Below the pieces are notes generated by a model. The model saw only the letters and a list, made by a program, of their open reading frames with translations. It did no database searches and was not told where the DNA came from. A DNA stretch of 64,000 nucleotides, taken from NCBI GenBank assembly GCA_963662465.1, contig OY759599.1, forward strand, positions 4,032,001 to 4,096,000. The letters are read 5' to 3'. Shown here piece by piece: positions 1-64,000 of the stretch. Origin of the DNA: Desulfatiglandales bacterium (GTDB lineage Bacteria > Desulfobacterota > DSM-4660 > Desulfatiglandales > Desulfatiglandaceae). The translations under genes were made by a program, and so were the position numbers. Within the stretch, counting starts at the first letter, position 1; each line of letters begins with the position of its first letter.

Positions 1-18
1 CAATTTAATCAACCGCCA

Positions 19-43
19 TTAGACTGGTCTGAAACTAGTCTAA
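19..43. promoter_or_regulatory. Inverted repeat upstream of the antitoxin gene, probable TA autorepression operator
   Basis: TTAGACTGGT-N5-ACTAGTCTAA (9/10 arms) abutting the AAGGAG RBS. Confidence 0.5.
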
Positions 44-54
44 GGAGATGCCTT

Positions 55-294
55 ATGGAAACGGTAGGCGCATATGAAGCCAAAACCCATTTGCCCAAGA
101 TACTGGATCGTGTGGTCAAAGGTGAGCGTATCACCATTACGAAGCACGGTGTACCGGTCGCTATATTACAACCCCCTCATCTTGAAAAAAAGGTGGATAC
201 CAAATCAGTTATCCTTGCTTTACAAAAATTCCGTGATAAACACACGCTGGGTGGAATCTCAATTCAAGACATGATTGAAGAGGGAAGACGCTAA
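55..294 (+). CDS. Phd/YefM-family antitoxin
   Basis: N-terminal 'VGAYEAKTHLPKILDRVVKGERITITKHGVPVA' Phd signature; directly abuts a PIN gene. Confidence 0.9.
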   Translation: METVGAYEAKTHLPKILDRVVKGERITITKHGVPVAILQPPHLEKKVDTKSVILALQKFRDKHTLGGISIQDMIEEGRR

Positions 295-708
295 ATGGGC
301 GAACATTTTGTTGTCGATAATTCTGTCGTGATGTCATGGTGTTTTAAAGATGAAAACAACCATTACGCAGACATTGTCCTGAACAAGCTCATGGAAGCAT
401 CCGCCATCGTGCCGACCATCTGGCCCCTCGAAGTTGTCAATGTTCTGTTGGTTGCCGAGCGAAAAAAGAGGCTAACCCAATCCGACAGCATCCGATTTAT
501 AACGCTGTTAAATCAACTTCCCATCTTTGTGGAACATGAACAAGCATCAAGGATGATGAAGGAACTCCTGGCACTGGCAAGGACCGGCAATCTATCGAGT
601 TATGATGCCTCATACCTGGATCTTGCCATGAAGAACGGCTGTCCAATCGCCACGCTGGACAAAAAACTCATCGAAGCCGCCAAAAAGATTGACGTCCCAA
701 TTTTGTAA
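295..708 (+). CDS. vapC: VapC-family PIN-domain toxin
   Basis: 'VVDNSV', 'EVVN', 'LSSYDASYLDLA', 'IATLDKKL' PIN acidic motifs. Confidence 0.9.
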   Translation: MGEHFVVDNSVVMSWCFKDENNHYADIVLNKLMEASAIVPTIWPLEVVNVLLVAERKKRLTQSDSIRFITLLNQLPIFVEHEQASRMMKELLALARTGNLSSYDASYLDLAMKNGCPIATLDKKLIEAAKKIDVPIL

Positions 709-763
709 CCGTTCACGGTTTACGGTTACCCAATTTTTTCAGCCTGATACTTCTAATAAAATA

Positions 764-1894
764 TTATACTCTTCCGGAAGCCCACGGCAGGTTCCGGTTC
801 ACTTTGCAGATCACAGGCCCCTTCCTGAGGGACGCAAAGCAAGCCATGCACTCCCGGCAGGGAATGATATCGCTTTCCTTCCCCGCCAGAATTTTGCCGG
901 CGGATTCAGGATCGGCAATCATCTGCCGACCCACGGCCACGAGATCCATAAACGACCCCTCAACACATTTGGCGGCCATGGCATTTCCAAGCTTGCCCAC
1001 GCCGATCACCGGAAGGCCCGTTGCTTCCCTGACCTGGGCCACAAAGGGAATGTTTGCGCCGGGAGGCTGTTCTTTTGAAAAAGCGGAAGCGGGAACCAGA
1101 AATTTCCTGCCGTCCTCTTCCTGCAAGGAACCCTGCGTCACCAGCGACACATCCAGCGCATCCACACCCGCTTGCGCAAGACTCCGGCTGACCTCAAGGC
1201 CATCTTTCAGGGTCTGCCCCCCTTCCACATGCTCCACCACATTGAAACGAAACAGAATGGGATAGTTCTCGCCGAGCTTTTCCCGAACAGCTTTGGACAC
1301 TTCAATGGCCAGGGTTGCACGTCCCCCCGCATCTCCGCCATAGCGATCATCCCGTTGATTGCTAAGGGGGGACAGAAACTGGCTGATCAAATAGAAATGG
1401 GCGCCGTGAATCTCCACCCCATCAAAGCCCGCTTCAGCCGCTCGATCCGCCGCAACCGCAAAATCGGAGACCATGGCGTCAATCTGGTTGTGGTTCATGG
1501 AAAAGGGTGTTACATCGCCCCTCAAGGCGAACCCGGACGGTGATGCCCCCTGCATTTTTCCGCCGCCGGGAAACCCCCTGGCGCCTGCGTGGTTGAGCTG
1601 AACCACCGCGGCAGCACCTGATTTTTGAATGGCACGGGCAAGGCGCGCCATTCCGGAGATCTGATCTCCCTCCCATAGCCCCAGACTGCCAGGGACGATG
1701 CGACCGTCACGCCGCACCGAGGCAGCTTCCACAATGACAAGGCCCACCTCTCTTGCCCGCTCCTCATAAAATTGAATAACATTATCCGTAACGCGACCCT
1801 CAGGACTGCCGCAGTTCGTGGTCAGGGGCGGCAGAACCATGCGGTTGCGCAACCGCATTCCATTGATTGTCACCTTATCGTGCAGTGTAGGCAT
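764..1894 (-). CDS. NADH:flavin oxidoreductase (Old Yellow Enzyme family)
   Basis: 'LRNRMVLPPL', 'QLNHAG', 'AGFDGVEIHGAHFYLISQFLSPLSNQRDDRYGG'; C-terminal CxxCxxxC...C. Confidence 0.92.
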   Translation of the reverse strand: MPTLHDKVTINGMRLRNRMVLPPLTTNCGSPEGRVTDNVIQFYEERAREVGLVIVEAASVRRDGRIVPGSLGLWEGDQISGMARLARAIQKSGAAAVVQLNHAGARGFPGGGKMQGASPSGFALRGDVTPFSMNHNQIDAMVSDFAVAADRAAEAGFDGVEIHGAHFYLISQFLSPLSNQRDDRYGGDAGGRATLAIEVSKAVREKLGENYPILFRFNVVEHVEGGQTLKDGLEVSRSLAQAGVDALDVSLVTQGSLQEEDGRKFLVPASAFSKEQPPGANIPFVAQVREATGLPVIGVGKLGNAMAAKCVEGSFMDLVAVGRQMIADPESAGKILAGKESDIIPCRECMACFASLRKGPVICKVNRNLPWASGRV

Positions 1895-1908
1895 TACAAT
1901 TACCTCCT

Positions 1909-4350
1909 TTACTCACAAGACGCCTCATCATCCATCGCTTCTCTCACCTTACGGCACAGAGATTCAATCGTAAAGGGCTTCTGAATGAAAGATATATCCG
2001 ATTCCAGTATATGGTTTTGGGGCAAGGCCTTGTTCGGGTATCCTGACATGTAAATCACCTTCATTTTCGGTCGCAGGGACAGAGCCCGCTCCGAAAGCGC
2101 CTCCCCCCCCATTCCCGGCATCACCATATCCGTGAGCAGCAGATGGATATCCCCCTCGAACCTTCCTATCCACCGAAGGGCCTCTTCACCGTCAGCCGCT
2201 TCCAGGACTTCGTATCCCGCGCTCCGGAGGCCCCTCCCGGCCAATTTCCGAAGCGATGCATTGTCTTCCACCACCAGCACCACTTCACCGCCGCCTGATT
2301 CCTCATGGGAGGATTGCCTTTCCGGCGCCTCGGGGACAGTCTCCACCCCGGGAAGATAAACCTTCATGGTCGTTCCCATACCGGGTTCGCTGTACGGCAG
2401 GACATAGCCCTTGCTCTGTTTGACGATTCCATATACCGTGGAGAGTCCCAGCCCCGTACCGGTTCCCCGCTCCTTGGTGGTAAAGAAGGGTTCAAAGATC
2501 CGGGCCTTGGTCTCCTCGTCCATGCCGCATCCCGTGTCCGTCACCGCCAGCATCACGTACTGCCCCGTGTCCCCTTCCACACCATGGGCCTGAAGATACA
2601 CCCTGTCCAATTCCACATTGGCCGTTTCAATGGTCAACACTCCCCCCTGGCGCATGACATCCCTCGCGTTTACCGCCAGGTTCATGATCACCTGTTCCAT
2701 TTGTCCCAAATCCGCTTTAACCTTCCACAGCCCGGGCGTCGGGACAATCCGCAGCTTGATATTCTCTCTGAACAGACGCAGGAGAAGCTTCTCCATATCG
2801 CGAACAACGGTATTTAAATCCAGAATCTCGAGATGGCAGGTCTCCTTCCGGCTGAAGGTCAGAAGCCGACGGGTCAGCACGGCGCCCCGTTCCCCTACCT
2901 TCTTGATCTGTTCGATATCACCGCGCAGATGATCATCCTTTGGCAGATCGGCCAACGCGAGTTCGGCGTTGCCGATAATTACCGTCAGCAGATTGTTAAA
3001 ATCGTGGGCCACACCACCGGCCAAAACACCGATGGACTCCATCTTCTGGCTCTGATAGAACTGGGCCTGCAATTTCTCACGCTCTTCTTCGGCCCGCCTG
3101 CTCTGGGTGATATCTTCGACGATACCCTTGTAATGCGTAATGTGCCCCTCATGATCCCTGACCATGTAGGTCCAATCCCGGACAATCTTCTCCGAACCAT
3201 CCTTTGCCATAATACGATAGGGTTCGTGGAAGAACTCGTTCGTTTCTCTTTTGTTGCTGAATACGATTAACTCTTGGGTCACCCGATCGAGGTCCTCAGG
3301 ATGAACACAACGCGCATAATTCATGTCTCCGCTCATGAATTCCTCGACCGTATATCCTAAGAGCCGCTCAACATTTTCAGAAACAAAGACCACCGGCCAC
3401 CCTTCCTGATTCTTCCAGGTGAAAGCCACGGAAGGACTTCGGTTGATGATGTCGTACGCTTCCTTCAGTGCCTTCTCAGCTTCCCTGCGCTCGGTGCTGT
3501 CCTGGATTGTCCCCATCAAGCAGGTTGCCATGCCATCGTCGTCATAGAAACTCTGGAACTTTTCATTGATATATCTGACGGTCCCATCCTTTTGCAACAA
3601 ACGATATTCGATATCGTATGGCGTTTTTTTTGATAACGATTCCGTGTGGGCCTTGCTCACATACGCCATGTCATCCGGATGAACAGCCACCATTAAAGCC
3701 TTGTATGAGGGATCGATCTCCCGGGGTTTCAGCCCTAAAATGCGGTAGATCTCATCAGACCATTTCAAAGTATTGCTTTTCAGATCGAGTTCCCAGTGCC
3801 CCACATGGGCCAGTTCCTGGGCCTCCTTAAGCCTTTGTTCCGATTTTACCAGGGCTTTTCGTTCGTTCTGGAGTCTTTCCACCATTTCCGCAAGCTTACG
3901 GGTAACACTGGCGTCATACATGTCGAGCAGGATATCTTCACCCTCCAGGGGTCCTTCAGGAATCGGCAAAATTCCGTTTCGGTGTTCATTCAGCACCTCA
4001 TCGAGGATTTGGATGAAGGTTTCTCCTTCGGCGGGTTTGATAACAAAACGGGACGCACCCAGACTCATGGCCAGGTTCTCATCCGTCTTCTCAACGAAGG
4101 TCGCCGTATAAAAGATGAATGGGATATTGCGAAGATCGGCGTCGTTCTTTACTTCGCGACACAGCCTGAATCCGTTCATGACGGGCATCATGATATCTGA
4201 AATGATCACTTCAGGCGGGTCCCGACGGGCAAAGCGCAATGCGTCCTGGCCGTTTTCCGCGGCGGTAATGCGGTGGCCCCTGGATGCCAACAGTCGTTCC
4301 AGCATATAACGGCTTTCGGCATTGTCTTCAACGATCAGAATGTTGCTCAT
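1909..4350 (-). CDS. Cytoplasmic hybrid histidine kinase (REC-PAS-PAS-HisKA-HATPase-REC)
   Basis: N-terminal REC 'SDIMMP', two PAS/PAC, 'GGVAHDFNNLL', 'DTGCGM', 'FFTTK..GTGLGL', C-terminal REC. Confidence 0.93.
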   Translation of the reverse strand: MSNILIVEDNAESRYMLERLLASRGHRITAAENGQDALRFARRDPPEVIISDIMMPVMNGFRLCREVKNDADLRNIPFIFYTATFVEKTDENLAMSLGASRFVIKPAEGETFIQILDEVLNEHRNGILPIPEGPLEGEDILLDMYDASVTRKLAEMVERLQNERKALVKSEQRLKEAQELAHVGHWELDLKSNTLKWSDEIYRILGLKPREIDPSYKALMVAVHPDDMAYVSKAHTESLSKKTPYDIEYRLLQKDGTVRYINEKFQSFYDDDGMATCLMGTIQDSTERREAEKALKEAYDIINRSPSVAFTWKNQEGWPVVFVSENVERLLGYTVEEFMSGDMNYARCVHPEDLDRVTQELIVFSNKRETNEFFHEPYRIMAKDGSEKIVRDWTYMVRDHEGHITHYKGIVEDITQSRRAEEEREKLQAQFYQSQKMESIGVLAGGVAHDFNNLLTVIIGNAELALADLPKDDHLRGDIEQIKKVGERGAVLTRRLLTFSRKETCHLEILDLNTVVRDMEKLLLRLFRENIKLRIVPTPGLWKVKADLGQMEQVIMNLAVNARDVMRQGGVLTIETANVELDRVYLQAHGVEGDTGQYVMLAVTDTGCGMDEETKARIFEPFFTTKERGTGTGLGLSTVYGIVKQSKGYVLPYSEPGMGTTMKVYLPGVETVPEAPERQSSHEESGGGEVVLVVEDNASLRKLAGRGLRSAGYEVLEAADGEEALRWIGRFEGDIHLLLTDMVMPGMGGEALSERALSLRPKMKVIYMSGYPNKALPQNHILESDISFIQKPFTIESLCRKVREAMDDEASCE

Positions 4351-4739
4351 GCAATCTCTCCTTTCAGCCGTTTGGTCAAAACGCTCCGCACCTGCTCAAC
4401 AAAGAGGTCGGGATCGATCGGTTTCTCAATATACCCTTCACAACCGGCGGCCAAAACCGCTTCCCGGTCCCCTGCCATGGCATAAGAGGTAACCGCTGCA
4501 ATGGGAATCGATTTTGTTTCCATGCCCTGCTTCAGCCGCCTGGCCACTTCATACCCATCCATTACCGGCAACTGGATATCCAGAAGGATCAGGTCCGGTT
4601 GTTCGGAAACAGCCAATTCCAACCCCTGCTGCCCGTTCCGGGCCTGTATCACGTCAAACCCCTGTTGCTCCAGCATAAAGGTTTCCAGATAGATATTCTG
4701 TTCATTATCTTCAACGATGAGAATTTTCTGTTTCATCAT
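4347..4739 (-). CDS. Single-domain response regulator (DivK-like)
   Basis: 'ILIVEDN', 'LLDIQLPVMDG', 'AGCEGYIEKP'. Confidence 0.92.
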   Translation of the reverse strand: MMKQKILIVEDNEQNIYLETFMLEQQGFDVIQARNGQQGLELAVSEQPDLILLDIQLPVMDGYEVARRLKQGMETKSIPIAAVTSYAMAGDREAVLAAGCEGYIEKPIDPDLFVEQVRSVLTKRLKGEIA

Positions 4740-7700
4740 TTTGTTCCTCCAGGTTCAATGGCAACGTGACGGTAACGGTGGCGCCTTTCCCCAATTGGCT
4801 CTTCACATCAATAGTCCCCCCCAATATATCCAGGATTCGCTTGCAGACGGACAGGCCCAGGCCGGTCCCTTCGTACCTGCGGGACGTCCCGGTATCGAGT
4901 TGTTGGAAGGGTTTGAAGAGCTTGTCCAGATCCTCATCCCTGATGCCGATGCCGCTGTCCGTCACCGCCACCTGGATGCGAGAATCCTGCCTGCGGCAAA
5001 CGATTTTCACAACGCCCTTCTCGGTAAACTTGATCGCATTATTGACCAGGTTAATGAAAACCTGCCGAATCCGGCGTTCATCACTGACCACCATCTCCAC
5101 TTCCGGGGCAATTTCCACCGATAAGGTCAGGCCTTTCTGTTCCGCCATGGGCAGCAGCGATGCCGCGACCTGATTGACCACATTGCGGATACTGAATGGC
5201 TCACAAGACACCTTCAGTTCACCTGCCTCGATCTTTGAAATATCCAGCACATCATTGATCAGATTCAGTAAATGGTGAGAACTCCCCTTCACCATTTTCA
5301 ACTGTTTTTTCTGCTCCAAATTCAATGGACCCACAAGCTCATTTAAAATGATGCCGGTAAAACCGATAATCGAATTGAGAGGGGTCCGCAGTTCATGCGA
5401 CATGCCGGCCAGAAAGGCGCTTTTAACCCGATTGGCCGATTCCGCGGCCTCCTTTGCCTCCACCAGTTCGCCTTCCACCATTCGGCGAAGGTTGATCTCC
5501 CGGGCCAAGCGACGGTTCCAATAGAGAAACACCGAGAAAATCAGAAATACGCCGAGGAGAACCTTCCATAACAACTGGTAGTTGAAGCCACGCTCATAGG
5601 TAACCGAAATCCAGCGCTGAAAAATCGCGTTGCGATCTTCCTCGCTGATGCTATCCAGGGCTTTCTGGATGATGCCCGCCAGTATGGGCTGATCTTTGCG
5701 GACCGTGACGGAAAGTTCATAGCTGTAAGGTGTTTCGCCGGAAACCTTGACGCCGGACATGCCTTCCCGGGCAATGACATGGCTGATGGCCGCAAAACTG
5801 CCGATAAAGGCATACGCCTTTCGACGGATAACCGCGTTAAGTCCCGCCGCAACATTTTCCACAGGCATCAAATCGAGTTCCGGATGCTTTTGTTTCAGAA
5901 TATCATGACTGGCGTATCCATTAACCACGGCAATGTTCTTCCCCCTCAAGTCATTCATATGGCCGATATAGGGGACATTCCGGTCGGTCACAATCACCAT
6001 GGGAAAACGGAGGTACGGTTCGCTGAAGAGCAGAAATGCCGCACGCTGGGGGGTACGGGTCGCGGAGAAAAGGATATCCAGAGACCCGGCCCTGATATCC
6101 CTCATGGTTTTTTGCCAGCGCTGGGGTTTCGTGGGTTTAATGGCAATGCCCATGATGGTGTTGAGTTCATGGATAAAATCGGCCGACATGCCCACAAACT
6201 GCCCCTCTTTGTCCACATATTCGACAGGCGGCCAGTCGGTGTCATACCCCAGGCGCAGGACCGGATGATCCCTCAGCCAGGCCCGTTCTCCAGGGGTGAG
6301 ATCCAGGGATGTTTTCACATCTTCCATGGCTTCAAGCCACTTGCGGTGAATCCCCCGCACTTCCTCACGGGTAACGGCGCCCAGGGCGCGGTCCAGCAGT
6401 CCCCCCAGCACAGGCCAATCCTTGCGGACGCCGATGGTCAGCACCACCGGGGGCTTCGCCATCCGCCCCATCACCCGCAGGTTGGCCATCAGCTCTTTCT
6501 CGATCAAATAGGTAACTACCGCGCGATTGCCGGCATAGGCATCGGCTTCACCCCTGGATACCGCATCCAGTGCTTCGCTGGTGGTATCATATTCTTGAGT
6601 CGTTATCTCAGGGTAATTCTTTTTGAAATACCGAACATTGTAATATCCACGTTCCAGGGCCACAATCTTTCCTTTCAGGTCCTTTTCGGACTTGAAATGG
6701 GGCCCGTCCCCGCGGCCCACAATCACATGGGGAATGGTGAGATAGGGGATGGTGAAATGGAAAAAAGGGTCACGCTCTTTTGTCGGGGTGATGTCCATCA
6801 GAGCATCCAGTTCCCGATTCTTGACCCGGTCGAAATTTCCCTTAAAAGATCCCGGTTCAAGGGTCAGGATGCCCCTTAATCGGCGGTTGAGAACTTCGAT
6901 AAAATCGACGCCGATCCCTTGGGGCAGCCCGGTTTCATTTACGAAATTCATGGGGGGCCAGGCATTCATCATGCCGATGCGAACCTTTGGATGCTCACGG
7001 AGCCAATTTTGTTCAGTCTCCGTCAGTTCAAAAGGTACGGCGGTCTTTGGGGCAGCCTCCACGCGGGCGATCTCCGGAAGACTCCACCGTTGAAAGATTC
7101 GCAACCGTTCCTGTTCAGAAATGGAAGAGAGAGCCTTATCCAGGATGGCGGCCAGTTCCGGCCAATCCTTGCGGATCCCGAATCGCTCATCAGACTGCCC
7201 CTGGGCGTAAAGCGCCGCAAATTTCAGGTTGATGAAACCTTCCTTGGCCATCAAATAGTGGGCCATGCCCATACCGGCTACCGTCGCCTCCGCCTTGCCG
7301 GTGGAGACGGCCTCCAGGGCCGCCGTCAGGGTATCCACCTCGTATGGCCTGACCGTGGGGAAGTCCTCAAGAATCTGACCGGTTGTCGCGTATCCCTTCA
7401 CAAGGGCAACGGTTTTACCGGCAAGCTCTTCCCGACTTCTGATGGCATCACCGTCTTTTCGGGTGATGATGTATTGTGCGATGAATAGATAAGGTCGACT
7501 GAATTCGAACCACTCCCGTCGTTCAGGGCGCAGCACCAGGGTTGCAATAACATCGACCTCCCCTTTACGGGCCGCCGCATACAGGCGCTTCCATGTGCCT
7601 TCGGGGTAAATGTTGAGCTTAATCCCCATACGGTTTGCTGCTTCACGGGCAATATCGACGGCGATACCCATAAACTCGCCTTTTTCGTTCCGAAAGCTGT

Positions 7701-8709
7701 AGGGAGGGTAATCGCCGTCAAATGCCATGGTAATCTCCGGGTGCATTTTCAACCAGGCCTTTTGCTTTGGCGGCAGTTGAAGCCTTGGAGCCCCCCCTTC
7801 CCCGTCAACATCCACCCACTTTCTGAGGATGGCGCTGACCTCGTTCCTGTTAAGATTATTCAGGGATTTTTGCAGGATGTCTCTCAACATGGGCCAGTCC
7901 TTGCGAACCCCGATGGCATTGCTGGAAGCGGTTTCGTGGATCTTACCGTGAACTTTCAAATTGGGAATTAATTCCCGTTCAATAACATACATGGCCACGG
8001 CACGATTACCGACATAAGCATCCGTGATCCCTTTTGAAACGGCATCCAGGGCATCGCTGGTGGTATCGAACAGCTTCACCCGGATATGGGGGTATTTCTC
8101 CCGAAGCACGCCTTCAATGAAGAACCGACGTTCCACACCCACCGTCTTGCCCGCGAGACAGGAGAGATCCTCGTAATACGGTGCATCTTTTCGTGCAATA
8201 ATGCTGTGGGGAACCGTCAGATACGGCTTTGTGAAATGAAAGAAGGGTTCACGGTCGGATCTGGGCGTGATGTCCATCAGCGCATCGATGCGTTTTTCCT
8301 TGACCCCCTCAACCATTTCCGTCCAGGGGAGGGGCACAATCTTCAGCCGGTTGCCGAGCCGGGCATTGAGCGCCTTGATAAAACCGACGCCGATCCCCCG
8401 GGGCCGGCCGTCCGTATCCACATAATCCATGGGCGGCCACGCCTGATTGATGGCGATGGTGATTTCCGTATGGTCGCCCAGCCAGTCCGATTCCGCTCGG
8501 GTCAGGGAGAGATCCGAAGAAACCGGTTTCCCCTGTTCGCCGGTAGGAACACCTGCTTGGCCCTTGTGGATAGGCGCTTCGGCCGCAACGGAGGCACACG
8601 AATGCTGGATAGTCTGCATCTGAACCAAAAACACCGCCAGTAGGACGACGCCGAGGTTTTTTCGAAAAGGATGAAAACCACGATTTGCTTTCGGGGCCAT
8701 TGTCGACAC
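4711..8709 (-). CDS. Membrane sensor histidine kinase with four tandem periplasmic solute-binding (PBPb/VFT) domains
   Basis: Four repeats starting 'LT..E..WL..H.....(W/Y)PP'; TM segment; 'MSHELRTPLNSIIG', 'NLVNNAIKFT', 'GTGLGL'. Confidence 0.92.
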   Translation of the reverse strand: MSTMAPKANRGFHPFRKNLGVVLLAVFLVQMQTIQHSCASVAAEAPIHKGQAGVPTGEQGKPVSSDLSLTRAESDWLGDHTEITIAINQAWPPMDYVDTDGRPRGIGVGFIKALNARLGNRLKIVPLPWTEMVEGVKEKRIDALMDITPRSDREPFFHFTKPYLTVPHSIIARKDAPYYEDLSCLAGKTVGVERRFFIEGVLREKYPHIRVKLFDTTSDALDAVSKGITDAYVGNRAVAMYVIERELIPNLKVHGKIHETASSNAIGVRKDWPMLRDILQKSLNNLNRNEVSAILRKWVDVDGEGGAPRLQLPPKQKAWLKMHPEITMAFDGDYPPYSFRNEKGEFMGIAVDIAREAANRMGIKLNIYPEGTWKRLYAAARKGEVDVIATLVLRPERREWFEFSRPYLFIAQYIITRKDGDAIRSREELAGKTVALVKGYATTGQILEDFPTVRPYEVDTLTAALEAVSTGKAEATVAGMGMAHYLMAKEGFINLKFAALYAQGQSDERFGIRKDWPELAAILDKALSSISEQERLRIFQRWSLPEIARVEAAPKTAVPFELTETEQNWLREHPKVRIGMMNAWPPMNFVNETGLPQGIGVDFIEVLNRRLRGILTLEPGSFKGNFDRVKNRELDALMDITPTKERDPFFHFTIPYLTIPHVIVGRGDGPHFKSEKDLKGKIVALERGYYNVRYFKKNYPEITTQEYDTTSEALDAVSRGEADAYAGNRAVVTYLIEKELMANLRVMGRMAKPPVVLTIGVRKDWPVLGGLLDRALGAVTREEVRGIHRKWLEAMEDVKTSLDLTPGERAWLRDHPVLRLGYDTDWPPVEYVDKEGQFVGMSADFIHELNTIMGIAIKPTKPQRWQKTMRDIRAGSLDILFSATRTPQRAAFLLFSEPYLRFPMVIVTDRNVPYIGHMNDLRGKNIAVVNGYASHDILKQKHPELDLMPVENVAAGLNAVIRRKAYAFIGSFAAISHVIAREGMSGVKVSGETPYSYELSVTVRKDQPILAGIIQKALDSISEEDRNAIFQRWISVTYERGFNYQLLWKVLLGVFLIFSVFLYWNRRLAREINLRRMVEGELVEAKEAAESANRVKSAFLAGMSHELRTPLNSIIGFTGIILNELVGPLNLEQKKQLKMVKGSSHHLLNLINDVLDISKIEAGELKVSCEPFSIRNVVNQVAASLLPMAEQKGLTLSVEIAPEVEMVVSDERRIRQVFINLVNNAIKFTEKGVVKIVCRRQDSRIQVAVTDSGIGIRDEDLDKLFKPFQQLDTGTSRRYEGTGLGLSVCKRILDILGGTIDVKSQLGKGATVTVTLPLNLEEQNDETENSHR

Positions 8710-8923
8710 TCAGAGGGAATGATGGGAATTTGCCTTCTTTTATGCGAGTATAGAAACATCTCCGTTTCGGGTCAATAGCGAAAATTCATGATCTGACGAT
8801 GGATCTTGATTGTCCCATGGACTATGATAGAGGGAAAATGGTAAGGTATGTCATCCTGAAAAGCCTCATATCCCGGCACAACGGGTATTTCTTGCCCTCA
8901 CAAAATTCAAGGAGGAAATAACA

Positions 8924-9526
8924 ATGCCCCTCGAAATCATTGCCGTATATGGCAGCCCCAGAAGAAAAGGAAATACAGCCACTCTCATGAAAGAAGCCGT
9001 TCGCGGCGCCAGAGACGCTGGTGCAAGCGTTTCGGAGTTTGTACTGCGGGATCTCAAAATATCGCCCTGCCTTGAAATTTATGCCTGCAAAAAGGAAGGG
9101 GAATGCGCCATCAAAGACGACTTTCAAATGCTCAGGGATAAAATATTATCGGCAAAGGGCCTTATGATCGCCTCCCCCATCTTTTTTTATTCCGTCAGCG
9201 CCCATACCAAGGCCATGATGGACCGGTTTCAATCCCGCTGGGTCAGAAAGTACTGGATTGACGAAATCCCCTATGATCAGCGGGTTTTTAAGCGACAGGG
9301 GCTCTTTATCACCGTGGGAGCCACCCAGGGAAAAAAGCTGTTTGAAGGCGTCCAATTATCCATGAAGTATTTTTTCGACACACTGGACATGGCCCTCTGG
9401 CGTACCCTCGCCTATCGCGGCATCGATCTTGAGGGCGACATTAACAATTATCCGGAACACTTGGAAGAGGCCTATCAGTCGGGAAAGGAACTGGCCGAAA
9501 GCCTTATGGCCGGTTTGGCCGCTTGA
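8924..9526 (+). CDS. Flavodoxin-like / iron-sulfur flavoprotein (NADPH-dependent FMN reductase family)
   Basis: 'GSPRRKGNT', 'ASPIFFYSVSAHTKAMMDR'; strong GGAGG RBS. Confidence 0.88.
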   Translation: MPLEIIAVYGSPRRKGNTATLMKEAVRGARDAGASVSEFVLRDLKISPCLEIYACKKEGECAIKDDFQMLRDKILSAKGLMIASPIFFYSVSAHTKAMMDRFQSRWVRKYWIDEIPYDQRVFKRQGLFITVGATQGKKLFEGVQLSMKYFFDTLDMALWRTLAYRGIDLEGDINNYPEHLEEAYQSGKELAESLMAGLAA

Positions 9527-9669
9527 CATAATTTTGGCGAGCATAATCAAAGAGATTACTTTATGATGATAGGAAAGCTGCCCTTTCCTATATTTACATT
9601 TCTTTTTTCTTCTGGTATCTTCCGCGAAAATAAAGATTTGGAATAGTAGCCACCAAACCTCGAGGCGCC

Positions 9670-10260
9670 ATGCCCACAAAGACCTTTCGAATCATTGTTT
9701 CCATACTTTTCGGCATGGTGGGATTTGCCGCCAATTTTCTGGATATCCAGCTTTTTACCTCCCCCTGAATTCAAAGTAAACATCCTGATCGGACTTCTCT
9801 TTCCCCTTCTCATCACCATGGCCTGGGGGTGGCGTTACGGACTCCTTTCCGCCCTGGCCGGCGGCTGCCAGTCCATGTGGTGGCTCTGGCAAAACGATGG
9901 ATGGGGCATCGTTTATGCGGTCCCGGTATTCACCCTGTGGGTCGTCTGGCACGGGTATTGGTCTAACCGGCGAAACAACATCAAACACTTACGCTGGTTT
10001 CATTCCCGTTTCGTCGTTGAGCTCCCCTTTCGCCTGGTCAGTGAACTGGGATTTTATACCCTTTTCCGCTGGCTCGTCTCCTTCAACCCGCCTCCCTGGA
10101 ATTCCGCAATCACCTGGGATCATGTGAGCCTTTCATGGGTGAATGTTGTGGCCGTAAAACACCTGGTCACGGCCTATATTCTGCTCTTCTTAGTCCATGT
10201 ACTCTTGCGGATCAGCGTTGTACGGCGTTTCTTCAAACTCGAAGATCCGCCCGAGCATTA
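9670..10260 (+). pseudogene. Frameshifted, truncated copy of the membrane domain of the 21511-23997 kinase
   Basis: 9592-10257 aligns with 21434-22097; extra C (C5 vs C4 near 9761) shifts the frame; homology stops after 'EDPPE'. Confidence 0.88.
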
Positions 10261-10261
10261 G

Positions 10262-10930
10262 AAAATCGGCATTACCGGCCAACTCCACGTATCGAATTTT
10301 TCGTGCCAGAATCTGAGCTTTTTTCGTTGTGCTTTGGACAAAAGCACGGCCTTTGCACCCATCCCCGCCGCGTTTCCAACCTGACGAAAACGGCAAATGG
10401 GATTTTAGGCAGCATGCCGATGCAGACGGCACTCGATATATTCAGATAACTTCCAAAAGCGCCCGCCACAATGATCTCATTGATGGCCTGAGGCAAGAGA
10501 CCGTTTTCTTTCAGCAGGATGTCAATGCCCGCACGGATCGCCCCCATTGCCAGTTTGAGTTCCCGTATCTCTTTTTGGGTGATAACAATGGCCTGCCCCC
10601 GCCTTCTCGTTCATGGACCAAAACCAATTGGCTCATTGTGGATTCGCGTGAGATTTGGCTTCTGAGCCGATTGTAGGTGCGACTTTAGTCGCACATTAAG
10701 CCTACCCTGTGCGACTAAAGTCGCACCTACAGCCCGAACCGAAACAATCTCAAAGCGCGATTTCACGTTAATCCGCGATGAACCAACCAATTCACGGCCG
10801 CTTTGCCCTTCACGAACCAACGGATGATCGCCCTTTATCCTGCCACTTTTGTCGATAAGCCCGTTGGAAAACAGCTGAGCAACGACATCAAATATGCCTG
10901 AACCGCATATCCCAACCGGCCTGACATCTT
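10262..10930 (-). pseudogene. Fragment of a DUF4445/ASKHA (RACo-like) corrinoid-activation protein
   Basis: 'PVGICGSGIFDVVAQL', 'AIVITQKEIRELKLAMGAIRAG', 'VAGAFGSYLN' in different frames, interrupted by a MITE, 5' part missing. Confidence 0.8.
10630..10784. mobile_element. 155-bp MITE-like insertion carrying a GTAG-type REP doublet
   Basis: 8-bp direct repeat AACCAATT at 10622-10629 and 10785-10792; terminal IR 19/25; internal perfect 24-bp IR at 10672-10731. Confidence 0.8.
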
Positions 10931-10980
10931 GAATAAAGTGGGAACGGGAACGCTGGTGAAACAAGGGCCAAAATGCAGAG

Positions 10981-11253
10981 TTATTCAAAGAGATCGCTGT
11001 GAGACCCGATATCGATCAACTGAACCTCATCTCTGTAGATTCGATAAATGAGCAATAGATCTGGTCTTAAATGGCATTCTCTGTATTGCTGCGGGTTTCC
11101 TTTCAGGAAATGGTCCTTGTATCTCTCGTCCAAAAGTATCCCATTGAGAAGTTTTGAGACGACATCAATATAAATCGCCTCATCACTGTCTTTCAGATGA
11201 AGCTTCCTGAATGATTTTTTAAACCTTTTTGTCCTGGCCAATCCAAACTTCAC
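10981..11253 (-). CDS. yafQ: YafQ-family mRNA interferase toxin
   Basis: 'YKDHFLKG...RECHLRPDLLLIY...IGSHSDLF'. Confidence 0.9.
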   Translation of the reverse strand: MKFGLARTKRFKKSFRKLHLKDSDEAIYIDVVSKLLNGILLDERYKDHFLKGNPQQYRECHLRPDLLLIYRIYRDEVQLIDIGSHSDLFE

Positions 11254-11507
11254 GACTTCATATCGCTCATCATCGCTTCAACTGTATCGTATCGCACCAG
11301 ATCATTATTCTCAGCCTCTTTCATAGCTCTTTTCAACCTTGGAGAGGGTAGGTCAAGAGGGAAAGGGAGCCCTCGTTCAAGTCGTACCCGGTTGAGGAAG
11401 ATATTGATGGCATCAGCCACAGTTAAATTATACTCCTCAAAAACCACTTTTGCCGCATCCCACGCTTCTGGGTCAACTTTGATGGATGTTTGTCTCCTTA
11501 CGCTCAT
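11250..11507 (-). CDS. RelB/DinJ-family antitoxin
   Basis: RHH-like 'TSIKVD...ADAINIFLNRV..ERGLPFPL'; 4-nt overlap with toxin. Confidence 0.85.
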   Translation of the reverse strand: MSVRRQTSIKVDPEAWDAAKVVFEEYNLTVADAINIFLNRVRLERGLPFPLDLPSPRLKRAMKEAENNDLVRYDTVEAMMSDMKS

Positions 11508-11629
11508 AATGTCACCCCTACTGTTTTTTGAGGAAAATATACTTCAAAAGAAGTTTTCGATCAAGAGAAAAGAGACTGCCCATTCTTCTCCATGCCGGAG
11601 CACGGGAAGCCGGAGCTTCCATCGTAAGG

Positions 11630-11657
11630 ACGTTCCCAAACCGGAGCTTGGGAACGA
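11630..11657. repeat. REP-like palindrome
   Basis: CGTTCCCAAACCGGAGCTTGGGAACG stem-loop, preceded by a degenerate partner GGAAGCCGGAGCTTCC. Confidence 0.5.
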
Positions 11658-11724
11658 AGGGAAAGCATTTAGCCCGCAGCCCAATTTTTTCTATGATCAA
11701 CGCCCATCTGCATGTGCATTATCT

Positions 11725-11797
11725 GGAGTGCCAAAATGAAATTTTGGCAGACGGCGCCATGGCCGCAGACGGCGTCAAAATTTCATTTTGACACTCC
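11725..11797. repeat. 73-bp imperfect palindrome (possible miniature IS derivative)
   Basis: GGAGTGCCAAAATGAAATTTTGGC ... GTCAAAATTTCATTTTGACACTCC, 22/24 arms. Confidence 0.65.
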
Positions 11798-11810
11798 CAA
11801 GCTATTCAGG

Positions 11811-12203
11811 CTAATCCTGTAAGCTCTTGATAACGCTTGACTGAGTCGCCGTCCAGTCATAAGCGCCTGACACGCCAGAGACCTGAAATGTTCCGCTTGC
11901 CGTTGTAACACCAGTATTTGTATTTGTTGTCACTGTTCCGGTATATGTGCGTTTGATTTGATCTGTAGAGTTGCTGTCATAGCCCCCATTGCAGTCGACA
12001 GTTATGCTGTCGCCATCTTGCGCAATGGTAATATCTTCAGAGGTTATATTAGGAGGAAATGCTATTGGCAATGCCATAATATGAATCCCCATCCTTCTGT
12101 ATCCACGAAAAATTCCATGCGACATTGTCGTCAGTTTCACTTCCATTCCACATTGTTGTATATACCCAGGGGTTTTGAGCGATTATGTCGTCTACGTTGA
12201 TCG
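11811..12203 (-). pseudogene. 3' remnant of a Thr/Asn/Gly-rich, probably exported protein, frameshifted
   Basis: 'NVDDIIAQNPWVYTTMWNG...YYGIANS' continues in another frame as 'PPNITSEDITIAQDG...'; 5' end lost at the IS boundary. Confidence 0.45.
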
Positions 12204-13960
12204 GATCCTGATTTGACTGGGGGGGTGGATCTGTTAGGGCTATGGGCGCATGCCACACGCAGTCCCCGAAAAAATGGATATTTTTCAATAAGGCGAACAG
12301 AACCAGGGCTTGCCCCACCTAAAGGTAAACCATGGTGTTCGAATTGGGAAACAGGCTGAAAGGGGCGATATAATCCGTTATGTGAGATGTCCCGGGCCGT
12401 AAAAAACCGGCATAGGCGGCGGTGAACGCCAAAAACATGAGAATAAAACCGATCATCAATTGAGGCGCTCAAACTGGTTAATGCAAATGAATTTGGCCTC
12501 CTTATCGGACGCGGTCGCATCCCCGACAAAAAGACCTTGAGAGAGAAATATAGCAGTATGGCCGAACACCACCTCAGTGGAAGCCTGATTGATTCCTTTG
12601 CACGATGCCTTCTCGAACAGGAAAGGATTGATCGTGAGGTCTTTTTCATTGACGGCCATTTTCTCCCTTATTACGGTCTCAACGTTATTGCAAAGGGCTA
12701 TTTTACCGTGCGGCGGATGGCGATGAAAGGGAATGAACTGTATGCTGTAACAGACCTTCAGGAAAGGCCTCTTTTTTTTATCACTGAGTCAAATGAGATT
12801 GACTTCAGGCCGATTATCGCTCGTAGCGCAGAAATGCTGGTAGATTTTGGCATTGACCGCCCAATTCTTGTGTTTGATCGAGGTGGATACGGCATCCATT
12901 TTTTCAAAGAGCTGAATCAAACCGCCGACTTTATCTCATGGGCCAAGTATATCAGCGAAAAATCACTGAAAAACATCCCCGACGATTCCTTTTCTGTCGG
13001 AGTATTCTGTAGTGATAACCGTTTTATGGTGGCCGAAGAAAAACGAACGGTCTCCGAATCCATACAAACAGCCTTGAATGATGGTCGCAAAACCCCAAGT
13101 TCGCTCGAACTGCGACTGGTTGTCCTTAAGGATGCCGACACTGGCAAACGTCTCGGGGTTTTGACCAACAACACCACCAAACCTGCCCATGACATCGCAT
13201 ATTATATGCTCCAACGGTGGGGGAAGTCTGAGAATGTTTACAAAGATCTCATGGCGACCTTCAACCTCAACTATCACCCTGGCTACGATATCGAGGAACT
13301 GAAACAACAACCGCTCATAGACAATCCAGAGATCGCTATAATCCAAAAAGCTCTGAAAGTTCTCAAAAAAGAAGCCAAATCCATACAAGACCAGATACTC
13401 ATCATTGAAGCAAAGCTTGTGAAACGCAAAGACAAAAGGAACGAGGCAAAACTTTCGGCTTTAGAGATCTCGTTGGCTGAAAAACAGAACGACATTACCG
13501 AATTTCAACAAAAAATCGCAACCCTTCCCGGAAAGGTCTCAATCATCGAGATTCTTAAAGGACAACCCATGTCTCGTTGCGATCTCGAGAAAAAGAAGCT
13601 GTATGATTTAATGCAGTTCATGGTATACCACTCTAGAGAAAGGCTCATTGAACTTTTCCAGGATTGCTATGACGATCACCGGGACATCAAAAAAGTTCTT
13701 CAAATGATAACCCGACGTCCGGGGCTTGTGAAATTGGTCGGACAAACCCTGATCGTCATGCTCGACTGGATAGAAAACAGGAAACACCGCCAGGCCGCCG
13801 AAAAATTTTGCCGTAAGCTCAACCAACTGAATATCAGAATGGTCGGGCCTTTGAACCTCAGGCTGTCGTTCCATGTCGTGCGTTTCCCCTAGCTCGGTAC
13901 CCAATCACGGGGTGCAACTTTCTTCTTGAGAAAAAACCGGATTCTTCCCGAACTCTGATC
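12204..13960 (+). mobile_element. IS remnant with 5'-truncated DDE-type transposase (frame ~12450-13892)
   Basis: 'SIEALK..EFGLLIG..RIPDKKTLR', 'FFIDGH', 'LVFDRGGY', 'QRWGKSENVYK'; in-frame stop just upstream; flanks are halves of unrelated genes; ends uncertain. Confidence 0.7.
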
Positions 13961-14093
13961 CTCCCAGTTCAGCGTTCAAATAGGGAAGCACCTCGCTGAT
14001 GTCCTGGAGCAGATGGGCGATGCAGTCTACCGTTTGAAATCCGGGATTGCATTTGGGGCGTGAAATCTCTGTTGTGTATCCTTTTAATAACAT
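13958..14093 (-). pseudogene. 5' fragment of a small putative Fe-S cluster-binding protein cut by the IS
   Basis: 'MLLKGY...RPKCNPGFQTVDCIAHL.QDISEVLPYLNAELGG' ends at the IS end. Confidence 0.6.
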
Positions 14094-14276
14094 AGGCCTG
14101 ACCAAAGTTAATTGAAATTAGGGTTAAGAAGTCTTTCGAGCCACTATAACAAAATTGCTTTTGCGAAAACAATGAAATATGATCCGTTGACACCGATGGA
14201 TCCACGGACGTCTTCATATTTAAAACGATTCAATAATGGGCATATCACCCATTTCATTGTGTAAGGAGCAACCCCC

Positions 14277-15377
14277 ATGGTGTCACATCATTTTAGAGAT
14301 GAACGGCTGTCAACCACTATTTTCGGCATCCTGTTACTGTGCTTCGTTTCCGGCTGCGCAATGGTGGGGCCTGCATCCGTCAGTTCGGGACGCGGGGATT
14401 ATAACGAAGCCATCAGCAGGACTGAAAACGAGCAGATGCTCATGGCCGTTGTCAAGGGTTGCTATGGAGAAACCTTTTCGCTTTTAGCAGTCACCGGTGT
14501 TGCGGCCAATGTGCGTTTCGCTGCCAATGGCGGTTTTCAGTCAGGCATCGGCCCTTCTCAGAACTATATTGGAAACCTCATCCCTTTAAACGCCGGTGTG
14601 GCCTATGAAGAGAATCCCACCATTACCTATCAACCGGTTCAGGGGGAGCAGTACCTTCGTCAGTTGATGGCGCCCATACCTCTGGATGTTCTGGTGATGT
14701 TTGTGCGCAACAGTATCTACCCGGCAGCCTCCCTCATCATGCTCGCGGAACGGATTAACGACCTTCCCAACCCGCACTTCCTGAGTTCAGCATTAGGGGA
14801 ACCGGAGCTTCGGTTTCAGCGGTTTGCTGAACTCAACAAAGAGCTGATTCAAGCCGGTATCCTTCAGTGGGTGGAGGACCCCAGAGAAAAAATTCCCTTC
14901 GCCATTCTCATAACCAACTGGGATTCCACTCACCTGGCAAAAGTTCGCGACTACCTTGATTTGCTGGAACTTCCCATGCCCGCGGACTCCTCAGAAGATA
15001 TTGTGCTTCCGGTATATTTCGGCATCAGGGGAAAGAAAGCAGACTGCGTTTGCATTTCAACCCGATCAACTTTGAATCTGATTCAGATCTTGAGAGCCGC
15101 CACCAGAATCCCCGCTGAACACCTGGCCAAGGGGCTGGTGGCACCTTTTCCAGAACTGGGGCTTGTGGGCAAGTCCATTCGAATTCATACGTCACGGGAT
15201 GAGCCTGAAAATGCTGCCATAGCGGTAGAATATCGGGATTACTGGTTCTACATCGATGAAAGCGATACAAAAACCAAATGGTTTTACAATATCATGCGTA
15301 CCTTGTGGTCCGCTACCATCTCCGGCAGCGCCGATCAAAAAGCGGCACCCATATTGACCATCCCCCTCAGTCGTTAG
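14277..15377 (+). CDS. Hypothetical lipoprotein
   Basis: Lipobox 'VSGC'; 366-aa ORF with 'EENPTITYQP' and 'YRDYWFYIDESD'. Confidence 0.75.
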   Translation: MVSHHFRDERLSTTIFGILLLCFVSGCAMVGPASVSSGRGDYNEAISRTENEQMLMAVVKGCYGETFSLLAVTGVAANVRFAANGGFQSGIGPSQNYIGNLIPLNAGVAYEENPTITYQPVQGEQYLRQLMAPIPLDVLVMFVRNSIYPAASLIMLAERINDLPNPHFLSSALGEPELRFQRFAELNKELIQAGILQWVEDPREKIPFAILITNWDSTHLAKVRDYLDLLELPMPADSSEDIVLPVYFGIRGKKADCVCISTRSTLNLIQILRAATRIPAEHLAKGLVAPFPELGLVGKSIRIHTSRDEPENAAIAVEYRDYWFYIDESDTKTKWFYNIMRTLWSATISGSADQKAAPILTIPLSR

Positions 15378-15443
15378 TGAGGTGGGAACGACCCTTAATA
15401 ATTCATTTTTTCGCGTCCCATGTGACACACAACCGAGGAAAAT

Positions 15444-16496
15444 ATGCACCATCATAAATCGTTACATAAGCGGTATGAGTGGCTGGATCAGTTCAGAGGC
15501 TTTGTGGTGTTATTCTTGATTCTTTCGACCATCACATGGGAGCTTTCCGGTGACTGGTCCGGCAAAAATCCCATATTGGGTCCAACATTTTTAAACCATG
15601 GCTTTTGCTATTATGATGGATATCCGGCAATTATAACCATCATTGATATAGGACAGCAAATCTTCATGTTTGTACTGGGCTTCGTTGCCTATCTTGCCTT
15701 TAAGAGCCGGTTGGAAAAGCTCAGTCCCGGCGCTGCCTGGAAACACGCACTTATCAGGGTCGGGGTACTCTATGGTCTGGCTTTTCTTGACGATGGTGTT
15801 CTTCATTTCTTCATGGAAGGGTCTTTTGGAACGAAAGATGTTATTTATAATGGTACGTTTGCTAATTTGGCGATTGGTTCGCTTGCAGCATATATCGGCG
15901 TCTATCTGATTAAAGATGCGGATAAAAGAGTGTTTTTGTCCATTGCCGTCATGATATGCCACGCCATATTCTATGCGCTCCCATACTTCAAGCATTATCA
16001 CACGCAAACAGGAATACTCTTTCCATTTAACGCCATTAATCATGCTGCAGTTGCCATTATGGGAACATGCTTTGGTCAATGGTATCGAATGAATGTGGAA
16101 AATCCATCGGCGGTTTTCAGACAAAAGATCCTTCCCATATCTACGCTCTGTTTTATCGCATGTTATCTGCTTGATTGGGTTCAAACCGCCGAACATCATG
16201 ATGTAACAACGTCTTTGGCTTTAATGGCGATCGGCAGGGCGGGTTTTGTGATGGCGCTCTTCTATGGCTTTGAACAACTTGAATTTAAAATTCCTGTACT
16301 AAGTGAATTTGGCAAAAACATGCTCTTAATGTTTATTTTAACGCCGGTTTTACAAATATATATTGGGTTATTTTCAAAAAAATTTCTTGCGGCCAACCCT
16401 GCACCGGCTTTACTGTTTGTGGGAATCCTTCCCGTTATCGTACTGGCGGGGTTAGCGGTAATTCTGGACAGAAAAAAAATCATTATCAAAATTTAG
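15444..16496 (+). CDS. Polytopic membrane protein, HGSNAT/DUF1624-like acyltransferase
   Basis: 'RYEWLDQFRG' N-terminal motif; about 10 hydrophobic segments. Confidence 0.6.
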   Translation: MHHHKSLHKRYEWLDQFRGFVVLFLILSTITWELSGDWSGKNPILGPTFLNHGFCYYDGYPAIITIIDIGQQIFMFVLGFVAYLAFKSRLEKLSPGAAWKHALIRVGVLYGLAFLDDGVLHFFMEGSFGTKDVIYNGTFANLAIGSLAAYIGVYLIKDADKRVFLSIAVMICHAIFYALPYFKHYHTQTGILFPFNAINHAAVAIMGTCFGQWYRMNVENPSAVFRQKILPISTLCFIACYLLDWVQTAEHHDVTTSLALMAIGRAGFVMALFYGFEQLEFKIPVLSEFGKNMLLMFILTPVLQIYIGLFSKKFLAANPAPALLFVGILPVIVLAGLAVILDRKKIIIKI

Positions 16497-16539
16497 GGGA
16501 TAAAAAATGGAAAGCAACTATTTTAAGGAATTCATTACA

Positions 16540-17727
16540 ATGAAAAGATTTTTTTGTGTTTCATTCATTTTCGCAGCATTTTTCTGTCCTTTGTTTCTCT
16601 CTTGCAGTGACGATAGCAGCGACAATCACATCAACCCCATTTACGATTTAAGACCGCTCACCCGGGTTTCCCAAGAGTTTGATTCAACTATTGAGCGTCC
16701 AAATTTGCTGATGAACCACAAGAAACGCCTGGGGCATCGGTTGGTTCCATCAGAAGAAGAAATGATGCCGGGAATCCATGACGCCTCGTTCCAGGGATCC
16801 GCCGCCATCGAAAAAACCTATACCTTTACATACGGCAACAACGCTCACCTGTACTGGACAAAAGCCATCGGCAAAGACACACAGGGAACCACTGTGGCCA
16901 CCGCCACACAGGCCCTTGATGATGCAGGGTTTCCCACGCGCGTTTTATGGTATGACGGCGAGGGGAATTTCATGTATGCCTATGATTACACCTATGACGC
17001 GACCCTATATTTGATAACTTCCGTTATCCGTTACCGGGACGACCCTACAGACAATCCGGACGCCGAAAAAGATTATGAATTCGAGAACGTATGGAACGAA
17101 GACGGCATTCTCACCACCCAGAGCTACGTCGAATACGATTCAAACGGCGTCAAAGCGTATGCGTGTAAATGGCGATCCACAACTATCATGAACTCCCTGA
17201 GAGGTTCGGGCGGCATGGGCTATGATGAATATTATCGAGAATACGAGGCGGAACTGTTGACATATCAGGAAGAAACCACGTTCGATCAGGATGGATACCC
17301 CGAAATCCTGCGTATCGACAATCATGGCGACGGAACCTTTGAAGAAACCTACAACACCGAGATTGCAAAAACCGCTCAAGGTTATCTTGAATCGCTTATC
17401 TGGCTGGAAGCGGATACAGGCAATAAAGAGTGGAAGGAAACATTTGCCTATGACGATAAAGGCCTCCTCAAGACATCCAAGGATTACGATTGGGTTGACA
17501 ATGAATTCTTCCTGAATAGCATCATTACGAATGTGTGGCATCAAAACCCTGTCAACGGTCCCACAGGGGGAATCAGCGTTTACTTTGAATCGGATGAGGC
17601 GGGGAACCCCGTGGGGGAATATGAAACAGTGGACTGGACCGAAAGATTAAAGACTCGCCATTATTTTAGAGCCCTGGAAGAAGAAGAGCTTAGGATATCG
17701 GAATCGCTGGAAAAGATAAGACTTTAA
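16540..17727 (+). CDS. Acidic Tyr/Asp-rich lipoprotein (YD-like beta repeats)
   Basis: Lipobox 'FLSC'; repeated 'YD..G' units. Confidence 0.7.
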   Translation: MKRFFCVSFIFAAFFCPLFLSCSDDSSDNHINPIYDLRPLTRVSQEFDSTIERPNLLMNHKKRLGHRLVPSEEEMMPGIHDASFQGSAAIEKTYTFTYGNNAHLYWTKAIGKDTQGTTVATATQALDDAGFPTRVLWYDGEGNFMYAYDYTYDATLYLITSVIRYRDDPTDNPDAEKDYEFENVWNEDGILTTQSYVEYDSNGVKAYACKWRSTTIMNSLRGSGGMGYDEYYREYEAELLTYQEETTFDQDGYPEILRIDNHGDGTFEETYNTEIAKTAQGYLESLIWLEADTGNKEWKETFAYDDKGLLKTSKDYDWVDNEFFLNSIITNVWHQNPVNGPTGGISVYFESDEAGNPVGEYETVDWTERLKTRHYFRALEEEELRISESLEKIRL

Positions 17728-18765
17728 TCATTTTCTCGAACGGCCTTGATGAGAATTTTATGGGCTTGGCTTAAAAGACTTCCCACATATTCGGTGTTGG
17801 CAAGGATGACCATGCCCACATTTTTCTCCGGCAACAAAATAACGATGGAAGTAAAATTATTATAAGCACCCTCGTGGCTGACAACCCGGGTTCCATCAAC
17901 GGTTCTTGACTCCCAACCCATGCCGTATTTTTCCTCTAATGAAATCCGGGTCGGCGCCCAGGTCCTGGTCAGATTTTTGGAACTGACGACCCGGGTTCCA
18001 TCCGGGGCCACCCCCTCCCGAAGTTGGGTCATAAGGAAGTTATTCATATCATTGACATTGGATTTGATAGAACCCGAAGGCGCCAGTGGATCATCGTCCC
18101 GGTCCTCGGAATCGACGACCACCAACCGGTTTTTGATTTTTTTCTCGGAACCGGCGACCACCGCCCGTTTTTTGATTGTTTCATGAGAAACCGCCATATT
18201 GCCGTTGGCCCGGGCTTCGGAGATAAAAACCGTCGAGTCGTTCATTCCCATCGGCATAAGTACATATTGCCATAGCAAATCGGAGTAACCCACGTTCAGG
18301 GGTTTGTTGACCCCAGCGGCAACATAGACAAACAGATATCCACCCAAAGACACCGCCAAATTGCTGTAGCTGAATTTTTCCCCCGGCGATTTCGACAGTC
18401 TAAAGCCGGTAAAAAAAGGGACAATGTTCATGGGAACCGCGTTAGCACCAAAATCGTCCCAGAAATCATCCTCATCACCGGCGAGGATACCACTGGTCAT
18501 GGAGAATAGCTCGAACACCGTGACGCTTTTCAACGTCTCGTCTTTCAGTTGCCACCCGGGACACATGTCATGGATGGTCGAATTCCAGTCAATGACCCCC
18601 ACGTCAACCAGACACGCCGCCAACATGGATGTAAAACTTTTATTGACCGAACCAATATGGAACAGGGTATCGGGGTCCACAAGTTCATGGGTGGCCACAC
18701 TTTTGACGCCGTATCCCTTGGCCAGGACTATTTCGTTGCCTTCCACCAGACCGACGCCAACCCTA
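17724..18765 (-). pseudogene. Serine hydrolase (beta-lactamase/AmpC-like), apparently 5'-truncated
   Basis: 'FHIGSVNK' (SxxK), 'FSYSN', 'SHEG'; lacks N-terminal signal and first helix. Confidence 0.7.
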
Positions 18766-18889
18766 TAATGAGAATTGCTGCAGAATTTGGTACACTAATG
18801 ACATTCGTAAACAATTGTGGTAGTTGTTTAGCTGTCACTTCAACCACATATCGTTTACAAACGCGTCAAATGCACAAGGAGATTTATAC

Positions 18890-19999
18890 ATGGGACATCC
18901 CTTGAGCAGGATATCCATTTCAGGGTACAAATCCATTCAAAACCTTACGGACTTATATCTTGGTCCTCTTAATATCATTATCGGCGCAAACGGCGCCGGA
19001 AAAAGTAATTTTGTAAGCTTTTTCAGGATGCTTCGTGCTATGTCCGAGGAAAGACTTGGAAATTTCGTAATTGAAAACGGCGGAGGTGACAGCTTTTTTT
19101 TTGGCGGTCCGAAAATGACGCCGGCAATTGAAAGTCACCTGGCATTCGGGCAAAACGAATACAAGTTCATCCTGGCACCCACCGCTTCAGGCAAGATAAT
19201 GGTTAAGGAAGAAAGCACCCTCTATGCAGGAGGCGGCGGTTGGCAGTTCCATGGCGGCGGCGCCCACGAATCGCAACTCAAACAATGGAAGAACAAAACT
19301 TCAAGATGGGGACCATATGCTGCCGCGGAATCTTATGTAGTTGAATCTGTTTCGAGCTGGCTTGTTTATCATTTCCACGATACGAGCATGACAGCACCCA
19401 TGCGTCGTTATCATTCTATTCGGGACTGGCGAGAACTAAATCCTGATGCCTCAAACATCGGCGCCTTCTTATTGCGGCTTCAAAAGAAATACCCCGATGC
19501 TTATAAACAAATCAGAGAAACCATCCAACTTATCGCACCATTTTTCGACGATTTTCTCTTGGAACCGGAAGAACAAGGCAACAACGAAGTTGTCCGACTC
19601 GAATGGCGTCAAAAAGGATCCAGATACCCATTTCAGCCCTGGCAATTTTCCGATGGCACCATCCGGTTTATCTGTTTGGCAACAGCCATGCTTCAACCTG
19701 ATCCACCATCAACCATCATTGTGGATGAGCCCGAACTCGGCCTCCATCCCTTTGCCCTTGACGTTCTGGCCGGTTTATTTCGTGAAACCGCTGATCGAAC
19801 CCAGCTGATTGTGTCCACCCAATCCGCAACATTATTAAACCATTTTAAACCAACGGAGACCATTGTCATCGACCGGGAACAAGGAGCTTCCCGCTTCAGA
19901 CGCCTCACCGGGGAATCCCTGATCGAATGGATGAAGGACTTTTCTTTGGGTGAACTCTGGCAAAAAAACGTATTTGATGGAGGCCCTTCCCATGAGTAG
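18890..19999 (+). CDS. ABC/AAA_21-type ATPase (COG4637-like)
   Basis: 'GANGAGKSN', 'FSDGT', 'VDEPELGLHP', 'STQS'; AAGGAG RBS. Confidence 0.9.
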   Translation: MGHPLSRISISGYKSIQNLTDLYLGPLNIIIGANGAGKSNFVSFFRMLRAMSEERLGNFVIENGGGDSFFFGGPKMTPAIESHLAFGQNEYKFILAPTASGKIMVKEESTLYAGGGGWQFHGGGAHESQLKQWKNKTSRWGPYAAAESYVVESVSSWLVYHFHDTSMTAPMRRYHSIRDWRELNPDASNIGAFLLRLQKKYPDAYKQIRETIQLIAPFFDDFLLEPEEQGNNEVVRLEWRQKGSRYPFQPWQFSDGTIRFICLATAMLQPDPPSTIIVDEPELGLHPFALDVLAGLFRETADRTQLIVSTQSATLLNHFKPTETIVIDREQGASRFRRLTGESLIEWMKDFSLGELWQKNVFDGGPSHE

Positions 20000-20325
20000 A
20001 GTACTAAACTCGAAAATCTTGTGTAAAGAGGAGAATAGAGCGAACGACGACACCAAGGGTTTTGGATATGCCGCGCGACCTCTGTTTCGCGTTTGGTTTC
20101 TGAATTTTCGTGCGGCACGGTATTGAGGCCATCCGTGTATTCGCGGGGGGCAGCCCACCAGGCGTGCGGGCACCGGCCGGAAAGCGGTTTATGGCCGAGC
20201 AGCGCAGAGAGCACCATCCAGTGAAAGATTGCCGCATCTGGCCGGGCCAGTGTGGCGGGGAGGACGAAATAGTTCAGTTCCGCTGTCGTCGATGCGGTGC
20301 AGTCCGCCACCAGCGGTAAAACCAT

Positions 20326-20538
20326 ATTACCGTAGGGGCCACCAAAGGAAAACAGCTGTTTGACGGCGCCCGGTTATCCATGAAGGACACACTGGACATG
20401 GCCCTCTGGCGCACCCTCGCCTATCGCAGCATTGATCTTGAGGGCGACATCAACCACTATCCGGAACACTTGCAAGGGGCCTATCAATCGGGGAAAGAAC
20501 TGGCCGAAAGCCTTATGGTCGGTACCGTTCAAATTTAG
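20326..20538 (+). pseudogene. 3' remnant of a second copy of the flavodoxin-like gene
   Basis: Aligns with 9308-9514 apart from a 9-bp deletion and SNPs. Confidence 0.88.
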
Positions 20539-20727
20539 GTAATTCGGGTTATCGCATATACATACAGGACACGATATCCTGCAAGATTAAGTGTGGGTCT
20601 ATCCGTTGAGGAAAAACCAGCCAAATTGACGCAGCTCCCCCCAGACGGGTTAAGGTTAAGTCTTTTACCCCAGAACCCATTCGAATATAAGACATGCAAT
20701 GGAACAGAAAGGGAAGTAACAATCCGC

Positions 20728-21147
20728 CTATTTTTTCCCTGCTGGGATGTTGTCTAACACCAAGATATCCTGCGTTCCTATAAATGCCATTCCATCACAA
20801 TCGTACCCAATTAATGTCAATGTATTATAGTCGCCTATTTTTAGTCCCTCCAATGTTTTTATTTCATCTGACACGAACTTGGCAACAAAGTTACCTCGGT
20901 CATCAGCTTTCCACCAATCGATTGCAACACCGTTGAGTAATACCGACGATCCAACCACTAGGTCATAGGCGATATTCGTATGAACAGTGACGACAGTGCT
21001 TTGACTCTGAATATTGAGGACATTCGGTGAAACATCAATCTCGATGTCATAGGCCTGACATTGGGCAGGCATCTGGAACACAACCAGAGCAAAGGCCATG
21101 AAACACAACACGGGCAGGCAAAGGGTTTTCGCTTTTTTGAGCATCAT
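20728..21147 (-). CDS. Exported hypothetical protein
   Basis: Signal peptide ending 'CQA'; AAGGAG RBS; beta-rich mature part. Confidence 0.7.
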   Translation of the reverse strand: MMLKKAKTLCLPVLCFMAFALVVFQMPAQCQAYDIEIDVSPNVLNIQSQSTVVTVHTNIAYDLVVGSSVLLNGVAIDWWKADDRGNFVAKFVSDEIKTLEGLKIGDYNTLTLIGYDCDGMAFIGTQDILVLDNIPAGKK

Positions 21148-21510
21148 TTTTTTCTCCTTATAAGGATTTTGAAGGTTATTGATAATCCGCTATGGAATTT
21201 GTTCCATGATGGACATTATACGCCTTATTGGGAATGCCTACAACTAAAAATCGTAGACGATGCTTTATGTTAATAAAAAGCGGTTTGTGTTGTCCCCTTT
21301 GTCCGGTCACTTATCGGTTCAACTTTTAAAAGGTTAAATGGGGTTACACGGCTGTTGGAAAATTAGACTGTGAACTGCTTCAGGATATGACAAAGTGGCT
21401 GCACAGTCGGAGTTGAAAAAATCCGATCCCACCTTTACATTTATTTTGTCTTTTAGTATCTTCCGCGAAAACAAAGATTTGAAACAGAATTCACCAAACC
21501 TCGAGGCGGC

Positions 21511-23997
21511 ATGTCCACAAAGACCTTTCGAATTATTGTTTCCATACTTTTCGGCATGGTGGGATTTGCTGTAAATTTTCTAGATATCCAGCTTTTTACC
21601 TCCCCTGAATTCAAAGTACACCTCCTGCTGGGGCTTCTCTTTCCCCTTCTCATCACCATGGCCTGGGGGTGGCGTTACGGACTCCTTTCCGCCCTGACCG
21701 GCGGCTGCCAATCCATGTGGTGGCTCTGGCAAAACGACGGATGGGGCATCGCTTATGCGGTCCCGGTATTCACCCTGTGGATCGTCTGGCACGGATATTG
21801 GGCTGACCAGCGAAACAGCATGAAACAGTTGCGCTGGTTTCATTCCCGTTTCGCCGTTGAGCTCCCCTTTCGCCTGGCCAGTGAACTGGGATTTTATACC
21901 CTTTTCCGCTGGCTTGTTTCCTTCAACCCACCCCCCTGGAATCCCACGATCACGTGGGATCATGTAAGCCTTTCATGGGTGAACATTGTGGCCGTAAAAC
22001 ACTTGCTCACAGCCTATATTCTCCTCCTCATCGTCCATGTACTCTTGCGGATCAGCGTTGTACGGCGCTTCTTCAAACTCGAAGATCCGCCCGAGCAAAG
22101 GATGATTGACGCCGTATACAGCGCATCCCTGCTTCTGGGATGCCTGCTCTGGGTTTTGGACGCCCTGGCCCAGTACCTGTTTTTCAATCAACGGGGACGT
22201 GGCTTCTGGGATGTGGCGGTACTGGCCGTTGACTCCCAGGATCTGTTTGCTCGGAATGCTTTTTTCATTGTAAGCCTTATGGCGGGCATTTGGGTGGCAC
22301 GACTCGCCGCTCGTCGCATTCGACTGGAAAAACGACTTCAGCATCTCAACAGGGTCCTCCTGGCGATTCGCGGCGTGACCCAGCTCATCTGTCACGAAAA
22401 AGATATGGACCGTCTTTTACAGACAACCTGCGAGACCCTGATTGAAACACGTGGTTTTCATAACGCCTTGCTCCTCATGCTCGACGACAATGGCAAATAC
22501 CATAGGTCCTATCACGCAGGTTTCAGCGAAAACTTTGAAGCCATGGCCAACTCCCTGAAAAATAACCGGTTTCCCCTTCAAATGAAAAAAACCCTCAAAC
22601 GCCTGACCATTACGGTGGTCGAGAATCCTTTGGAAAAATGCACCGACTGCCCCTTATCTTCCGATTACGGAGGCCGCTCGGGCATTTGCGTACCCATCAC
22701 CCATGAAGAACAACGCCTCGGGTTGCTCACCGTAGCCGTACCGCGCGCCCACGCCCATGACGCGGAAGAGCATGCGCTGCTGAAAGAAGTGACCGAGGAC
22801 TTAGGATTTGCACTGCATGCAGCACAGGTAGCAGCGAGGCAGCTGAAACTGGAAGAGGAGTTGCAACAGGCCCAGAAAATGGAAGCCATCGGCACCCTTG
22901 CAGGGGGCATCGCCCACGACTTCAACAATATCCTGTCCAGCGTCATCGGTTTTACCCAACTGGCCCTGGAAGATTCCGATGAAAAAACCATCAAAGCGGA
23001 CTTGAAAGAAGTTTTGAATGCCGGCATACGGGCCAAAGAACTGGTGAAGCAGATTCTCACATTTGCCCGCCGCTCGGACGGCGAACTCAAACCCATGCGA
23101 CCGACCCCCATTGTTAAAGAAGCACTGAAACTCCTCAGGTCCTCACTCCCCACAACCATTGAAATTAAATCCCATATCGAAAACGACATCACCATCAAGA
23201 GCGACCCCACCCAGATACATCAAATTCTCATGAACCTGTGTACCAACGCAGCCCATGCCATGGAGGACGACGGAGGGACCTTGCGGGTCACCCTCGAAAA
23301 AACAGGGGTGGATTTGCTCCCGGAAAATCAAAAGGGCGGTTTTCAATCCAAAAAGGTACTGCTGCTCACGGTCGCCGACACCGGATGCGGCATCCCCCCG
23401 CACATTATACCATCCATATTCGAGCCCTATTTTACCACAAAACCCCCCGAAAAAGGCACCGGCATGGGCCTGTCCATGGTTCATGGCATTGTTAAATCCC
23501 ACGGGGGCGACATTACCGTTGAGAGCGACCCAGGAAAAGGAACGGTTTTCAGGATTTATCTACCCATCATCGAAACCGATGCCGAAGCGAATTTCCCGAA
23601 GGATGAAAACATCCCCACGGGAACCGAAAAAATCCTGTTCGTTGACGACGAATCAAGCATTGTCGAGGCGGGCAGTCGAATGCTTGAACATCTCGGATAC
23701 CACGTCATCACCCAGACAAACAGTCAGGATGCGCTGGCCCTTTTTCGCCAAACGCCCGATGATTTTGATGGGGTGATTACGGACATGACCATGCCCCATA
23801 TGACGGGCGACCGGCTGGCAGCGAAACTGATCGAAATAAAACCGAATATCCCCATCATTCTCTGTACCGGTTACAGCAGCAAAATGTCTCCTGAAAAGGC
23901 CTTCAGAATCGGCATCAAGGCGTTTATCCACAAACCCCTGACCAAAACGGAACTGGCAAGAACGGTGCGGAAGGTGCTGGACGAAATAAAAGCCTGA
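21511..23997 (+). CDS. Membrane hybrid histidine kinase (multi-TM-GAF-HisKA-HATPase-REC)
   Basis: Trp-rich TM region, GAF, 'GGIAHDFNNIL', 'YFTTK..GTGMGL', REC 'TDMTMP'. Confidence 0.92.
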   Translation: MSTKTFRIIVSILFGMVGFAVNFLDIQLFTSPEFKVHLLLGLLFPLLITMAWGWRYGLLSALTGGCQSMWWLWQNDGWGIAYAVPVFTLWIVWHGYWADQRNSMKQLRWFHSRFAVELPFRLASELGFYTLFRWLVSFNPPPWNPTITWDHVSLSWVNIVAVKHLLTAYILLLIVHVLLRISVVRRFFKLEDPPEQRMIDAVYSASLLLGCLLWVLDALAQYLFFNQRGRGFWDVAVLAVDSQDLFARNAFFIVSLMAGIWVARLAARRIRLEKRLQHLNRVLLAIRGVTQLICHEKDMDRLLQTTCETLIETRGFHNALLLMLDDNGKYHRSYHAGFSENFEAMANSLKNNRFPLQMKKTLKRLTITVVENPLEKCTDCPLSSDYGGRSGICVPITHEEQRLGLLTVAVPRAHAHDAEEHALLKEVTEDLGFALHAAQVAARQLKLEEELQQAQKMEAIGTLAGGIAHDFNNILSSVIGFTQLALEDSDEKTIKADLKEVLNAGIRAKELVKQILTFARRSDGELKPMRPTPIVKEALKLLRSSLPTTIEIKSHIENDITIKSDPTQIHQILMNLCTNAAHAMEDDGGTLRVTLEKTGVDLLPENQKGGFQSKKVLLLTVADTGCGIPPHIIPSIFEPYFTTKPPEKGTGMGLSMVHGIVKSHGGDITVESDPGKGTVFRIYLPIIETDAEANFPKDENIPTGTEKILFVDDESSIVEAGSRMLEHLGYHVITQTNSQDALALFRQTPDDFDGVITDMTMPHMTGDRLAAKLIEIKPNIPIILCTGYSSKMSPEKAFRIGIKAFIHKPLTKTELARTVRKVLDEIKA

Positions 23998-24228
23998 ACC
24001 CACAACCGTCCCTGATAAACCAAAACCCCAACTTCAACCGGATGCGGCTTTCCAAAGAAGTGTGCCGAATACTTCAATGGCTAAAACCCGTAGGTTAAAG
24101 TACAGACTGGTGTACGTCGTGCAAGGAAAATGCGTTTTGCGCTAAGACAACGAGGTGGGGAAGGATGATCACCGGCATTTCGGTGGAAAGGAATATGGGC
24201 CTGGGAAGGGATAACGGTTTGCCATCCG

Positions 24229-25041
24229 TCACAAGCGATTGTGATCGGCCCCGGCGCCGAAATCGCATCGTGGAATACAGACCCGTCTGCCGACCGCCTG
24301 AACATGGCACACATCGATATCAACGCCATAAGCCTCAAAAAGGATCCGGGGGGTGATGACCTTTTCGGCCTTACCGATGGCGATGAACTTCCCATGCTGC
24401 ATTACCGCGATCTGTTGGGAGAGCAAGAAACCATGGTCGGGGAAATGGGTGGTCATGATTACGGAAATTCCTTCGTTCGATAGCATTTCAATAATCGAAA
24501 GAACCTTGATCTGGTTCGCCACGTCCAGATGGGAGGTGGGTTCGTCCAGTATGAGAAGCCGAGGGAACTGGTTGATAGCCCGGGCGATCATGACCATCTG
24601 TCTTTCACCGCCGCTGATGTCGGCGATGCTCTGTTCCGCCAGGTGTGAAATGCCGACTTTTTCAAGTGTTTGGGCGGTCATGCGGGCATCGGCGCGGTCA
24701 GGCGTCTTGAACATGGAGATATAGGGAGCGCGTCCCATGAGAACAAATTCAAAGACCGAAAACGGAAACGCCACTTGACCCATCTGCGGTACGTATCCAA
24801 CCATTGAGGCCATATCCATCAATTTCAATCCGGTTGTATCCCTTCCCGACAACCGGACACACCCTTTCTGTAAAGGCATGAGATTCAGAATACACTTAAT
24901 CAGCGTGGATTTCCCGATTCCGTTTCTGCCGAGAATGGACAGGATTTCGCCCTGGGCCACCGTAAACGAGATATGCTGAAATACAGCCTTGTTACGGTTG
25001 TATGAGAATGCGGCGTTTTCCACTTCCAATATCACAGCCAT
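24229..25041 (-). CDS. ABC ATPase, FecE/BtuD type
   Basis: 'GRNGIGKST', 'ISGGERQ', 'LDEPTSHLD'. Confidence 0.92.
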   Translation of the reverse strand: MAVILEVENAAFSYNRNKAVFQHISFTVAQGEILSILGRNGIGKSTLIKCILNLMPLQKGCVRLSGRDTTGLKLMDMASMVGYVPQMGQVAFPFSVFEFVLMGRAPYISMFKTPDRADARMTAQTLEKVGISHLAEQSIADISGGERQMVMIARAINQFPRLLILDEPTSHLDVANQIKVLSIIEMLSNEGISVIMTTHFPDHGFLLSQQIAVMQHGKFIAIGKAEKVITPRILFEAYGVDIDVCHVQAVGRRVCIPRCDFGAGADHNRL

Positions 25042-26114
25042 CCCACTTTCTTCCGTCCCAGGAGCCAGGCAAATACGGGTGCGCCAATAATGGCCGTCAG
25101 TATCCCCAGGGGTATTTCAGTGGGAAAAACGGTTCTGGATAGATTGTCCACCGTCAGCAGAAAAGCCGCGCCGATCAAGGCGGAAGCCGGCATCAGCTTG
25201 CGGAAATCGGGGCCCACCAGCATCCGACCCATGTGAGGCACCACCAGCCCGACCCAGCCAATGAGGCCGCTGATGCAAACTGCCGAGGCCGTGATCATTG
25301 TGGCGCAGATGATGATGATTTTCGTCATTCGTTTGGTGTTGACGCCAAGGGTTCTGGCTTCATCATCACCCATGGCCAGGAGGTTGATGCGCCACCGGAT
25401 GATGAAGAGAACCATGGAGGCCGCCAATATGGGGAGCGCCGCCATCTCAAGATCTCTGCCGGTCACCGAGGCCAGACTGCCCATCAACCAGAAGACAATG
25501 GCAGGCAGGGTGTCGTAAGGATCCGCCACGTATTTGATCAGAGAAATCAGGGCTGAAAACAAGGCCCCCACGATGATTCCCGAGAGTACCAGCACCAGCA
25601 TGACCGTGGATCGGTACATTCGGCTGATGGCATAGGTGATGGCGACCGCAATGATCCCGGCCAGAAAAGCGGAGGCCTGGATCACCATGGGACGACCCGA
25701 TAGGAGGATTCCCAGGGCCGCGCCGAAGCCCGCGCCCGAAGCGACGCCCAGCAGGTCCGGCGAGACAAGGGGGTTTTTGAAAAGCCCCTGAAAACTGGCC
25801 CCCGCAATGGAAACGCCGGCGCCTACCAGCATGGCCGCCAGGATGCGGGGCAACCGGATTCGGAATATGACTGTGTAATGAAGGGTCTCGGCTTCATGGG
25901 GAGCGATGGGAGTAAGGGTTGAACCGGATGCGTTGGAAACCCCGAGCAACCACCCGTCAAAAAAATTATTTGCCCATTGGTGAAGACCTGAAAAAAAAGT
26001 CGCTGCCACATCCCAGGGGGCAATAGTGTATCGGCCGAGAAAGATGGATAGGAAAAAGAGGGCGAACGTAAGACCGATCAGCAACCACCAGTAGCCGATT
26101 TTGAATTCTTTCAT
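25032..26114 (-). CDS. ABC permease, FecCD/BtuC type
   Basis: 'IRLPRI', 'QGLFKNPLVSPDLLG', 'EARTLGV', 'GWVGLVVPH'. Confidence 0.93.
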   Translation of the reverse strand: MKEFKIGYWWLLIGLTFALFFLSIFLGRYTIAPWDVAATFFSGLHQWANNFFDGWLLGVSNASGSTLTPIAPHEAETLHYTVIFRIRLPRILAAMLVGAGVSIAGASFQGLFKNPLVSPDLLGVASGAGFGAALGILLSGRPMVIQASAFLAGIIAVAITYAISRMYRSTVMLVLVLSGIIVGALFSALISLIKYVADPYDTLPAIVFWLMGSLASVTGRDLEMAALPILAASMVLFIIRWRINLLAMGDDEARTLGVNTKRMTKIIIICATMITASAVCISGLIGWVGLVVPHMGRMLVGPDFRKLMPASALIGAAFLLTVDNLSRTVFPTEIPLGILTAIIGAPVFAWLLGRKKVGWL

Positions 26115-26118
26115 CGGG

Positions 26119-27918
26119 TCATGTCTCCTTCCGATGGGGCAATACATCGATGGGTGCAAATGGCGTGAGCATGGGTTGCTGGTAGAATGAGCGATTCATG
26201 ATGAAATGCTCCGGCGGCGTCTGGTAGAAGGTGTGATAGAAGCGATCGGTTTCGTCGGTCAAATGGAAATGACACCGGTCGGGATGCAGGATGTTGGCGA
26301 TTTGCATGAGTCCCAGAATCCACCTGGGATTCCCAAAATCCCAACCCGGTGTGATGGCGTGGATATGATGCCGGCATACCGCATCAACCCAGACGCCGTT
26401 TTTTTCGCAGGTGTGACGAAACTCGTCCTCGGGTGAGGAGAACAGACCCGAAATGAAAATGTATTCCGGATCCAGGTGCAGCAGCTCCTCTCTGGAGATG
26501 TTTACCCCCGGTTTGCCTGAACGTCCAATGGCCTTGTTTACACAATGCCCGCCGGCGGCGGCGACGAGCTGAATTTCAAAGCGTTCGGCATTCAGGGCGA
26601 AAAAGGGGGTACTCATGGCATAATAGACCCGTGGCCGCGGCTGGTCCTGGACGGCTTGCGTGACCCGGATGACCCGTTCCTGAATGTATGATGTGAGGAT
26701 TTTCGCCTGTTTGGTTCTGTCGAACCGACGTCCCACCTCGGCAATGAAGTCCAGATAGTTATCGATGCGGTTGATCTTGCCCTCAAGTTTGTGAATATCA
26801 TCATGTTCAATAACATTGCGCCAGACATGGGCGATATCCTCCTCCGAAGTGATGCCGAGGCATTCCGAGAGAGCCAGTATGATCTCAAGTCCCCGGGTGA
26901 AACGGTATCCGCCGCTCATGCCGAATTCTTCATAGGCCTTTTTTCGGACGGGTCCCGTCATGGGAATCTTGTGGCCGCGGGGACAAATGGCATCGGGCGC
27001 GCATGCCACCACCCGGCTGCCCATGGGTCCGTAAAATTCCCGGTAAATTATCGGCGTACCGCATTTTGGACACGGTGTGTGCAGATAGGAAGTTCCCGGC
27101 GTGTTGAAAAGATAGGTATAGGGCAAAACATGTCGTACCTGCCCGCACAGATTTTCCGCGGTCACGGCCGTGGGCTCCAGACGCATGGGGGCGTCTCCAA
27201 AAGGCAGGAACCGCATGATCTGAAACGGAATATCCTTTGAAATATTAGATATCTTATCCGCCGCCGCCATGACCTCCGCTTCATTTCCCTTGCTGTACAT
27301 GATCGAAATCTCAATGTGGATGCCGGCATCATAAAGGTAACGAATATTTCTGAATACCGGATCCGCGGAGGGTGCACCGCACCGGCCATAGGCCCGGTCC
27401 GAACCGCCTTTCAGTCCGCAGTTGATAAAATCAAGAACTTCGGCCAGTTGCGCAGCGGCTTCCGGGGTATGATAGATGTTGGAGGAGCAGCCCACGAGAA
27501 GCCCTTCCGCCTTGGCTGCTTTTCCCAGTGCAAGGAACGAGTGGTGACTGACAGTGGGGTCGTTCATGCACCAGACAATCCCTTCGCAGCCCATGGCTTT
27601 CGCTTTTTTGACCATCTCTTCCGGAGCGAAAGGTTTGAGAGCCGGTGCGAATCGATCGATATTGCGCGTAAAAAGACCCGAAACACAGCCTTTACATGCG
27701 AAATTGCAACCAATTCCGCCCAATTGAAGCAATTTGGCCCTGGGTCGGAAATGGGTCATGGGAATGGTTTCAATGGAGACCGGAATGGCCGCCATATGGG
27801 TAAAGGGGAAACGCTCGACCACGGCGCCGCCGTGATTTACATACATGTTGCAGCGGCCGTGGTCACCGGACCCGATTTGACAGCCGATTTCACAGATTTC
27901 ACATTTCACAATCGTCAC
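26119..27918 (-). CDS. Radical SAM protein (AmmeMemoRadiSam/PflX-like) fused to a C-terminal ABC substrate-binding-like domain
   Basis: 'CEICEIGC', 'GCNFACKGC' (CX3CX2C), 'CPKC'; C-term 'RPRVYYA...AAGG..V...ISREELLHLDPEYIF'. Confidence 0.85.
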   Translation of the reverse strand: MTIVKCEICEIGCQIGSGDHGRCNMYVNHGGAVVERFPFTHMAAIPVSIETIPMTHFRPRAKLLQLGGIGCNFACKGCVSGLFTRNIDRFAPALKPFAPEEMVKKAKAMGCEGIVWCMNDPTVSHHSFLALGKAAKAEGLLVGCSSNIYHTPEAAAQLAEVLDFINCGLKGGSDRAYGRCGAPSADPVFRNIRYLYDAGIHIEISIMYSKGNEAEVMAAADKISNISKDIPFQIMRFLPFGDAPMRLEPTAVTAENLCGQVRHVLPYTYLFNTPGTSYLHTPCPKCGTPIIYREFYGPMGSRVVACAPDAICPRGHKIPMTGPVRKKAYEEFGMSGGYRFTRGLEIILALSECLGITSEEDIAHVWRNVIEHDDIHKLEGKINRIDNYLDFIAEVGRRFDRTKQAKILTSYIQERVIRVTQAVQDQPRPRVYYAMSTPFFALNAERFEIQLVAAAGGHCVNKAIGRSGKPGVNISREELLHLDPEYIFISGLFSSPEDEFRHTCEKNGVWVDAVCRHHIHAITPGWDFGNPRWILGLMQIANILHPDRCHFHLTDETDRFYHTFYQTPPEHFIMNRSFYQQPMLTPFAPIDVLPHRKET

Positions 27919-28568
27919 TCCTTTTTGATGATGATCCAGAATCCCGAATCATCGCTGATGATGTCGTATTGAACGGCGGCCGCATGCAGCGCCGCAATGA
28001 ATTTCCGTTTGGTGGAGTCTCCGAGGTTGCGGTCTCGGAACGACCGCCAATCCGGACGTATTGCCGTCATCTTTTCACAGATGCGATCCCGCAGATGGGC
28101 ATTGCCGAAACCGCCGCCCACGTATGACCTGCCGGAAGGCGCCAGTACACGGTGGATTTCCCTGAAGGCACGCTCCGGATTTTCCCAGAAAAAGATGGAT
28201 CCACGGCTGACCATCAGTTCGACGGCATCATCATTTAAGGGAATATGATGAACATCGCCGCGAAGCAGGGTGAAACGGCAATCATGCTTGGAAGCGGACA
28301 GACGCCTTTTCGCCTTCATGTGCATGGGCATGGAAGCATCCAGGAGGATCATCCTCAGGTCAGTGACGGCGGCCAAAGCCAGGGAGAGCAATCCCGGACC
28401 ACTGCCGATTTCCACGCAACGCCCCCTTGTGATTCCCAGACGCCGGACAATCTGGTTGGCTAAAATGGGATAGATGGGTGCAAAAATTTCAACGGCGGTG
28501 CGATCCATTTGCGTGGCGCCCGCTTCATCGAACCGTACTTCCCGGGTTTGGCTTGGTGATGTTTCCAT
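27915..28568 (-). CDS. Class I SAM-dependent methyltransferase
   Basis: 'VEIGSGPG', 'GDVHHIPL', 'FREIHRVLAPSG'. Confidence 0.9.
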   Translation of the reverse strand: METSPSQTREVRFDEAGATQMDRTAVEIFAPIYPILANQIVRRLGITRGRCVEIGSGPGLLSLALAAVTDLRMILLDASMPMHMKAKRRLSASKHDCRFTLLRGDVHHIPLNDDAVELMVSRGSIFFWENPERAFREIHRVLAPSGRSYVGGGFGNAHLRDRICEKMTAIRPDWRSFRDRNLGDSTKRKFIAALHAAAVQYDIISDDSGFWIIIKKE

Positions 28569-28579
28569 TTGAAGAATCC

Positions 28580-29698
28580 TTATTTTCGAAGGTTCGGCGA
28601 GGGGTCGAGCAATTGATTCAGTTCAACATCGGTCATCCGGTAATGGTAAAAGTCCGCATAGAACCGGCGAGTTATATCCCTCAAATCAATATCCTGGAAC
28701 CTGTCCGGATGCAGTTTCATGGCCGTCCACAGAATGCCGAGGATGGTGCCCGCGCCCGGCGGGCGGTCAAACCAGCAGAACGGTCCGCGAGGGGTCAGGT
28801 AGATTCTGTTTGTCCGGACCGCTTCGATGCCCGCCCAGAGCGGATTCTTCCCGATGGCGTCATAGATCTGTCTTTGCTCCGCAATGATCACATCCGGGTT
28901 CCATTGAAGCACCTGCTCCATGGACACCTGGGTCAGGCCCATGCCCTGTTTCAGGGGACAATCCGCCACGTTGATCCCGCCGCACATGCGGATCAGGGCG
29001 GAATGACGCGATCCCGAAGGATCGGTGGAGAGGCCGTCCGGCCGTTCGGCATAGTAAACCCGCTTCCGGTCTTCTTGGGGGATTCCTTCCAGCCGATTGG
29101 AAACTATCCGCACGATGTCTTGATGAAATTTCACCAGTTCCCGTGCCTTTTTTGGGGTATTGAGGATATCTCCGATGAAGCGTATGGGCTCGTCCACACA
29201 TGAGATATGGTCGGACCCCGAAATCCCCACAACCGGTATGGCGCCGAATTTACGCTGTCGATCTTTGAGAATCTCCAGGCTTCCGCTACCCGGATGATCC
29301 AACATGGTTTCATACAGGATCACATCGGGCTGCATATGGATCATGGTTTCGTAATTGCCGCTCCATAACCCGAACCATCCCCCCAACACCGGAAGTGCTG
29401 CATACTGGGGCGGCATATTTCGTGTGTCCGGTTTGAAATTCCATCCCACCAGTTTTTCGGGGGCCAGCATATAAACAATGGTGGTTATGGGTGGGTAGGT
29501 GGAGATCACGCGGTGTATTTTTGTTGGGATTGTGATTTTTCGTCCGAGAAAATCGGTGACGACCCGGGTGGAAGTTTCCGCAAGGCATCCGGAGTTTCCT
29601 GAAATGATAAGAAAAAAGAGAACGAAGCAAAGGATTGCGGGTGAAAATAGCAGCCATCCATCCTTAAAACACGCGAACTTGAAGGTTAAGCGATTCAT
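28580..29698 (-). CDS. Periplasmic binding protein, FecB/BtuF type
   Basis: Signal sequence, 'TDFLGRKITIP', 'VSMEQVLQWNPDVI', 'PFCWFDRPP'. Confidence 0.92.
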   Translation of the reverse strand: MNRLTFKFACFKDGWLLFSPAILCFVLFFLIISGNSGCLAETSTRVVTDFLGRKITIPTKIHRVISTYPPITTIVYMLAPEKLVGWNFKPDTRNMPPQYAALPVLGGWFGLWSGNYETMIHMQPDVILYETMLDHPGSGSLEILKDRQRKFGAIPVVGISGSDHISCVDEPIRFIGDILNTPKKARELVKFHQDIVRIVSNRLEGIPQEDRKRVYYAERPDGLSTDPSGSRHSALIRMCGGINVADCPLKQGMGLTQVSMEQVLQWNPDVIIAEQRQIYDAIGKNPLWAGIEAVRTNRIYLTPRGPFCWFDRPPGAGTILGILWTAMKLHPDRFQDIDLRDITRRFYADFYHYRMTDVELNQLLDPSPNLRK

Positions 29699-29764
29699 AT
29701 TTCAATAATCCGTAAAATAGAGATTGTAAATTTAGGAAGGCTGAGACCTGATCCATTTTATTGC

Positions 29765-29799
29765 GGAATGGAATACTCCATTATGAAATATAATGTCAA
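29765..29799 (-). promoter_or_regulatory. Sigma70-type promoter with 17-bp palindromic operator
   Basis: TTGACA (29799-29794) then TATTTCATAATGGAGTA; matches motif at 39817-39833. Confidence 0.65.
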
Positions 29800-30253
29800 G
29801 CAATTTTTCCCGAACCGGCTTTTTCGGGGGAAGATATCACCTCTTTGCCGGAGGTTGTTGTAAAGGGCAAATTCGCGGAGCAGGATTTTTTGAGTTTTTA
29901 AGGAGGTCACCAAAGTCTTATCACTTCCTGAACGATTCTTCTTGACATTCCGTTTGACTGCCTCTAACAAATACGGATAATTGTTTTATCCATACAAACC
30001 ATCGACGATCCGATGGAGGTTTTCATATGGTGTATCCCATTAAATGCTGCTCGTTCAACTCCCCCGGCGCAAGACACTTTAAGAAGCATTTAACCTTCAA
30101 AAAAAGCGACTGGTTTCAGGTGCCCCCCCCATATCTCAAAAGCATGGGTGCTTTGGCATAATTATTGCTTTTATGGGCAACACTTCATTTTGGATATTGA
30201 TGGGGCGAAATCCGTCCCTTCAATAACTTGTTCGGGTGAAAGGTTAAATCCTA

Positions 30254-32143
30254 ATGGACTTTTGGAAAGACTTAACTTCAATAATACAAGCAGCAGTAAC
30301 AAGCATTGGAATTATTGTTGGTGCTGTATGGACTTATTTAATTTTCGTGCGCGAAAGATTAAGATTTCCAAAAGTTAATATCGACCTGATTATTGAAGAA
30401 ATCCTGATTATAACGGATTTGGGGGAACGCAATTGAAACCTCCCAATGACGCCGAAATCAGCAGATTTTGCAACCAGTTTTCGTGATACCTGAACTGATT
30501 GAGTCTCTCAGCGGGACTGCGCCAGTTATTATGTTTTTTGACAGTTCTGGGGTTGCAGGGTGCAAAATTGTAAATGAGCGCCCAACCTCTAATGCTGAAC
30601 TCGGCAGACTTTAGATTCCCATGAAAATATAAAGTAGAAAACAGATGACGATCCATTCTCTGCATTAACCGGTCTACCATATTGCTGGTTCTGTGACAGC
30701 CTGGCAAATCGTAAGCTTTGGAATACCTGCATAGGTTGTCTTTGAGTTTCGTTATCGGCTTTGACATAACGTCGGGCAGATGTTCTTTATTGGCCCACTC
30801 ATAGAGTCTTCGAACCTTTTGTGAAAAAGACGATTTTGTTTCGGCTTTGTAACAATCCCATACCTTGTCCGCAACAGTGTCGAAGAGTACTTTGTACTTT
30901 TTGCTGGCACGGTCACGAATTTTGATAAACACATGTAAAAAACAGCAAATAACAAAAATGCCCGTAAACAAAGATTCCCAGGCATTGATCGTTGCCTTCC
31001 ATCCATCGGTATTCACGGATTTCGGTGTATATGCAGGATCAAGATTGCAGGCTTCCTCTTTGAATTTGCCATAGGCTTCCGTCAGCCCTGTTTCATTCGC
31101 ATTTTCACTTACAGAAGCCCCCAATATACACTGACTACCGACAGTCGTTGCAACGTATACCTTCTCTCCAAGTAGGCGAGAGTGTTTTTCATCTGCTGAA
31201 AGATGTTCAGGCAAAAGCTTTGGATCTTTGATTGTCGTTCCCACAATGCTGTTTCTACCCAGGCTTTGTTCAATTCGATACCAAAACATCGGATCTTTTC
31301 CCAAGACATAGCTTAAAGCCCAAAAGGGAACGTTAAACTTTCGAAGAAAAATGCCTTTTTCTACATCGTCGGTAAAACCAGTATCATAGGGCATCACAAA
31401 AGATGGCCTGACCGTATACGCAATTCCATCAACTTCAATTCGTCTGGTGTCTATTTGCAATTTCTTCGAAGGTCGTCTATCCTTCATAAGATATCCCATT
31501 TGGATGCCTTGTGGAAATAGTTCCGGATTGCTTTTGATAATGACATCCAGCTCATTTCGAAAAATGTTTGGTTCTTTGATGACTTCCAAATATTTCTGTT
31601 GATCAAATGGAACAGTGATTGTACGATTTGCACGGGGAGTGGATTGATTTGCTGGAATTTTATTAGCCCTCTCTTTCTCATGGTTAGGTCTCCAACCAAA
31701 CCATAATTGAAAAGGGCTTTAATTCCCAGTAAATAATGTACTCCCCCAAATCCGTTATAACCAGAAGAAATCAAAATTCAGAATAATGCCAGAATCGTTC
31801 ATGCTGAAGTTAAATTAAATAATATCGGACATGTATTACTTAAATCACACCATTCAGAATTACGATTACGTAAAATTGTACCAATACATGATGAGTTAAA
31901 ACCAGATGTTGAAAAAGGTTTTGATCCTGTTAGCAATGATAGAACAGAGCTCGAATGGCCTCTAATTGCAGGACGTGAATGGAAATGGGACGAAAATGAA
32001 TTTGAAATTGAACCAGGTGAAGTAGATTCGCTACACGCGGATTATATTATAAGTTCGGACGTTCAAGTTGTTGAATTCTATTTCTATATAGCAAATGCAA
32101 AAAAAAACGCAAGGTATTGGATGGACATTAACCAAAATTCATG
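30254..32143 (+). pseudogene. Cassette 1 membrane-anchored hypothetical gene interrupted by an IS
   Basis: Removing 30404-31772 rejoins '...DLIIEEI|KIQNNARIVHAEVKLNNIG...' in frame. Confidence 0.85.
30404..31764 (-). mobile_element. 1361-bp IS, DDE-type transposase (ORF 30408-31589; frame stays open upstream), family unassigned
   Basis: 23-bp terminal IR CTG(A/G)TTATAACGGATTTGGGGGA (22/23); 8-bp target duplication AAGAAATC (30396-30403, 31765-31772); 'ADEKH', 'NTDGW'. Confidence 0.92.
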
Positions 32144-32169
32144 AATTTGAAAATAAAGGAGGCACTATC

Positions 32170-32334
32170 ATGCCAGACCATGAAAAAGGCAACAACTCCA
32201 AAGAGTCTTTAAATGAGCAACAAAGACAGCAAAAGCAACAAAAACCTCAGCAACAACAGCAGCAAACTCAACAGCAAACACAAGATAAGAAAAATAATTC
32301 TATTAAAAATAATGGCACTTCGGATCATCATTGA
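32170..32334 (+). CDS. 54-aa Gln-rich peptide in cassette 1
   Basis: GGAGG RBS before ATG; stop directly before attC. Confidence 0.45.
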   Translation: MPDHEKGNNSKESLNEQQRQQKQQKPQQQQQQTQQQTQDKKNNSIKNNGTSDHH

Positions 32335-32345
32335 AGGGAGGAATT

Positions 32346-32417
32346 CCCGAACCATTTTCTGCACCTGACCAGTGTTCCGCTGCCGCTACACACCGTCAGG
32401 TGAGAAATACGTTAGGG
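32346..32417 (+). repeat. attC-like site 1
   Basis: CCCGAAC...CACCTGAC...GTCAGGTG...GTTAGGG. Confidence 0.85.
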
Positions 32418-32430
32418 CCACGAGAAAATT

Positions 32431-33078
32431 ATGAGTGCGAATAAAAAAACCAAGAACTACAAAATAGGCATGGATGGTGATTGGTCATTGGAAGATTTGT
32501 ATTCATTTCCTCATACATACATCCAAATTTATTCATTTCTATATTCATTTCTGAGGCCAATAGCCGATTTCGATGACGAAGATGATAGGTTGGTAATAAC
32601 TTATTCAATTCACCCGTGGAGAGGGGGTTATAGCGCGGTAAATTTTTATAACAATCTAAAATCCATTGTTGAGCCCGAGCATCGTCCTCAAATAAAATCT
32701 ATACAATACGCATCTCCAGGGTGGATAGAACTTACTGTAATTGTTGGAATTGCTCTAAATATTAAGAGAATAGTTTTATGCTTCACTGAAGCAGCCAATG
32801 AATTAAATAAATTATACAATAATATTTACAAAGGAATGCATGAGAGAAAGATGATGGATATAGAAGCAAAAAGACAGACACTGCTTCTTACAAAAGATCA
32901 GAGCGATTTTGCAATTGAATCAGCTAACAAACTATGTCACTTGTTGGGTTTTAAAAACGTGGCTCAAATTCAAAAATTAACAAAAAACCCATTAGCCACT
33001 TTAAAAATTCTGCTTTCCTTTTATCGCAAAATTAAAGTGCTTGCTGAGTTTAATGTTAATGGAAAAACAAAGCTTTAG
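32431..33078 (+). CDS. Cassette 2 hypothetical protein
   Basis: 215-aa AT-rich ORF filling the space between two attC sites. Confidence 0.75.
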   Translation: MSANKKTKNYKIGMDGDWSLEDLYSFPHTYIQIYSFLYSFLRPIADFDDEDDRLVITYSIHPWRGGYSAVNFYNNLKSIVEPEHRPQIKSIQYASPGWIELTVIVGIALNIKRIVLCFTEAANELNKLYNNIYKGMHERKMMDIEAKRQTLLLTKDQSDFAIESANKLCHLLGFKNVAQIQKLTKNPLATLKILLSFYRKIKVLAEFNVNGKTKL

Positions 33079-33170
33079 GCCCTAACAATAGCGTCAACCT
33101 GACCGCGTAAACGGTGGCGGCGCTACGCGGCAAGTTTAATAGCGCGGTCAGGTTACGCAAGACATTAGCC
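33079..33170 (+). repeat. attC-like site 2 (core GTT changed to ATT)
   Basis: GCCCTAAC...AACCTGACCGCG...CGCGGTCAGGTT...ATTAGCC. Confidence 0.8.
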
Positions 33171-33188
33171 CACGATAGGGGGTTGCAG

Positions 33189-33878
33189 ATGGGAACCGAT
33201 ATCAAAATAGAGAAACGTATAGTTGCTTTAATTGAAAAAGGTGAGACACTTCGACAAGGTGACGACCAAGAAGGTGGTGCCATTGATGAAAACCATAAAC
33301 AAAATTGTTCTGGATGGATTGCCGCAGCGAGAAGCGTCACCCAGTTCATCCTTCCGTATCCAGAATTATTGTATAGAAAACACATTGAAGAAGTTGCATC
33401 TATAGATCGTGGGTGGATGATAAATAATTCTGTAGGTGAAATCACAGAGCTACTAAAACATCTGCTCAGCGATTTCAAAAACGGGCTTTTGTTTTCTATA
33501 GTAAACCAAACTCGCGCAGAGGTTTTTGACGACTTTCTGGATCATGCGCGAGCATATTTGGCAGATGGTCGCAAAAATGAAGCGGGTGTTATTGCAGGCG
33601 TTGTTTTCGAAGACACATTGCGCAGAATATGTAAAAATCATAAAATTGAAGAGACTGGAAAAAAACTCGACTTCCTTATAACCGAGCTTAACAAAGAAGG
33701 CATAATAACTGGCATAATGGCTAAAAGAGGTAGAGCGTGCGCGCATGTAAGAACTAAAGCAACGCATGCGCAGTGGGATGAATTCGAAGTTGGTGACGTT
33801 GAGGCAACTATGGCTTTTACAGATGAACTTATTCTCAAAAAATTAGATAGCGAGAGAAAAACGGGGACAGGCAAATAA
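33189..33878 (+). CDS. Cassette 3 DUF4145/HEPN-like protein
   Basis: C-terminal 'AGVIAGVVFEDTLRRIC' and 'RTKATH' (Rx4H). Confidence 0.65.
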   Translation: MGTDIKIEKRIVALIEKGETLRQGDDQEGGAIDENHKQNCSGWIAAARSVTQFILPYPELLYRKHIEEVASIDRGWMINNSVGEITELLKHLLSDFKNGLLFSIVNQTRAEVFDDFLDHARAYLADGRKNEAGVIAGVVFEDTLRRICKNHKIEETGKKLDFLITELNKEGIITGIMAKRGRACAHVRTKATHAQWDEFEVGDVEATMAFTDELILKKLDSERKTGTGK

Positions 33879-33896
33879 TGTTCTGTCGAAAACAAA

Positions 33897-33956
33897 ACCG
33901 AACAAAGCAAATCCAGCCGACGCCAAAAGCCGCGCGGCTAATTAGCGGCGTTGGGC
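33897..33956 (+). repeat. attC-like site 3
   Basis: ACCGAAC...CAGCCG...CGGCTA...GTTGGGC; near-identical to site 4. Confidence 0.85.
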
Positions 33957-33982
33957 GTCAAATATGACGAGAAAGGAATCTC

Positions 33983-35017
33983 GTGACAGAACTTGCCCCC
34001 AAACTAAAAGTTGTGGTGACGCATCCGCTTTGGATGTACGACGAGGGCGAGCAGCACCTTCTATCGTCCCTGCTCCTCATATGTGACAAGATTATAACGT
34101 TGGACCTTCCCAAACATTGTTATAAGCATGATCATGTCGACAAGGCACGTGGCTTTTTCGCCGCATATATCCACGATAATTGGTGCTCGGCAGCTTGGGA
34201 TGAAGGTCTTCTTGAAGAACCCGATGGTATCGACGAAGTTGTCATAAAATGTAGGGACTCCTTGAAGGAGCAGGCCCAAAGAGATGGCACGGTCAACAAA
34301 CTACGTTGGCCCGTGAACCCGGAAGAACTTGTCGCGAGAGCGTACCTTGAGTTGTCGCGGAAGGGCTCTCTCCAGACAAGAGGCCAGGTATACCCGCTCT
34401 CGATTTCGGATGAGGCACCAGCGACCGATGTTCACTCGAACACCGCTGTCGTTGCCCACTACTACCTTGCGAGAGCGGCACTTGCAGTGGCACTTCCCTC
34501 CATCCCGGTATTCGAGAACGCGGAACAGGTTCTACAGGTGAGGACTACTTGTCTTCAATCAGGCGAATTGGCTCAGTTCCAGGCACTTATTCGGCGTTTG
34601 ACTAGCGATCTCAATGCCATGATGCTTGGGTCCGCAAGTGCGATTGATATAGAAGGGTGGGCATCCGCCAAGGCCGAGACGGATGTCAGACTTTCCCTCT
34701 ATGAGCTTGATCGAAAGATATCGAGTCTGAAGTCTTCTCGCAGATTCGCATTCCTCAGAGACAAGGAATGCCTGACTTCATTGTTTAGCCTGATCGATCC
34801 AACGTCATGGGTTGGTTTTCTCAAGAATATAGTCGTCAATTTGCCTGGCATCGCTGAAGGCCTTCAAACATTAATTGACCCCGAGACGCAGACGCTGAAG
34901 CGTAATCCAAGTCTTGCGTATCTGTATCGACTCTCAAAGGCATCGACATCTGTGGGGAGGCGTGCCATGCCCAACAAGGCTAATTCAGCCGACGTAAAAA
35001 GCCGCGCGGCTGATTAG
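33983..35017 (+). CDS. Cassette 4 hypothetical protein
   Basis: 344-aa ORF whose C-terminus reads into the attC. Confidence 0.7.
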   Translation: MTELAPKLKVVVTHPLWMYDEGEQHLLSSLLLICDKIITLDLPKHCYKHDHVDKARGFFAAYIHDNWCSAAWDEGLLEEPDGIDEVVIKCRDSLKEQAQRDGTVNKLRWPVNPEELVARAYLELSRKGSLQTRGQVYPLSISDEAPATDVHSNTAVVAHYYLARAALAVALPSIPVFENAEQVLQVRTTCLQSGELAQFQALIRRLTSDLNAMMLGSASAIDIEGWASAKAETDVRLSLYELDRKISSLKSSRRFAFLRDKECLTSLFSLIDPTSWVGFLKNIVVNLPGIAEGLQTLIDPETQTLKRNPSLAYLYRLSKASTSVGRRAMPNKANSADVKSRAAD

Positions 35018-35028
35018 CGGCGTTAACC
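34969..35028 (+). repeat. attC-like site 4
   Basis: GCCCAAC...CAGCCG...CGGCTG...GTTAACC. Confidence 0.85.
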
Positions 35029-35196
35029 GCGCGGCGTGAGTAGCATATACGAATTAGGGAAAATGGGTAAAAATGGGTAATCGGAAGTAAAGGGAACTAC
35101 CAATAAGGAAGAAGCTTTTTTTAAGCTTATTGCCGCAGATAACCCAAGGAGAAAAAGGCCAAAGAAGAACCGTAAACGTAATCGCGAGAAAATAGG

Positions 35197-35259
35197 TTCT
35201 AATAAATGGGTAAAGTTGACGTCCTGAAAAGAGGGCTCAAGTTACCTTTTTCGTTTGAT
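35197..35259 (+). repeat. attC-like site 5 (degenerate)
   Basis: TTCTAAT...TTGACGTCCTGAAAAGAGGGCTCAA...GTTTGAT; homologous to site 6. Confidence 0.65.
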
Positions 35260-35297
35260 GTAAATGGCAACAATTTTCAAAGGAAAGGTGGTACATT

Positions 35298-35510
35298 ATG
35301 GCCAACACGTATAGGGCTGTCACAAAGCAGGATGGCGAATGGTGGATTGGCTGGATTGAGGAGGTTCCTGGTGTGAACTGCCAAGAGCGTACTCGTGATG
35401 AACTGCTCAATAGCCTAAAGGTGACTCTGATGGAGGCCCTTGAGTTCAACAGGCTGGAGGCAATTCAAGCAGCCGCACCCAACTATGTTGAGGAACTGGT
35501 GACGGTATGA
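35298..35510 (+). CDS. hicB: HicB-family antitoxin
   Basis: 'WWIGWIEEVPGVNCQERTRDELL'. Confidence 0.85.
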   Translation: MANTYRAVTKQDGEWWIGWIEEVPGVNCQERTRDELLNSLKVTLMEALEFNRLEAIQAAAPNYVEELVTV

Positions 35511-35695
35511 AGCGTGGGGAACTCATCAAACATATGCGCAGGCATGGCTGCGCGTTTGTACGTGAGGGTGGTAGTCATTCCTGGTGGGAGAACGCAGCAG
35601 GAAATGGTAGATCCTCTGTGCCGCGTCATAACGAAATCAGGGACAACCTCGTACGCAAAATATGCAAGGACCTACGTATTCCTTTCGTGAGATGA
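35507..35695 (+). CDS. hicA: HicA-family toxin
   Basis: 'GCAFVREGGSH', 'VPRHNEI...RKICKDL'. Confidence 0.9.
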   Translation: MKRGELIKHMRRHGCAFVREGGSHSWWENAAGNGRSSVPRHNEIRDNLVRKICKDLRIPFVR

Positions 35696-35698
35696 GGC

Positions 35699-35763
35699 AC
35701 CGAACAGACGGGTGAAGTTGATGTTCTGAAAAGAGGGCTCAAGTTGCCCTTTTATCGTTAACC
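35699..35763 (+). repeat. attC-like site 6
   Basis: ACCGAAC...TTGATGTTCTGAAAAGAGGGCTCAA...GTTAACC. Confidence 0.75.
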
Positions 35764-35891
35764 AGCGGCGTCAGTAGCATATACGAAGATGAATGAAGCT
35801 GGTCAGAGTGTTTGACCGCAAGTGAAATGGGGCAGGTCTACTGTTGGCTGTTAGTCCTTTGAATGATAATTGGAATTCCGAGGATACTTAA

Positions 35892-35939
35892 TTCCAACCA
35901 AAAAAATCACCGGATAAACCGGTGATTTTCATGTTGGGC
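35892..35939 (+). repeat. attC-like site 7 (very short, 48 bp)
   Basis: TTCCAAC...AAAATCACCGG-ATAAA-CCGGTGATTTT...GTTGGGC. Confidence 0.7.
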
Positions 35940-36091
35940 CTGTGATGGCAAAGTCCTTGAGAAACAGTGCAAATACACAGATAGAAGTGTCTTTTTCAGC
36001 AACTTACGGTATACTATAAGATCCTAAAAAGAGAAAGATTTGGTTCGACTCGGTGAATGTAATTATAATCAGAAGTAAAGGAAAACAAAGA

Positions 36092-37276
36092 ATGAAAATC
36101 ACACAATTGGATATTGAGGGTTTCCGCTCTCTTCGAAATGTAAGCTGGTTTCCTGGTGATCTCAACGTGATTATCGGTCCTAACGGGACTGGCAAATCAA
36201 ATTTGTTACGATTAATGGAATTAATTTCCGTATCAGCACAGGGTAAACTCGGCAAATATATTCAATCGTTGGGTGGAATGGATCCGATTGTTTGGGACGG
36301 CACAGCTACTTCGATAAAGTTTGCCCTTGAGTCAATCCCTGAAGGAGGAGAGCTAGGTCCTGAACACTACGAGCTTGAACTAGCAAGGCTCGGGGCTGGA
36401 AGTTCATATAAAGTTGAAAAGGAACTTTTGATCAACTCTCATAAATTAAGGAAAAATATTGAAAAAAAACCATTTAAATTTCTAGAAAGATTCTCAAGGA
36501 CAGCTGTTATTTTTGATGAAACGGAACATACCTTTACTACTCCTGAAGAGTTTGTTTCAGAGGAGGAAAGTCTTCTTTCAATAGCATCAGGGCCATTTGT
36601 CAATAATCACTACATTCCACCTTTTCAACGGGAATTGGCATCTATTGCTGTTTATCATGATTTGCATACCAATAAGGACGCCTCTGTTCGTCAACCTGCT
36701 ATCTCTCGAATGGAAAAACGAGTTGATCCTGATGGACAAAATCTCATATCGGTTATGCATACGCTTTACACAGGTGATCGTGATTTTAAAAAAGATATAA
36801 ATTCTGCCATGCGAGCAGCATTTGGTGATGATTTTGAAGAGTTGGTTTTTCCTCCTGCGTCTGACCAGAGGATTCAAATGAGAGTTCGCTGGAGATCACT
36901 AAAGCGTGAGCAATCAGCTGCTGAGCTTTCAGACGGAACACTACGTTTTTTATTTTTGTTAACGGTGCTGGCAAGCCCATCACCGGCTCCAATTATCGCG
37001 ATCGATGAACCAGAGACAGGGCTGCATCCATCAATGTTGCCTTTGGTTGCGGAGTATGCAGTTGACGCAGCCACTAGATCTCAAGTTATTCTGACGACGC
37101 ATTCCCCACAATTCTTGGATGCTTTCGGTGGAACTCAGCCTACAACCACTGTTGCAACCTGGGAAAATGGTGAAACTTTATTAAAAACGCTAAAAGGAGA
37201 AAACCTTGACTACTGGCTGAACGAATACTCTCTGGGGGCTCTTTTTAAATCTGGAGAATTGGAGCAGATGATATGA
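36092..37276 (+). CDS. ABC/AAA_21-type ATPase (cassette-borne)
   Basis: 'GPNGTGKSN', 'LSDGT', 'IDEPETGLHP', 'TTHSP'. Confidence 0.9.
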   Translation: MKITQLDIEGFRSLRNVSWFPGDLNVIIGPNGTGKSNLLRLMELISVSAQGKLGKYIQSLGGMDPIVWDGTATSIKFALESIPEGGELGPEHYELELARLGAGSSYKVEKELLINSHKLRKNIEKKPFKFLERFSRTAVIFDETEHTFTTPEEFVSEEESLLSIASGPFVNNHYIPPFQRELASIAVYHDLHTNKDASVRQPAISRMEKRVDPDGQNLISVMHTLYTGDRDFKKDINSAMRAAFGDDFEELVFPPASDQRIQMRVRWRSLKREQSAAELSDGTLRFLFLLTVLASPSPAPIIAIDEPETGLHPSMLPLVAEYAVDAATRSQVILTTHSPQFLDAFGGTQPTTTVATWENGETLLKTLKGENLDYWLNEYSLGALFKSGELEQMI

Positions 37277-37902
37277 GATTTGTTTTTTTTGTGGAAGGCT
37301 ATACTGAAAATAAGTCGCTACCTAAATTTTTAAAAAAATGGCTTGATCCAAGATTAGATAATCCTGTCGGGATTCGAACTATCCGATTTGAAGGATGGTC
37401 TGAACTAGTAAAAGACGCTCCTCGAAAAGCAAAAATGCATCTGAATGGGCCAGATAAAGGCGATATTATTGCCGTGATTTCTTTGTTGGATCTTTACGGC
37501 CCGACCTTTTATCCGAATCATATTGAAAACTACGATGAGCGTTATGAGTGGGGGAAAAAATATATTGAAGACAAGGTAAATCATTCACGTTTTTTTCAAT
37601 TTTTTGCAGTTCATGAAGTTGAGGCATGGCTTCTGAGTCAACCAGATATCTTCCCTCTTAAAGTCAAAAATGCATTCCCCCCAAAGATTCAAAATCCGGA
37701 ATTGGTAAACTTTAATGAACCGCCGGCAAAATTATTGGAACGTCTTTATCGTTTGCATGTAAAAAGATCATATAAAAAAGTCGTGAACGGGAAAGAACTT
37801 TTCGATAAACTCGATCCGAATATCGCATATCACAAATGTCCAAAATTTAAAGAGCTTCTGGATAAAATGTTAGAGTTAGCCCAACCAGACGCTACACATT
37901 GA
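37273..37902 (+). CDS. DUF4276-like (TOPRIM-like) partner of the ATPase
   Basis: 'FFVEGYTE', 'LLDLYG', 'HEVEAWLL', 'YKKV', 'CPKF'; ATGA overlap. Confidence 0.8.
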   Translation: MRFVFFVEGYTENKSLPKFLKKWLDPRLDNPVGIRTIRFEGWSELVKDAPRKAKMHLNGPDKGDIIAVISLLDLYGPTFYPNHIENYDERYEWGKKYIEDKVNHSRFFQFFAVHEVEAWLLSQPDIFPLKVKNAFPPKIQNPELVNFNEPPAKLLERLYRLHVKRSYKKVVNGKELFDKLDPNIAYHKCPKFKELLDKMLELAQPDATH

Positions 37903-38003
37903 CCGCAAGGGGCGCGGTTTTATTACCGGTTGTCCCTTTTGTGTTTCCGGTTCTATTTGTAAGCGCTGAGTTCCCTTGCGGCAATTGAACTCGATTGTTA
38001 TAG
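37879..38003 (+). repeat. attC-like site 8
   Basis: GCCCAAC...TTGACCGCAAGGG...CCCTTGCGGCAA...GTTATAG. Confidence 0.75.
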
Positions 38004-38095
38004 CATCACACGAATAGATGCAACTCACAGGTCTCGTTTAGCCTTTCGGGGTGAAAGCAGTCCTTGACAAATTCCACTGCTAAAATGGAGGTACG

Positions 38096-39265
38096 ATGAC
38101 GTCGCCAATTAAAGACAAGTATGCTATCGTTGGAGTGGGATACACGCCCCAGGGCCGTGTCCCTGGAAGAACATCTCTCAGTTTCCATTTGGAGGCGTCA
38201 GCCAATGCCATCAAAGATGCCGGCCTGAATAAAGACGATGTGGACGGTTTCATCTGTTACCGCCACTTTCCCGCCGCTTCGGATGAGGACGACCTGACGC
38301 CCCAATTTATCGCTCAGCAACTCGGGATTTCCCCCGCCTACGTCAGCCAGGACGGCAACTGATCGCGAAATCACCTTCAGCACGCAGTTGGCGCGCTCGA
38401 ACTTGGTTTATGCCGTTACGTTCTTATCTCCTATGGTCACAATGCCCTTTCCAGCGACAGCATGTTTCAGATGCTTATGACATTATCAGGCGATGATGCC
38501 GTCTTCGGCCATTTTGGCGCCACCGGCGGTTATGCGCTCGCTGCCAGAAGGGCCATGCACCAATTCGGCACTGGACCTGAAACCTGGAAACAGATTGCCG
38601 TTGGGCAGCGAAAGTGGGCCAACCTCAACCCGGCCGCCATGATGCATGACAAGCTCATGACCGAAGCGGATTACGACAACGCAAGGTGGGTTGTCGAGCC
38701 GCTACGCCTGCCTGACAACTGCCTGATTAATGATGGCGGCCGCGCTATTATCGTCACCTCCCTTGAGCGGGCACGCGACCTGAAACAGCCTCCGGCAGTA
38801 ATAATGGGGATGGGGATGCACAATCCCTCGACGGTCATTGCTCAGTCCGACTGGATGGCTGGGCCCAGCGGCGCCAAACAGGCCGGAGAGGCAGCTTTTA
38901 AAATGGCGGACATCACCCTGAATGATGTGGATGCATGCCAGACCTATGACTGTTTTACCTACACTGTGGAACTCACTCTCCAGGACTATGGTTTTTTTAA
39001 ACCCGGCGAAGGGCGCGATTGGTTCCAGGGCGGAACGATTGAACCCGGCGGCAGGATGCCGGTGAATACTTCAGGCGGGCAGCTTTCGGAAGCCTACTTC
39101 ATGGGTCTGACGCCCATCGCCGAAAGCGCTGTGCAGCTTATGGGCCGGTGCGGGAAACGACAGCTCGGCCCCGCCACCCGGACCAAAGCGCCTGAGATTA
39201 TAATGTGTAGTGACAATGGTGGTATTTTGCAGAGTCACGCATGCATCCTGCTAAGGAGGTTGTAA
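38096..39265 (+). CDS. Thiolase-fold (SCP2-thiolase/Ltp2-like) protein, 389 aa, with in-frame TGA at codon 89 (candidate selenocysteine)
   Basis: ORFs 38096-38362 and 38462-39265 share a frame joined by 33 sense codons: 'QDGN-U-SRNHLQHAVGALELGLCRYVLISYG'; 'YDCF', 'GGQLSEAY'. Confidence 0.85.
38376..38401 (+). promoter_or_regulatory. Candidate bacterial SECIS hairpin
   Basis: TTCAGCACGC-AGTTG-GCGCGCTCGAA; loop starts 24 nt after TGA with G at loop position 2. Confidence 0.55.
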
Positions 39266-39267
39266 CG

Positions 39268-39687
39268 ATGCCATACGAAAAACCATTGCCAAAACTCAAT
39301 GGCGACAACACCCCCTTTTGGGAGGGGTGTCGCCGGCATGAACTCAGATTTCAGCAATGCAACGATTGTGGCCACGTCAGATGGCCGCCGTCCGATCTTT
39401 GCCCCCAGTGCCATTCCACTGAAATCAACTGGTTGATTTCCAAGGGGATCGGCAGGGTATACACATTTGCTGTCTACCACACCGCATTCCATTCGGGATT
39501 CGCAACCGACGTGCCATATACTGTGGCCGTCGTGGCGCTCGATGAGGGACCCCACCTTCTAACCAATATTGTCGACTGCCGACCCGATGAGGTGAGATGC
39601 GACATGCCGGTAGGGGTATTTTGGGAGGATGTCGACGAAAGAATAACACTGCCGAAATTCAAGCCATTATCGTGTGTCCGGGCATAA
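39268..39687 (+). CDS. DUF35 Zn-ribbon/OB-fold protein
   Basis: 'PFWEG', 'CNDCG', 'CPQC', 'GRVYTF', 'LDEGP'; AAGGAGGT RBS. Confidence 0.92.
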   Translation: MPYEKPLPKLNGDNTPFWEGCRRHELRFQQCNDCGHVRWPPSDLCPQCHSTEINWLISKGIGRVYTFAVYHTAFHSGFATDVPYTVAVVALDEGPHLLTNIVDCRPDEVRCDMPVGVFWEDVDERITLPKFKPLSCVRA

Positions 39688-39807
39688 AGCGACGATTGGC
39701 CGTACCCTGCCTGCTTAATTGCATAAAAAAAGAGGGCTAAGGGAACTTCCCTTCATATTCATGCGTTGGTCGTGAAGCACCAGGATGCGACCCCATTGCA
39801 TTTTTCC

Positions 39808-39840
39808 TTGACATGTTATTCCAAAATAGAATATTTCCAT
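39808..39840 (+). promoter_or_regulatory. Sigma70-type promoter with 17-bp palindromic operator
   Basis: TTGACA (39808-39813) then TATTCCAAAATAGAATA (39817-39833). Confidence 0.65.
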
Positions 39841-39897
39841 TTAGACTATTTTATCATACCGCAGTCGAGACCCGGTGATATTGAAAGGAGCAGCGAA

Positions 39898-42138
39898 ATG
39901 AAACGGATATTGTGGATGAGCATCTTGATGGGGTTTGCTATTTTTCCCGAACCGGTTTTTTCGGGAGAGGATATTACCGCCTTGCCTGACGTTGTCGTAG
40001 AAGGCAAATTCGCGGAACAGGATTTTGTGGGACCCGTGTTTACGGAAACCAACACCAAAACAAAAATCACGGAAAAAGGGATAAACGCCCTCGGTCCCGG
40101 CTCAAAAATGTCCGTGCCAAGAGCCATAAGTCTTATTCCATCCGTGAATCAGCAGAGCGTTGATCCAAATGGTCTTGCGGATATCAGCAATTATCACGAA
40201 TCTTTCAGGTTCAGGGGGATTGAACCCACCGGTGGCGGAAACCCCTCCACCCCAGTTAATGTGGAGAATATCCCGGTTACCGGAAGACCTGGGGGCGGCG
40301 GAAACATCTATGATCTGGAAAATTTTGGAAGCATATCCATTTATAAGGGAGGCGTTCCAGCCGATAAGGCATTCGGATTGACGAATATCGGCGGAAAAAT
40401 TGATATGGCGGTAAAAAAACCCAAGGGAGAATTCGGTTTCGATTTGAAGCAGGCCTTGGGAAGTCATGACTTCAGAAGGACTTTTTTGCGTCTTGATACG
40501 GGATTGTTTTCCACCGAAACCGCGGGTTTCCTGTCATATTCCAACACCAACGCCGACAAATGGAAGGGCGAAGGGGATTCCAATCGAAATAATGCAATGC
40601 TCGGTTTGACTCAGAAAGTCGGCGACGGATTAAAAATAGAAGCATTCTCCATCTACAACAACGCAAAGATCAATCCCTACAGACCGCTTAATTATAAAGA
40701 GGCGTCATCGCTAAGCAAGAATTACAATTTTGATTATACGGATAATAGTGCCGACTATTTCTATTATGGTTACAATAAAAGTGATTTTGAAGATTATAAT
40801 ATTTTTGCAAATATTGAATATAAGTTTAATAAAAATTCCAGCATAATGGTGAAGCCGTTTTATTGGAAAGATGATGGCTATTATCTGGAAACCATCACAA
40901 TGAAAAACGGAAAAAACCGGATCAGACGATGGGACATAGACCATGAGTTGAGCGGCGTTTTAAGCCAATATTCATTGAAAATTCAATCAGCGGACTTTAA
41001 TGTGGGCTATTTTTATCTTGAGCAGGAAAGACCCGGACCGCCCACCTCATGGAAATTGTATAAGGTATCGTCCGGCAATCTTGATTTCGACAAATGGCAG
41101 GTCCTTTCCAATTCTTCAAAGCACCGTCAACATGTTCCTTTTGTATCAGGGAAATATTCAATAGGGCCCTTCAATATTGAAGGCGGCATCAAATATCTGA
41201 GATATTCAATGCCGGACATCACCACATACGACACAACCGGCATCCCGGATGTCAGCTATGAAGACGCCCTCGGCATGGTGACCGGCACTGAAGCGGATGC
41301 AAGTGCCAATTCAAAAGATTTCAATGAAATTCTTCCCAATTTCGGTTTGAATTACAGGATAAACGATGAATTGAATGGCTATTTTTCATATGGCAGAAAT
41401 TATGGCATGAGTGTGGCCCTTTACCCCTATTTTATCTCGCAAAAAAGTGCTTTCTATAAAAAAGGCATCACGCTGCAGGATCTCTGGAATAAACAGGAAC
41501 TCGAAATTGCGGACAATTTTGATGTGGGGTTGCGATACATCACGGACAACCTGTATGTGGCGCCCACCCTTTATTATGCCAAACACAAAAATAAGACCGC
41601 ACCTTATTACGACGCCTCCATCGAGGCCACCTTCCCCGCCGCGGTTTTTGATGCGGATGCATACGGTTTCGAATTGGAGGCAGGCGTTATGCCTTTGGAA
41701 AATCTGTCTCTCTATGGATCCTTTTCCTACAACAGATTCTGTTTTTCCCAAGATATTTATGATCAGGCGGGCGCCGCTATTTCAGTAAAGGGCAACCAGG
41801 TGCCTGATGCCCCGGAATTTCTGGCGAAAGGCATCGCAAGTTACAGCATCGGATATTTTACCTTTTCTCCCGTTGTGAGATATACCTCCAGCAGATATGG
41901 CGACATTTTGCATGAAGAAAAAATTGACGGCGCAACGCTCTTTGATTTCGATATTACCTATACAACAGCCTTTCCAAAGATTAAGATTCAAAAACTGGAT
42001 CTTTCCCTTGCTTTTAATAATATATTTGATAAAGAATACATTAGCATTATCAATACCGCTGATTATAAGACCCTTGGGTCATCCTATCAGACAGGTGCGC
42101 CGTTTAATGTTTTCTTCTCTGTTTCGGCTTCTTTTTAA
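39898..42138 (+). CDS. TonB-dependent receptor 1
   Basis: Signal peptide, TonB box 'PDVVVEG', plug, beta-barrel, 'NIFDKEY', terminal F. Confidence 0.92.
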   Translation: MKRILWMSILMGFAIFPEPVFSGEDITALPDVVVEGKFAEQDFVGPVFTETNTKTKITEKGINALGPGSKMSVPRAISLIPSVNQQSVDPNGLADISNYHESFRFRGIEPTGGGNPSTPVNVENIPVTGRPGGGGNIYDLENFGSISIYKGGVPADKAFGLTNIGGKIDMAVKKPKGEFGFDLKQALGSHDFRRTFLRLDTGLFSTETAGFLSYSNTNADKWKGEGDSNRNNAMLGLTQKVGDGLKIEAFSIYNNAKINPYRPLNYKEASSLSKNYNFDYTDNSADYFYYGYNKSDFEDYNIFANIEYKFNKNSSIMVKPFYWKDDGYYLETITMKNGKNRIRRWDIDHELSGVLSQYSLKIQSADFNVGYFYLEQERPGPPTSWKLYKVSSGNLDFDKWQVLSNSSKHRQHVPFVSGKYSIGPFNIEGGIKYLRYSMPDITTYDTTGIPDVSYEDALGMVTGTEADASANSKDFNEILPNFGLNYRINDELNGYFSYGRNYGMSVALYPYFISQKSAFYKKGITLQDLWNKQELEIADNFDVGLRYITDNLYVAPTLYYAKHKNKTAPYYDASIEATFPAAVFDADAYGFELEAGVMPLENLSLYGSFSYNRFCFSQDIYDQAGAAISVKGNQVPDAPEFLAKGIASYSIGYFTFSPVVRYTSSRYGDILHEEKIDGATLFDFDITYTTAFPKIKIQKLDLSLAFNNIFDKEYISIINTADYKTLGSSYQTGAPFNVFFSVSASF

Positions 42139-42250
42139 ATTTACGCCTTGTCTTTATAACGCATGGCATTAAGAGAGGTCGGCCTAATGGTTTCCCTCAG
42201 CTCTTGAAGCATGCGGGTTTTCCGGCCGCTGCAAGCGGTAAGGAGTCATA

Positions 42251-43078
42251 TTGATGTTTTGTTTTGGTCGTTTTTTTTGGTTTTCATGCCTTTTTGGGGT
42301 TATACCCGCTTTGATATTCTTCCCTTGCGGAGCCGGCTGTGAATCGGAGATGCCGCCCACGGCCCTACAAGTCAAGCAGAATGCCGAAGCATCCGTGAAA
42401 ATCCGTCGTATGAGTCAGAAACGCATCGATGCATGGGCGGATGAAGAAGAAAAAATGCGTTCAGAAATTTCGAGTCTTGAGAAAGATCTAGATACGCTCA
42501 AGTGGAGACGGCAAAAGACCGACACGTATCTCCTGGATCTGGAACAAAAAATGGCGGCTTTAAATGAAGGAAGCCGTGCGGCTAAAGAGATTCAGGATGA
42601 ATTGGAACCTTTTCTGGAAAAAACCCTTCAGGATCTGGAAGCGTTTTCCGAAAATGAATTGCCGTCCCTGAGGGAACTTCAAAGCCCCGGTCTTCAATCG
42701 GCCAAGGAAATGCAAAATGATGCGGATGCCGATATGGTCCGGAAAACCCGCGGCCTGCTGGAGGTTCTCATGCGGGCCGTGGAATACGGATATTTCGTGG
42801 AACCGGACCAGACCGATATCGGTATCGATGAAAAGACCATTCGCGTCAAACGCATCAGCGTAGGACGATTGGGGCTCTTTGCCCTGAGCGCCGACGGAGA
42901 TCAAGCCTGGAAATGGCAGACTGAGAAAGAGCAATATGAACCGATTCCCCATTTTGCCGGCGCCATTCGGGAAGCCATCCAGATTTGTGAACGAAGGCGT
43001 TTGGTGGAATTGGTGAAATTGCCCATGGGACCCCCTGTCAGCCCCCCCGTTAGCTCTGACAAGGAGGTGAAAAAGTGA
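42251..43078 (+). CDS. DUF3450-family periplasmic coiled-coil protein (copy 1)
   Basis: Coiled coil, 'EYG', 'VGRLGLFALSADG'; position in TonB operon. Confidence 0.8.
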   Translation: MMFCFGRFFWFSCLFGVIPALIFFPCGAGCESEMPPTALQVKQNAEASVKIRRMSQKRIDAWADEEEKMRSEISSLEKDLDTLKWRRQKTDTYLLDLEQKMAALNEGSRAAKEIQDELEPFLEKTLQDLEAFSENELPSLRELQSPGLQSAKEMQNDADADMVRKTRGLLEVLMRAVEYGYFVEPDQTDIGIDEKTIRVKRISVGRLGLFALSADGDQAWKWQTEKEQYEPIPHFAGAIREAIQICERRRLVELVKLPMGPPVSPPVSSDKEVKK

Positions 43079-44478
43079 GGGTTTTGCTCTGTCTGGTTTT
43101 TTTATTCACCTTCCCGCCATTGCTTTTTGCCCAATCGTCCTCATTCAGCCGGGTGGCCCAAGAGGTAGAGACGGATTTGAAAAAGGCGCAGGCGGAAGAA
43201 ACCCTCACCCTGGCCGATGTGGCCGAGAAACGCAAAGAACTCATGACCCGGCGGGATCGCCTGATATCTGATATCAAAAGGGAAAGCGAAGCCCTTGCAG
43301 CTGACGAACTGCGGCTTTCGGAAATGCGGAAAAAGCGGCTGGAACTGATCCGTATGGTTCAGACCCACGCGGGCCGCATGAAAGAGCTGGATGCGGCCAT
43401 ACGGGATTTTGCTCGTAATTTCTATGGTTTAGCTGAGCGTTCCGCCTATAGTGCTGAAACGCCCGACCGGTTGACGATTCTCAAGCATTTCCTGGATAAA
43501 AACAAAATTCTCGGGATTCAGGATATTCAAACCCTGGTGGCATTGGCTTTTAAGGATATGACGGCATCAGGGCAGATCATCCGGCGTGAAGGGGGAATGG
43601 TGGATCGTCGGGGAGAAACGGTCCAGGGGGCGATTATCCGCATGGGCAATCTTACCGCCATCTACCGGAGCGGGGGAGATGTGGGGTACCTCAGCCCGAG
43701 TCCCGCTTCAGGGAGGCTTTTGGTTTCCGCTCCCCCCGGATGGGGTGTTTGCCGGAATCTGAAACAGTATTTTGAAGGGGAAACCGATGACGTCTATATG
43801 GATATCTCGGGGGGCGCAGCCATCAAACAGATGGCGCGTAAAGCCACCTTATGGGAGCAGATTCAGAGCGGCGGCGTGTTGGTATGGCCTATCCTGCTGG
43901 TGGGGTTGGTGGCCGTCATTCTGGTGCTTGAACGGCTTATCTTCCTGGGTCGGGTGCGGCACAACACCGACAAACTCATGACCCATGTGACGGAGCTGGT
44001 GGAAGCGGGCGATTACCGGGGCGCCATGAAGGAAACCGAGTCCCTGTCCGGCATGCCCACCAGCAATGTTTTAAAGGCCGGGCTTACCCAGCAGGGTCAG
44101 CCCCGGGACATCATTGAAAGCAGTCTGGCCGAGGCCATCCTCAAGGAAACCCCGCGTCTGGAACGATTTCTGCCCGCCCTCAAGGTGCTGGCGGCCATTG
44201 CGCCCCTTCTGGGGTTGCTCGGGACCGTGACCGGCATGATCAACACCTTTCAGGTGATTACCGTTCATGGGACCGGCGACCCGCGCCTTATGGCCGGCGG
44301 GATCAGCGAAGCCCTCATCACCACCCAGCTGGGTCTGGCCGTGGCCATTCCCATACTGGTGATCGCGGCCCTCCTGGGACGAAAAGTGAACCGCATTGCC
44401 TCGGATATGGAGGAAAAAGCCATGGCCCTGATCGCGGCCCTTTTAAGAGATCAGAGGGTTTCCTATGAACTGTCTTGA
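43075..44478 (+). CDS. Large MotA/TolQ/ExbB protein (TtpC-like, copy 1)
   Basis: 'APLLGLLGTVTGMI', 'MAGGISEALITT' after long periplasmic domain. Confidence 0.88.
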   Translation: MRVLLCLVFLFTFPPLLFAQSSSFSRVAQEVETDLKKAQAEETLTLADVAEKRKELMTRRDRLISDIKRESEALAADELRLSEMRKKRLELIRMVQTHAGRMKELDAAIRDFARNFYGLAERSAYSAETPDRLTILKHFLDKNKILGIQDIQTLVALAFKDMTASGQIIRREGGMVDRRGETVQGAIIRMGNLTAIYRSGGDVGYLSPSPASGRLLVSAPPGWGVCRNLKQYFEGETDDVYMDISGGAAIKQMARKATLWEQIQSGGVLVWPILLVGLVAVILVLERLIFLGRVRHNTDKLMTHVTELVEAGDYRGAMKETESLSGMPTSNVLKAGLTQQGQPRDIIESSLAEAILKETPRLERFLPALKVLAAIAPLLGLLGTVTGMINTFQVITVHGTGDPRLMAGGISEALITTQLGLAVAIPILVIAALLGRKVNRIASDMEEKAMALIAALLRDQRVSYELS

Positions 44479-45079
44479 AACCATGTGGCGCTTTGTTCAA
44501 ACGGGTGGACCCATCATGATCCCATTGGTGCTGATTTCCATCTGGATGTGGTATTTGATTGTTCAAAAGCTGCTGTGGATATTCCGTATTCGCCGCTATC
44601 CCCTGAAAATATCCGAGGCCCTTAACGTCATGGCAGCCCCCCCCAAACAGTTGGGAGGGCATGACACTCCCAGGTCCGGGGCCCTCAACTATTTTCTGGG
44701 GCAGCGGCGTTTCAACCCGGAGCCCGATCGGATTATGTGGGAAGTGGCAGTCAAGCGCCAGCTTTTCCCCCTCAACCGGCACATGGCCGCCATTCTGGTG
44801 CTGGCCACGGTGGCGCCCCTTTTGGGATTGCTGGGGACGGTGACGGGTATGGTGGATACCTTCAGGGTGATTGGCGTTCAAGGGGCAAGCAATCCCCAGG
44901 CCCTTGCCTCGGGGATCAAGGAAGCCCTGATTACCACGCAGACCGGACTGCTGATCGCCATTCCCGGTCTTCTGGCCGGGCAGACCCTGCGTAAGATGAT
45001 CCGCAACATTCAGGGGGATCTCATGATATTTTACCGGGCCGTGGACCAATGGCTGGAAAGGAATACGCCCCATGTTTAG
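44465..45079 (+). CDS. exbB: ExbB (copy 1)
   Basis: 'APLLGLLGTVTGMV', 'GIKEALITT'. Confidence 0.88.
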   Translation: MNCLETMWRFVQTGGPIMIPLVLISIWMWYLIVQKLLWIFRIRRYPLKISEALNVMAAPPKQLGGHDTPRSGALNYFLGQRRFNPEPDRIMWEVAVKRQLFPLNRHMAAILVLATVAPLLGLLGTVTGMVDTFRVIGVQGASNPQALASGIKEALITTQTGLLIAIPGLLAGQTLRKMIRNIQGDLMIFYRAVDQWLERNTPHV

Positions 45080-45503
45080 AATCGGCAGCAGTCTTGGCGG
45101 CAACCGGGGGCTGGACGGCAGTGAAGACGCCGAACTCAACATGGCGCCCCTCATCGATATGATTTTTATCCTTTTGATTTTTTTCCTGGTCACCGCCACC
45201 TTTGTGAAGGAATCCGGGGTGGAGATCCAAAGGCCCGAAGCCGCATCGGCCCAGGACAAACCGGAGGCCGGACTTTTCATCGGCATCACCGAACAGGGGG
45301 AAATCTTCATTGACAAAACGCGGGTGGATTTAAGGAGCGTTCGCGGCATGGTGGAACATTTTTTGTTGGAAACCCCTTCGGGAGGCGTGATCCTTGAAGC
45401 CGACCGTTCCAGTCTCACGGGACGCCTCGTGGCGGTCCTGGATCAATGCCGAATGGCGGGGGCCGAAAATATCGCCGTATCCACCCTCAGGAGCGAACCG
45501 TGA
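45072..45503 (+). CDS. exbD: ExbD (copy 1)
   Basis: 'LNMAPLIDMIFILLIFFLVT'. Confidence 0.92.
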   Translation: MFRIGSSLGGNRGLDGSEDAELNMAPLIDMIFILLIFFLVTATFVKESGVEIQRPEAASAQDKPEAGLFIGITEQGEIFIDKTRVDLRSVRGMVEHFLLETPSGGVILEADRSSLTGRLVAVLDQCRMAGAENIAVSTLRSEP

Positions 45504-46330
45504 GAACAGGGCCGGCAATGGTTTTTTCCAGCCGGAAAAAGCACGGTTATGGCCTTTTGGCCTTCCTTCTGTCGCTTCTCATCAATGTCGTTATTTTCGC
45601 CATTGCCCCCATGCTCCTGGAACAGACCGGCGTGACGGACTTTTTGCCCCATGCCCTTCTGAATTTGAAAATGCCCCTGCGGTCGGAACAACCGGGATCT
45701 GAGTCAGAGCAAGACATTGAGATGAGGGATGAAAATCCCCAACCGGCACCCATGGAACCGGAATTGGAAATCGATTCACCGGACGTACCGGAGATGTTGC
45801 CCCCCGAACTTGAAATCCCCCCACTGACATCTCCCCAGGATTCTTTTGATGAGCCTGCCCCTGAAATATCCCGGTTGGAAATTCCCCTCAAGACCGTGTC
45901 CATGAAATCCGTACCCGTGGCCTTGTCCGCGCCCGCTGCCGCCCCGGCATCCTCACCCCCCCCGGCATCCGCGCCACAACCGGCTGCGCGGTCAAACCCG
46001 CAACCCGTCAAGGAACATAAAAAAAACGGCGGTTATTCCCTGGGCCAGGTGGATGCGGCGCCGAGGGCCATGTATCAGGCGCTCCCTCGCTATCCGCGCC
46101 GCGCCAGACAACGAAACATCGAGGGATGGGTGAAAGTCCGTTTTCTGGTGGATAAAGAGGGGCGGGTTCGGAACCTTCGAATACTGGAAGAATCCCCGCC
46201 GGACGTTTTTCATGAAACCGTCATGGAAACAGCGCCCCGGTGGCGCTTTCGCCCGGCCACAAAGGAAGGACGTCCCGTGAACGTCTGGGTGGAACAAACC
46301 ATTAATTTCAGGATGGACGACGCATGGTAA
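45500..46330 (+). CDS. tonB: TonB (copy 1)
   Basis: TM anchor, Pro-rich linker, 'PRYPRRAR..IEGWVKVRFLVD', 'WRFRPA'. Confidence 0.9.
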   Translation: MRTGPAMVFSSRKKHGYGLLAFLLSLLINVVIFAIAPMLLEQTGVTDFLPHALLNLKMPLRSEQPGSESEQDIEMRDENPQPAPMEPELEIDSPDVPEMLPPELEIPPLTSPQDSFDEPAPEISRLEIPLKTVSMKSVPVALSAPAAAPASSPPPASAPQPAARSNPQPVKEHKKNGGYSLGQVDAAPRAMYQALPRYPRRARQRNIEGWVKVRFLVDKEGRVRNLRILEESPPDVFHETVMETAPRWRFRPATKEGRPVNVWVEQTINFRMDDAW

Positions 46331-47937
46331 ACCGGAAACGCACCTTTCTGATTGTCTTTATGCTGGTGTTTCCATGGGGCGGCAGCCTTTTCGGCGGACA
46401 ATGCCCCCAGGAGATGCCCCCCATGAACCCGGACCTTCACAAGTGCATGGTCCAGGCTGAAAAACTGATGGACCGGGGCCGGAACACGGAAGCCCTGACC
46501 CTGTTGGATTGTTATGCTCGGGAAAACCCTTCTGAAAAACATCCTCATCCGGTTTTTGTCAGGGGGCTTTTGAATTACCGGCTCAAACGGCTGAAAAAAG
46601 CAGAGGCCCTTTTCAAAACCGCCGTAGACCGTAACCCTTGCTTCGTCGAAGCCTGGCAAAACCTGGCGGTGGTGTATCATGACCAAAAACGACCGGCCCG
46701 GGCCGCAAAATCAATGGAACGGGTGCTGGCCCTGTCAAAGGATGAACAGCCGAGTTTGAAATACCAGGCCGCCCTGTGCTGGCTGGCGGCGGACAAACCC
46801 GGAAAAGCCCTTCCCCTGCTTCAGGCCTTATCCCGAAAGAAACCGCCTCGTCCTGAATGGTTGACCCGCCTGGCGGAAGCCCAAAAAGCCCTTGGGCAGC
46901 CGAAAAACGCTGCCATGACCCTTGAAAAAGCCTACCGCAACGACCATGATCCTGAACGCCTTTACCAGGCGGCCCTGCTTGATTTGAAGGCGAAAGCGCC
47001 GGATAAAGCCCTGCCTTCTTTGAAGAAACTGGCGGCAAGCCCCCACCCTGACGCTAAATGGATCATTCTTCTAGCGCTGACCTTAGACCAGCTGGACCAC
47101 TGTTCCGAGGCCATGGAGATCATGGAAAGAACAGAGGTTAACGCCCCGTCCCTGCCGGCTGAAATGCGCTTTCAGGTGGGGATCTTCTGGTTGAAGCATG
47201 AGCGTCCCAAACAGGCCCTGCCCTGGCTTGAAGCCGTTTTTAAGGATCCCAATCCCCCTGAAGGCGCCCGCCGGGCTTATATCCGGGCACTGGTCTTGGC
47301 CGGAAAACCCCATCAGGCCGACCCCTTGCTTAGCGCCCTGTTAAAAAAAGATCCGGAGGACCATGGCATCTGGCGTCTTGCCGCATGGATTTATATGGAA
47401 CAGAAGGATTATCCCCGTGCGGCCGCCGCCCTCCACGTGGCCTATCGTCTTAATCCTCCGAACCCCGGCGAGTGGAAACGCCTGGGAGACCTGTATCGGC
47501 TTTCCGGCGTTCCCATGAAGGCCGTCGACGCTTACGAAAAAGCCTTTGGTCCATCGCCGGGAGCAAGGGACCTGGATTTGCTGGCTGAAACCTATATCGC
47601 AGCGAACCGGATGGAAAAGGCCCTTGCCGCGGCAGAGCGTGCCGTACGTTTGAAACCCACGGCGAAACGCTGGGCCAGACTGGGAGACCTCTGCCTGAAA
47701 TGCAGGGAGTGCCGCAAGGCAAAATCCGCCTTTCAACAGGCAGCGAGAATTGACGACAGGGGTGGGCTAATGAGCTTAAAGGAAGGATACGCCGCCTGGC
47801 AGATGCAGGAAATGTCATGTGCGAAAAATGCCTTTCAGAAGGCGCTTCAGCACGCGGAACCGAAAAGCGACACGGCTCTGAAAGCGTCCCATGCACTGGC
47901 GGCTATCCGGAAAATCACGGATGCGGCAAAAAATTGA
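46324..47937 (+). CDS. Exported TPR protein (copy 1)
   Basis: Signal peptide, repeated helical TPR units. Confidence 0.85.
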   Translation: MVNRKRTFLIVFMLVFPWGGSLFGGQCPQEMPPMNPDLHKCMVQAEKLMDRGRNTEALTLLDCYARENPSEKHPHPVFVRGLLNYRLKRLKKAEALFKTAVDRNPCFVEAWQNLAVVYHDQKRPARAAKSMERVLALSKDEQPSLKYQAALCWLAADKPGKALPLLQALSRKKPPRPEWLTRLAEAQKALGQPKNAAMTLEKAYRNDHDPERLYQAALLDLKAKAPDKALPSLKKLAASPHPDAKWIILLALTLDQLDHCSEAMEIMERTEVNAPSLPAEMRFQVGIFWLKHERPKQALPWLEAVFKDPNPPEGARRAYIRALVLAGKPHQADPLLSALLKKDPEDHGIWRLAAWIYMEQKDYPRAAAALHVAYRLNPPNPGEWKRLGDLYRLSGVPMKAVDAYEKAFGPSPGARDLDLLAETYIAANRMEKALAAAERAVRLKPTAKRWARLGDLCLKCRECRKAKSAFQQAARIDDRGGLMSLKEGYAAWQMQEMSCAKNAFQKALQHAEPKSDTALKASHALAAIRKITDAAKN

Positions 47938-47952
47938 AATCGGAGGTGTTTC

Positions 47953-48066
47953 GTTCAGTGGCCAAAGCCATCAGCTTATAGTATCGGCAGTATCCTTGCC
48001 GGTATCCCGGTGTATTATGCCTGGTCCTTCTACGTTCGCCACTTCGCAAGGCCTGCTCGATTATAA
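47953..48066 (+). pseudogene. C-terminal remnant of an APC-family permease
   Basis: 'QWPKPSAYSIGSILAGIPVYYAW...' last-TM motif, at the position the permease occupies in copy 2. Confidence 0.65.
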
Positions 48067-48297
48067 TTCATCGCCGGCAACCGGAGTACGTGCAGGTACA
48101 TTGGACAGAATTTGATGAATTTTTTCAAAGTCAGTTCTGGCAGCGCGTGCGTTAATGTATTCTTCTGTCAGGAGTGCTGAAATTTTTTCAGATACTGCTG
48201 AGGAAATGAACTGATTGATCGACACACCTTCCTGCTTCGCAATCTCGCGAATGTGTCTATGGATTGACTCCGGCAATCTCAAACTTAAAGCGCCCAT
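48061..48297 (-). CDS. RHH/HicB-like antitoxin
   Basis: 'LSLRLPESIH...AKQEGVSINQFI'. Confidence 0.85.
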   Translation of the reverse strand: MGALSLRLPESIHRHIREIAKQEGVSINQFISSAVSEKISALLTEEYINARAARTDFEKIHQILSNVPARTPVAGDEL

Positions 48298-48713
48298 TTG
48301 ATTTCCTCCAATAGTGTTTTGGGAGAGAGGATTTCCACCCCAAAATCTTTAACTCCTTTGAAATCTTTCCTGTTAAAAGTTGTGATGCTTTTTACACCAG
48401 ACGCCACCGCCAACTCGAGAACGTGATCATCTTTAGGATCAGGGAGAAACGGTCGCCACAAATAGTGGATTTTGTGCAGCGAACACAAAGCGCAAAAAGC
48501 GTCCAGCAGAGTCTCAATTTCTACATCGGTTAAACCCAATTTTTTGCTGTTTCGTTTCAGAACGTCCTCATATTCAAAAAGCAGGGCCACAGACATTACA
48601 GGCTTGACGCGTTTTTTCATGATGGCCTTGATAACCTGGAACGATGCACCAGTACTGGAATAAAGTCCTGCGTAAAGTATGTTCGTATTGATTACGGTGC
48701 GAATACCAACCAC
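48285..48713 (-). CDS. PIN-family toxin
   Basis: 'VINTNIL', 'EYEDV', 'DPKDDHVLELA', 'TFNRKDF'; first conserved Asp appears as Asn. Confidence 0.85.
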   Translation of the reverse strand: MVGIRTVINTNILYAGLYSSTGASFQVIKAIMKKRVKPVMSVALLFEYEDVLKRNSKKLGLTDVEIETLLDAFCALCSLHKIHYLWRPFLPDPKDDHVLELAVASGVKSITTFNRKDFKGVKDFGVEILSPKTLLEEIKWAL

Positions 48714-48856
48714 CTCCCAAAAAATATCATAATACTATATGTGGTATCATTGTAGTCGTCAAACAAATAATATGCATGGGGAAACTGTCCGAGAATAGAA
48801 AACTTAGCAATTTTAACATAGGGGTTAGCGTTGTGTAGTTGCTGATTTTAACCACT

Positions 48857-49570
48857 TCAATAAACATGGGGGTGTTTTAACGCCTGATGTTTATGGAAAT
48901 GGCTGTGCAGCGTTCCGGCCGCGCCGTTATAGGCAATTTTTCCGGCCGTCATAGTGTAGATTTTCCGGGTGGTTTCCTCCAGAAAATCGTATTCGTGAGA
49001 GACGATGACATAGCTGATGTCGAGACGGTTCAGGAGAGAGGCGATGGTGCTCCGGGCCTCTTCATCCAGGCCGGTGGTGGGTTCGTCCAGCAGGAGCGCT
49101 TTCGGCTGCATGACCAATACCGTTGCCAGGGAGACGAGCTTTTTTTCGCCTCCCGAAAGCCTGTGGGTAACGCGGTTTTCAAATCCTTTCAGTTTCAGCA
49201 TTTCAAGGGTTTCCATGGCCATGGAACGGGCCTCTTTGGGTGTTTTCCCCAGGTTGAGTGGGCCGAAAGCCACATCTTCCAGTACGGTGGGACAAAAAAG
49301 CTGATCATCCGCGTTCTGAAAAAGAAAACCGATGACGCGTCTGACCGTCAGAAAATCTTTTTTGCTTTCGACTGTTTTTCCCAAAACCCGGATACTTCCG
49401 GATGAGGGTTTGAGAAGCCCCATGATGATATGCAGCAGCGTGGTTTTGCCGCTGCCGTTATATCCGATCAATCCTACCTTTTCTTCTTCGGGAAGGGAGA
49501 ACTTCAGATTGTTCAGTACCGGCTTGTCTTTTTCATGGGAAAAGCAGAGGTTATCCAGTTCGAGAATCAT
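48857..49570 (-). CDS. cbiO: ECF Co/Ni transporter ATPase
   Basis: 'GYNGSGKTT', 'FQNADDQLF', 'LSGGEKK'; His-rich tail. Confidence 0.9.
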   Translation of the reverse strand: MILELDNLCFSHEKDKPVLNNLKFSLPEEEKVGLIGYNGSGKTTLLHIIMGLLKPSSGSIRVLGKTVESKKDFLTVRRVIGFLFQNADDQLFCPTVLEDVAFGPLNLGKTPKEARSMAMETLEMLKLKGFENRVTHRLSGGEKKLVSLATVLVMQPKALLLDEPTTGLDEEARSTIASLLNRLDISYVIVSHEYDFLEETTRKIYTMTAGKIAYNGAAGTLHSHFHKHQALKHPHVY

Positions 49571-50325
49571 TATGCGTGTACCCATTCAAGGATTAGTATG
49601 CCCAATAGGGTTGTGATGGTGCAGAACAGCCAGATCAAGTCCCGCCGCGATCGGGAAAATTCGGAAAGGGAATGGAATTTCCCGTTGAACCCGCGGCAAA
49701 GCATGGCCATGTAGACCCGCTCGGCCCGCTCCGAGGCCCGCACGAAAAGCATCCCCACGAGATAGGCGAATGTCCTGTAGGTGTGCAGCCGAGTGGACGG
49801 TTGAAACCCGCGGACCGCTGCTGATCGGACCAGCCGGTGATATTCCTCTTCCATAACGAAGATATACCGGTAATTCAGCAGCAGGAGATGCACCATTTTT
49901 TGTGGAACACCCAGCCTGCCGAGAGCTGCCCCCAGGCTTGCAACGGAACTGGTGGCGATGAGCGCAATAAAAGCCAGCAGTATGGCATTGCTTTTGAGCG
50001 TGATTCGGGCCGCAATCAAAACCCCCTCATGGGTTGCCGTGAAGGGTCCCAGGGAAAAAATGGGTTGGCCGGGGTAGGTAAAGGGGATCACAAACCAGAA
50101 GAAGAGAACAAAACCGTTTACTATCGCAACCCGTTTGCCCACTTCCCACAGGGGCAAGCGGGAGGTGCCCAGGAGAACAAAGGAAAAGGCGAGACTCAGA
50201 AAAAGAGGGGGAAATCGGTTTGAAAGGGCCACGACAAAGGCATAGAGCGTCGCCATGACAATCTTGAACCGGGGGTCGAGGTCGTGGATGGGGCTGGCGC
50301 CGTGCGCAAAGGGTTCCTGTAACAT
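49570..50325 (-). CDS. cbiQ: ECF Co/Ni transporter T component
   Basis: 'LDPRFK', 'YRYIFV', 'VRGF', 'AMLCRGF'. Confidence 0.9.
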   Translation of the reverse strand: MLQEPFAHGASPIHDLDPRFKIVMATLYAFVVALSNRFPPLFLSLAFSFVLLGTSRLPLWEVGKRVAIVNGFVLFFWFVIPFTYPGQPIFSLGPFTATHEGVLIAARITLKSNAILLAFIALIATSSVASLGAALGRLGVPQKMVHLLLLNYRYIFVMEEEYHRLVRSAAVRGFQPSTRLHTYRTFAYLVGMLFVRASERAERVYMAMLCRGFNGKFHSLSEFSRSRRDLIWLFCTITTLLGILILEWVHA

Positions 50326-50332
50326 AAATCCA

Positions 50333-50726
50333 TCAGCCTTTCTTGCGTGCGTCTATTTCACGGATTTTGCGGCGAAAGTGGATATAGGAGGCCAGGCCCA
50401 ATAAACCCAAAATATAGCCGATGCCGCCCAGAATATCGTGGAGGGTGGGCGCTTTGTCCTGGGATTCCGCAAACATTTTGAGTACCGGTCCGAGCCTTCG
50501 CTCCAGGGATTGGTCCAGAACGTCGCGCATTTGGTTCAGGTTGACGGAGGATGCTTCCATTGAATTTGCTTTCCGTGTGAACGGTATCGCCTTCCACCCA
50601 TGCGAATATGTTTACCCTGTGGGCCATTGCGGAACCGGACCACAGCAGGCAAAACATGAAAAGACATGCCGATCCAAAAGTAATTTGCCGGCATTGAATA
50701 GCATCAAAACTCAAAAATGTTTTCAT
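50333..50726 (-). pseudogene. CbiL/NikL-like protein with internal deletion and frameshift near 50560
   Basis: N-half 'AHRVNIFAWVEGDTVHTESKF' and C-half '...DILGGIGYILGLLG' are in different frames with the middle missing. Confidence 0.75.
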
Positions 50727-50736
50727 GATCTCCTTT

Positions 50737-51342
50737 TCACGAAATATTCCCGGACAGCATTTCAGGTTGAACTTTTTTCAAAAATGCCACACAGAAAGCG
50801 GTGATGATCCCTTCGATGATCATCACGGGAAGGTGCGCCGTCACCACCAGATAGGAGACTTTTAAAAAATTTTCCTCGGTGAAGGTCAGGGCCAAACCCA
50901 CCATGACGGCGCCCAAAAAGACGGAAAGCGATCCGCACAAAAAAGCCGCCGGCAAGGCAATGCGAGGCCCCTTTCCCACGAGCTTACCGAATAGATAATA
51001 ACATAAAACGGCGGGCAGGGCCATGATCAGGGTGTTGACCCCGAGGGTCGTGATACCGCCGAACTGAAAAAAAACGGCCTGGAGCGCCAACGCCACAAGG
51101 ATGACGGGAAAAGCCCCCCAGCCGAGAATAAGGCCCACAATCCCGTTCAGAATCAGATGAACACTGGAGGGACCGATGGGAACGTGAATCAGGGAGGCTA
51201 CAAAAAATGATGCGGAAAGAATCGCGGCACGCGGGATGCGGTCGTAATTCAGTTTCTTAAGCCCTATGGCAGTGCCGGCAGCGGCCAGCACAATGCCCGA
51301 AATAATCACCGGCCCGGACAGGACGCCTTCGGAAATATGCAT
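50737..51342 (-). CDS. cbiM: ECF Co/Ni transporter S component
   Basis: Diagnostic N-terminus 'MHISEGVL'; 'SVHLILNG', 'GGITTLGVN'. Confidence 0.92.
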   Translation of the reverse strand: MHISEGVLSGPVIISGIVLAAAGTAIGLKKLNYDRIPRAAILSASFFVASLIHVPIGPSSVHLILNGIVGLILGWGAFPVILVALALQAVFFQFGGITTLGVNTLIMALPAVLCYYLFGKLVGKGPRIALPAAFLCGSLSVFLGAVMVGLALTFTEENFLKVSYLVVTAHLPVMIIEGIITAFCVAFLKKVQPEMLSGNIS

Positions 51343-51402
51343 GATATGCCTTTCATAATTAGAGAGAAGCAAAGCTGTTTGATCAAAACCAAGACCGTTA
51401 TG

Positions 51403-51618
51403 CTATTTTTCTTTCCAATCAAGGAATTTTACCCAGAGGACCGCTCCCAGTTCCACGATTCCCTGAAAAACGTTTCCGGCATAGAGACCGAACGGCTTTG
51501 ACAGGGGAACGATCTCGGTTTTGAGTCCGATTTCCCGGTCCCAGCCTTCATCATCCCCAAAAGCCGCGACAACGGTTTTCGTATAGTGAACGATGAAACA
51601 GTCTTCCGCCGGTTCCCA
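51403..51618 (-). pseudogene. Remnant of a DUF4198 (NikM-domain) periplasmic Co/Ni protein
   Basis: Startless frame '[27 protein letters not shown]...[31 protein letters not shown]'. Confidence 0.75.
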
Positions 51619-51720
51619 TTATGATCATTTGCGGCCGCTCTCGAAGCGACCGTTTTGTTTTGAACCGATCCGATCGGTTCGTCTCTCAGTTCGCATGCGC
51701 ATGCCTTGCTGAAAACAGCC

Positions 51721-51776
51721 AAAAAAAAGCCAAAAAGACAGTTTCGGGTACACCCCCGATCCAGCCTTCTTGGCTT
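51721..51776 (-). terminator. Leader terminator/attenuator-like hairpin of the cbi transcript
   Basis: AGCCAAGAAGGC...GTCTTTTTGGCT followed by T-run on minus strand. Confidence 0.65.
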
Positions 51777-51807
51777 TTTTGGTTTTTGCTTCAGATTTAT
51801 TTCAGAT

Positions 51808-51869
51808 GTGCAATTTCGTATTGCACGTGCTATCGAGTGCTGAATAAACTCTTATTGCCGGGTTGTCAA
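51808..51869 (-). promoter_or_regulatory. Leftward promoter with 19-bp palindrome
   Basis: TTGACA-17-TATTCA, then GTGCAATACGAAATTGCAC. Confidence 0.6.
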
Positions 51870-52033
51870 GATATTTTCCTAGGGAAGGAATGCACCACCA
51901 CCCAAGATGATTTTCGTTAAACCTCTGGCAGAGAATTTAGTACACTTTTGTGTTCAGATCAACTGAAAGGGAAGGTGGAATGATGCGCAATCAAAAGGAT
52001 GCGTGCTTCAGCACCGGCGCTTTGATCTTTTGC

Positions 52034-52096
52034 TTGACAGAAAAACCGGTACTTGTTATAGGACCCGAATTCCTACGGCGCAAAACGAAATTGCGC
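52034..52096 (+). promoter_or_regulatory. Rightward promoter with 19-bp palindrome
   Basis: TTGACA-17-TATAGG with TG extension, then GCGCAAAACGAAATTGCGC. Confidence 0.65.
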
Positions 52097-52144
52097 GCAT
52101 GATTCAAAGCGTAAAGACTGACACAATTTAGGTTTTAACAAAAC

Positions 52145-52200
52145 AGGCCAAGAAGGCAATGTCGGATTGAAGTCCGGTGGTGTCTTCCCGGCCTTTTTTT
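52145..52200 (+). terminator. Leader terminator/attenuator-like hairpin of the receptor transcript
   Basis: AGGCCAAGAAGGC...GTCTTCCCGGCC followed by T8. Confidence 0.65.
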
Positions 52201-52471
52201 ATGTGCTATGGAAAAGGGAGGGGGTGATTGAAAAGAGTGAGACCATAATCGAAATCAGACATTAAGGATGGGAAGACAGCCAAGGTTCCCGCAAGGATAT
52301 ATGGCTGCCTTCCCGGTGGAAGCCCCTCGGATGGAGAGACGCCCGAATATTCTTTTACCATAAGCGTATTTTCCCCGTCAATTTCCTTCTGCTTCCAATC
52401 CGAGGATAAACAACCTTGAGCCGCTCTAATGCGTCCAAAACGCTACGGCGGAAACAACGAAGGAAACAATA

Positions 52472-54583
52472 ATGAAAAAGTATTCAAAATGGGGTCATGG
52501 GACCTTTATGTTCCTGGGTCTCTGGGTCGTGATGGTTTTTCTGCTGGGGGCGTCGGTTTGCCCGAGTGATGCGGAAGAGCCGGAAGACAAGAAGGCAATC
52601 GCCCAAACGGGAGAAAAAAAGGCAGGCGCCGGAAAGGCCGTGCAACTGGAAGATGTGACGGTGATGGCGGCGCAACCGGGCGTTGAAATTACGCCGGATA
52701 AAACCGTCATTCGAATGGATGAGTTCGTTAAACCGGGAGATGTGCGAACCCTTACGGACGTGTTGAAAACCATGGGGGGCATCGACGTTATGCGCGTTAA
52801 TCCCATGATGGCCAGTCCGGGAGATGAAGTGTCCATTCGCGGCATGAACGAAGGCCGTCTGGTGGTGGAAATCGACGGCAGGAGAATCAACCACAGCGGC
52901 TACTATGGAAGGTATATCGTGGACTGGTCAACGCTGAACATGGACGATGTCGAAAAAGTTGAAATCATCCGGGGTGGTCATTCGGTGCTGCATCCCTTTG
53001 CCATCGGCGGCGTGATCAACATCATCACCAAAAAGGGCAAAAAAACCGATGATCCCAAGCCCAATGTGCGCGCCAAGGCGGGTGTGGGGGCCTTCACCAC
53101 CACCACGGAATCCCTTTCCATTGACGGCGGGGCATTCAATGTGGTGGGCTATGATTTTTCAGTGAACAATGGTTCCACCAACGGTTACTTGCGGAACAAC
53201 TACCAGGACAGCACCACGCTCAATGGACATTTAAGTTTCTTTATGCCCATGGACGCAGTGCTGGAACTGGGGGTCAAGCATGCGGATGTAAATTACGGAT
53301 TTCCAGTGGTAAACGACCCCTCCCGGGCCGATTACGATGCCGGCTCTCCCAACTTTTATGCCAATGCCGACCAGCTCAGGCATCTGAACTGGCCCCAGTA
53401 TGCGGAAAATGATCCCAGTTGGAAAAAACATACCACCTACCTCGACGGCATATTCCGCATGCCCGCGGGGCCCGGGACCATCAATATTCACGGATACCTC
53501 ACCAATGGCAGGCGCTGGACCAGCCTCTACAATAAAATGGGTGTTCTTGAACCCGATGTGTTCATGGATGACCGCACCGAGGGGGTTATCGCGGAGTACC
53601 GGGATATCGATTTATTCGGATTCAACAAGGTGACCGTGGGGTATGAATATCAACTCCTGGGCGCCCCCAGTGAAATTTCGGACCTGTTCCGGGTTAGCTC
53701 CGGGTACATCCAGGACGTGATCACCATAGGGGATCAATGGCGCCTCACACCGGGGGTTCGTTATTACCATGTGGATATGAACACTTACTACTCCCAGTTC
53801 GGCAAAGGATGGCCCGTAGCCGGCAATACGGAGACGGATGAGGGGTTTTATCCCAGCCTGAGGGCCGACTTTCAAGCCACCGATGAAACCGCCCTTTATG
53901 CGGCGGTGAGCCGGTCCTATCGGCTGCCGTGTCCTTGAGACTACTACTGGTGGGCGCGGTGCGCGTCCGAGGAGAATCCCACGTTAAAACCGGAATCGGC
54001 CTGGGAATACGAGTTGGGCCTGATTCAGGATATGGATCCCATTAATTTGAGAGCCGCCATATACTACTATGACATCAAAAACTTCATCAACGACAACGGC
54101 ATTACGTCTCCCGGAACGGGCATCGGGAGCAACTGCCTTTACAACATTCCCCACTTCAAACTCTGGGGCGGTGAAATCGAGACGAGCCTTCGCTTGGGCC
54201 GGTTCCAGGGGACCCTTTCCTACAACTATCAAAACTACAATGCGGACAATACCGGATTTGAGGCGGACTGGTCCTATTATCTTCCCGCGCTTCTGCCCCA
54301 GAACAAAGTCAAGTTTCTGGGCAATTACGAGGTCTGGAAAGGCGGGATGGTTCAGTTGAGCAGCATCTTCGTGGATGAACGAAAGACCCAGCAGCCGGGG
54401 GTGGACGATCTGGACAGCTACATCACCTTTGATGCGGGGTTTCAGCAGTCATTTCATTTCGCCGGCGTTAACTGGCGGGCCGAGACCTACTGTAACAACT
54501 TTACGGGGGCCAATTACCAGGAACAGGCGGGATACCGCATGCCCAAATATGTTTGGGGGTTTCTGTTGAGCGCCCGATTTTAA
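52472..54583 (+). CDS. TonB-dependent receptor 2, 703 aa, with in-frame TGA at codon 489 (candidate selenocysteine, C-P-U)
   Basis: ORFs 52472-53938 and 54014-54583 share a frame: 'SYRLPCP-U-DYYWWARCASEENPTLKPESAWEYELG'; TonB box 'EDVTVMA', plug 'VEIIRGGHSVL', terminal F. Confidence 0.88.
53952..53968 (+). promoter_or_regulatory. Candidate bacterial SECIS hairpin
   Basis: GGGCGCG-GTG-CGCGTCC; G-led loop about 20 nt after TGA. Confidence 0.65.
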
Positions 54584-54609
54584 AATAGCCAAAAAAATGA
54601 GGTAAGATC

Positions 54610-55545
54610 ATGAAATATTACACCAATAAACGCATTTCAACCTGGTTTACAATTGCCTGTCTGGTCCTGGCGGCGGGATGGGTATTGCCATCCCCGGTCG
54701 CCGCCTGGGGAGGCCGGGGCCATCTGTACGTTATCGGCACCGGACCCGCGGGTCCTCAAACCGCCACGCTCCAGGCCCTTGATACCCTCAGAAGCATGGA
54801 TATCATTGTCGCCCCTCAAAAACATGTCAATCTGTTTGCGGAATATGTGGGCCAAAAACCCGTTCTGTTCGATCCGTGGACGGACATCTGGGACTACAAG
54901 GGAAAAAGCATGTGGAAGCTGGATGAAACGGAACTGGCGGCATTTAAGACGGAGCGCTTTAAAATCCGTGATGAGCGGGTGGCCAAAATTAAGGATGCAC
55001 TGGCCCGGGGGAAAGATGTGGGTCTCATGGACCACGGCAATCCCTGTTTATACGGTCCCAGCCACTGGTATGCGGAGCAGTTTGATCTTGATGATGTGAT
55101 TATCATTCCGGGGATGGGGTGCGACGCCGCGGCCATGGCGGCTCTTAAAAAAAGCACCATCCCCGCCCATGACAGCCATTTCGTCATTCAGACCGCTCCC
55201 TTTTCGCTGATGCGCTGGGGAGGGAAAGAACAGGCAATCCTCAAGGATATCGGCAAATACCCTTCGACCCTGATTTTCTATATGGCCCTTTGGGAGCCCG
55301 AAGCGTTGTTTACGGCGCTCAACTCAAGCTTTCCCCCGGATATGCCCTGCGCCGTGGTTTTCTGGGCCGGTTATCCGGAAAAGGAGCGGGTTCTTCGGGG
55401 AACCCTGGCGGATATGCCGGAAAAGCTTTCAAAAGACAAGGAAAAATTCATGGGATTGTTATTCGTGGGTCGGTTTCTTGAAGGCAACCCCTATGATGCC
55501 GCCATGAAACGGTCTCAGAAGGAATTGGGGAAAAACACGCCATAA
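54610..55545 (+). CDS. Tetrapyrrole (corrin/porphyrin) methylase-family protein with N-terminal signal peptide
   Basis: 'GHLYVIGTGPAG', 'DHGNPCLYG', 'IIPGMG'; preceded by a hydrophobic signal ending 'VAA'. Confidence 0.82.
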   Translation: MKYYTNKRISTWFTIACLVLAAGWVLPSPVAAWGGRGHLYVIGTGPAGPQTATLQALDTLRSMDIIVAPQKHVNLFAEYVGQKPVLFDPWTDIWDYKGKSMWKLDETELAAFKTERFKIRDERVAKIKDALARGKDVGLMDHGNPCLYGPSHWYAEQFDLDDVIIIPGMGCDAAAMAALKKSTIPAHDSHFVIQTAPFSLMRWGGKEQAILKDIGKYPSTLIFYMALWEPEALFTALNSSFPPDMPCAVVFWAGYPEKERVLRGTLADMPEKLSKDKEKFMGLLFVGRFLEGNPYDAAMKRSQKELGKNTP

Positions 55546-55684
55546 GGAGGGCTTTACGAATATTTTCAGAAGGAATTGCGGAAAAAGGGGAATGGTTTGT
55601 TTCCGTGACCCATGAAATTCCCTATGACGATAAAAGCGAATGCGACACCCAAAAATATAATGCCACGTTCACCTTTGACGTGAA

Positions 55685-55711
55685 GTAGGGGCGAAAAATC
55701 TTTCGCCCCCG
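55685..55711. repeat. GTAG-type REP-like palindrome
   Basis: GTAGGGGCGAAAAATCTTTCGCCCC. Confidence 0.5.
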
Positions 55712-55727
55712 CCATGAGGATTTAAAA

Positions 55728-57218
55728 ATGCTGTTTCGAAAGTTGATTTTGACCTGCATTCTAGTTGCGACGCTCTTTTTGATTCCCTGTTCTTCCCATG
55801 CCCACACGTACAGGGTTCCGGTTCTGGTGGACACGGACATGGCCCTGGACGACATGCGGGCCATTATTATGCTGTTAAATTCCCACATGGTGGATATCCC
55901 CCTTGTTGTGGTATCCGACGGCATTTCATCCCCTGAAAAGGGGGTTGAAAATCTCAAGGCCCTGCTGTCGCGCTTTGATCGAAACGGCGTCCACATGGCC
56001 AGGGGCAAGCCATCGGACATGCCGCCGCCTCCCGTCCGGCCGCTGTCTGAAAACATACAGTGGCCCCATAAGGGGGCATCATTTTCCCGGTCCATTGCGG
56101 CAAAAGATGCGCCTGGCGCCATTATCGAAACATTGAATGGGTTGCCCGGCCGGGTTGTTTATCTCTGCCTGGGACCCATGACCAACCTGGCCGAGGCCAT
56201 TCGACAGGCCCCCGGAATTCAATCCAAAATTTCCCGCGTCATCTATTTCGGGGATCATCCGAAAAGCGCCGACCCCGGTTGGAACACGACCCGGGATGTT
56301 GACGCCGCTGCCGGGGTTTTTGCATCGGGCATGGATATCTATTGCATTCACCCGGCCAAAAAAGACCTTCGTCCCTTTGATCGCAACATGCTGGAAAAAA
56401 TGGATGCCATTGGGTCCCCGGCGGCCAGGTTGGTATCCACCATTCACAAAGGGATTACGGTTCAAAAAGCCATTGATCAAGGGCATCTCATGATATGGGA
56501 CGAAAATGCCGTGATTTATCTGGAAAGCCCTGAGCTATTCAAGATGGAGCCCGTCTCAGGAGATCCATACCTCATGCGGCTGAACGGCTTCGATGCCGAA
56601 GGCGTACTCCGGGCCTATGTCGAATGCCTGGGGCGCCCGGCGGACGCCCATCTGGATGCCCGTCATGCGGTTGTGCTGAAGATGTTCCCCCATGATCCGC
56701 TTATGTTCAAACCGGATGTTGCGCCCCATGTGGACCGGATTATCAAACGGTACGGCATTGAAGAGTGGAAGGCCGCGGTTCTCACCCACGAGTTGCACCG
56801 GCACCTGGGCATCTATTCCCTGATCGGCGCCAAAATGGGCGTCAGGGCCAGGGAAATTCTGGATGCCCCTTTCGACGCCCTGAAGGTGGTTTCCCATGCG
56901 GGAAACAAACCGCCCCTCAGTTGCATGAACGACGGGCTTCAGGTGTCCACCGGCGCCAGCCTGGGGCGGGGAACCATTCGGATTGATGGCGAAAATCCAA
57001 TGCCTTCGGCAACCTTTATCTACCGAAACGAGAGGCTTGAATTGACCCTGAAACCCCGGTGGCGGGAAAAAATAAAGGCCGATATCAAGGCGGCCATTCA
57101 ACAATTCGGTGGCTTGAACAAGTCCTATTTTGCCCATATTCGAAAACTATCCATTGCATACTGGCATGATTTTAATCGTGGGGAGATTTTTGATGAAAAG
57201 CTGGGCCTGGCCAAATAG
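55728..57218 (+). CDS. Exported nucleoside hydrolase-like / FmdE-domain fusion
   Basis: Signal ending 'SHA'; 'VDTDMALDD', 'LGPMTNLA', 'WN...D', 'IWD'; C-term 'HELHRHLG...SCMNDGLQVSTGASLGRG'. Confidence 0.8.
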   Translation: MLFRKLILTCILVATLFLIPCSSHAHTYRVPVLVDTDMALDDMRAIIMLLNSHMVDIPLVVVSDGISSPEKGVENLKALLSRFDRNGVHMARGKPSDMPPPPVRPLSENIQWPHKGASFSRSIAAKDAPGAIIETLNGLPGRVVYLCLGPMTNLAEAIRQAPGIQSKISRVIYFGDHPKSADPGWNTTRDVDAAAGVFASGMDIYCIHPAKKDLRPFDRNMLEKMDAIGSPAARLVSTIHKGITVQKAIDQGHLMIWDENAVIYLESPELFKMEPVSGDPYLMRLNGFDAEGVLRAYVECLGRPADAHLDARHAVVLKMFPHDPLMFKPDVAPHVDRIIKRYGIEEWKAAVLTHELHRHLGIYSLIGAKMGVRAREILDAPFDALKVVSHAGNKPPLSCMNDGLQVSTGASLGRGTIRIDGENPMPSATFIYRNERLELTLKPRWREKIKADIKAAIQQFGGLNKSYFAHIRKLSIAYWHDFNRGEIFDEKLGLAK

Positions 57219-57672
57219 TTTCGTCCTTTTTATTGCGCTTCTGCTGATTCCCTGCGGACTTTTTGCGCACGGGGTCAAGGGAGAGATTGCCGTAGGGACC
57301 GGCGCTATGATTGTCACGGCCCGGTACAGCAACGATGAAGCTATGAGCTATTCCGAAACGACCATCCGCCCACCTGCCGGGGAATTGGATTTTCAGACGG
57401 GCAGAACCGACCGAAACGGCCGGTTCTGCTTTTTCCCAGATGCGGACGGCGATTGGGAGGTGACCGTTAATGATGGAATGGGACACCGGCTGAGGATATT
57501 GGTTCCCGTCAGCAAGGATAGCCCCCTTGCATCAGACCCCGTGGCTGCCCCTTTAACCGGAAATTCATCCGCTTTGGTTGCAAGAGCCCTTTCAGGTCTG
57601 TGCATTATCTTTGGCATTTCCGGGTGCTTAATATGGTGGAGAACCCGGAAGATCCATCAAAAAACGCCATAG
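57193..57672 (+). CDS. CbiL/NikL-like periplasmic protein with C-terminal TM anchor
   Basis: Signal then 'AHGV', 'FQTGRTDRNGRFCFFPD..GDWEV..NDGMGH'. Confidence 0.72.
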   Translation: MKSWAWPNSFVLFIALLLIPCGLFAHGVKGEIAVGTGAMIVTARYSNDEAMSYSETTIRPPAGELDFQTGRTDRNGRFCFFPDADGDWEVTVNDGMGHRLRILVPVSKDSPLASDPVAAPLTGNSSALVARALSGLCIIFGISGCLIWWRTRKIHQKTP

Positions 57673-57704
57673 GGAAGAAACGCTTCCAGTGGTAAGGAGC
57701 AACA

Positions 57705-58532
57705 TTGATGTCTCGTTTTTGTAGTTTTTTCGGGTTCTTATTCTTTTTTTGGGTCATACCTGCGTTTGTATTCTTCCCTTGCCAGGCCGGCTGTGAATCG
57801 GAGGTTCAACCCACGGCCCTGCAAGTCAAGCAGAATGCCGAAGCATCGGTAGAAATCCGTCGTCTGAGCCAGAAACGCGTTGATGCCTGGGCGGATAAAG
57901 AAGAAAAAATGCTCTTGGAAATTTCACGCCTTCAGAAAGATCTGGATGCGCTCAAGTGGAGAAGGAAAAAAACCGATACCTATCTCTCGGATCTGGAAAG
58001 TAAAATGGCGGCCTTAAATGAAGGAAGCCGTGCGGCAAAAGAGATTCAGGATGAATTGGAGCCTTTCCTGGAAAAGACCCTTCAGGACCTGGAAGCGTTT
58101 TCCGAAAATGAATTGCCGTCCCTGAGGGAACTTCAAAGCCCCGGTCTTCAATCGGCCAAGGAAATGCAGAATGATGCGGATGCCGATATGGTCCGGAAAA
58201 CCCGCGGCCTGCTGGAGCTTCTCATGCGGGCCGTGGAATACGGATATTTCGTGGAACCGGACCAGACCGATATCGTCATCGATGAAAAGATCATTCGCGT
58301 CAAACGCATCAGCGTGGGACGATTGGGGCTCTTTGCCCTGAGCGCCGACGGAGATCAAGCCTGGAAATGGCAGCCTGGGAAAGAGCAATATGAACCGATT
58401 CCCCATTTTGCCGGCGCCATCCGGGAAGCCATCCAGATCTGTGAACGAAGGCGTCTGGTGGAATTGGTGGAATTGCCCATGGGACCCCCTGTCAGCCCCC
58501 CTGTCAGCTCTGACAAGGAGGTGGAAAAGTGA
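57705..58532 (+). CDS. DUF3450-family protein (copy 2)
   Basis: Paralog of 42251-43078. Confidence 0.82.
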   Translation: MMSRFCSFFGFLFFFWVIPAFVFFPCQAGCESEVQPTALQVKQNAEASVEIRRLSQKRVDAWADKEEKMLLEISRLQKDLDALKWRRKKTDTYLSDLESKMAALNEGSRAAKEIQDELEPFLEKTLQDLEAFSENELPSLRELQSPGLQSAKEMQNDADADMVRKTRGLLELLMRAVEYGYFVEPDQTDIVIDEKIIRVKRISVGRLGLFALSADGDQAWKWQPGKEQYEPIPHFAGAIREAIQICERRRLVELVELPMGPPVSPPVSSDKEVEK

Positions 58533-59932
58533 GGGTTTTGCTCTGTCTGTTTTTTTTATGGTCCTTCCCGCCATTGCTTTTTGCCCAATCGTCCTCATTC
58601 AGCCGGGTGGCCCAAGAGGTAGAGACGGATTTGAAAAAGGCGCAGGCGGAAGAAACCCTCACCCTGGCCGATGTGGCCGAGAAACGCAAAGAACTCATGA
58701 CCCGGCGGGATCGCCTGATATCTGATATCAAAAGGGAAAGCGAAGCCCTTGCAGCTGACGAACTGCGGCTTTCGGAAATGCGGAAAAAGCGGCTGGAACT
58801 GATCCGTATGGTTCAGACCCACACGGGCCGCATGAAAGAGCTGGATGCGGCCATACGGGATTTTGCTCGTAATTTCTATAGTTTAGCTGAGCGTTCCGCC
58901 TATAGTGCTGAAACGCCCGACCGGTTGACGATTCTCAAGCATTTCCTGGATAAAAACAAAATTCTCGGGATTCAGGATATTCAAACCCTGGTGGCATTGG
59001 CTTTTAAGGATATGACGGCATCAGGGCAGATCATCCGGCGTGAAGGGGGAATGGTGGATCGTCGGGGAGAAACGGTCCAGGGGGCGATTATCCGCATGGG
59101 CAATCTTACCGCCATCTACCGGAGCGGGGGAGATGTGGGGTACCTCAGCCCGAGTCCCGCTTCAGGGAGGCTTTTGGTTTCCGCTCCCCCCGGATGGGGT
59201 GTTTGCCGGAATCTGAAACAGTATTTTGAAGGGGAAACCGATGACGTCTATATGGATATCTCGGGGGGCGCAGCCATCAAACAGATGGCGCGTAAAGCCA
59301 CCTTATGGGAGCAGATTCAGAGCGGCGGCGTGTTGGTATGGCCTATCCTGCTGGTGGGGTTGGTGGCCGTCATTCTGGTGCTTGAACGGCTTATCTTCCT
59401 GGGTCGGGTGCGGCACAACACCGACAAACTCATGACCCATGTGACGGAGCTGGTGGAAGCGGGCGATTACCGGGGCGCCATGAAGGAAACCGAGTCCCTG
59501 TCCGGCATGCCCACCAGCAATGTTTTAAAGGCCGGGCTTACCCAGCAGGGTCAGCCCCGGGACATCATTGAAAGCAGTCTGGCCGAGGCCATCCTCAAGG
59601 AAACCCCGCGTCTGGAACGATTTCTGCCCGCCCTCAAGGTGCTGGCGGCCATTGCGCCCCTTCTGGGGTTGCTCGGGACCGTGACCGGCATGATCAACAC
59701 CTTTCAGGTGATTACCGTTCATGGGACCGGCGACCCGCGCCTTATGGCCGGCGGGATCAGCGAAGCCCTCATCACCACCCAGCTGGGTCTGGCCGTGGCC
59801 ATTCCCATACTGGTGATCGCGGCCCTTTTGGGACGAAAAGTGAACCGCATTGCCTCGGATATGGAGGAAAAAGCCATGGCCCTGATCGCGGCCCTTTTAA
59901 GAGATCAGAGGGTTTCCCATGAACTGTCTTGA
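58529..59932 (+). CDS. Large MotA/TolQ/ExbB protein (copy 2)
   Basis: Near-identical to 43075-44478. Confidence 0.88.
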   Translation: MRVLLCLFFLWSFPPLLFAQSSSFSRVAQEVETDLKKAQAEETLTLADVAEKRKELMTRRDRLISDIKRESEALAADELRLSEMRKKRLELIRMVQTHTGRMKELDAAIRDFARNFYSLAERSAYSAETPDRLTILKHFLDKNKILGIQDIQTLVALAFKDMTASGQIIRREGGMVDRRGETVQGAIIRMGNLTAIYRSGGDVGYLSPSPASGRLLVSAPPGWGVCRNLKQYFEGETDDVYMDISGGAAIKQMARKATLWEQIQSGGVLVWPILLVGLVAVILVLERLIFLGRVRHNTDKLMTHVTELVEAGDYRGAMKETESLSGMPTSNVLKAGLTQQGQPRDIIESSLAEAILKETPRLERFLPALKVLAAIAPLLGLLGTVTGMINTFQVITVHGTGDPRLMAGGISEALITTQLGLAVAIPILVIAALLGRKVNRIASDMEEKAMALIAALLRDQRVSHELS

Positions 59933-60083
59933 AACCATGTGGCGCTTTGTTCAAACGGGAGGCCCCATCATGATCCCATTGGTGCTGATTTCCATCTGGA
60001 TGTGGTATCTGAATTCAGGGGGATCTCATGATATTTTACCGGGCCGTGGACCAATGGCTGGAAAGGAATACGCCCATGTTTAG
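59919..60083 (+). pseudogene. exbB: exbB copy 2 with 449-bp internal deletion plus 1-bp deletion
   Basis: Junction at 60012/60013 joins equivalents of 44558 and 45008. Confidence 0.9.
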
Positions 60084-60507
60084 AATCGGCAGCAGTCTTG
60101 GCGGCAACCGGGGGCTGGACGGCAGTGAAGACGCCGAACTCAACATGGCGCCCCTCATCGATATGATTTTTATCCTTTTGATTTTTTTCCTGGTCACCGC
60201 CACCTTTGTGAAGGAATCCGGGGTGGAGATCCAAAGGCCCGAAGCCGCATCGGCCCAGGACAAACCGGAGGCCGGACTTTTCATCGGCATCACCGAACAG
60301 GGGGAAATCTTCATTGACAAAACGCGGGTGGATTTAAGGAGCGTTCGCGGCATGGTGGAACATTTTTTGTTGGAAACCCCTTCGGGAGGCGTGATCCTTG
60401 AAGCCGACCGTTCCAGTCTCACGGGACGCCTCGTGGCGGTCCTGGATCAATGCCGAATGGCGGGGGCCGAAAATATCGCCGTATCCACCCTCAGGAGCGA
60501 ACCGTGA
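60076..60507 (+). CDS. exbD: ExbD (copy 2)
   Basis: Same protein sequence as 45072-45503. Confidence 0.9.
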   Translation: MFRIGSSLGGNRGLDGSEDAELNMAPLIDMIFILLIFFLVTATFVKESGVEIQRPEAASAQDKPEAGLFIGITEQGEIFIDKTRVDLRSVRGMVEHFLLETPSGGVILEADRSSLTGRLVAVLDQCRMAGAENIAVSTLRSEP

Positions 60508-61316
60508 GAACAAGGCCGGCAATGGTTTTTTCCAGCCGGAAAAAGCACGGTTATGGCCTTTTGGCCTTCCTTCTGTCGCTTCTCATCAATGTTGCCCTTT
60601 TCGCCATTGCCCCCATGCTCCTGGAACAGACCGGCGTGACGGACTTTTTGCCCCATGCCCTTCTGAATTTGAAAATGCCCTTACGGTCGGAACAACCGGG
60701 ATCTGAGTCAGAGCAAGACATTGAGATGAGCGATGAAAATCCCCAACCGGAGCCCATGGAACCGGAATTGGAAATCGATTCACCGGACGTACCGGAGATG
60801 TTGCCCCCCGAACTTGAAATCCCCCCACTGACATCTCCCCAGGATTCTTTCGATGAGCCTACCCCTGAAATATCCCGGTTGGAAATTCCCCTCAAGACCG
60901 TGTCCATGAAATCCGTACCCGTGGCCTTGCCCGCGCCCTCTGCCGCCCCAGCATCCGCGCCACAACCGGCTGCGCGGTCAAACCCGCAACCCGTCAAGGA
61001 ACACAAAAAAAACGGCGGTTATTCCCTGGGCCAGGTGGATGCGGCGCCGAGGGCCATGAATCAGATGCTCCCTCGCTATCCGCGCCGCGCCAGACAACGA
61101 AACATCGAGGGATGGGTGAAAGTCCGTTTTCTGGTGGATAAAGAGGGGCGGGTTCGGAACTTGCGAATACTGAAAGAATCCCCGCCGGACGTTTTTCATG
61201 AAACCGTCATGGAAACGGCGCCCCGGTGGCGCTTTCGCCCGGCCAAAAAGGGCGGGAGACCCGTGAACGTCTGGGTGGAACAAACCATTAATTTCAGGAT
61301 GGACGACGCATGGTAA
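60504..61316 (+). CDS. tonB: TonB (copy 2)
   Basis: Paralog of copy 1, linker 6 aa shorter. Confidence 0.9.
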   Translation: MRTRPAMVFSSRKKHGYGLLAFLLSLLINVALFAIAPMLLEQTGVTDFLPHALLNLKMPLRSEQPGSESEQDIEMSDENPQPEPMEPELEIDSPDVPEMLPPELEIPPLTSPQDSFDEPTPEISRLEIPLKTVSMKSVPVALPAPSAAPASAPQPAARSNPQPVKEHKKNGGYSLGQVDAAPRAMNQMLPRYPRRARQRNIEGWVKVRFLVDKEGRVRNLRILKESPPDVFHETVMETAPRWRFRPAKKGGRPVNVWVEQTINFRMDDAW

Positions 61317-62923
61317 ACCGGAAACGCACCTTTCTGATTGTCTTTATGCTGGTGTTTCCATGGGGCGGCAGCCTTTTCGGCGGACAATGCCCCCAGGAGA
61401 TGCCCCCCATGAACCCGGACCTTCACAAGTGCATGGTTAAGGCTGAAAAACTGATGGACCGGGGCCGGAACACGGAAGCCCTGACCCTGTTGGATTGTTA
61501 TGCTCGGGAAAACCCTTCTCAAAAACATCCTCATCCGGTTTTTGTCAGAGGACTTTTGAATTACCGGCTCAAACGGCTGAAAAAAGCAGAGGCCCTTTTC
61601 AAAACCGCCGTAGACCGTAACCCCTGCTTCGTTGAAGCCTGGCAAAACCTGGCGGTGGTGTACCATGACCAAAAACGACCAACCCGGGCCGCAAAATCAA
61701 TGGAACGGGTGCTGACCTTGTCAAAGGGTGAACAGCCGGATTTGAAATACCAGGCCGCCCTGTGCTGGCTGGCAGCGGACAAACCCGGAAAAGCCCTTCC
61801 CCTGCTTCAAGCCTTATCCCGGAAGAAATCGCCGCGTCCTGAATGGTTGACCAGTCTGGCGGAAGCCCAAAAAGCCCTTGGGCAGACGAAAAATGCGGCC
61901 ATGACCCTTGAAAAAGCCTACCGCAACGACCATGATCCTGAACGCCTTTACCAGGCAGCCCTGCTTGATTTGAAGGCGAAAGCGCCGGAAAAAGCGCTGC
62001 CTTCCCTGAAGAAACTGGCGGCAAGCCCCCACCCTGACGCTAAATGGATCATTCTTCTAGCGCTGACCTTAGACCAGCTGGACCACTGTTCCGAGGCCAT
62101 GGAGGTCATGGAAAGGACAGAGGTCAACAACCCGTCCCTGCCGGTTGAAATGCGCTTTCAGGTGGGGATCTTCTGGTTGAAGCGTGAGCGTCCCAAACAG
62201 GCCCTGCCCTGGCTCGAAGCTGTTTTTAAGGGTCCCAATCCCCCCGAAGGCGCCCGACGGGCTTATATCCGGGCACTGGTTTTGGCCGGAAAACCCCATC
62301 AGGCCGACCCCTTGCTTGGCGCCCTGTTAAAAGAAAACCCGGAGGACCATGGCATCTGGCGTCTTGCCGCATGGATATATATGGAACAGAAAGATTATCC
62401 CCGTGCCGCCGCCGCCCTCCACGTAGCCTATCGCCTTAATCCTCCGAACCCCGGCGAGTGGAAACGCCTGGGAGACCTGTATCAGCTTTCCGGCGTTCCC
62501 ATGAAGGCCGTCGACGCTTACGAAAAAGCCTTTGGTCCATCGCCGGGAGCAAGGGACCTGGATTTACTGGCCGAAACCTATATCGCGGCGAACCGGATGG
62601 AAAAGGCCCTTGCCGCGGCAGAGCGTGCCGTACGCTTGAAACCCACGGCGAAACGCTGGGCCAAAGTGGGAGACCTCTGCCTGAAATGCAGGGAGTGCCG
62701 CAAGGCAAAATCCGCCTTTCAACAGGCAGCGAAAATTAACGACAGGGGTGGGCTGATGAGCTTAAAGGAAGGATACGCCGCCTGGCAGTTGCAGGAGATG
62801 GCATGTGCGAAAAATGCCTTTCAAAAGGCGCTTCAGCACGCGGAGCCGAAAGGCGACACGGCTCTGAAAGCGTCCCATGCACTGGCGGCTATCCGGAAAA
62901 TCACGGATACAGCGCAAAATTGA
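61310..62923 (+). CDS. Exported TPR protein (copy 2)
   Basis: Paralog of 46324-47937. Confidence 0.85.
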   Translation: MVNRKRTFLIVFMLVFPWGGSLFGGQCPQEMPPMNPDLHKCMVKAEKLMDRGRNTEALTLLDCYARENPSQKHPHPVFVRGLLNYRLKRLKKAEALFKTAVDRNPCFVEAWQNLAVVYHDQKRPTRAAKSMERVLTLSKGEQPDLKYQAALCWLAADKPGKALPLLQALSRKKSPRPEWLTSLAEAQKALGQTKNAAMTLEKAYRNDHDPERLYQAALLDLKAKAPEKALPSLKKLAASPHPDAKWIILLALTLDQLDHCSEAMEVMERTEVNNPSLPVEMRFQVGIFWLKRERPKQALPWLEAVFKGPNPPEGARRAYIRALVLAGKPHQADPLLGALLKENPEDHGIWRLAAWIYMEQKDYPRAAAALHVAYRLNPPNPGEWKRLGDLYQLSGVPMKAVDAYEKAFGPSPGARDLDLLAETYIAANRMEKALAAAERAVRLKPTAKRWAKVGDLCLKCRECRKAKSAFQQAAKINDRGGLMSLKEGYAAWQLQEMACAKNAFQKALQHAEPKGDTALKASHALAAIRKITDTAQN

Positions 62924-63003
62924 GTTCGGTGGTATTTCATCTTCGTAAAACCGGTTGTGAGGGCATCCGTCCCACTTGATTACGGTATCTTTGGAAAAGG
63001 GAA

Positions 63004-64000
63004 ATGGCACGAGAAGAGCTTCAACGAGAATTCGGGCTGTCAACAGCCACCTATGTGGTCATCGCCAGTATGATCGGAACCGGGATTCTGGTTTCCCCCG
63101 GGTACATGATGGCGTCTCTCGGGAATTACCCCGTTATATTCGGGCTTTGGGCCATCGGCGGGTTGCTGGCCCTTTGCGGGGCACTTTGCGTGGCGGAATT
63201 GGCGGCCGCCCTGCCGCGGGCGGGTGGGGAGTACGTTTACCTTCGTGAAGCATACGGTCCCATGCCCGCTTTTCTCTCCGGTTGGACGTCTTTTTTTGTC
63301 GGTTTCTCAGCGCCCCTGGCTGTTGCCGGCTACGTTGCGGCTTCATACCTTTTGACGCCGTTTCAGTTCGCTAAAGACGAAACAGAACAAATGATCAAGG
63401 TGGTGGCCGTCGGCATTATCGTTGCAGTTACGTTGCCCAATCTCCTGGGTCACCGTCAGTCCGCCTAGACACAAAACCTCACGACAATTCTCAAGCTGGG
63501 TCTGTTTGTGGTTCTGGTGGCGGCCGCGTTTTTATGTGGCGATGGGCGCCTGGCGGCGCATATTTCACTGGGGCAGCCAATGGAAAAGGTGGGGCTGGAG
63601 ACTGCGGCAACACAGTTGTTCTATGTCATGTTTGCTTACAGCGGTTGGAACGCTGCCAGCTATATGGCCGGCGAGGTGAAAAATCCCGCGAAAACCCTCC
63701 CGCGGTCACTGCTTCTGGGCACCGGGGTTGTCATTGTGCTATATTTAGCGCTCAACCTTGTTTTTGCCTATGCGGTTCCTCTGGCCGGGGTGGGATTTGA
63801 CAATGCGGAACAGGTCCCCCAGATGGCCGTCCGAAATTTATTTGGCGTAAAGGCCGCGAGTGTTTTCAACGTTATGCTGGGATTGACGTTTCTGGCTACG
63901 GTGAACGCTTTCATTATCACCGGTCCCCGGATCTACTATGCCATGGCAAAAGATGGATTGTTCCCATCATTGGCGGGGCATGTCAGTCCCAAAGGGCGGG
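63004..64000 (+). pseudogene. APC-family amino acid permease with in-frame TAG at 63466-63468; runs off window end
   Basis: 'MIGTGI', 'GGEYVYL', then 'SA*TQNLTTILK...FAYSGWN...EVKNP', open to 64000. Confidence 0.75.

Follow-up and report, generated by a model that had tools for sequence, protein, structure and literature searches.

Aldolases are known in which a thiolase-fold subunit works with a DUF35 partner. TcLtp2-ChsH2(DUF35) from Thermomonospora curvata (6ok1) is a retro-aldolase of the steroid C3 side chain; the catalytic tyrosines in its motifs 'YDHF' and 'GEAY' are Tyr294 and Tyr344, according to an excerpt of PMC12329534. CtSal-Shy(DUF35) from Comamonas testosteroni (9MYR; PMC12329534) is an aldolase of the bile-acid C5 side chain. 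In the same excerpt, its catalytic residues are given as Tyr302 and Cys304 of the motif YDCY, its DUF35 partner as carrying a zinc finger, and 9MYR as a thiolase-fold dimer with two DUF35 domains bound. True thiolases associated with DUF35 include the archaeal acetoacetyl-CoA thiolases 6esq and 7yvy and the benzoylsuccinyl-CoA thiolase BbsAB (7pxp). In SCP2 thiolases (HDCF; 6hsj, 6hrv), a Cys lies in the xDCF loop and protonates the enolate, and the equivalent Cys is the proton donor in CtSal as well, again by the excerpt of PMC12329534.

In catalogued selenoproteins, a UGA stands at a catalytic Cys, orthologs with Cys exist, and a hairpin fits the bacterial SECIS model; all of this is also found for the gene described below, whose host belongs to the Thermodesulfobacteriota and uses selenoproteins. 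A thiolase of Clostridium kluyveri, said to have been described by Hartmanis and Stadtman in 1982, reportedly contained selenium as non-specific selenomethionine and not as a UGA-encoded catalytic Sec. The point of resemblance is that selenium was reported in a thiolase, but here the Sec is predicted to be encoded by UGA. In a 2019 review (PMC6480557), 'thiolase' still stands among the selenium enzymes.

A thiolase-fold gene with one in-frame UGA

The gene and its neighbour lie within the window, i.e., the whole 64-kb stretch of DNA that was analysed. The features of the pair are the following.

38087..38091, + strand: ribosome-binding site GGAGG, 4 nt ahead of the ATG of the thiolase-like gene (sequence reading)
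38096..39265, + strand: thiolase-fold gene, 389 codons including one UGA (predicted Sec89) (translation, Pfam, homologs)
38360..38362, + strand: UGA codon, residue 89, thiolase nucleophile position, predicted Sec (comparison of homologs and loci)
38379..38397, + strand: predicted SECIS hairpin, with 5' arm AGCACGC (38379-38385), loop AGUUG (38386-38390) and 3' arm GCGCGCU (38391-38397) (fold, conservation)
38945..38956, + strand: YDCF motif, Y284, D285, C286 and F287 (alignment)
39095..39097, + strand: codon of Y334, at the end of 'GGQLSEAY', 50 residues past Y284 (alignment)
39254..39259, + strand: ribosome-binding site AGGAGG of the DUF35 gene (sequence reading)
39268..39687, + strand: DUF35 gene, 139 aa, rubredoxin-like zinc ribbon and OB fold, predicted partner subunit (Pfam)

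When the frame was translated from the ATG at 38096 to the TAA at 39263-39265, a single in-frame TGA was met and no further stop. Read-through gave 389 residues, with '...QDGN-U-SRNHLQHAVGALELGLC...' around residue 89. The original prediction had been built on a TGA at 38360-38362 with an intact frame on both sides, and the translation bears this out. The placing of 'YDCF' (Y284) and 'GGQLSEAY' (Y334) 50 residues apart was likewise correct, as was that of a hairpin loop 24 nt downstream, since the loop begins 24 nt after the A of the TGA. We read 38096-39265 as an intact selenoprotein gene whose UGA is predicted to be decoded as Sec, aided by the hairpin at 38379-38397.

The protein matched Pfam Thiolase_C_1 (4.3e-37; 127.5 bits against a cut-off of 28). 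Among the named thiolase models of NCBIfam, there were 24 matches, every one of them under its own cut-off; the best were PRK06158, at 273.9 bits where 421 are required, and PRK07855, at 231.4 bits where 469 are required, the latter score marking a difference from TcLtp2. The DUF35 gene starts 2 nt past the end of the thiolase-like gene, and its product matched Pfam zf-ChsH2 (2.8e-14) and OB_ChsH2_C (5.3e-19). It is a free small subunit of the kind seen in BbsA, and its match to the NCBIfam BbsA model (6.4e-08) is far below the cut-off of that model.

Active-site residues and proposed chemistry

The protein was aligned with its homologs and with solved structures. Y284, D285, C286, F287, and Y334 did not vary in any of the 121 rows of the alignment; 120 of these rows are database homologs (65-87% identity to the thiolase-like protein), and every one of them had Cys at residue 89. 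Among the structures, the acetyl-CoA acetyltransferase 7yvy has the Cys of 'CAS' at this column and Ltp2 has Ala; for CtSal, our alignment of 9myr reads Ser, where the excerpt of PMC12329534 gives Gly. Hence the TGA does stand at the thiolase nucleophile position, as had been claimed, and Ltp2 does lack the Cys. YDCF aligned with YDHF of Ltp2, YDCY of CtSal, and HDAF of 7yvy. Y284 and Y334 aligned with 'YDHF' and 'GEAY' of Ltp2 (6ok1) and thus correspond to its Tyr294 and Tyr344, so that the Ltp2-type tyrosine pair of the original prediction is real. In 7yvy, the residue opposite Y334 was the His of 'GHP'.

Judged as a thiolase, the protein has the nucleophilic residue in the N-terminal half (predicted Sec89; Cys in the Cys forms) and the acid/base Cys of the HDCF loop, present as C286 of YDCF in 121 of 121 rows. 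The His of HDCF and the His of the 'GHP' loop are absent, both being Tyr (Y284, Y334) in every row. Judged as an Ltp2, it has the catalytic tyrosine pair, but it matches neither the missing nucleophile nor YDHF, since residue 89 is Sec/Cys and the motif is YDCF with C286 in place of the His. It differs from CtSal, with which it shares Y-D-C, in having a nucleophile at column 89 and in having Y334 where CtSal has Gln352. From the true thiolases, which carry their nucleophile at the same column, it differs in the predicted Sec and in the two tyrosines that replace the His of HDCF/HDAF and the His of GHP. It may be noted that the second invariant Cys, C286, had been overlooked in the original prediction.

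The closest solved match was 4u4e (5.5e-80), which has no Cys at column 89. Ltp2 (6ok1, 8e-63) was second and Sal (9myr, 8.5e-60) followed, while true thiolases were further off (6e-38 to 5e-29); the SCP2-type and DUF35-associated thiolases named above, taken together, were much less similar, at 6e-38 to 9e-27.

The original prediction had proposed a hybrid active site, a Sec nucleophile plus two Tyr, for unusual cleavage of C-C bonds in acyl-CoA. The combination is not confined to selenium-containing members, as the tyrosines are family-wide and occur in the Cys forms too (120 homologs). Nor need the cleavage be unusual: both thiolase cysteines are present, and ordinary thiolase chemistry, in an oxyanion hole lined by tyrosines, is at least as likely. 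From the family-wide tyrosine pair and the second invariant Cys, we therefore infer that thiolase-type covalent catalysis through an acyl-selenoester is probable to a fair degree, and it is the chemistry that we favour. In this scheme, the acyl-selenoester would arise when Sec89 attacks a 3-ketoacyl-CoA, and the enolate that leaves would receive its proton from C286 of YDCF. The roles of the two oxyanion-hole/activating residues of ordinary thiolases would fall to Y284 and Y334, and CoA would finally release the acyl group. Ordinary thiolases activate their nucleophile with a His, which is replaced here by Y334. A Sec, being already ionised at neutral pH, would be advantageous with Y334 in that place. 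Against this reading stands the fact that the nearest sequence matches are not thiolases with a residue-89 Cys.

A retro-aldol reaction would be compatible with the sequence as well, because Tyr occupies both positions that line the oxyanion hole in thiolases, just as it does in the aldolase Ltp2. In that case, the protein would be a retro-aldolase of the Ltp2/Sal type with a real Sec, cleaving a 3-hydroxyacyl-CoA without a covalent acyl-enzyme; Y284 would be the base, Y334 or C286 the acid, and residue 89 would serve some other purpose, for instance to shape the oxyanion hole or bind the substrate. We hold this to be possible but rather doubtful. Its strength is that Ltp2 and Sal, both aldolases, are the closest relatives to have been characterised, that the DUF35 partner is shared with the two of them, and that the residues equivalent to their catalytic ones (Y284/Y334 for Ltp2; Y284/C286 for Tyr302/Cys304 of CtSal, by the excerpt of PMC12329534) are all invariant. 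However, column 89 no longer holds Cys in the aldolases that have been characterised (Ala in Ltp2; Ser or Gly in Sal), while Cys or Sec was found here in 121 of 121 proteins and 44 of 44 loci, and the retention of a costly Sec insertion with a constrained SECIS argues for a chemical role of residue 89. The DUF35 domains also differ: in Ltp2 and Sal, they form the tail of the MaoC hydratase that makes the substrate, according to excerpts of PMC12329534 and PMC11321319, whereas here DUF35 is a free 139-aa protein, and a MaoC-domain gene adjoins just 1 of 20 other loci (L023, a Cys form).

A third role for the Sec would be redox or regulatory, for example as an oxidation off-switch in which the Sec bonds to C286 or C106 as a selenenylsulfide, with the Sec not acting as an acyl acceptor. 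Most known prokaryotic selenoproteins are redox proteins (PMC13188914, section 7), and, like residue 89, C106 and C286 do not vary among the aligned homologs. Such a role is nevertheless improbable, as there is no UxxC or CxxU motif near residue 89, and in this enzyme fold, which is not a redox one, the residue lies at the canonical column of the nucleophile.

The UGA codon and its hairpin

Codon 89 was compared in 44 orthologous loci, of which 27 had TGA and 17 had TGC or TGT. In the sample of the order (E <= 1e-100), an ortholog was found in 32 of 209 genomes, the present one included, with TGA and Cys in 16 each; in that of the phylum (E <= 1e-120), 11 of 401 genomes had one, again counting the present one (TGA 8, Cys 3). 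The TGA loci come from several families of the phylum, their proteins are 68-100% identical, and all have a single stop, at the same codon, with both halves conserved. The TGA was also kept in a 98%-identical genome (L025 = L031) and in contigs of the runs X1 and X3. A contig of 418 nt from the metatranscriptome run X8 covers the TGA and the hairpin, both unchanged, although DNA carry-over is possible and transcription is not proven by it. Parts of the stretch had no cover in the runs X8 and X9.

The hairpin GCACGC-AGUUG-GCGYGC, 16 nt past the UGA, was common to all 27 TGA loci, being exact in 25 and one base off in two (L036, L037). In this set, GCACGC-N5-GCGYGC begins 20 nt from the U of the UGA. 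The same hairpin was found in 1 of the 17 Cys loci. When synonymous codon entropy (normalised) was calculated for 19 distinct Sec forms, the gene averaged 0.78 (sd 0.12), while codons +6 to +11 scored 0.05, less than any other of the 268 windows; for the same codons in 13 Cys forms, the value was 0.78.

Folding of the single sequence was not significant, and comparative analysis was therefore used in support of the SECIS. A fold of 86 nt was no better than chance (z = -0.41), and one of 27 nt, at -9.0 kcal/mol, gave z = -1.5, with 20 of 200 shuffles folding as well. The sole common change in the stem is U or C in the 3' arm, the latter giving an A-C mismatch. The present copy has one such mismatch, and its 19-nt hairpin has -6.9 kcal/mol, compared with -10.8 for the perfect form. 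As the stem is nearly invariant, no compensatory covariation could be demonstrated across the loci, and the evidence at the RNA level consists of synonymous-site conservation only.

The bacterial SECIS model has a loop of 3-9 nt with G in the first two bases, a stem of 4-16 bp, a distance of 16-37 nt between UGA and loop, and an energy of <= -7.5 kcal/mol (PMC13188914, section 5). The hairpin agrees with the model on all four counts. Its loop is of 5 nt, with G as the second base followed by U; the stem has seven positions (six pairs and the A-C mismatch), the distance from UGA to loop is 23 nt, and the energy is -9.0 kcal/mol.

A tRNA-Sec gene is present in the genome, together with selB (382 bits, cut-off 242), selA (614 bits, cut-off 268), and selD (373.5 bits, cut-off 125), the selD gene itself having a TGA. 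The comparison of homologs that the original prediction had called for has thus yielded Cys homologs and 26 other loci with TGA at the same codon; with the Sec machinery also in place, nothing named at the outset as grounds for giving up the prediction was found. Because the UGA stands at the column of the reactive Cys of its relatives and is followed by a hairpin conserved in 27 copies, it is almost certainly a genuine selenocysteine codon, as predicted from the sequence.

A plain stop, whether it came from a fresh nonsense mutation in a pseudogene, from a sequencing error, or from the splitting of the gene into products of 88 and 267 residues, is extremely improbable: a single base separates TGA from TGC/TGT, Cys forms are known at 83-87% identity to the thiolase-like protein, and gene callers and public databases handle the relatives as truncated, but the shared codon and two conserved halves in 27 loci of several families, the RNA-level constraint just downstream that is limited to TGA forms, the agreement of independent assemblies, and the variable first start codon past the TGA (truncated ORFs of 236-296 aa, no conserved restart) all speak against it.

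We consider the following joint proposition to be evenly balanced between true and false. The family would use an acyl-selenoester intermediate for C-C cleavage or formation, with Sec as a non-redox nucleophile and tyrosines replacing the histidines; Sec would be ancestral in the clade, with at least six later changes to Cys, and the hairpin kept intact in one relative, L035, would be a fossil left after its own switch to Cys. The tree was a quick one, and its 25 database rows are full-length matches that are Cys by construction, so that the Sec:Cys ratio on it is meaningless.

Predicted DUF35 partner, gene neighbourhood and annotation

In each of the 44 orthologous loci, the gene was followed immediately, on the same strand and after a gap of 0-44 nt, by a DUF35 homolog. 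The thiolase-fold structures matched by profile include 6ok1, 9myr, 6esq, and 7pxp. By analogy with these solved relatives, we infer that the thiolase-like enzyme would bind the DUF35 protein encoded 2 nt downstream. The three-part complex of archaeal thiolase, HMG-CoA synthase, and DUF35 was rejected as a model, no PF08540 match being present in the complete genome.

In the window, the gene pair sits between a defence-like pair and TonB/ExbBD genes. In the neighbourhoods of 20 other loci, only DUF35 was constant; a squalene-hopene cyclase was upstream in three Syntrophus-like loci and an acyl-CoA dehydrogenase near two. No clue to substrate or pathway was found in the window or around these 20 loci, and a promoter and terminator scan gave nothing usable for the operon of the two genes. 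At the Cys form L054, an apparent open frame of 909 aa that suggested a fusion was spurious, its upstream part being TrkH in another frame.

Known selenoproteins are overwhelmingly redox enzymes. If Sec acts here as an acyl acceptor, selenium biochemistry would be extended to carbon-carbon chemistry of the Claisen type, and the Sec and Cys forms, at 83-87% identity, would be natural enzyme pairs with which to gauge the benefit of selenium in acyl transfer. The active site, with both thiolase cysteines and the Ltp2 tyrosines, is intermediate between those of thiolases and steroid aldolases and bears on the evolution between the two. Neither a thiolase nor a thiolase fold is present in the table of the 2026 catalogue (119 prokaryotic selenoprotein families and subfamilies), and the word 'thiolase' does not occur in the main texts of that review and other surveys, whose supplements could list the family. 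The present protein would likely place selenium in a class of C-C bond-cleaving enzymes that is absent from this selenoprotein catalogue.

Of the nearest 120 protein clusters, 101 stand in the database as fragments of 236-296 residues that begin past the TGA. Mis-annotation of the family is therefore widespread among sulfate-reducing and syntrophic bacteria; the database entry of one such fragment reads 'thiolase family protein [Desulfatitalea alkaliphila]'.

The thiolase-fold gene and its DUF35 partner

The following features were read in the window:

38087-38091 (+), ribosome-binding site GGAGG of the thiolase-fold gene
38096-39265 (+), thiolase-fold gene, ATG at 38096, TAA at 39263-39265, with the TGA at 38360-38362 (codon 89) as its sole interruption
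38379-38397 (+), hairpin after the TGA, loop at 38386-38390, located by folding
39268-39687 (+), DUF35/ChsH2-type gene of 139 codons (zinc ribbon and OB fold), starting 2 bases after the thiolase-fold stop and preceded by AGGAGG

When the TGA was read through, translation gave a product of 389 residues containing '...QDGN-U-SRNHLQHAVGALELGLC...', with YDCF at residues 284-287 and GGQLSEAY ending at Y334. The sequence reading and the hairpin fold bore out every detail that the original prediction had reported on the TGA, the frame, the motifs, the DUF35 gene and the hairpin.

Contigs from other sequencing runs were compared with the window. The X1 contig, identical to the window, covered the TGA and the hairpin; the X3 contig had 13 differences in 781 nt, none listed at the TGA or hairpin; and a 418-nt contig (38276-38693) from the metatranscriptome library X8 had 8 differences, none at either. 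This agreement rules out an assembly error. The X8 contig is only a weak hint that the gene is transcribed.

The protein matched Pfam Thiolase_C_1 (4.3e-37). It scored under the curated cut-off of all NCBIfam thiolase and lipid-transfer models (highest for PRK06158, 273.9 bits against a cut-off of 421, and PRK07855, 231.4 against 469), and no family-specific NCBIfam model was found above its cut-off. In Table 1 of a 2026 review (PMC13188914), which covers 119 families and subfamilies of prokaryotic selenoproteins, no entry has a thiolase fold. A term search of the main texts gave no occurrence of 'thiolase' or 'acetyltransferase' in PMC13188914, PMC9312934, PMC1976440, PMC5029168, PMC1794560 or bioRxiv 10.1101/2022.07.06.499078. 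Full-text literature searches found no report of a Sec thiolase, and no paper pairing 'selenoester' with 'thiolase'. An enzyme of thiolase fold whose nucleophile is selenium would be classed as a new entry in the selenoprotein list, not as a new principle.

Sec and Cys forms and the SECIS-type hairpin

The genome, a single contig of 8.16 Mb, encodes tRNA-Sec, SelB, SelA and SelD, and its selD also has an in-frame TGA. A database search with the read-through protein returned 2404 relatives; among the best 120 of these (65-87% identity, 382-407 residues), the residue-89 column was Cys in all 120. Whole-genome searches translated across stops, with the own genome counted in, detected an ortholog in 32 of 209 genomes of the order sample (E <= 1e-100; one TGA in 16, stop-free in 16) and in 11 of 401 of the phylum sample (E <= 1e-120; one TGA in 8, stop-free in 3). 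Five close relatives in named records, including a Desulfatiglandales MAG (98% identity) and Syntrophales/Syntrophus MAGs, all had one TGA, and none was stop-free. On pooling, TGA stood at precisely codon 89 in 27 of 44 orthologous loci and TGC/TGT in the other 17, the independent genomes being slightly fewer than 44 because L025 and L031 are identical in sequence and L055 and L056 almost so.

Public records were checked by a search with the 267-residue ORF downstream of the TGA. Among the best 120 clusters, 101 were 236-296 residues long, none of them beginning upstream of '...LQHAVG', and only 19 were full-length (385-390 residues); the source names were 'thiolase family protein' or 'acetyl-CoA acetyltransferase'. 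These lengths indicate that among close relatives the Sec form dominates and is recorded as a fragment.

All TGA forms carried AGCACGC-AGUUG-GCG(U/C)GCU beginning 16 nt past the UGA. The core pattern was exact in 25 of 27 TGA loci, with a one-base difference in each of the other two (L036 and L037); among the 17 Cys forms it was present only in L035. To gauge synonymous constraint, 19 distinct Sec and 13 Cys forms were aligned by codon, and normalised synonymous codon entropy was computed over windows of six codons. For codons +6 to +11, the entropy in Sec forms was 0.05 against a gene mean of 0.78 (sd 0.12), the minimum among 268 windows, and the six windows with the least entropy all overlapped there; the value for Cys forms was 0.78 against a mean of 0.76. 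Such a collapse, confined to the Sec forms, shows an RNA-level constraint only where the UGA needs decoding. The hairpin also satisfies the bacterial SECIS model given in PMC13188914. Single-sequence folding was no better than for shuffled sequences (z = -0.41 for 86 nt; z = -1.5 for 27 nt), and in the window the stem carries one A-C mismatch (-6.9 kcal/mol; perfect form, -10.8 kcal/mol). No compensatory covariation was seen in the stem across the aligned forms, since the stem is nearly without variation. In the own genome, hairpins whose small loops are G-rich also lie at similar distances behind the UGA of two other genes, selD and a TonB-receptor gene.

On a quick maximum-likelihood tree of 57 rows (19 Sec, 38 Cys), the two forms were interspersed; parsimony gave 11 changes, and the well-supported branches force at least six. 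The proportions of Sec and Cys on this tree have no meaning, as its 25 database rows are Cys forms by construction. Because one hairpin sequence is common to all Sec forms and is intact in L035, we infer, from the hairpin and not from a rooted test, that Sec was probably ancestral in the clade and was switched to Cys repeatedly. It may be noted that L035 (G102:C94), a TGT ortholog, retains the complete hairpin CAGCACGCAGTTGGCGTGCT, and that in its relative L033 (TGC) the hairpin has decayed in part; the pattern resembles a Sec-to-Cys switch of recent date that left a fossil SECIS behind.

Active site and probable chemistry

The family profile was compared with solved structures, and the column-89 residue was read from the alignments. 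It was Gly in 4u4e ('Thiolase', 5.5e-80), Ala in 6ok1 (TcLtp2, 8e-63) and, in 9myr (CtSal, 8.5e-60), Ser by alignment and Gly according to PMC12329534. Among the true thiolases 7yvy, 6esq and 7pxp (6e-38 to 5e-29), Cys was seen at this column in 7yvy, in its CAS motif. Y284 and Y334 align with the Tyr of 'YDHF' and of 'GEAY' in TcLtp2, and in 7yvy they align with the His of 'HDAF' and of 'GHP'. As described in PMC12329534, the catalytic pair of Ltp2 is Tyr294 (base) and Tyr344 (acid), and that of Sal is Tyr302 and Cys304 of motif YDCY; Sal is incapable of thiolysis owing to the missing nucleophile. The same source assigns HDCF to SCP2 thiolases, where the Cys of this loop protonates the enolate, and YDCF to SCP2-thiolase-like proteins.

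The 'hybrid site' of the original prediction, a Sec nucleophile together with two tyrosines, is real at the sequence level. It is not peculiar to the selenium form: the nucleophile (Sec/Cys), C286, Y284 and Y334 occur together throughout the family, each invariant in 121 of 121 rows.

These residues lead us to favour, with some reserve, covalent catalysis of the thiolase type. The nucleophile column is never lost in the family, though lost in the aldolase relatives; the cell bears the cost of Sec insertion there; and the second thiolase Cys is likewise invariant. A retro-aldolase reaction, suggested by the tyrosines Y284/Y334 and by a greater resemblance to Ltp2 and Sal, appears rather unlikely. 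In thiolase-type catalysis, an acyl-selenoester would arise on Sec89, with C286 serving as acid/base and Y284 and Y334 lining the oxyanion hole. The activating residue of ordinary thiolases is a His, replaced here by Tyr (Y334). Going by general selenium chemistry, this swap could make a low-pKa nucleophile useful.

L024 (G025:C273), a paralog-like relative with 39% identity, keeps YDCF and shows Gly in place of the nucleophile ('NIGGATPAAM'), representing a Cys-less, aldolase-like branch within the same bacterial family.

Genomic neighbourhood

The thiolase-DUF35 pair stands alone in its genome, with a defence-like pair on one side and TonB/ExbBD genes on the other. At 20 other loci, the DUF35 gene was the sole constant neighbour. 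Three DUF35 genes are present in the own genome, each adjoining a thiolase-fold gene, and only the gene at 38096-39265 has the TGA; the HMG-CoA synthase C-terminal domain is absent from this genome. The flanking features are:

36053-37902 (+), AAA_21 ATPase (407 aa) and DUF4276 protein (209 aa)
39766-47937 (+), directly after the DUF35 gene: TonB-dependent receptor, then DUF3450, two ExbB-type proteins, ExbD, TonB and a TPR protein
52472-53938 (+), TonB-dependent receptor ORF terminating at TGA (53936-53938)

The upstream pair matches the PADLOC candidate defence system HEC-01 (HEC-01A, 1.7e-60; HEC-01B, 3.9e-15). Related-strain contigs from four runs match the window from about 38013 on and are dissimilar before it; the region that precedes the thiolase operon, defence-like pair included, seems to be strain-variable. 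The genes at 39766-47937 make up a full cluster for TonB uptake and show no evident tie to the thiolase pair. A GC-rich hairpin, GGGCGCG-GUG-CGCGUCC, lies 13 nt past the TGA of the receptor ORF at 52472-53938. In the Sec forms of three Syntrophus-like MAGs (L027, L028 and L029), a squalene-hopene cyclase gene is immediately upstream of the thiolase-DUF35 pair; as the three are close relatives, this adjacency may reflect shared ancestry and not a functional link.

Follow-up and report, generated by a model that had tools for sequence, protein, structure and literature searches.

The window analysed here, a stretch of 64,000 nt from contig OY759599.1 of a Desulfatiglandales bacterium (positions 4,032,001 to 4,096,000), contains a gene for a TonB-dependent receptor whose reading frame is interrupted by one TGA, two codons after a cysteine. 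The locus raises the question whether this codon ends the protein or is read as selenocysteine (Sec) and, in the latter case, what a Sec residue in an outer-membrane transporter may bind. The parts of the gene that bear on this question are listed below.

52472..54583, + strand: TonB-dependent receptor gene of the PCPU motif-type, 703 residues, plug and 22-strand barrel, one Sec codon (reading frame, Pfam, NCBIfam NF049947, AF2 model)
53936..53938, + strand: UGA almost certainly read as Sec, residue 489 (TGA column in PCPU loci, Sec machinery in the genome)
53930..53962, + strand: codons of Cys487-Pro488-Sec489 to Cys497, at the predicted start of and within the loop 7 helix (conservation, AF2 model)
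53952..53968, + strand: SECIS-like hairpin with a 7-bp stem (53952-53958 with 53962-53968) and a GUG loop (sequence, folding, covariation)
54134..54136, + strand: codon of Cys555 (GSNCLYNI), end of predicted extracellular loop 8 (conservation; coordinate computed from the start codon)

Reading of the internal TGA

Translation of 52472-54583 on the forward strand gave 703 sense codons, a single internal stop and a terminal TAA. The internal stop is the TGA at 53936-53938, codon 489, with the surroundings RSYRLPC(487)-P-stop(489)-DYYWWARC(497)AS; LPCP-TGA-DYYWW occupies codons 485-493. Sense codons 490-514 (n = 25) lie between this TGA and the TTG at 54014, where the second listed open reading frame starts. 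The first-pass annotation had described one 703-residue frame, broken by this TGA alone and followed by 25 sense codons, and both the frame and the exact count were confirmed. Two Pfam domains were found, Plug (PF07715) at residues 77-181 and TonB_dep_Rec_b-barrel (PF00593) at residues 230-676, the latter spanning the TGA. Contigs of a DNA metagenome and of an RNA library were also seen to bridge the TGA, although contigs cannot prove transcription.

The same column held TGA in 19 of 19 orthologous loci, with identities of 50-96% and from several taxonomic families, and the motif LPCPUDYYWWARCA was invariant across the PCPU loci. This set consists of the window's own locus, ten loci from 61 related genomes, seven from a 401-genome sample of the phylum and one from a Desulfobacca MAG. 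Every match above the family cut-off in the 401-genome sample contained exactly one TGA. The search for relatives in genome contigs was done with plug-domain patterns; 79 of its 80 loci were generic or distant receptors and L077 was the sole new PCPU locus. Cys487, Cys497 and Cys555 were invariant in all 18 aligned PCPU sequences. A sequencing error at the TGA was rejected on the conservation across genomes. Among the differences listed for four sequencing runs assembled as contigs none fell at 53936-53938, a further 130 differences lying outside the list.

Trp or variable residues in the orthologues, named in the first-pass annotation as evidence against Sec, were not found at this column. 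The same annotation had proposed a tally of TGA versus Cys, of which the TGA part stood, and Cys pairing was not seen in the PCPU type. No orthologue of this type with Cys for Sec was found in the genome samples and among 92 full-length representatives, and Pro occupies the Sec column in the closest homologues without Sec (in most of the genomic ones); Sec/Cys pairing was thus observed for the sister CU type alone. Pro occupied this column in 28 of the 92 representatives and Cys in two (P0004 and P0015), both of which are full-length relatives of the CU type with Cys replacing Sec.

In comparison with two same-genus orthologues, the ratio of synonymous to non-synonymous codon changes was 34:11 and 38:17 after the TGA, and 68:19 and 108:44 before it; the 214 codons after the TGA are under purifying selection like the 488 before. 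The 25 codons from the TGA to the next possible start encode residues that are invariant in the family. Predicted proteins in public libraries end exactly at RLPCP, MRLP or PGC.

A GC-rich hairpin with a G-led loop about 20 nt downstream of the TGA had been noted in the first-pass annotation as matching bacterial SECIS geometry. This hairpin is present (GGGCGCG-GUG-CGCGUCC): from the UGA it is 13 nt to the start of the stem and 20 nt to that of the 3-nt loop (53959-53961), in agreement with the bacterial SECIS-type layout, a stem-loop that closely follows the UGA and has G in its apical loop. By energy alone the hairpin is not outstanding in this GC-rich stretch (z = 0.09 against shuffles for an 81-nt piece and z = -1.64 for a 32-nt piece), and its support comes from the comparison with relatives. 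In the PCPU, PUIUD, CU and FCYXU-like motif types alike it starts at a distance of 13-14 nt from the UGA, despite the differing peptides encoded, and it is retained through compensatory changes in the three sister types. In 23 sequences of the four types 87.8% of the cells pair, both-side changes occur in four of the seven pairs and the covariation score was reached by none of 500 shuffles. With the 3' arm slid by -2 the pairing was still 81.6%, because this arm is a GC repeat. The mean folding energy was -12.5 kcal/mol for 22 Sec loci versus -7.6 kcal/mol at the equivalent place in nine non-Sec homologues, a comparison between related sequences for which the p-value is overstated. In PCPU sequences the hairpin also codes for WWARCAS, an invariant peptide, and its conservation within this type could therefore be an effect at the protein level. 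The SECIS assignment is supported by the distance, the G-led loop and the covariation across motif types.

The Sec machinery, a check proposed in the first-pass annotation, was found complete in the genome: SelA (525 bits), SelB (382 bits), tRNA-SeC(tca) and a SelD gene that itself holds a TGA. SelB also scored above the cut-off in all five other PCPU genomes tested. Genome-wide reassignment of TGA was rejected, as TGA terminates 9 of 18 nearby ORFs. By analogy with the bacterial SelB/SECIS mechanism, SelB with Sec-tRNA(Sec) would read UGA 489 as Sec during translation, directed to this codon by the 7-bp hairpin with its G-led loop of 3 nt, 13 nt downstream.

Two other readings of the codon were weighed. 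If the TGA were a true stop, the locus would be a pseudogene or would encode two polypeptides of 488 and 189 residues. Gene callers do split the receptor at this point and leave truncated pieces in public protein libraries, and the region shows real decay, with a degraded second receptor copy and an APC permease gene broken by TAG. Against this stand the TGA column, identical across families, the undiminished purifying selection behind it, the family-invariant residues encoded between the TGA and the next start and the AF2 model, which implies that a barrel ending at strand 13 would stay open. The true nonsense mutation in the APC permease gene is of another kind, being a TAG at a Trp codon and missing from the paralogous copy. 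The chance that the TGA is a true stop is regarded as negligible. Translation of the TGA without Sec, by near-cognate read-through as Trp or Cys or by a suppressor tRNA, is very improbable: the genome has the full Sec machinery, the hairpin lies at the canonical distance, relatives of a sister type substitute Cys rather than Trp, TGA serves as a stop for half of the neighbouring ORFs counted, and the NCBI curators model the site as U, as the family names state. Judged on the sequence comparisons, the TGA is almost certainly a selenocysteine codon, and the first-pass proposal of Sec in an intact outer-membrane TonB-dependent receptor is supported by the conserved TGA, the covariation of the hairpin and the Sec machinery together.

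Family membership and predicted structure

The receptor matched the NCBIfam model NF049947, 'TonB-dependent receptor, PCPU motif-type' (release 20.0, June 2026), with 1128.6 bits against a cut-off of 800, residues 45-703 aligning to profile positions 22-685 of 685. The match is full-length, the P-C-P-U motif is present with TGA at the U position, and no difference from the family was found, which makes the receptor a member. It scored below the cut-offs of the sister models NF049944 (PUIUD, 479.5 versus 850), NF049946 (CU, 387.1 versus 700) and NF049945 (FCYXU, 226 versus 825). The sister types, TonB-dependent receptors too, agree with it in the barrel position of Sec, between RxP and NPxL, and in the distance to the hairpin, but are 26-33% identical to the receptor and have a different local motif; the PCPU type alone has Cys497 and Cys555. 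The PUIUD locus shares methylase-like, DUF4198 and APC permease neighbours with the PCPU loci, whereas other genes adjoin the receptor in the CU and FCYXU-like loci examined.

The receptor family is thus already known, with a curated NCBI model and a published sister type. The deep-Sep study of 2025 reported the FCYXU type in Desulfosarcina sp. BuS5 (PMC12013277), and a table of a 2026 review lists this type as well (PMC13188914). No paper using the name 'PCPU motif' was found in the literature searched. Annotation of this gene, and likewise of its relatives, should give a single selenoprotein of 703 residues instead of two fragments. It is unusual for genetically encoded Sec to be placed at the outer face of the outer membrane.

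An AF2 model, built from 26 sequences with Cys in place of Sec, had a mean pLDDT of 81.8 and 22 barrel strands. The protein would be exported and folded as a plug and 22-strand barrel. In the model a helix of residues 488-497 lies between strands 473-484 and 508-521, in the 23-residue connection of strands 13 and 14, which is extracellular because it runs from an odd to an even strand. Cys487-Pro-Sec489 would accordingly sit where a short helix of extracellular loop 7 begins, and Cys497 in the same loop and Cys555 at the end of loop 8 would be near Sec489. Loop 8 comprises residues 542-555, with low confidence at 545-550.

Foldseek gave a probability of 1.00 to BtuB, FecA, PqqU and others. Receptors of different cargo ranked about equal, with TM scores of 0.64-0.71, and the fold match therefore gives no clue to the cargo. 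A profile search against the PDB likewise yielded generic receptor matches; in the alignment with Cir this loop also contains a Cys pair, but nothing specific.

In heme receptors the heme-ligating His is situated on loop 7, between the FRAP and NPNL motifs. The first-pass annotation had equated YRLP...NPTL of the receptor with these two motifs, and as to position this was correct, RLP and NPTL occupying the FRAP and NPNL places. As evidence for a tetrapyrrole cargo the match failed, because RxP...NPxL(K)PE is generic to TonB-dependent receptors, being present throughout the 92 full-length representatives, and because the heme/hemoglobin receptor models were missed (TIGR01785, 118.4 bits versus a cut-off of 316.85; TIGR01786, 103.8 versus 323.75). 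The BtuB models gave 65.1 versus 599.7 bits (TIGR01779) and 68.1 versus 836 bits (NF007926). A phmmer search of residues 434-703 against PDB sequences returned one weak match, PhuR, aligned only from the NPNL box onward, and the equivalence of Sec489 to the heme His was not shown by it. The heme receptors ShuA/ChuA, PhuR and HasR have the same fold, and the candidate ligands of the receptor are on the loop between the equivalent motifs, but the sequence between the boxes (CPUDYYWWARCASEE) offers Cys-Pro-Sec and no His. The receptor may work like a heme receptor without being one.

OprC of Pseudomonas aeruginosa (PDB 6fom, 6z8q and others) has a similar fold (TM about 0.70). It is without Sec, and the copper-receptor model TIGR01778 gives the receptor 37.7 bits against a cut-off of 472.45. 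OprC holds its soft metal by Cys, Met and His side chains, located elsewhere in the protein than the residues considered here, and is therefore a precedent for thiolate-based metal capture in the superfamily.

Given the predicted position in loop 7 and the invariant cysteines, the earlier proposal that C-P-U and Cys497 form a soft-metal or tetrapyrrole site at the surface is plausible. The best explanation of the locus is an intact gene for a Sec-containing member of the curated PCPU motif-type family, which we hold to be highly probable.

Gene neighbourhood and candidate cargo

The following features surround the receptor gene.

48857..51372, - strand: CbiM, NikL-like, CbiQ and CbiO genes, divergent, an ECF-type nickel/cobalt importer (Pfam, NCBIfam)
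52017..52471, + strand: conserved 5' leader with a terminator-like hairpin at about 52145-52194 followed by a U-run, and a second conserved hairpin (comparison, consensus fold)
54610..55545, + strand: exported tetrapyrrole-methylase-like protein with an N-terminal signal-like segment (Pfam TP_methylase; under every NCBIfam cut-off)
55728..57218, + strand: exported fusion of IU_nuc_hydro (nucleoside-hydrolase-like) and FmdE-like parts (Pfam; in 5 of 13 other PCPU loci)
57130..57672, + strand: NikL-like small protein (NCBIfam NF058648, 60.2 bits, below the cut-off of 100; homologue in 6 of 13 other PCPU loci)
57705..62923, + strand: DUF3450, ExbB, ExbD, TonB and TPR genes, the energising Ton complex (Pfam)
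63004..64000, + strand: APC-family permease gene, broken by TAG at 63466-63468 (Trp in the paralogous copy; Pfam, paralogue comparison)

The leader is 89% and 83% identical in two genomes of the same genus and partly conserved in two more. A scan of 40000-64000 against Rfam at the gathering threshold gave no match, and a permissive scan of 51300-52550 gave two chance-level matches to eukaryotic RNAs only; neither a nickel/cobalt nor a cobalamin riboswitch was detected in the leader by these scans. A sigma-70 promoter scan found none in the leader.

The TP_methylase-like gene directly follows the receptor gene at its 3' side in all 13 other PCPU loci with flanking sequence. In an alignment with CbiF its GPGD is changed to GPAG and its GDP to GNP, and the protein is probably not catalytic. 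The IU_nuc_hydro/FmdE fusion has an N-terminal hydrophobic signal-like segment and a DTDMALDD motif. DUF4198 genes were found in 11 and APC permease genes in 7 of the 13 other loci, and a cbiM-like gene adjoins the receptor gene in two (L060 and L077), which makes three of 14 with the window. The DUF3450-ExbB-ExbD-TonB set at 57705-61316 has the orientation of the receptor gene; a second set is located at 42251-46330. DUF4198 is missing from the module in this genome and, with the APC permease gene carrying a TAG, the module looks partly decayed.

The methylase-like, DUF4198, APC permease, NikL-like and CbiMQO neighbours suggest that the system takes up nickel or cobalt or else a metal chelate. 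Of the candidate cargoes we rank nickel or cobalt first, either as the free metal or bound in a small chelate, at somewhat less than an even chance. The selenolate and the thiolates would act as soft ligands and capture a thiophilic cargo at the cell surface, and the adjacent ExbB-ExbD-TonB set would drive it through the barrel. The exported methylase-like protein and, in relatives, also the DUF4198 and NikL-like proteins would receive the cargo in the periplasm, after which the APC permease or the neighbouring CbiMQO importer may move it across the inner membrane. Nik/Cbi ECF importers with NikK and NikL offer a parallel in the CbiM, CbiQ, CbiO and NikL-like neighbours and in the DUF4198 genes of relatives, NikK being presumably a DUF4198 protein. 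The parts of these systems and of Zcp, however, belong to the inner membrane and periplasm and not to a receptor, and the NikL-like matches are below the cut-off. Zcp, the sole characterised DUF4198 protein, captures metal in the periplasm and also bound Co and Ni in vitro, but serves zinc, which counts against nickel or cobalt (PMC12663993). The leader without a riboswitch, the occurrence of cbiM in so few of the loci, the low NikL-like scores and the partial decay of the module in this genome speak against this cargo as well, and a bare metal leaves the methylase-like and nucleoside-hydrolase-like partners unexplained. Should nickel, cobalt or a metal chelate indeed bind to the Sec/Cys cluster, this would show how anaerobes of sulfidic sediments obtain thiophilic trace metals.

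An alternative is a metallo-tetrapyrrole cargo, for instance a corrinoid, with Sec489 or Cys487 as axial ligand of the metal, like the loop 7 His in heme receptors. No neighbour is more constant than the exported protein of tetrapyrrole-methylase fold, in which two acidic residues of the motifs are lost, and the exported nucleoside-hydrolase-like protein occurs in 6 of 14 loci. The highest-ranking structural matches include BtuB, the heme-receptor subfamily gave the best partial match among NCBIfam models other than those of the Sec receptor types, and in the 2026 review table HgcA, a corrinoid protein, is entered with a Sec form (CU). We consider such a cargo unlikely all the same: the heme and B12 models were missed widely, the leader is without a cobalamin riboswitch, siderophore, PQQ and copper receptors are equally good structural matches, the FRAP/NPNL-like motifs are generic to the superfamily and PhuR aligned on the NPNL side only. 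It may also be asked whether Cys-x-Sec is a metal ligand at all, or a redox couple (selenylsulfide) that reduces or exchanges with a cargo containing S or Se, such as polysulfide, selenotrisulfide or a disulfide-linked chelate. The only feature common to the four motif types is a close pair of chalcogens (C-x-U, U-x-U, CU, C-x-x-U), which is the layout of redox-active selenoproteins, and in the AF2 model the pair is at the N-terminus of a helix. The conserved module, on the other hand, encodes no reductant or electron-transfer partner, we know of no electron supply at the outer face of the outer membrane, and nickel/cobalt-related neighbours recur, so that a redox role appears quite improbable.

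Returning to metal capture, a more specific arrangement can be drawn from the positions of the conserved residues. Cys487, Sec489 and Cys497 of loop 7 might form, with Cys555 of loop 8, one metal site of three Cys and one Sec at the mouth of the barrel, chemically like the nickel site of [NiFeSe] hydrogenase and pulling nickel or cobalt from sulfide-rich water. The receptor would then be the entry of an undescribed uptake pathway, made up further of the exported methylase-fold protein as binder, DUF4198, the APC permease, the nucleoside hydrolase/FmdE fusion and the NikL-like protein. This arrangement is put forward as doubtful; if true, it would be the first selenolate-based capture of a substrate in outer-membrane transport.

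The degraded second copy of the receptor in the surrounding region carries a TAG and deletions.

The receptor gene and its in-frame TGA

The TonB-dependent receptor gene was translated as one frame with a single internal stop, for which the following features are relevant.

52472-54583 (+): TonB-dependent receptor gene, 703 sense codons and a final TAA
53936-53938 (+): TGA, codon 489, the sole internal stop of the frame
53952-53968 (+): hairpin GGGCGCG-GUG-CGCGUCC, 13 nt past the UGA

The peptide around the TGA, with U for selenocysteine (Sec), reads ...RSYRLPC(487)-P-U(489)-DYYWWARC(497)ASEENPTLKPE..., and the second ORF of the mechanical ORF list starts at a TTG, 25 sense codons past the TGA. 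Pfam placed a plug domain at residues 77-181 and the TonB-dependent receptor barrel at residues 230-676, with the TGA inside the barrel match. The first-pass annotation had described one frame, a TGA two codons after a Cys, 25 sense codons and a downstream hairpin; all these elements are present and its observation is confirmed.

To find relatives, whole genomes were searched while reading through stops. The 61 related genomes yielded 10 loci, 62-96% identical, and every one of these had exactly one TGA. In a phylum-wide sample of 401 genomes, eight including the host were above the family cut-off, again with exactly one TGA in each, and one further locus came from a named Desulfobacca MAG. 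The TGA column was identical in every locus of this motif type (PCPU) that was extracted and aligned, within an invariant LPCPUDYYWWARCA, giving TGA at the same column in 19/19 PCPU loci, the window's own included. On sequence grounds, we take this search to be decisive for the TGA as a Sec codon.

Protein identity was alike after and before the TGA (e.g. 95% versus 96% and 92% versus 91%), with synonymous to non-synonymous changes of 34:11 and 38:17 after it and 68:19 and 108:44 before it. Upon searching 1.84 billion representative proteins, relatives were found to end exactly at ...RLPCP, ...MRLP or ...PGC, and C-terminal receptor pieces were separate entries among the matches. Among 92 full-length representatives compared at the Sec column, ordinary receptors carried Pro in 28, Asp in 15 and Asn in 12 cases; Cys was seen in two only, both relatives of the CU motif type.

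The host genome, a single contig (C1) of 8.16 Mb, encodes SelA (525 bits), SelB (382 bits, cut-off 242) and one tRNA-SeC (anticodon tca). Its SelD is of the Sec type, since the gene (C1:5156011-5156934) contains one in-frame TGA. SelB was also above the cut-off in 5/5 other carrier genomes tested. Genome-wide reassignment of TGA was ruled out, as 9 of the 18 ORFs around the receptor gene end in TGA. The earlier proposal of Sec is supported by the 19 loci, the downstream constraint, the Sec machinery and the hairpin; TGA 489 is almost certainly a selenocysteine codon, and the receptor gene itself shows no defect.

The downstream hairpin and family membership

The hairpin had been proposed as a SECIS element, and its geometry is presumably consistent with published bacterial SECIS criteria. 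It is kept in the sister motif types: distant Sec-bearing relatives that read P-U-I-U-D at this site through two TGA codons (locus L029), G-C-U-D or G-C-U-S (L032, L047, L058) or Y-C-I-I-U (L052) all have a hairpin that begins 13-14 nt past the final UGA and whose loop of 3-4 nt is rich in G. When 23 sequences (21 distinct) were aligned without gaps, standard pairs were found in 87.8% of the hairpin cells, four of the seven pairs showed changes on both sides and the covariation score was reached by 0/500 shuffles, while the mean fold energy of a 32-nt piece was -12.5 kcal/mol in 22 distinct Sec loci versus -7.6 kcal/mol in nine non-Sec homologues at the same place, all figures that overstate independence as the sequences are related. 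Since one arm consists of a GC repeat, sliding it by -2 left 81.6% of the cells paired. In PCPU members the hairpin codes for the invariant peptide, and its folding energy alone is unremarkable.

The read-through protein scored 1128.6 bits (cut-off 800) with NCBIfam model NF049947, 'TonB-dependent receptor, PCPU motif-type'. The sister models NF049944 (PUIUD), NF049946 (CU) and NF049945 (FCYXU) ranked next, each under its own cut-off. The receptor belongs to a family that had been curated before, and its novelty is therefore low. NCBIfam models of heme, B12 and copper receptors were all missed widely. The mapping of the Sec loop to the FRAP/NPNL motifs of heme receptors was right as to position and carries no information on heme, because RxP and NPxL(K)PE on either side occur throughout the superfamily.

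For Desulfosarcina sp. BuS5, the deep-Sep paper (PMC12013277) reported a selenoprotein that is a TonB-dependent receptor and has homologues with TGA and with Cys. The table of a 2026 review (PMC13188914) gives the FCYXU type only, and 'PCPU', 'PUIUD', 'NF049947' and 'NF049946' are absent from its main text, as is 'TonB' from that of the BSepDB paper. The phrase 'PCPU motif' was not found in the literature searched, which, supplementary files aside, appears to hold no description of the PCPU type.

Position of Sec, gene neighbourhood and cargo

An AlphaFold2 model (26-sequence alignment, Cys in place of Sec; mean pLDDT 81.8, pTM 0.84) shows a plug and 22 strands, with even-to-odd connections of 2-4 residues (periplasmic turns) and long odd-to-even ones (extracellular loops). 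Residues 485-507, between strand 13 (473-484) and strand 14 (508-521), are predicted as extracellular loop 7. A short helix is modelled at 488-497, so that Cys487-Pro-Sec489 marks the N-terminus of the helix and Cys497 its other end; Cys555 ends predicted loop 8 (542-555). These three cysteines are invariant in 18/18 aligned PCPU sequences, the remaining two being unconserved. Sister types have neither Cys497 nor Cys555, and the close chalcogen pair is the sole shared part.

Upstream, divergent: CbiM, NikL-like, CbiQ and CbiO genes
54610-55545: exported tetrapyrrole-methylase-like protein, first gene downstream of the receptor
55728-57218: exported nucleoside-hydrolase/FmdE fusion, second downstream
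Third downstream: NikL-like protein gene
Thereafter: DUF3450, ExbB, ExbD, TonB and TPR protein genes

Across the 13 other PCPU loci whose flanks were extended, the most constant partner was the methylase-like gene, directly after the receptor in 13/13, followed by DUF4198 (11/13), APC permease (7/13), NikL-like (6/13), the hydrolase/FmdE fusion (5/13) and cbiM (2/13). The core set also occurs at the PUIUD locus L029 (G036:C175), where DUF4198, methylase-like and APC permease genes accompany a receptor whose M-P-U-I-U-D motif is encoded with in-frame TGA at two positions, two residues apart; the first of them stands where the PCPU type has Cys. DUF4198 was not found in the window, where 183 nt separate the methylase-like and hydrolase/FmdE genes (55545-55728); in the closest relative, L062, it lies between these two genes (12470-13228). 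Zcp, the only characterised DUF4198 protein, is a periplasmic protein that captures zinc and that, in vitro, bound Co, Ni and Cu as well (PMC12663993).

In the methylase-like protein, GPGD and GDP of CbiF are changed to GPAG and GNP, replacing two conserved acidic motif residues, and a signal-like segment is present at the N-terminus; it would act in the periplasm as a binding protein, not as an enzyme. Locus L061 has three tandem paralogues of this gene. The exported fusion combines an inosine-uridine nucleoside-hydrolase-like domain, DTDMALDD motif included, with an FmdE-like domain, and a periplasmic nucleoside hydrolase is a puzzling partner within a metal-type uptake operon.

We tentatively favour nickel or cobalt as the cargo, either as the free ion or in a small chelate; the selenolate and thiolates of loop 7 would then act as soft ligands. 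A metallo-tetrapyrrole or nucleoside-type chelate is unlikely as cargo but stays in view, since a bare ion does not sit well with an APC permease or with partners of methylase fold and nucleoside-hydrolase type. That the Cys-x-Sec pair has a redox role seems quite improbable. The cargo, nickel or cobalt in our tentative reading, and the manner in which Sec would serve transport are worth a bench test.

Leader, duplication and decay around the locus

52017-52471: conserved 5' leader of the receptor gene
63004-64000: APC-family permease gene, with TAG at 63466-63468, 9 kb downstream of the TGA

The leader contains a long terminator-like hairpin (~52145-52194) and then a U-run. After these comes another conserved hairpin (GGGAAGACAGCC...GGCTGCCTTCCC), conservation extends to a GCCCCTCGG...GGAGAGAC stretch, and a promoter-like TTGACA-17 nt-TATAGG was seen by eye at 52034-52062. 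Neither a known riboswitch nor any Rfam family was found in the leader.

A tandem segmental duplication of ~15.5 kb (C1:4074227-4104653) pairs window 42227-53855 with window-equivalent 57681-72653 at 94-98% identity, the second copy running from 57681 to 64000 in the window and on to 72653. It comprises DUF3450, ExbB, ExbD, TonB, TPR, the CbiO-CbiQ-NikL-like-CbiM operon, the leader and the start of the receptor gene. The second receptor copy (C1:4103503-4104779, window-equivalent 71497-72779), just past the window end, is 93-98% identical and degraded by a TAG and internal deletions; residues 2-308, 384-462 and 559-600 are left, the Sec region is lost and the remnant is fused to a TPR gene tail.

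A paralogous APC permease (C1:4111055 onward), 94% identical, is intact, with Trp at the position of the TAG. As judged from the two sequences, the TAG is an ordinary nonsense mutation that hit one copy and spared the other. Unlike the receptor TGA it is not conserved, and it serves as an internal contrast for what ordinary decay looks like at this locus.

Follow-up and report, generated by a model that had tools for sequence, protein, structure and literature searches.

What is taken up by a selenocysteine-containing TonB-dependent receptor that is encoded, together with exported enzyme-like proteins, back to back with a nickel/cobalt importer? We analyzed a window of 64,000 nt of Desulfatiglandales DNA, in which all the genes listed by an earlier sequence-only reading were found at the coordinates given, co-oriented and divergent from cbiM(L)QO. 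Receptor, exported proteins and Ni/Co importer form a conserved cluster with one common RNA leader in sulfate-reducer-type bacteria, and the purpose of the cluster is most likely nickel scavenging. The receptor and its recoding signals are as follows.

52472..54583, plus strand: TonB-dependent receptor, PCPU motif-type selenoprotein (NF049947 1128.6 bits, cut-off 800; PF07715 + PF00593, plug and barrel)
53936..53938, plus strand: in-frame TGA read as selenocysteine (U489), context ..YRLPCP-U-DYYWW..
53952..53968, plus strand: SECIS-like hairpin GGGCGCG-GUG-CGCGUCC, 13 nt past the TGA and present in the MFE fold

The TGA lay at the identical codon in 7/7 PCPU-type orthologs examined and in 8/8 over-cut-off hits, so it is, judged from this conservation, not a chance event. 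Such hits came from 8 of 401 sampled genomes of the phylum, with one TGA apiece. The genome itself carries tRNA-Sec and selB (382 bits, cut-off 242). The SECIS-like hairpin was nucleotide-invariant in 6/7 orthologs, while in L011 a single C-to-U change kept a G-U pair. The fold energy of the 71-nt SECIS region was ordinary (z = 0.53), which counts against our preferred explanation. Since the receptor family is already curated as NF049947, the earlier description of the system as undescribed does not extend to it; the conserved module, and the way it is regulated, do appear to be undescribed.

Among PDB entries, the sequence of the receptor came closest to that of the haem receptor PhuR. YRLP aligned with the PhuR FRTP box and NPTL with the NPNL box, and Cys497 stood opposite PhuR Y529; the equivalent loop bears the axial ligand in haem transporters (PMC10418163). 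The haem/haemoglobin receptor subfamily TIGR01785 was also the best generic model (118 bits). These matches and the FRAP/NPNL-like boxes would suit a haem or iron-chelate uptake system to which the Ni/Co transporter is merely adjacent, but the TIGR01785 score was far under its cut-off of 316.85, and the axial-ligand position, His/Tyr in haem receptors, is Cys here with Sec nearby. The module also contains no haem oxygenase, HemS/ShuS-type or haem ABC genes, and we regard haem or iron-chelate uptake as highly improbable. We propose instead that the receptor would capture Ni(II), free or on a small ligand, by thiolate/selenolate coordination through Cys-Pro-Sec and a further Cys, located in the extracellular loop where haem receptors have their axial ligand.

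Downstream of the receptor, on the same strand, lie its presumed periplasmic partners, for which export is predicted from signal peptides.

54610..55545, plus strand: exported class III methyltransferase-fold (TP_methylase-like) protein (PF00590, 98.9 bits)
55554..55582, plus strand: scar of a missing DUF4198 (nikK-like) gene, corresponding to 9130 to 9833 of locus L010
55728..57218, plus strand: exported nucleoside-hydrolase (IU_nuc_hydro)/FmdE fusion (NH/FmdE; PF01156 + PF02663)
57193..57672, plus strand: NikL-like protein, ORF opening at 57130, likely start MKSWAW (NF058648 60.2 bits, below cut-off 100)

The last of these had been called CbiL-like; the gene is there, and NikL-like is the better name for it. 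It has a predicted signal or anchor segment and a C-terminal transmembrane segment, and was kept after NH/FmdE in L010-L013. A survey via NH/FmdE identified eight loci with a Sec-type receptor (L010-L014, L019, L020 and L021, with L019 of PUIUD type). The receptor was split at the identical codon and stood upstream of NH/FmdE in 8/8 loci, the methylase-fold gene lay between the two in 6/8 (exceptions L012 and L021) and DUF4198 was present in 7/8 (exception L012), occupying the scar position in L010, L011, L013, L014, L019 and L020. When genomes were found via the receptor, the methylase-fold gene directly followed it in 7/7 other genomes. The genes form a conserved module in Desulfobacterota, a check that had been put forward with the original proposal. 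The NH/FmdE fusion adjoined a TonB receptor in several lineages.

In a rival explanation based on that proposal, the cargo of the receptor is a Ni- or Co-tetrapyrrole or another nucleoside-bearing metal cofactor (cobamide, F430-like or Ni-pincer nucleotide), whose macrocycle would be bound by the methylase-fold protein and cleaved or stripped by NH/FmdE, and the freed metal goes to the ECF transporter. The relationship to haem receptors, with Cys/Sec in the axial-ligand loop, agrees with this, as do the folds of the partners. The AF2 model of the methylase-fold protein (pLDDT 83.4) matched precorrin-4 methyltransferase best in the PDB (3ndc, TMt 0.82) and the protein retains the glycine-rich motifs of that fold, which normally binds tetrapyrroles; the hydrophobic N-terminus was kept throughout the family. 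The AF2 model of NH/FmdE (pLDDT 82.7) matched 1yoe over the NH fold (TMt 0.77), and the NH domain retains DTDxxxDD. On the other hand, all the methyltransferase equivalog models scored far under their cut-offs (cobM_cbiF 65 vs 259), and SAM is not expected in the periplasm. Corrin and hydrocorphin rings do not readily release Co or Ni, the module has no ring-opening enzyme, and NH/FmdE was also paired with receptors that have neither the Cys/Sec loop nor a methylase-fold gene. Rfam searches of 40000-64000 and of two paralogous loci of the same genome gave neither a cobalamin riboswitch nor any other family. Binding or dismantling of corrinoids or tetrapyrroles in the periplasm was not supported, and we consider such cofactor scavenging unlikely.

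The methylase-fold partner was also seen next to the receptor of a tungstate (WtpA) locus, so it is specific to neither Ni/Co nor corrinoids. A paralog in which a molybdopterin-binding-like domain is fused to the methylase fold was seen beside the receptor in the tungstate locus; it suits a wider pattern in which receptors have periplasmic cofactor-binding folds as neighbours, and would agree with cofactor scavenging. In the FmdE part of the fusion, H357, H359 and C399 were invariant in 12/12 sequences, and this HxH...C motif aligned to the His/His/Cys metal ligands of 2glz, a site given as mixed Zn/Ni, mostly Zn, in PMC2954224. We count this site in favor of nickel acquisition.

The divergent operon encodes the importer.

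48857..49585, minus strand: cbiO/nikO, ECF ATPase (PF00005; TIGR01166 cbiO 179.7 bits, below the 211.8 cut-off)
49570..50325, minus strand: cbiQ/nikQ, ECF T component (PF02361; TIGR02454 157.7 bits, above the cut-off of 111.8)
50358..50726, minus strand: 122-aa NikL-like ORF (NF058648 N-terminal match 34 bits, below cut-off 100; no hit in a Pfam search)
50737..51342, ORF up to 51372, minus strand: cbiM/nikM, S component (PF01891 201 bits; NF004905 285 bits, cut-off 173)
51394..51909, minus strand: nikK (DUF4198) remnant with internal deletions, and upstream region; oprB missing

The NF004905 alignment of cbiM began at residue 11, and an ATG giving the N-terminus MHISEG is the likely start. Fragments of the nikK remnant matched 4131-4194, 4406-4580 and 4951-5242 of L009, a paralogous locus of the same genome, at 93-98% by blastn; the DUF4198 and OprB genes are intact in L009. 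With DUF4198 and NikL-like proteins and no CbiN, the transporter is by its gene content of the NikK/NikL type. According to Zhang et al. 2009 (PMC2667541), NikK/NikL belong with Ni, whereas CbiN belongs with Co; the same text predicts that NikKMLQO carries Co in a few proteobacteria, which counts against nickel. The divergent arrangement of module and ECF operon recurred in the relative L013 and in L009, and with the common leader RNA it bears out the proposed link to the transporter.

The elements of the two leader regions are as follows.

51722..51832, minus strand: leader RNA copy (model R1) of the nikK-cbiMLQO operon (cmsearch 86 bits, E 4.3e-13)
52034..52062, plus strand: sigma-70-like promoter of the receptor operon, read from the sequence (TTGACA, 17 nt, TATAGG)
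52072..52199, plus strand: leader RNA copy (model R1) of the receptor operon (cmsearch 85.6 bits; covariation)
52275..52365, plus strand: second conserved structured element of the receptor leader, GGGAAGACAGCC...GGCTGCCTTCCC...GCCCCTCGG

The leader of the receptor operon consists of a P1 hairpin (GCGCAA-AACGAAA-TTGCGC), a linker and a terminator, GGCCAAGAAGGC..GTCTTCCCGGCC, followed by a T-run. The promoter was kept in L010, L011 and L013, and TTGACA was equidistant in most metagenome leaders. Sharing of leader motifs between the divergent operons, as claimed earlier, was real and strongly non-random. In the leader helices, 90.9% of cells were paired vs 86.9% in shuffles, none of 500 of which came up to the true figure; sliding the partners gave 36-51%. 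The second element showed paired changes in L010, L011, L013, L014 and L021, and also in L064, L069 and L134. Neither element had an Rfam match. By linking the receptor to the ECF operon, the shared leader argues against mere adjacency of a haem system and the transporter.

The genome contains five leader copies, all of them preceding one of these operons or another TonB receptor. A metagenome scan gave 100 leader loci, 73 with a T-run, and the downstream genes were counted in the 57 loci whose downstream sequence reached 400 nt or more. The leader preceded a Sec receptor in 7, a nikK-led ECF operon in 9, OprB in 2, permease-NikL in 5, other TonB receptors in 11, TonB-system genes in 6 and receptor-NH/FmdE-NikL in 1; 4 had only ABC-like genes and 12 had no panel hit. 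Further leader loci carried DUF4198 or NikL-like genes, and in L015 and L016 the leader stood upstream of receptor-NH/FmdE. It was also found upstream of receptor + Peripla_BP_2 + FecCD operons (L046, L100, L081, L091 and L031) and of one receptor + ZnuA + ABC-3 operon (L085). These operons suit transport of a chelate, corrinoid, haem or Zn/Mn equally and count against nickel; BtuCDF/Fhu-like ABC importers in the leader regulon would also suit cofactor scavenging. Metatranscriptome support came from a single study and only as short contigs of relatives, again a point against our explanation.

The ZnuA and TonB-system operons raise another alternative, in which the Cys-Pro-Sec loop and the periplasmic proteins serve several metals that sulfide sequesters (Zn, Cu, Mo/W or a mixture) and the leader exerts general control of TonB-dependent trace-metal uptake. 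The methylase-fold partner in the WtpA locus points the same way, as does FmdE, named after Mo-formylmethanofuran dehydrogenase operons and with a mostly Zn-occupied solved site (PMC2954224). Against it, a nikK-led ECF operon came first in 9 of the 57 leader loci and permease-NikL in 5, and a ZnuA-type operon in only one; the tungstate locus L130 had no leader copy.

NikR is a sensor of nickel ions. Among 151 sampled genomes of the phylum, the leader occurred in 15 and NikR in 72. No NikR match was found in 14/15 leader genomes, and the exception (G008) had only a 22.7-bit match within an 811-aa frame. Our own genome has no NikR. Leader and NikR were almost mutually exclusive, a pattern that is no statistical proof, as it comes from related genomes of 13 genera and the completeness of three is 61-79%. 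The order NikR-receptor-NH/FmdE was present in 4/5 Bacteroidota NH/FmdE loci, and the metal link is strengthened by NikR adjoining this orthologous pair. Both observations speak against a broader chalcophile-metal system, which we judge decidedly unlikely, and NikR as the Bacteroidota regulator weighs against cofactor scavenging as well. The leader RNA appears to replace the NikR repressor in carrier genomes and may sense the metal either directly or via a protein.

Further downstream lie TonB-system genes and a permease.

57705..58532, plus strand: DUF3450 protein, copy B (PF11932; 88% amino-acid identity to copy A)
58529..59932, plus strand: long MotA/ExbB-family (TtpC-like) protein, copy B (PF01618; 98.7% amino-acid identity to copy A)
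59919..60084, plus strand: exbB remnant, copy B, with a 449-nt internal deletion between 60012 and 60013
60077..60507, plus strand: ExbD, copy B (PF02472)
60450..61316, plus strand: TonB, copy B (PF03544)
61310..62923, plus strand: TPR protein, copy B (TPR families; 94.8% amino-acid identity to copy A)
63004..64000, plus strand: APC-family permease running off the window (PF13520 in both halves; in-frame TAG at 63466-63468)

This TonB set (57705-62923, copy B) was 96% nucleotide-identical to 42227-47952 (copy A), where ExbB is intact at 44465-45079; blastn placed the deletion breakpoints at 44558/45008 of copy A vs 60012/60013 of copy B. In the closest relatives, L010 and L013, no TonB set follows nikL. 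What had been taken for a dedicated TonB/ExbBD set is, by sequence comparison, a recent, damaged duplicate and no dedicated conserved part. L009 has an intact paralog of the permease, which belongs to the module in L011, L013, L014, L018, L021 and L028. The module copy of this genome is partly eroded: it has lost nikK, oprB and the internal DUF4198 gene, exbB is disrupted and a TAG interrupts the permease. The neighbouring paralogous locus retains parts lost from the eroded copy. Loss of several module genes counts against our explanation.

The original interpretation thus stands in part, with its conserved module, ECF link and metal link, and without the tetrapyrrole and the dedicated TonB set. 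Under nickel scavenging, TonB energy would drive the captured cargo into the periplasm, where the methylase-fold protein, a DUF4198/NikK-like protein (lost in this genome), the His-x-His...Cys site of NH/FmdE and the membrane-anchored NikL-like protein would take it over. The metal would then be handed on to the divergently encoded NikKMLQO-type ECF importer and perhaps also to the APC-family permease, with the same 5' leader RNA, an ANGAA-loop hairpin followed by an intrinsic terminator, switching both divergent operons. With a confidence slightly better than even, we propose that this cluster is one branch of a regulon with which Desulfobacterota living where sulfide depletes free Ni and Co acquire nickel, and possibly cobalt as well.

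All of the genes that the sequence-only reading had assigned to a periplasmic corrinoid/Co-Ni salvage operon at 52472-62923, headed by the Sec receptor, and to the importer operon divergent from it were recovered by the ORF listing and domain scans.

Genes of the two divergent operons (window coordinates, strand, feature)
52472-54583 (+): TonB-dependent receptor, 703 aa, Plug and barrel (ORF listing and domain scan), with an in-frame TGA at 53936-53938
54610-55545 (+): TP_methylase-domain protein, 311 aa (methylase-fold protein)
55728-57218 (+): inosine-uridine nucleoside-hydrolase and FmdE fusion, 496 aa (NH/FmdE)
57130-57672 (+): NikL-like protein; the ORF opens at 57130, with a likely start at 57193
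up to 62923 (+): DUF3450 protein, MotA/ExbB-family protein (467 aa), ExbD, TonB and TPR protein (537 aa)
48857-51372 (-): cbiM, NikL-like ORF (122 aa), cbiQ and cbiO, divergent from the receptor operon

The M, Q and O core of a NikKMLQO ECF transporter was complete: CbiM scored 285 bits with NF004905 (cut-off 173), CbiQ scored 157.7 bits with TIGR02454 (cut-off 111.8) and an ABC ATPase was present. The NikL-like proteins of the window scored 34 and 60 bits, below the model cut-off of 100, and no CbiN was seen. The M, Q, O and NikL-like components, together with an intact DUF4198 (NikK-like) protein in the paralogous locus L009, are common to this importer and to the known NikKMLQO and CbiMNQO systems. 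What sets it apart from them is a coupling, through its divergent position and a common leader RNA, with the Sec receptor, the methylase-fold protein, NH/FmdE, a porin of the OprB type and an APC permease; the terms 'TonB' and 'outer membrane' are absent from the available text of Zhang et al. 2009 (PMC2667541). Elsewhere in the window we noted a PIN_3 toxin-like ORF adjoining cbiO at 48285-48713 (-), a defence-like pair of an AAA_21/AAA_15 ATPase and a DUF4276 protein at 36053-37902 (+), and a FecCD/ABC ATPase/Peripla_BP_2 importer operon at 24229-29698 (-) that includes a radical-SAM::Peripla_BP_2 fusion (599 aa) and a class I methyltransferase.

The present copy is a decaying mosaic. Its TonB genes (57681-62938) and those at 42227-47952 form six-gene TonB2-type sets with 96% DNA identity and the order DUF3450, long MotA/ExbB, ExbB, ExbD, TonB and TPR; the first copy (42227-47952) lies downstream of a different receptor of 790 aa, and the second carries a clean 449-nt deletion within exbB. 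The set had been taken as dedicated to the operon, but it is a recent intragenomic duplicate with a broken exbB. TonB2-type systems with TtpC-like and TPR proteins occur in Vibrio; the window set shares their gene order and differs from them by the broken exbB of this copy. The closest relatives, L010 (~90% nucleotide identity) and L013, showed no similarity to the window beyond nikL, and in both a DUF4198 gene of ~700 nt, absent here, separates the methylase-fold gene from NH/FmdE. Upstream of cbiM, nikK (DUF4198) is a deleted remnant reduced to fragments and oprB is gone. After the TonB set, an APC-family permease (63004-64000), which is a module member in relatives, has an in-frame TAG at 63466-63468. 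Two further loci of the same genome carry paralogs.

Paralogous loci of the same genome (C1, own-genome contig coordinates)
C1:4096001-4116000: L009, about 15 kb downstream of the window
C1:7572001-7590000: L130, with a 663-aa receptor and a 586-aa fusion protein

In L009, nikK, oprB and cbiM-L-Q-O are intact, a transposase has inserted and the copy of the Sec receptor is degraded; decay is reciprocal between the window locus and its duplicate. L009 also holds a second complete set, in which a 766-aa receptor is joined by a double methylase-fold lipoprotein, DUF4198, a NikL-like protein and an APC permease that is intact.

Conservation of the gene neighbourhood across Desulfobacterota had been proposed as a check of the operon, and the module was found to be conserved. 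We mapped 20 loci, found via NH/FmdE in species-representative genomes, with a protein panel, and the recurring order was receptor, methylase-fold protein, DUF4198, sometimes an APC permease, NH/FmdE and NikL-like protein. A Sec-type receptor was present in eight of the loci (L010-L014, L019, L020 and L021), accompanied by the methylase-fold gene in 6/8 (not L012 or L021) and by DUF4198 in 7/8 (not L012). When loci were found independently via the receptor, the methylase-fold gene lay directly 3' of it in 7/7 other genomes, and the stretches fetched contained NH/FmdE in 2/7, DUF4198 in 4/7 and the permease in 3/7. NH/FmdE also occurs behind unrelated receptors, in L015 and L016 (where the receptor follows a DUF169 gene) and in L028, and four of the five Bacteroidota loci (L022, L023, L024 and L026) have the order NikR, receptor, NH/FmdE. 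In the Bacteroidota loci L023 and L025, NH/FmdE adjoins CGGC-domain, ferredoxin-inserted MinD/ParA-like, NUBPL-like P-loop, DUF1847 and OsmC proteins, a recurring neighbourhood that is metal-cluster-like.

Read with the TGA as Sec, the receptor scored 1128.6 bits (1122.4 in the genome scan) with NF049947, the NCBIfam model 'TonB-dependent receptor, PCPU motif-type' (cut-off 800), whose sister models are PUIUD, CU and FCYXU, and the receptor itself shows no difference from the PCPU family. The available text of Xiao & Zhang 2025 (PMC12013277) presents the FCYXU type as a new selenoprotein, and the available part of a 2026 review (PMC13188914) includes it; neither the NF049947 name nor that text of PMC12013277 gives a substrate, gene neighbourhood or regulator. 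The operon had been put forward as a candidate undescribed one, which does not apply to the already curated receptor family, while for the conserved module, its partner proteins and the shared leader regulon we found no description in the literature searched. The TGA (..YRLPCP-TGA-DYYWW..) was at the same codon in 7/7 PCPU-type orthologs, where coding is conserved to either side of it, and the PUIUD-type relative in L019 had two TGAs at the corresponding site. Among 401 sampled Desulfobacterota genomes, eight had a receptor above the cut-off, each with exactly one TGA and at the same codon (8/8). A hairpin that is a candidate SECIS element (GGGCGCG-GUG-CGCGUCC, 53952-53968) starts 13 nt 3' of the TGA and was nucleotide-invariant in 6/7 orthologs, synonymous sites included; in the seventh, L011 from strain NaphS2, a C-to-U change keeps a G-U pair. 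The fold energy of the whole 71-nt stretch was no better than that of shuffles. The genome encodes tRNA-SeC (C1:4234738-4234835) and selB (382 bits, cut-off 242).

The best solved relative in sequence was the haem receptor PhuR (8the), at a low similarity of 54.7 bits. In this alignment YRLP corresponds to the FRTP box and NPTL to the NPNL box, Cys487-Pro-Sec489 directly follows the first box, and Cys497 lies opposite Tyr529 of PhuR. According to the available text of PMC10418163, loop L7 of PhuR bears the axial haem ligand in haem transporters, and since the alignment puts the Cys/Sec residues in L7, the cluster is probably located in a ligand-binding extracellular loop. Residues of the Cys487/Cys497 type were absent from the other receptors that partner NH/FmdE. 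The window receptor thus shares box-like YRLP and NPTL motifs and a probable ligand loop with haem transporters (PhuR, FRAP/NPNL boxes), whereas Cys/Sec occupy the ligand positions where those have an axial Tyr/His. It scored well below the cut-off of the haem-receptor subfamily model TIGR01785 (118 bits, cut-off 316.85), the module contains no haem-utilisation genes, and BtuB models gave 65-68 bits against cut-offs of 600-836.

The methylase-fold protein matched PF00590 (98.9 bits), and its structural model (pLDDT 83.4) was closest in Foldseek to precorrin-4 C11-methyltransferases (3ndc, E 3.4e-17, TMt 0.82). It retains the glycine-rich motifs of the fold; the biosynthetic equivalogs (CbiF/CobM, CobA, CbiL etc.) gave at best 65.4 bits, with TIGR01465, against a cut-off of 259.65. 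At E <= 1e-10 the family numbers at least 326 proteins; those with a name among the 120 listed come from Desulfobacterota MAGs and carry no annotation beyond 'SAM-dependent methyltransferase' or 'precorrin-4 methylase'. A hydrophobic N-terminus followed by an A-x-A-like site was kept in the 14 full-length members of a 17-row alignment, from which we infer that the protein is exported rather than cytoplasmic with access to SAM. The periplasmic CbiK(P) of Desulfovibrio and IhtB/HmuS of Porphyromonas are exported homologs of tetrapyrrole-biosynthesis enzymes in uptake loci; they likewise combine a normally cytoplasmic tetrapyrrole-enzyme fold with a signal peptide and an adjoining TonB receptor, but theirs is a chelatase fold, whereas the window partner has a class III methyltransferase fold. 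In L130 the 586-aa protein joins a molybdopterin-binding-like (Oxidored_molyb-like) domain to a TP_methylase domain, and the receptor pair is divergent from a WtpA-type tungstate ABC transporter and an HTH/PBP_like regulator. This pairing with tungstate transport indicates that the methylase fold accompanies receptors in trace-metal loci more generally and does not mark nickel or corrin.

The model of the NH/FmdE fusion (pLDDT 82.7) matched the nucleoside hydrolase 1yoe over its N-terminal part (Foldseek, TMt 0.77). The NH domain (PF01156, 87.9 bits) keeps DTDxxxDD, with D35, T36, D37 and D42 invariant in 12/12 sequences; the Asp of its C-terminal motif varies in the Bacteroidota members, and among the characterised hydrolase equivalogs (RihA/B/C), RihC gave 67 bits against a cut-off of 382. 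The FmdE part (PF02663, 42.9 bits) is the most conserved segment of the fusion, with H357, H359 and C399 invariant in 12/12 sequences. Its profile matched 2gvi (E 9.6e-9) and 2glz (E 8e-5); PCNA matches from a single-sequence PDB search were rejected as spurious. The two His and one Cys align with metal ligands of 2glz, and the position of the fourth ligand, a second Cys, is Gly. The 2glz site is a mixed Zn/Ni site at the bottom of a wide groove, according to the available text of PMC2954224. NH/FmdE and its homologs also start with a variable hydrophobic segment and then an A-x-A-like site, so the fusion would be exported as well.

In two metatranscriptome runs of one study, short contigs (X1 and X2) with 90-100% identity covered parts of the receptor, methylase-fold and NH/FmdE genes; such contigs may stem from DNA carry-over, do not show level, strand or attenuation, and their uncovered parts carry no meaning. 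One RNA-library contig of a relative (53810-54045) bridges the TGA, and none of its listed differences falls on it. These matches hint weakly that the module genes may be expressed.

Both divergent operons begin with the same layout, in agreement with the earlier suggestion of shared leader motifs.

Leader copies (strand in brackets)
52072-52199 (+): leader in the window
51722-51832 (-): leader in the window
C1:4101055-4101165 (-): leader elsewhere in the genome
C1:4103336-4103463 (+): leader elsewhere in the genome
C1:4380474-4380583 (+): leader elsewhere in the genome

In this layout a promoter of the TTGACA type precedes a hairpin (GYGCAA-NACGAAA-TTGCRC); then come an A-rich linker, a terminator with the 5' arm AAGCCAAGAAGGC and, behind it, a T-run. 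When metagenome contigs were scanned for the pattern, 100 loci were obtained; the T-run was present in 73, most of which had TTGACA ~40 nt upstream. Three helices were supported in 46 aligned leaders, in which the invariant core columns are imposed by the search pattern and are uninformative either way. Paired cells made up 90.9% against 86.9% in shuffles, 0/500 shuffles attained the observed value, and pairing dropped to 36-51% when the partners were slid. Changes on both sides of a pair were found in 51 cells where 19 were expected, and the many G-U pairs favour an RNA over a DNA operator. The covariance model built from the leader (R1) found more divergent copies in which the sequence of the P1 stem is fully changed and the ANGAA loop is kept. 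The 5' arm of the terminator, GCC-ANGAA-GGC, repeats the P1 loop motif and could fold as a mini-hairpin with the same loop, which hints at a two-hairpin antiterminator that could compete with the terminator.

Rfam gave no match in 40000-64000 (E <= 1), none relevant in 51373-52480 (E <= 10), and nothing relevant in L130 and L009 at gathering thresholds. ANTAR targets are protein-dependent dual-hairpin antiterminators and NiCo/czcD is a metal riboswitch; like the leader, both are short 5' elements with a hairpin and an intrinsic terminator. ANTAR targets have hexaloops, whereas the leader loops are pentaloops (ANGAA), and the NiCo riboswitch governs efflux, whereas the window leader governs uptake genes. 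We rejected ANTAR control of the leader because its loops are not ANTAR-type hexaloops. The one ANTAR protein of the genome, a GAF-ANTAR protein of 251 aa, is encoded after an UPF0066/TrmO-like ORF 44 kb downstream of the window (L167, C1:4139254-4142409). A putative link between it and the leader RNA is possible.

Downstream of the leader terminator and ahead of the start codon of the receptor, at ~52275-52365 (+), lies a second conserved and apparently structured element. Its 12-bp stem (GGGAAGACAGCC/GGCTGCCTTCCC) shows paired changes in relatives, and GCCCCTCGG comes after the stem; the element was seen only in leaders of Sec receptors and had no Rfam match. A leader peptide in 52200-52470 was rejected, the frame being broken by indels between close relatives.

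To see which genes the leader governs, we scored what lies behind it in the 57 canonical metagenome copies that had 400 nt or more of sequence on their 3' side.

Genes downstream of the leader (loci out of 57)
7/57: Sec-type receptor, six with a methylase-fold gene
9/57: nikK-led ECF operon
2/57: OprB
5/57: APC permease and NikL-like protein
11/57: other TonB receptors
6/57: TonB-system genes
1/57: receptor, NH/FmdE and NikL
4/57: ABC-like only
12/57: no panel match

A Pfam scan of 48 proteins downstream of leaders added stand-alone FmdE-domain proteins (L047, L057, L075, L091), sets of a receptor with Peripla_BP_2 and FecCD (L046, L100, L081, L091, L031), a receptor with DUF4198 (L083, L107), one receptor with ZnuA and ABC-3 (L085) and DUF3842 (L040, L098). 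Among the five leader copies of the genome, the fifth precedes another receptor, at C1:4380649. R1 was also found ahead of the Sec receptor in L020 and, in L015 and L016, ahead of the receptor-NH/FmdE pair; it was found neither before the 790-aa receptor at 39766 nor in L130 or the Bacteroidota loci. In L131-L139 the exact pattern was not found, and the covariance model gave weak matches only in L132, L135 and L136. The divergent arrangement and the shared leader uphold this much of the earlier proposal: a module for metal uptake that goes together with the ECF importer, with which it is co-regulated.

The leader and NikR are almost mutually exclusive in 151 sampled genomes of the phylum. R1 was detected in 15/151 genomes (13/111 genera) and NikR_C in 72/151 of the same genomes; 14/15 R1 genomes had no NikR match and the remaining one, G008, had only 22.7 bits within an 811-aa frame, although the genomes are related, so that the count is not an independent test, and three of the R1 genomes are 61-79% complete. 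No NikR was found in the genome of the window, either with PF08753 or by tblastn with a Bacteroidota NikR. This near exclusion, together with the orthologous Bacteroidota receptor-NH/FmdE pair behind NikR, suggests that nickel-responsive control has passed from NikR to the leader system.

We infer that nickel is the transported metal, because the ECF transporter is of the NikK/NikL type, which the available text of Zhang et al. 2009 (PMC2667541) assigns to Ni, because NikR occurs in the Bacteroidota loci, because the leader and NikR nearly exclude each other, and because a His/His/Cys site lies in the most conserved domain. Cobalt is a possible cargo, since the same text predicts that a few NikKMLQO systems carry Co. 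Ni(II) TonB-dependent transporters already known include FrpB4, FecA3, CntO, NikH and others (PMC11247825, in the part available). They embody the same concept, in which TonB-energised passage of nickel through the outer membrane feeds an inner-membrane Ni importer, often under NikR; compared by description rather than by sequence, the present family differs in being a selenoprotein, in its haem-receptor-like loop and in its periplasmic partners. The cargo may also be larger, namely a chelate or macrocycle: the receptor resembles haem receptors, one partner has the fold of a tetrapyrrole enzyme, an NH domain is present, and BtuCDF/Fhu-like importers fall within the leader regulon. A corrinoid specifically is less well accommodated, as no cobalamin riboswitch was present at the three loci examined. 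Thus the metal-uptake module linked to the ECF importer stands from the sequence-only reading, while its corrinoid and dismantling part is unproven and its TonB set is a damaged duplicate.

A wider reading, which we regard as unlikely, is that Desulfobacterota of sulfidic sediments have a 'cofactor and chelate mining' system with a nickel-responsive leader RNA regulon. Sec-bearing, haem-receptor-like transporters would take Ni/Co macrocycles or organometallic cofactors across the outer membrane, and the exported class III methyltransferase fold, nucleoside hydrolase and FmdE, and likewise the molybdopterin-binding-like domain in the tungstate paralog, would bind and strip these cofactors in the periplasm. 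The freed metal would then enter via ECF or ABC importers. Control of the regulon would lie with a nickel-responsive leader not recognised before, which would act as a riboswitch or serve a new antiterminator as its target and would have replaced NikR.

Nickel and cobalt serve hydrogenases, CO dehydrogenase/acetyl-CoA synthase and corrinoid enzymes, which are at the core of anaerobic carbon and hydrogen cycling, and to our knowledge it is poorly known how they are acquired where sulfide strips them from solution. The Sec receptor offers a candidate structural role for Sec in an outer-membrane transporter, as a metal ligand and not a redox centre, and its partners are two candidate new classes of periplasmic proteins built on cytoplasmic enzyme folds. 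The leader is the most informative result and the most directly testable piece: this compact RNA is a candidate mark of an entire uptake regulon, apparently takes the place of NikR, and can be used as a genomic marker for further trace-metal uptake genes.
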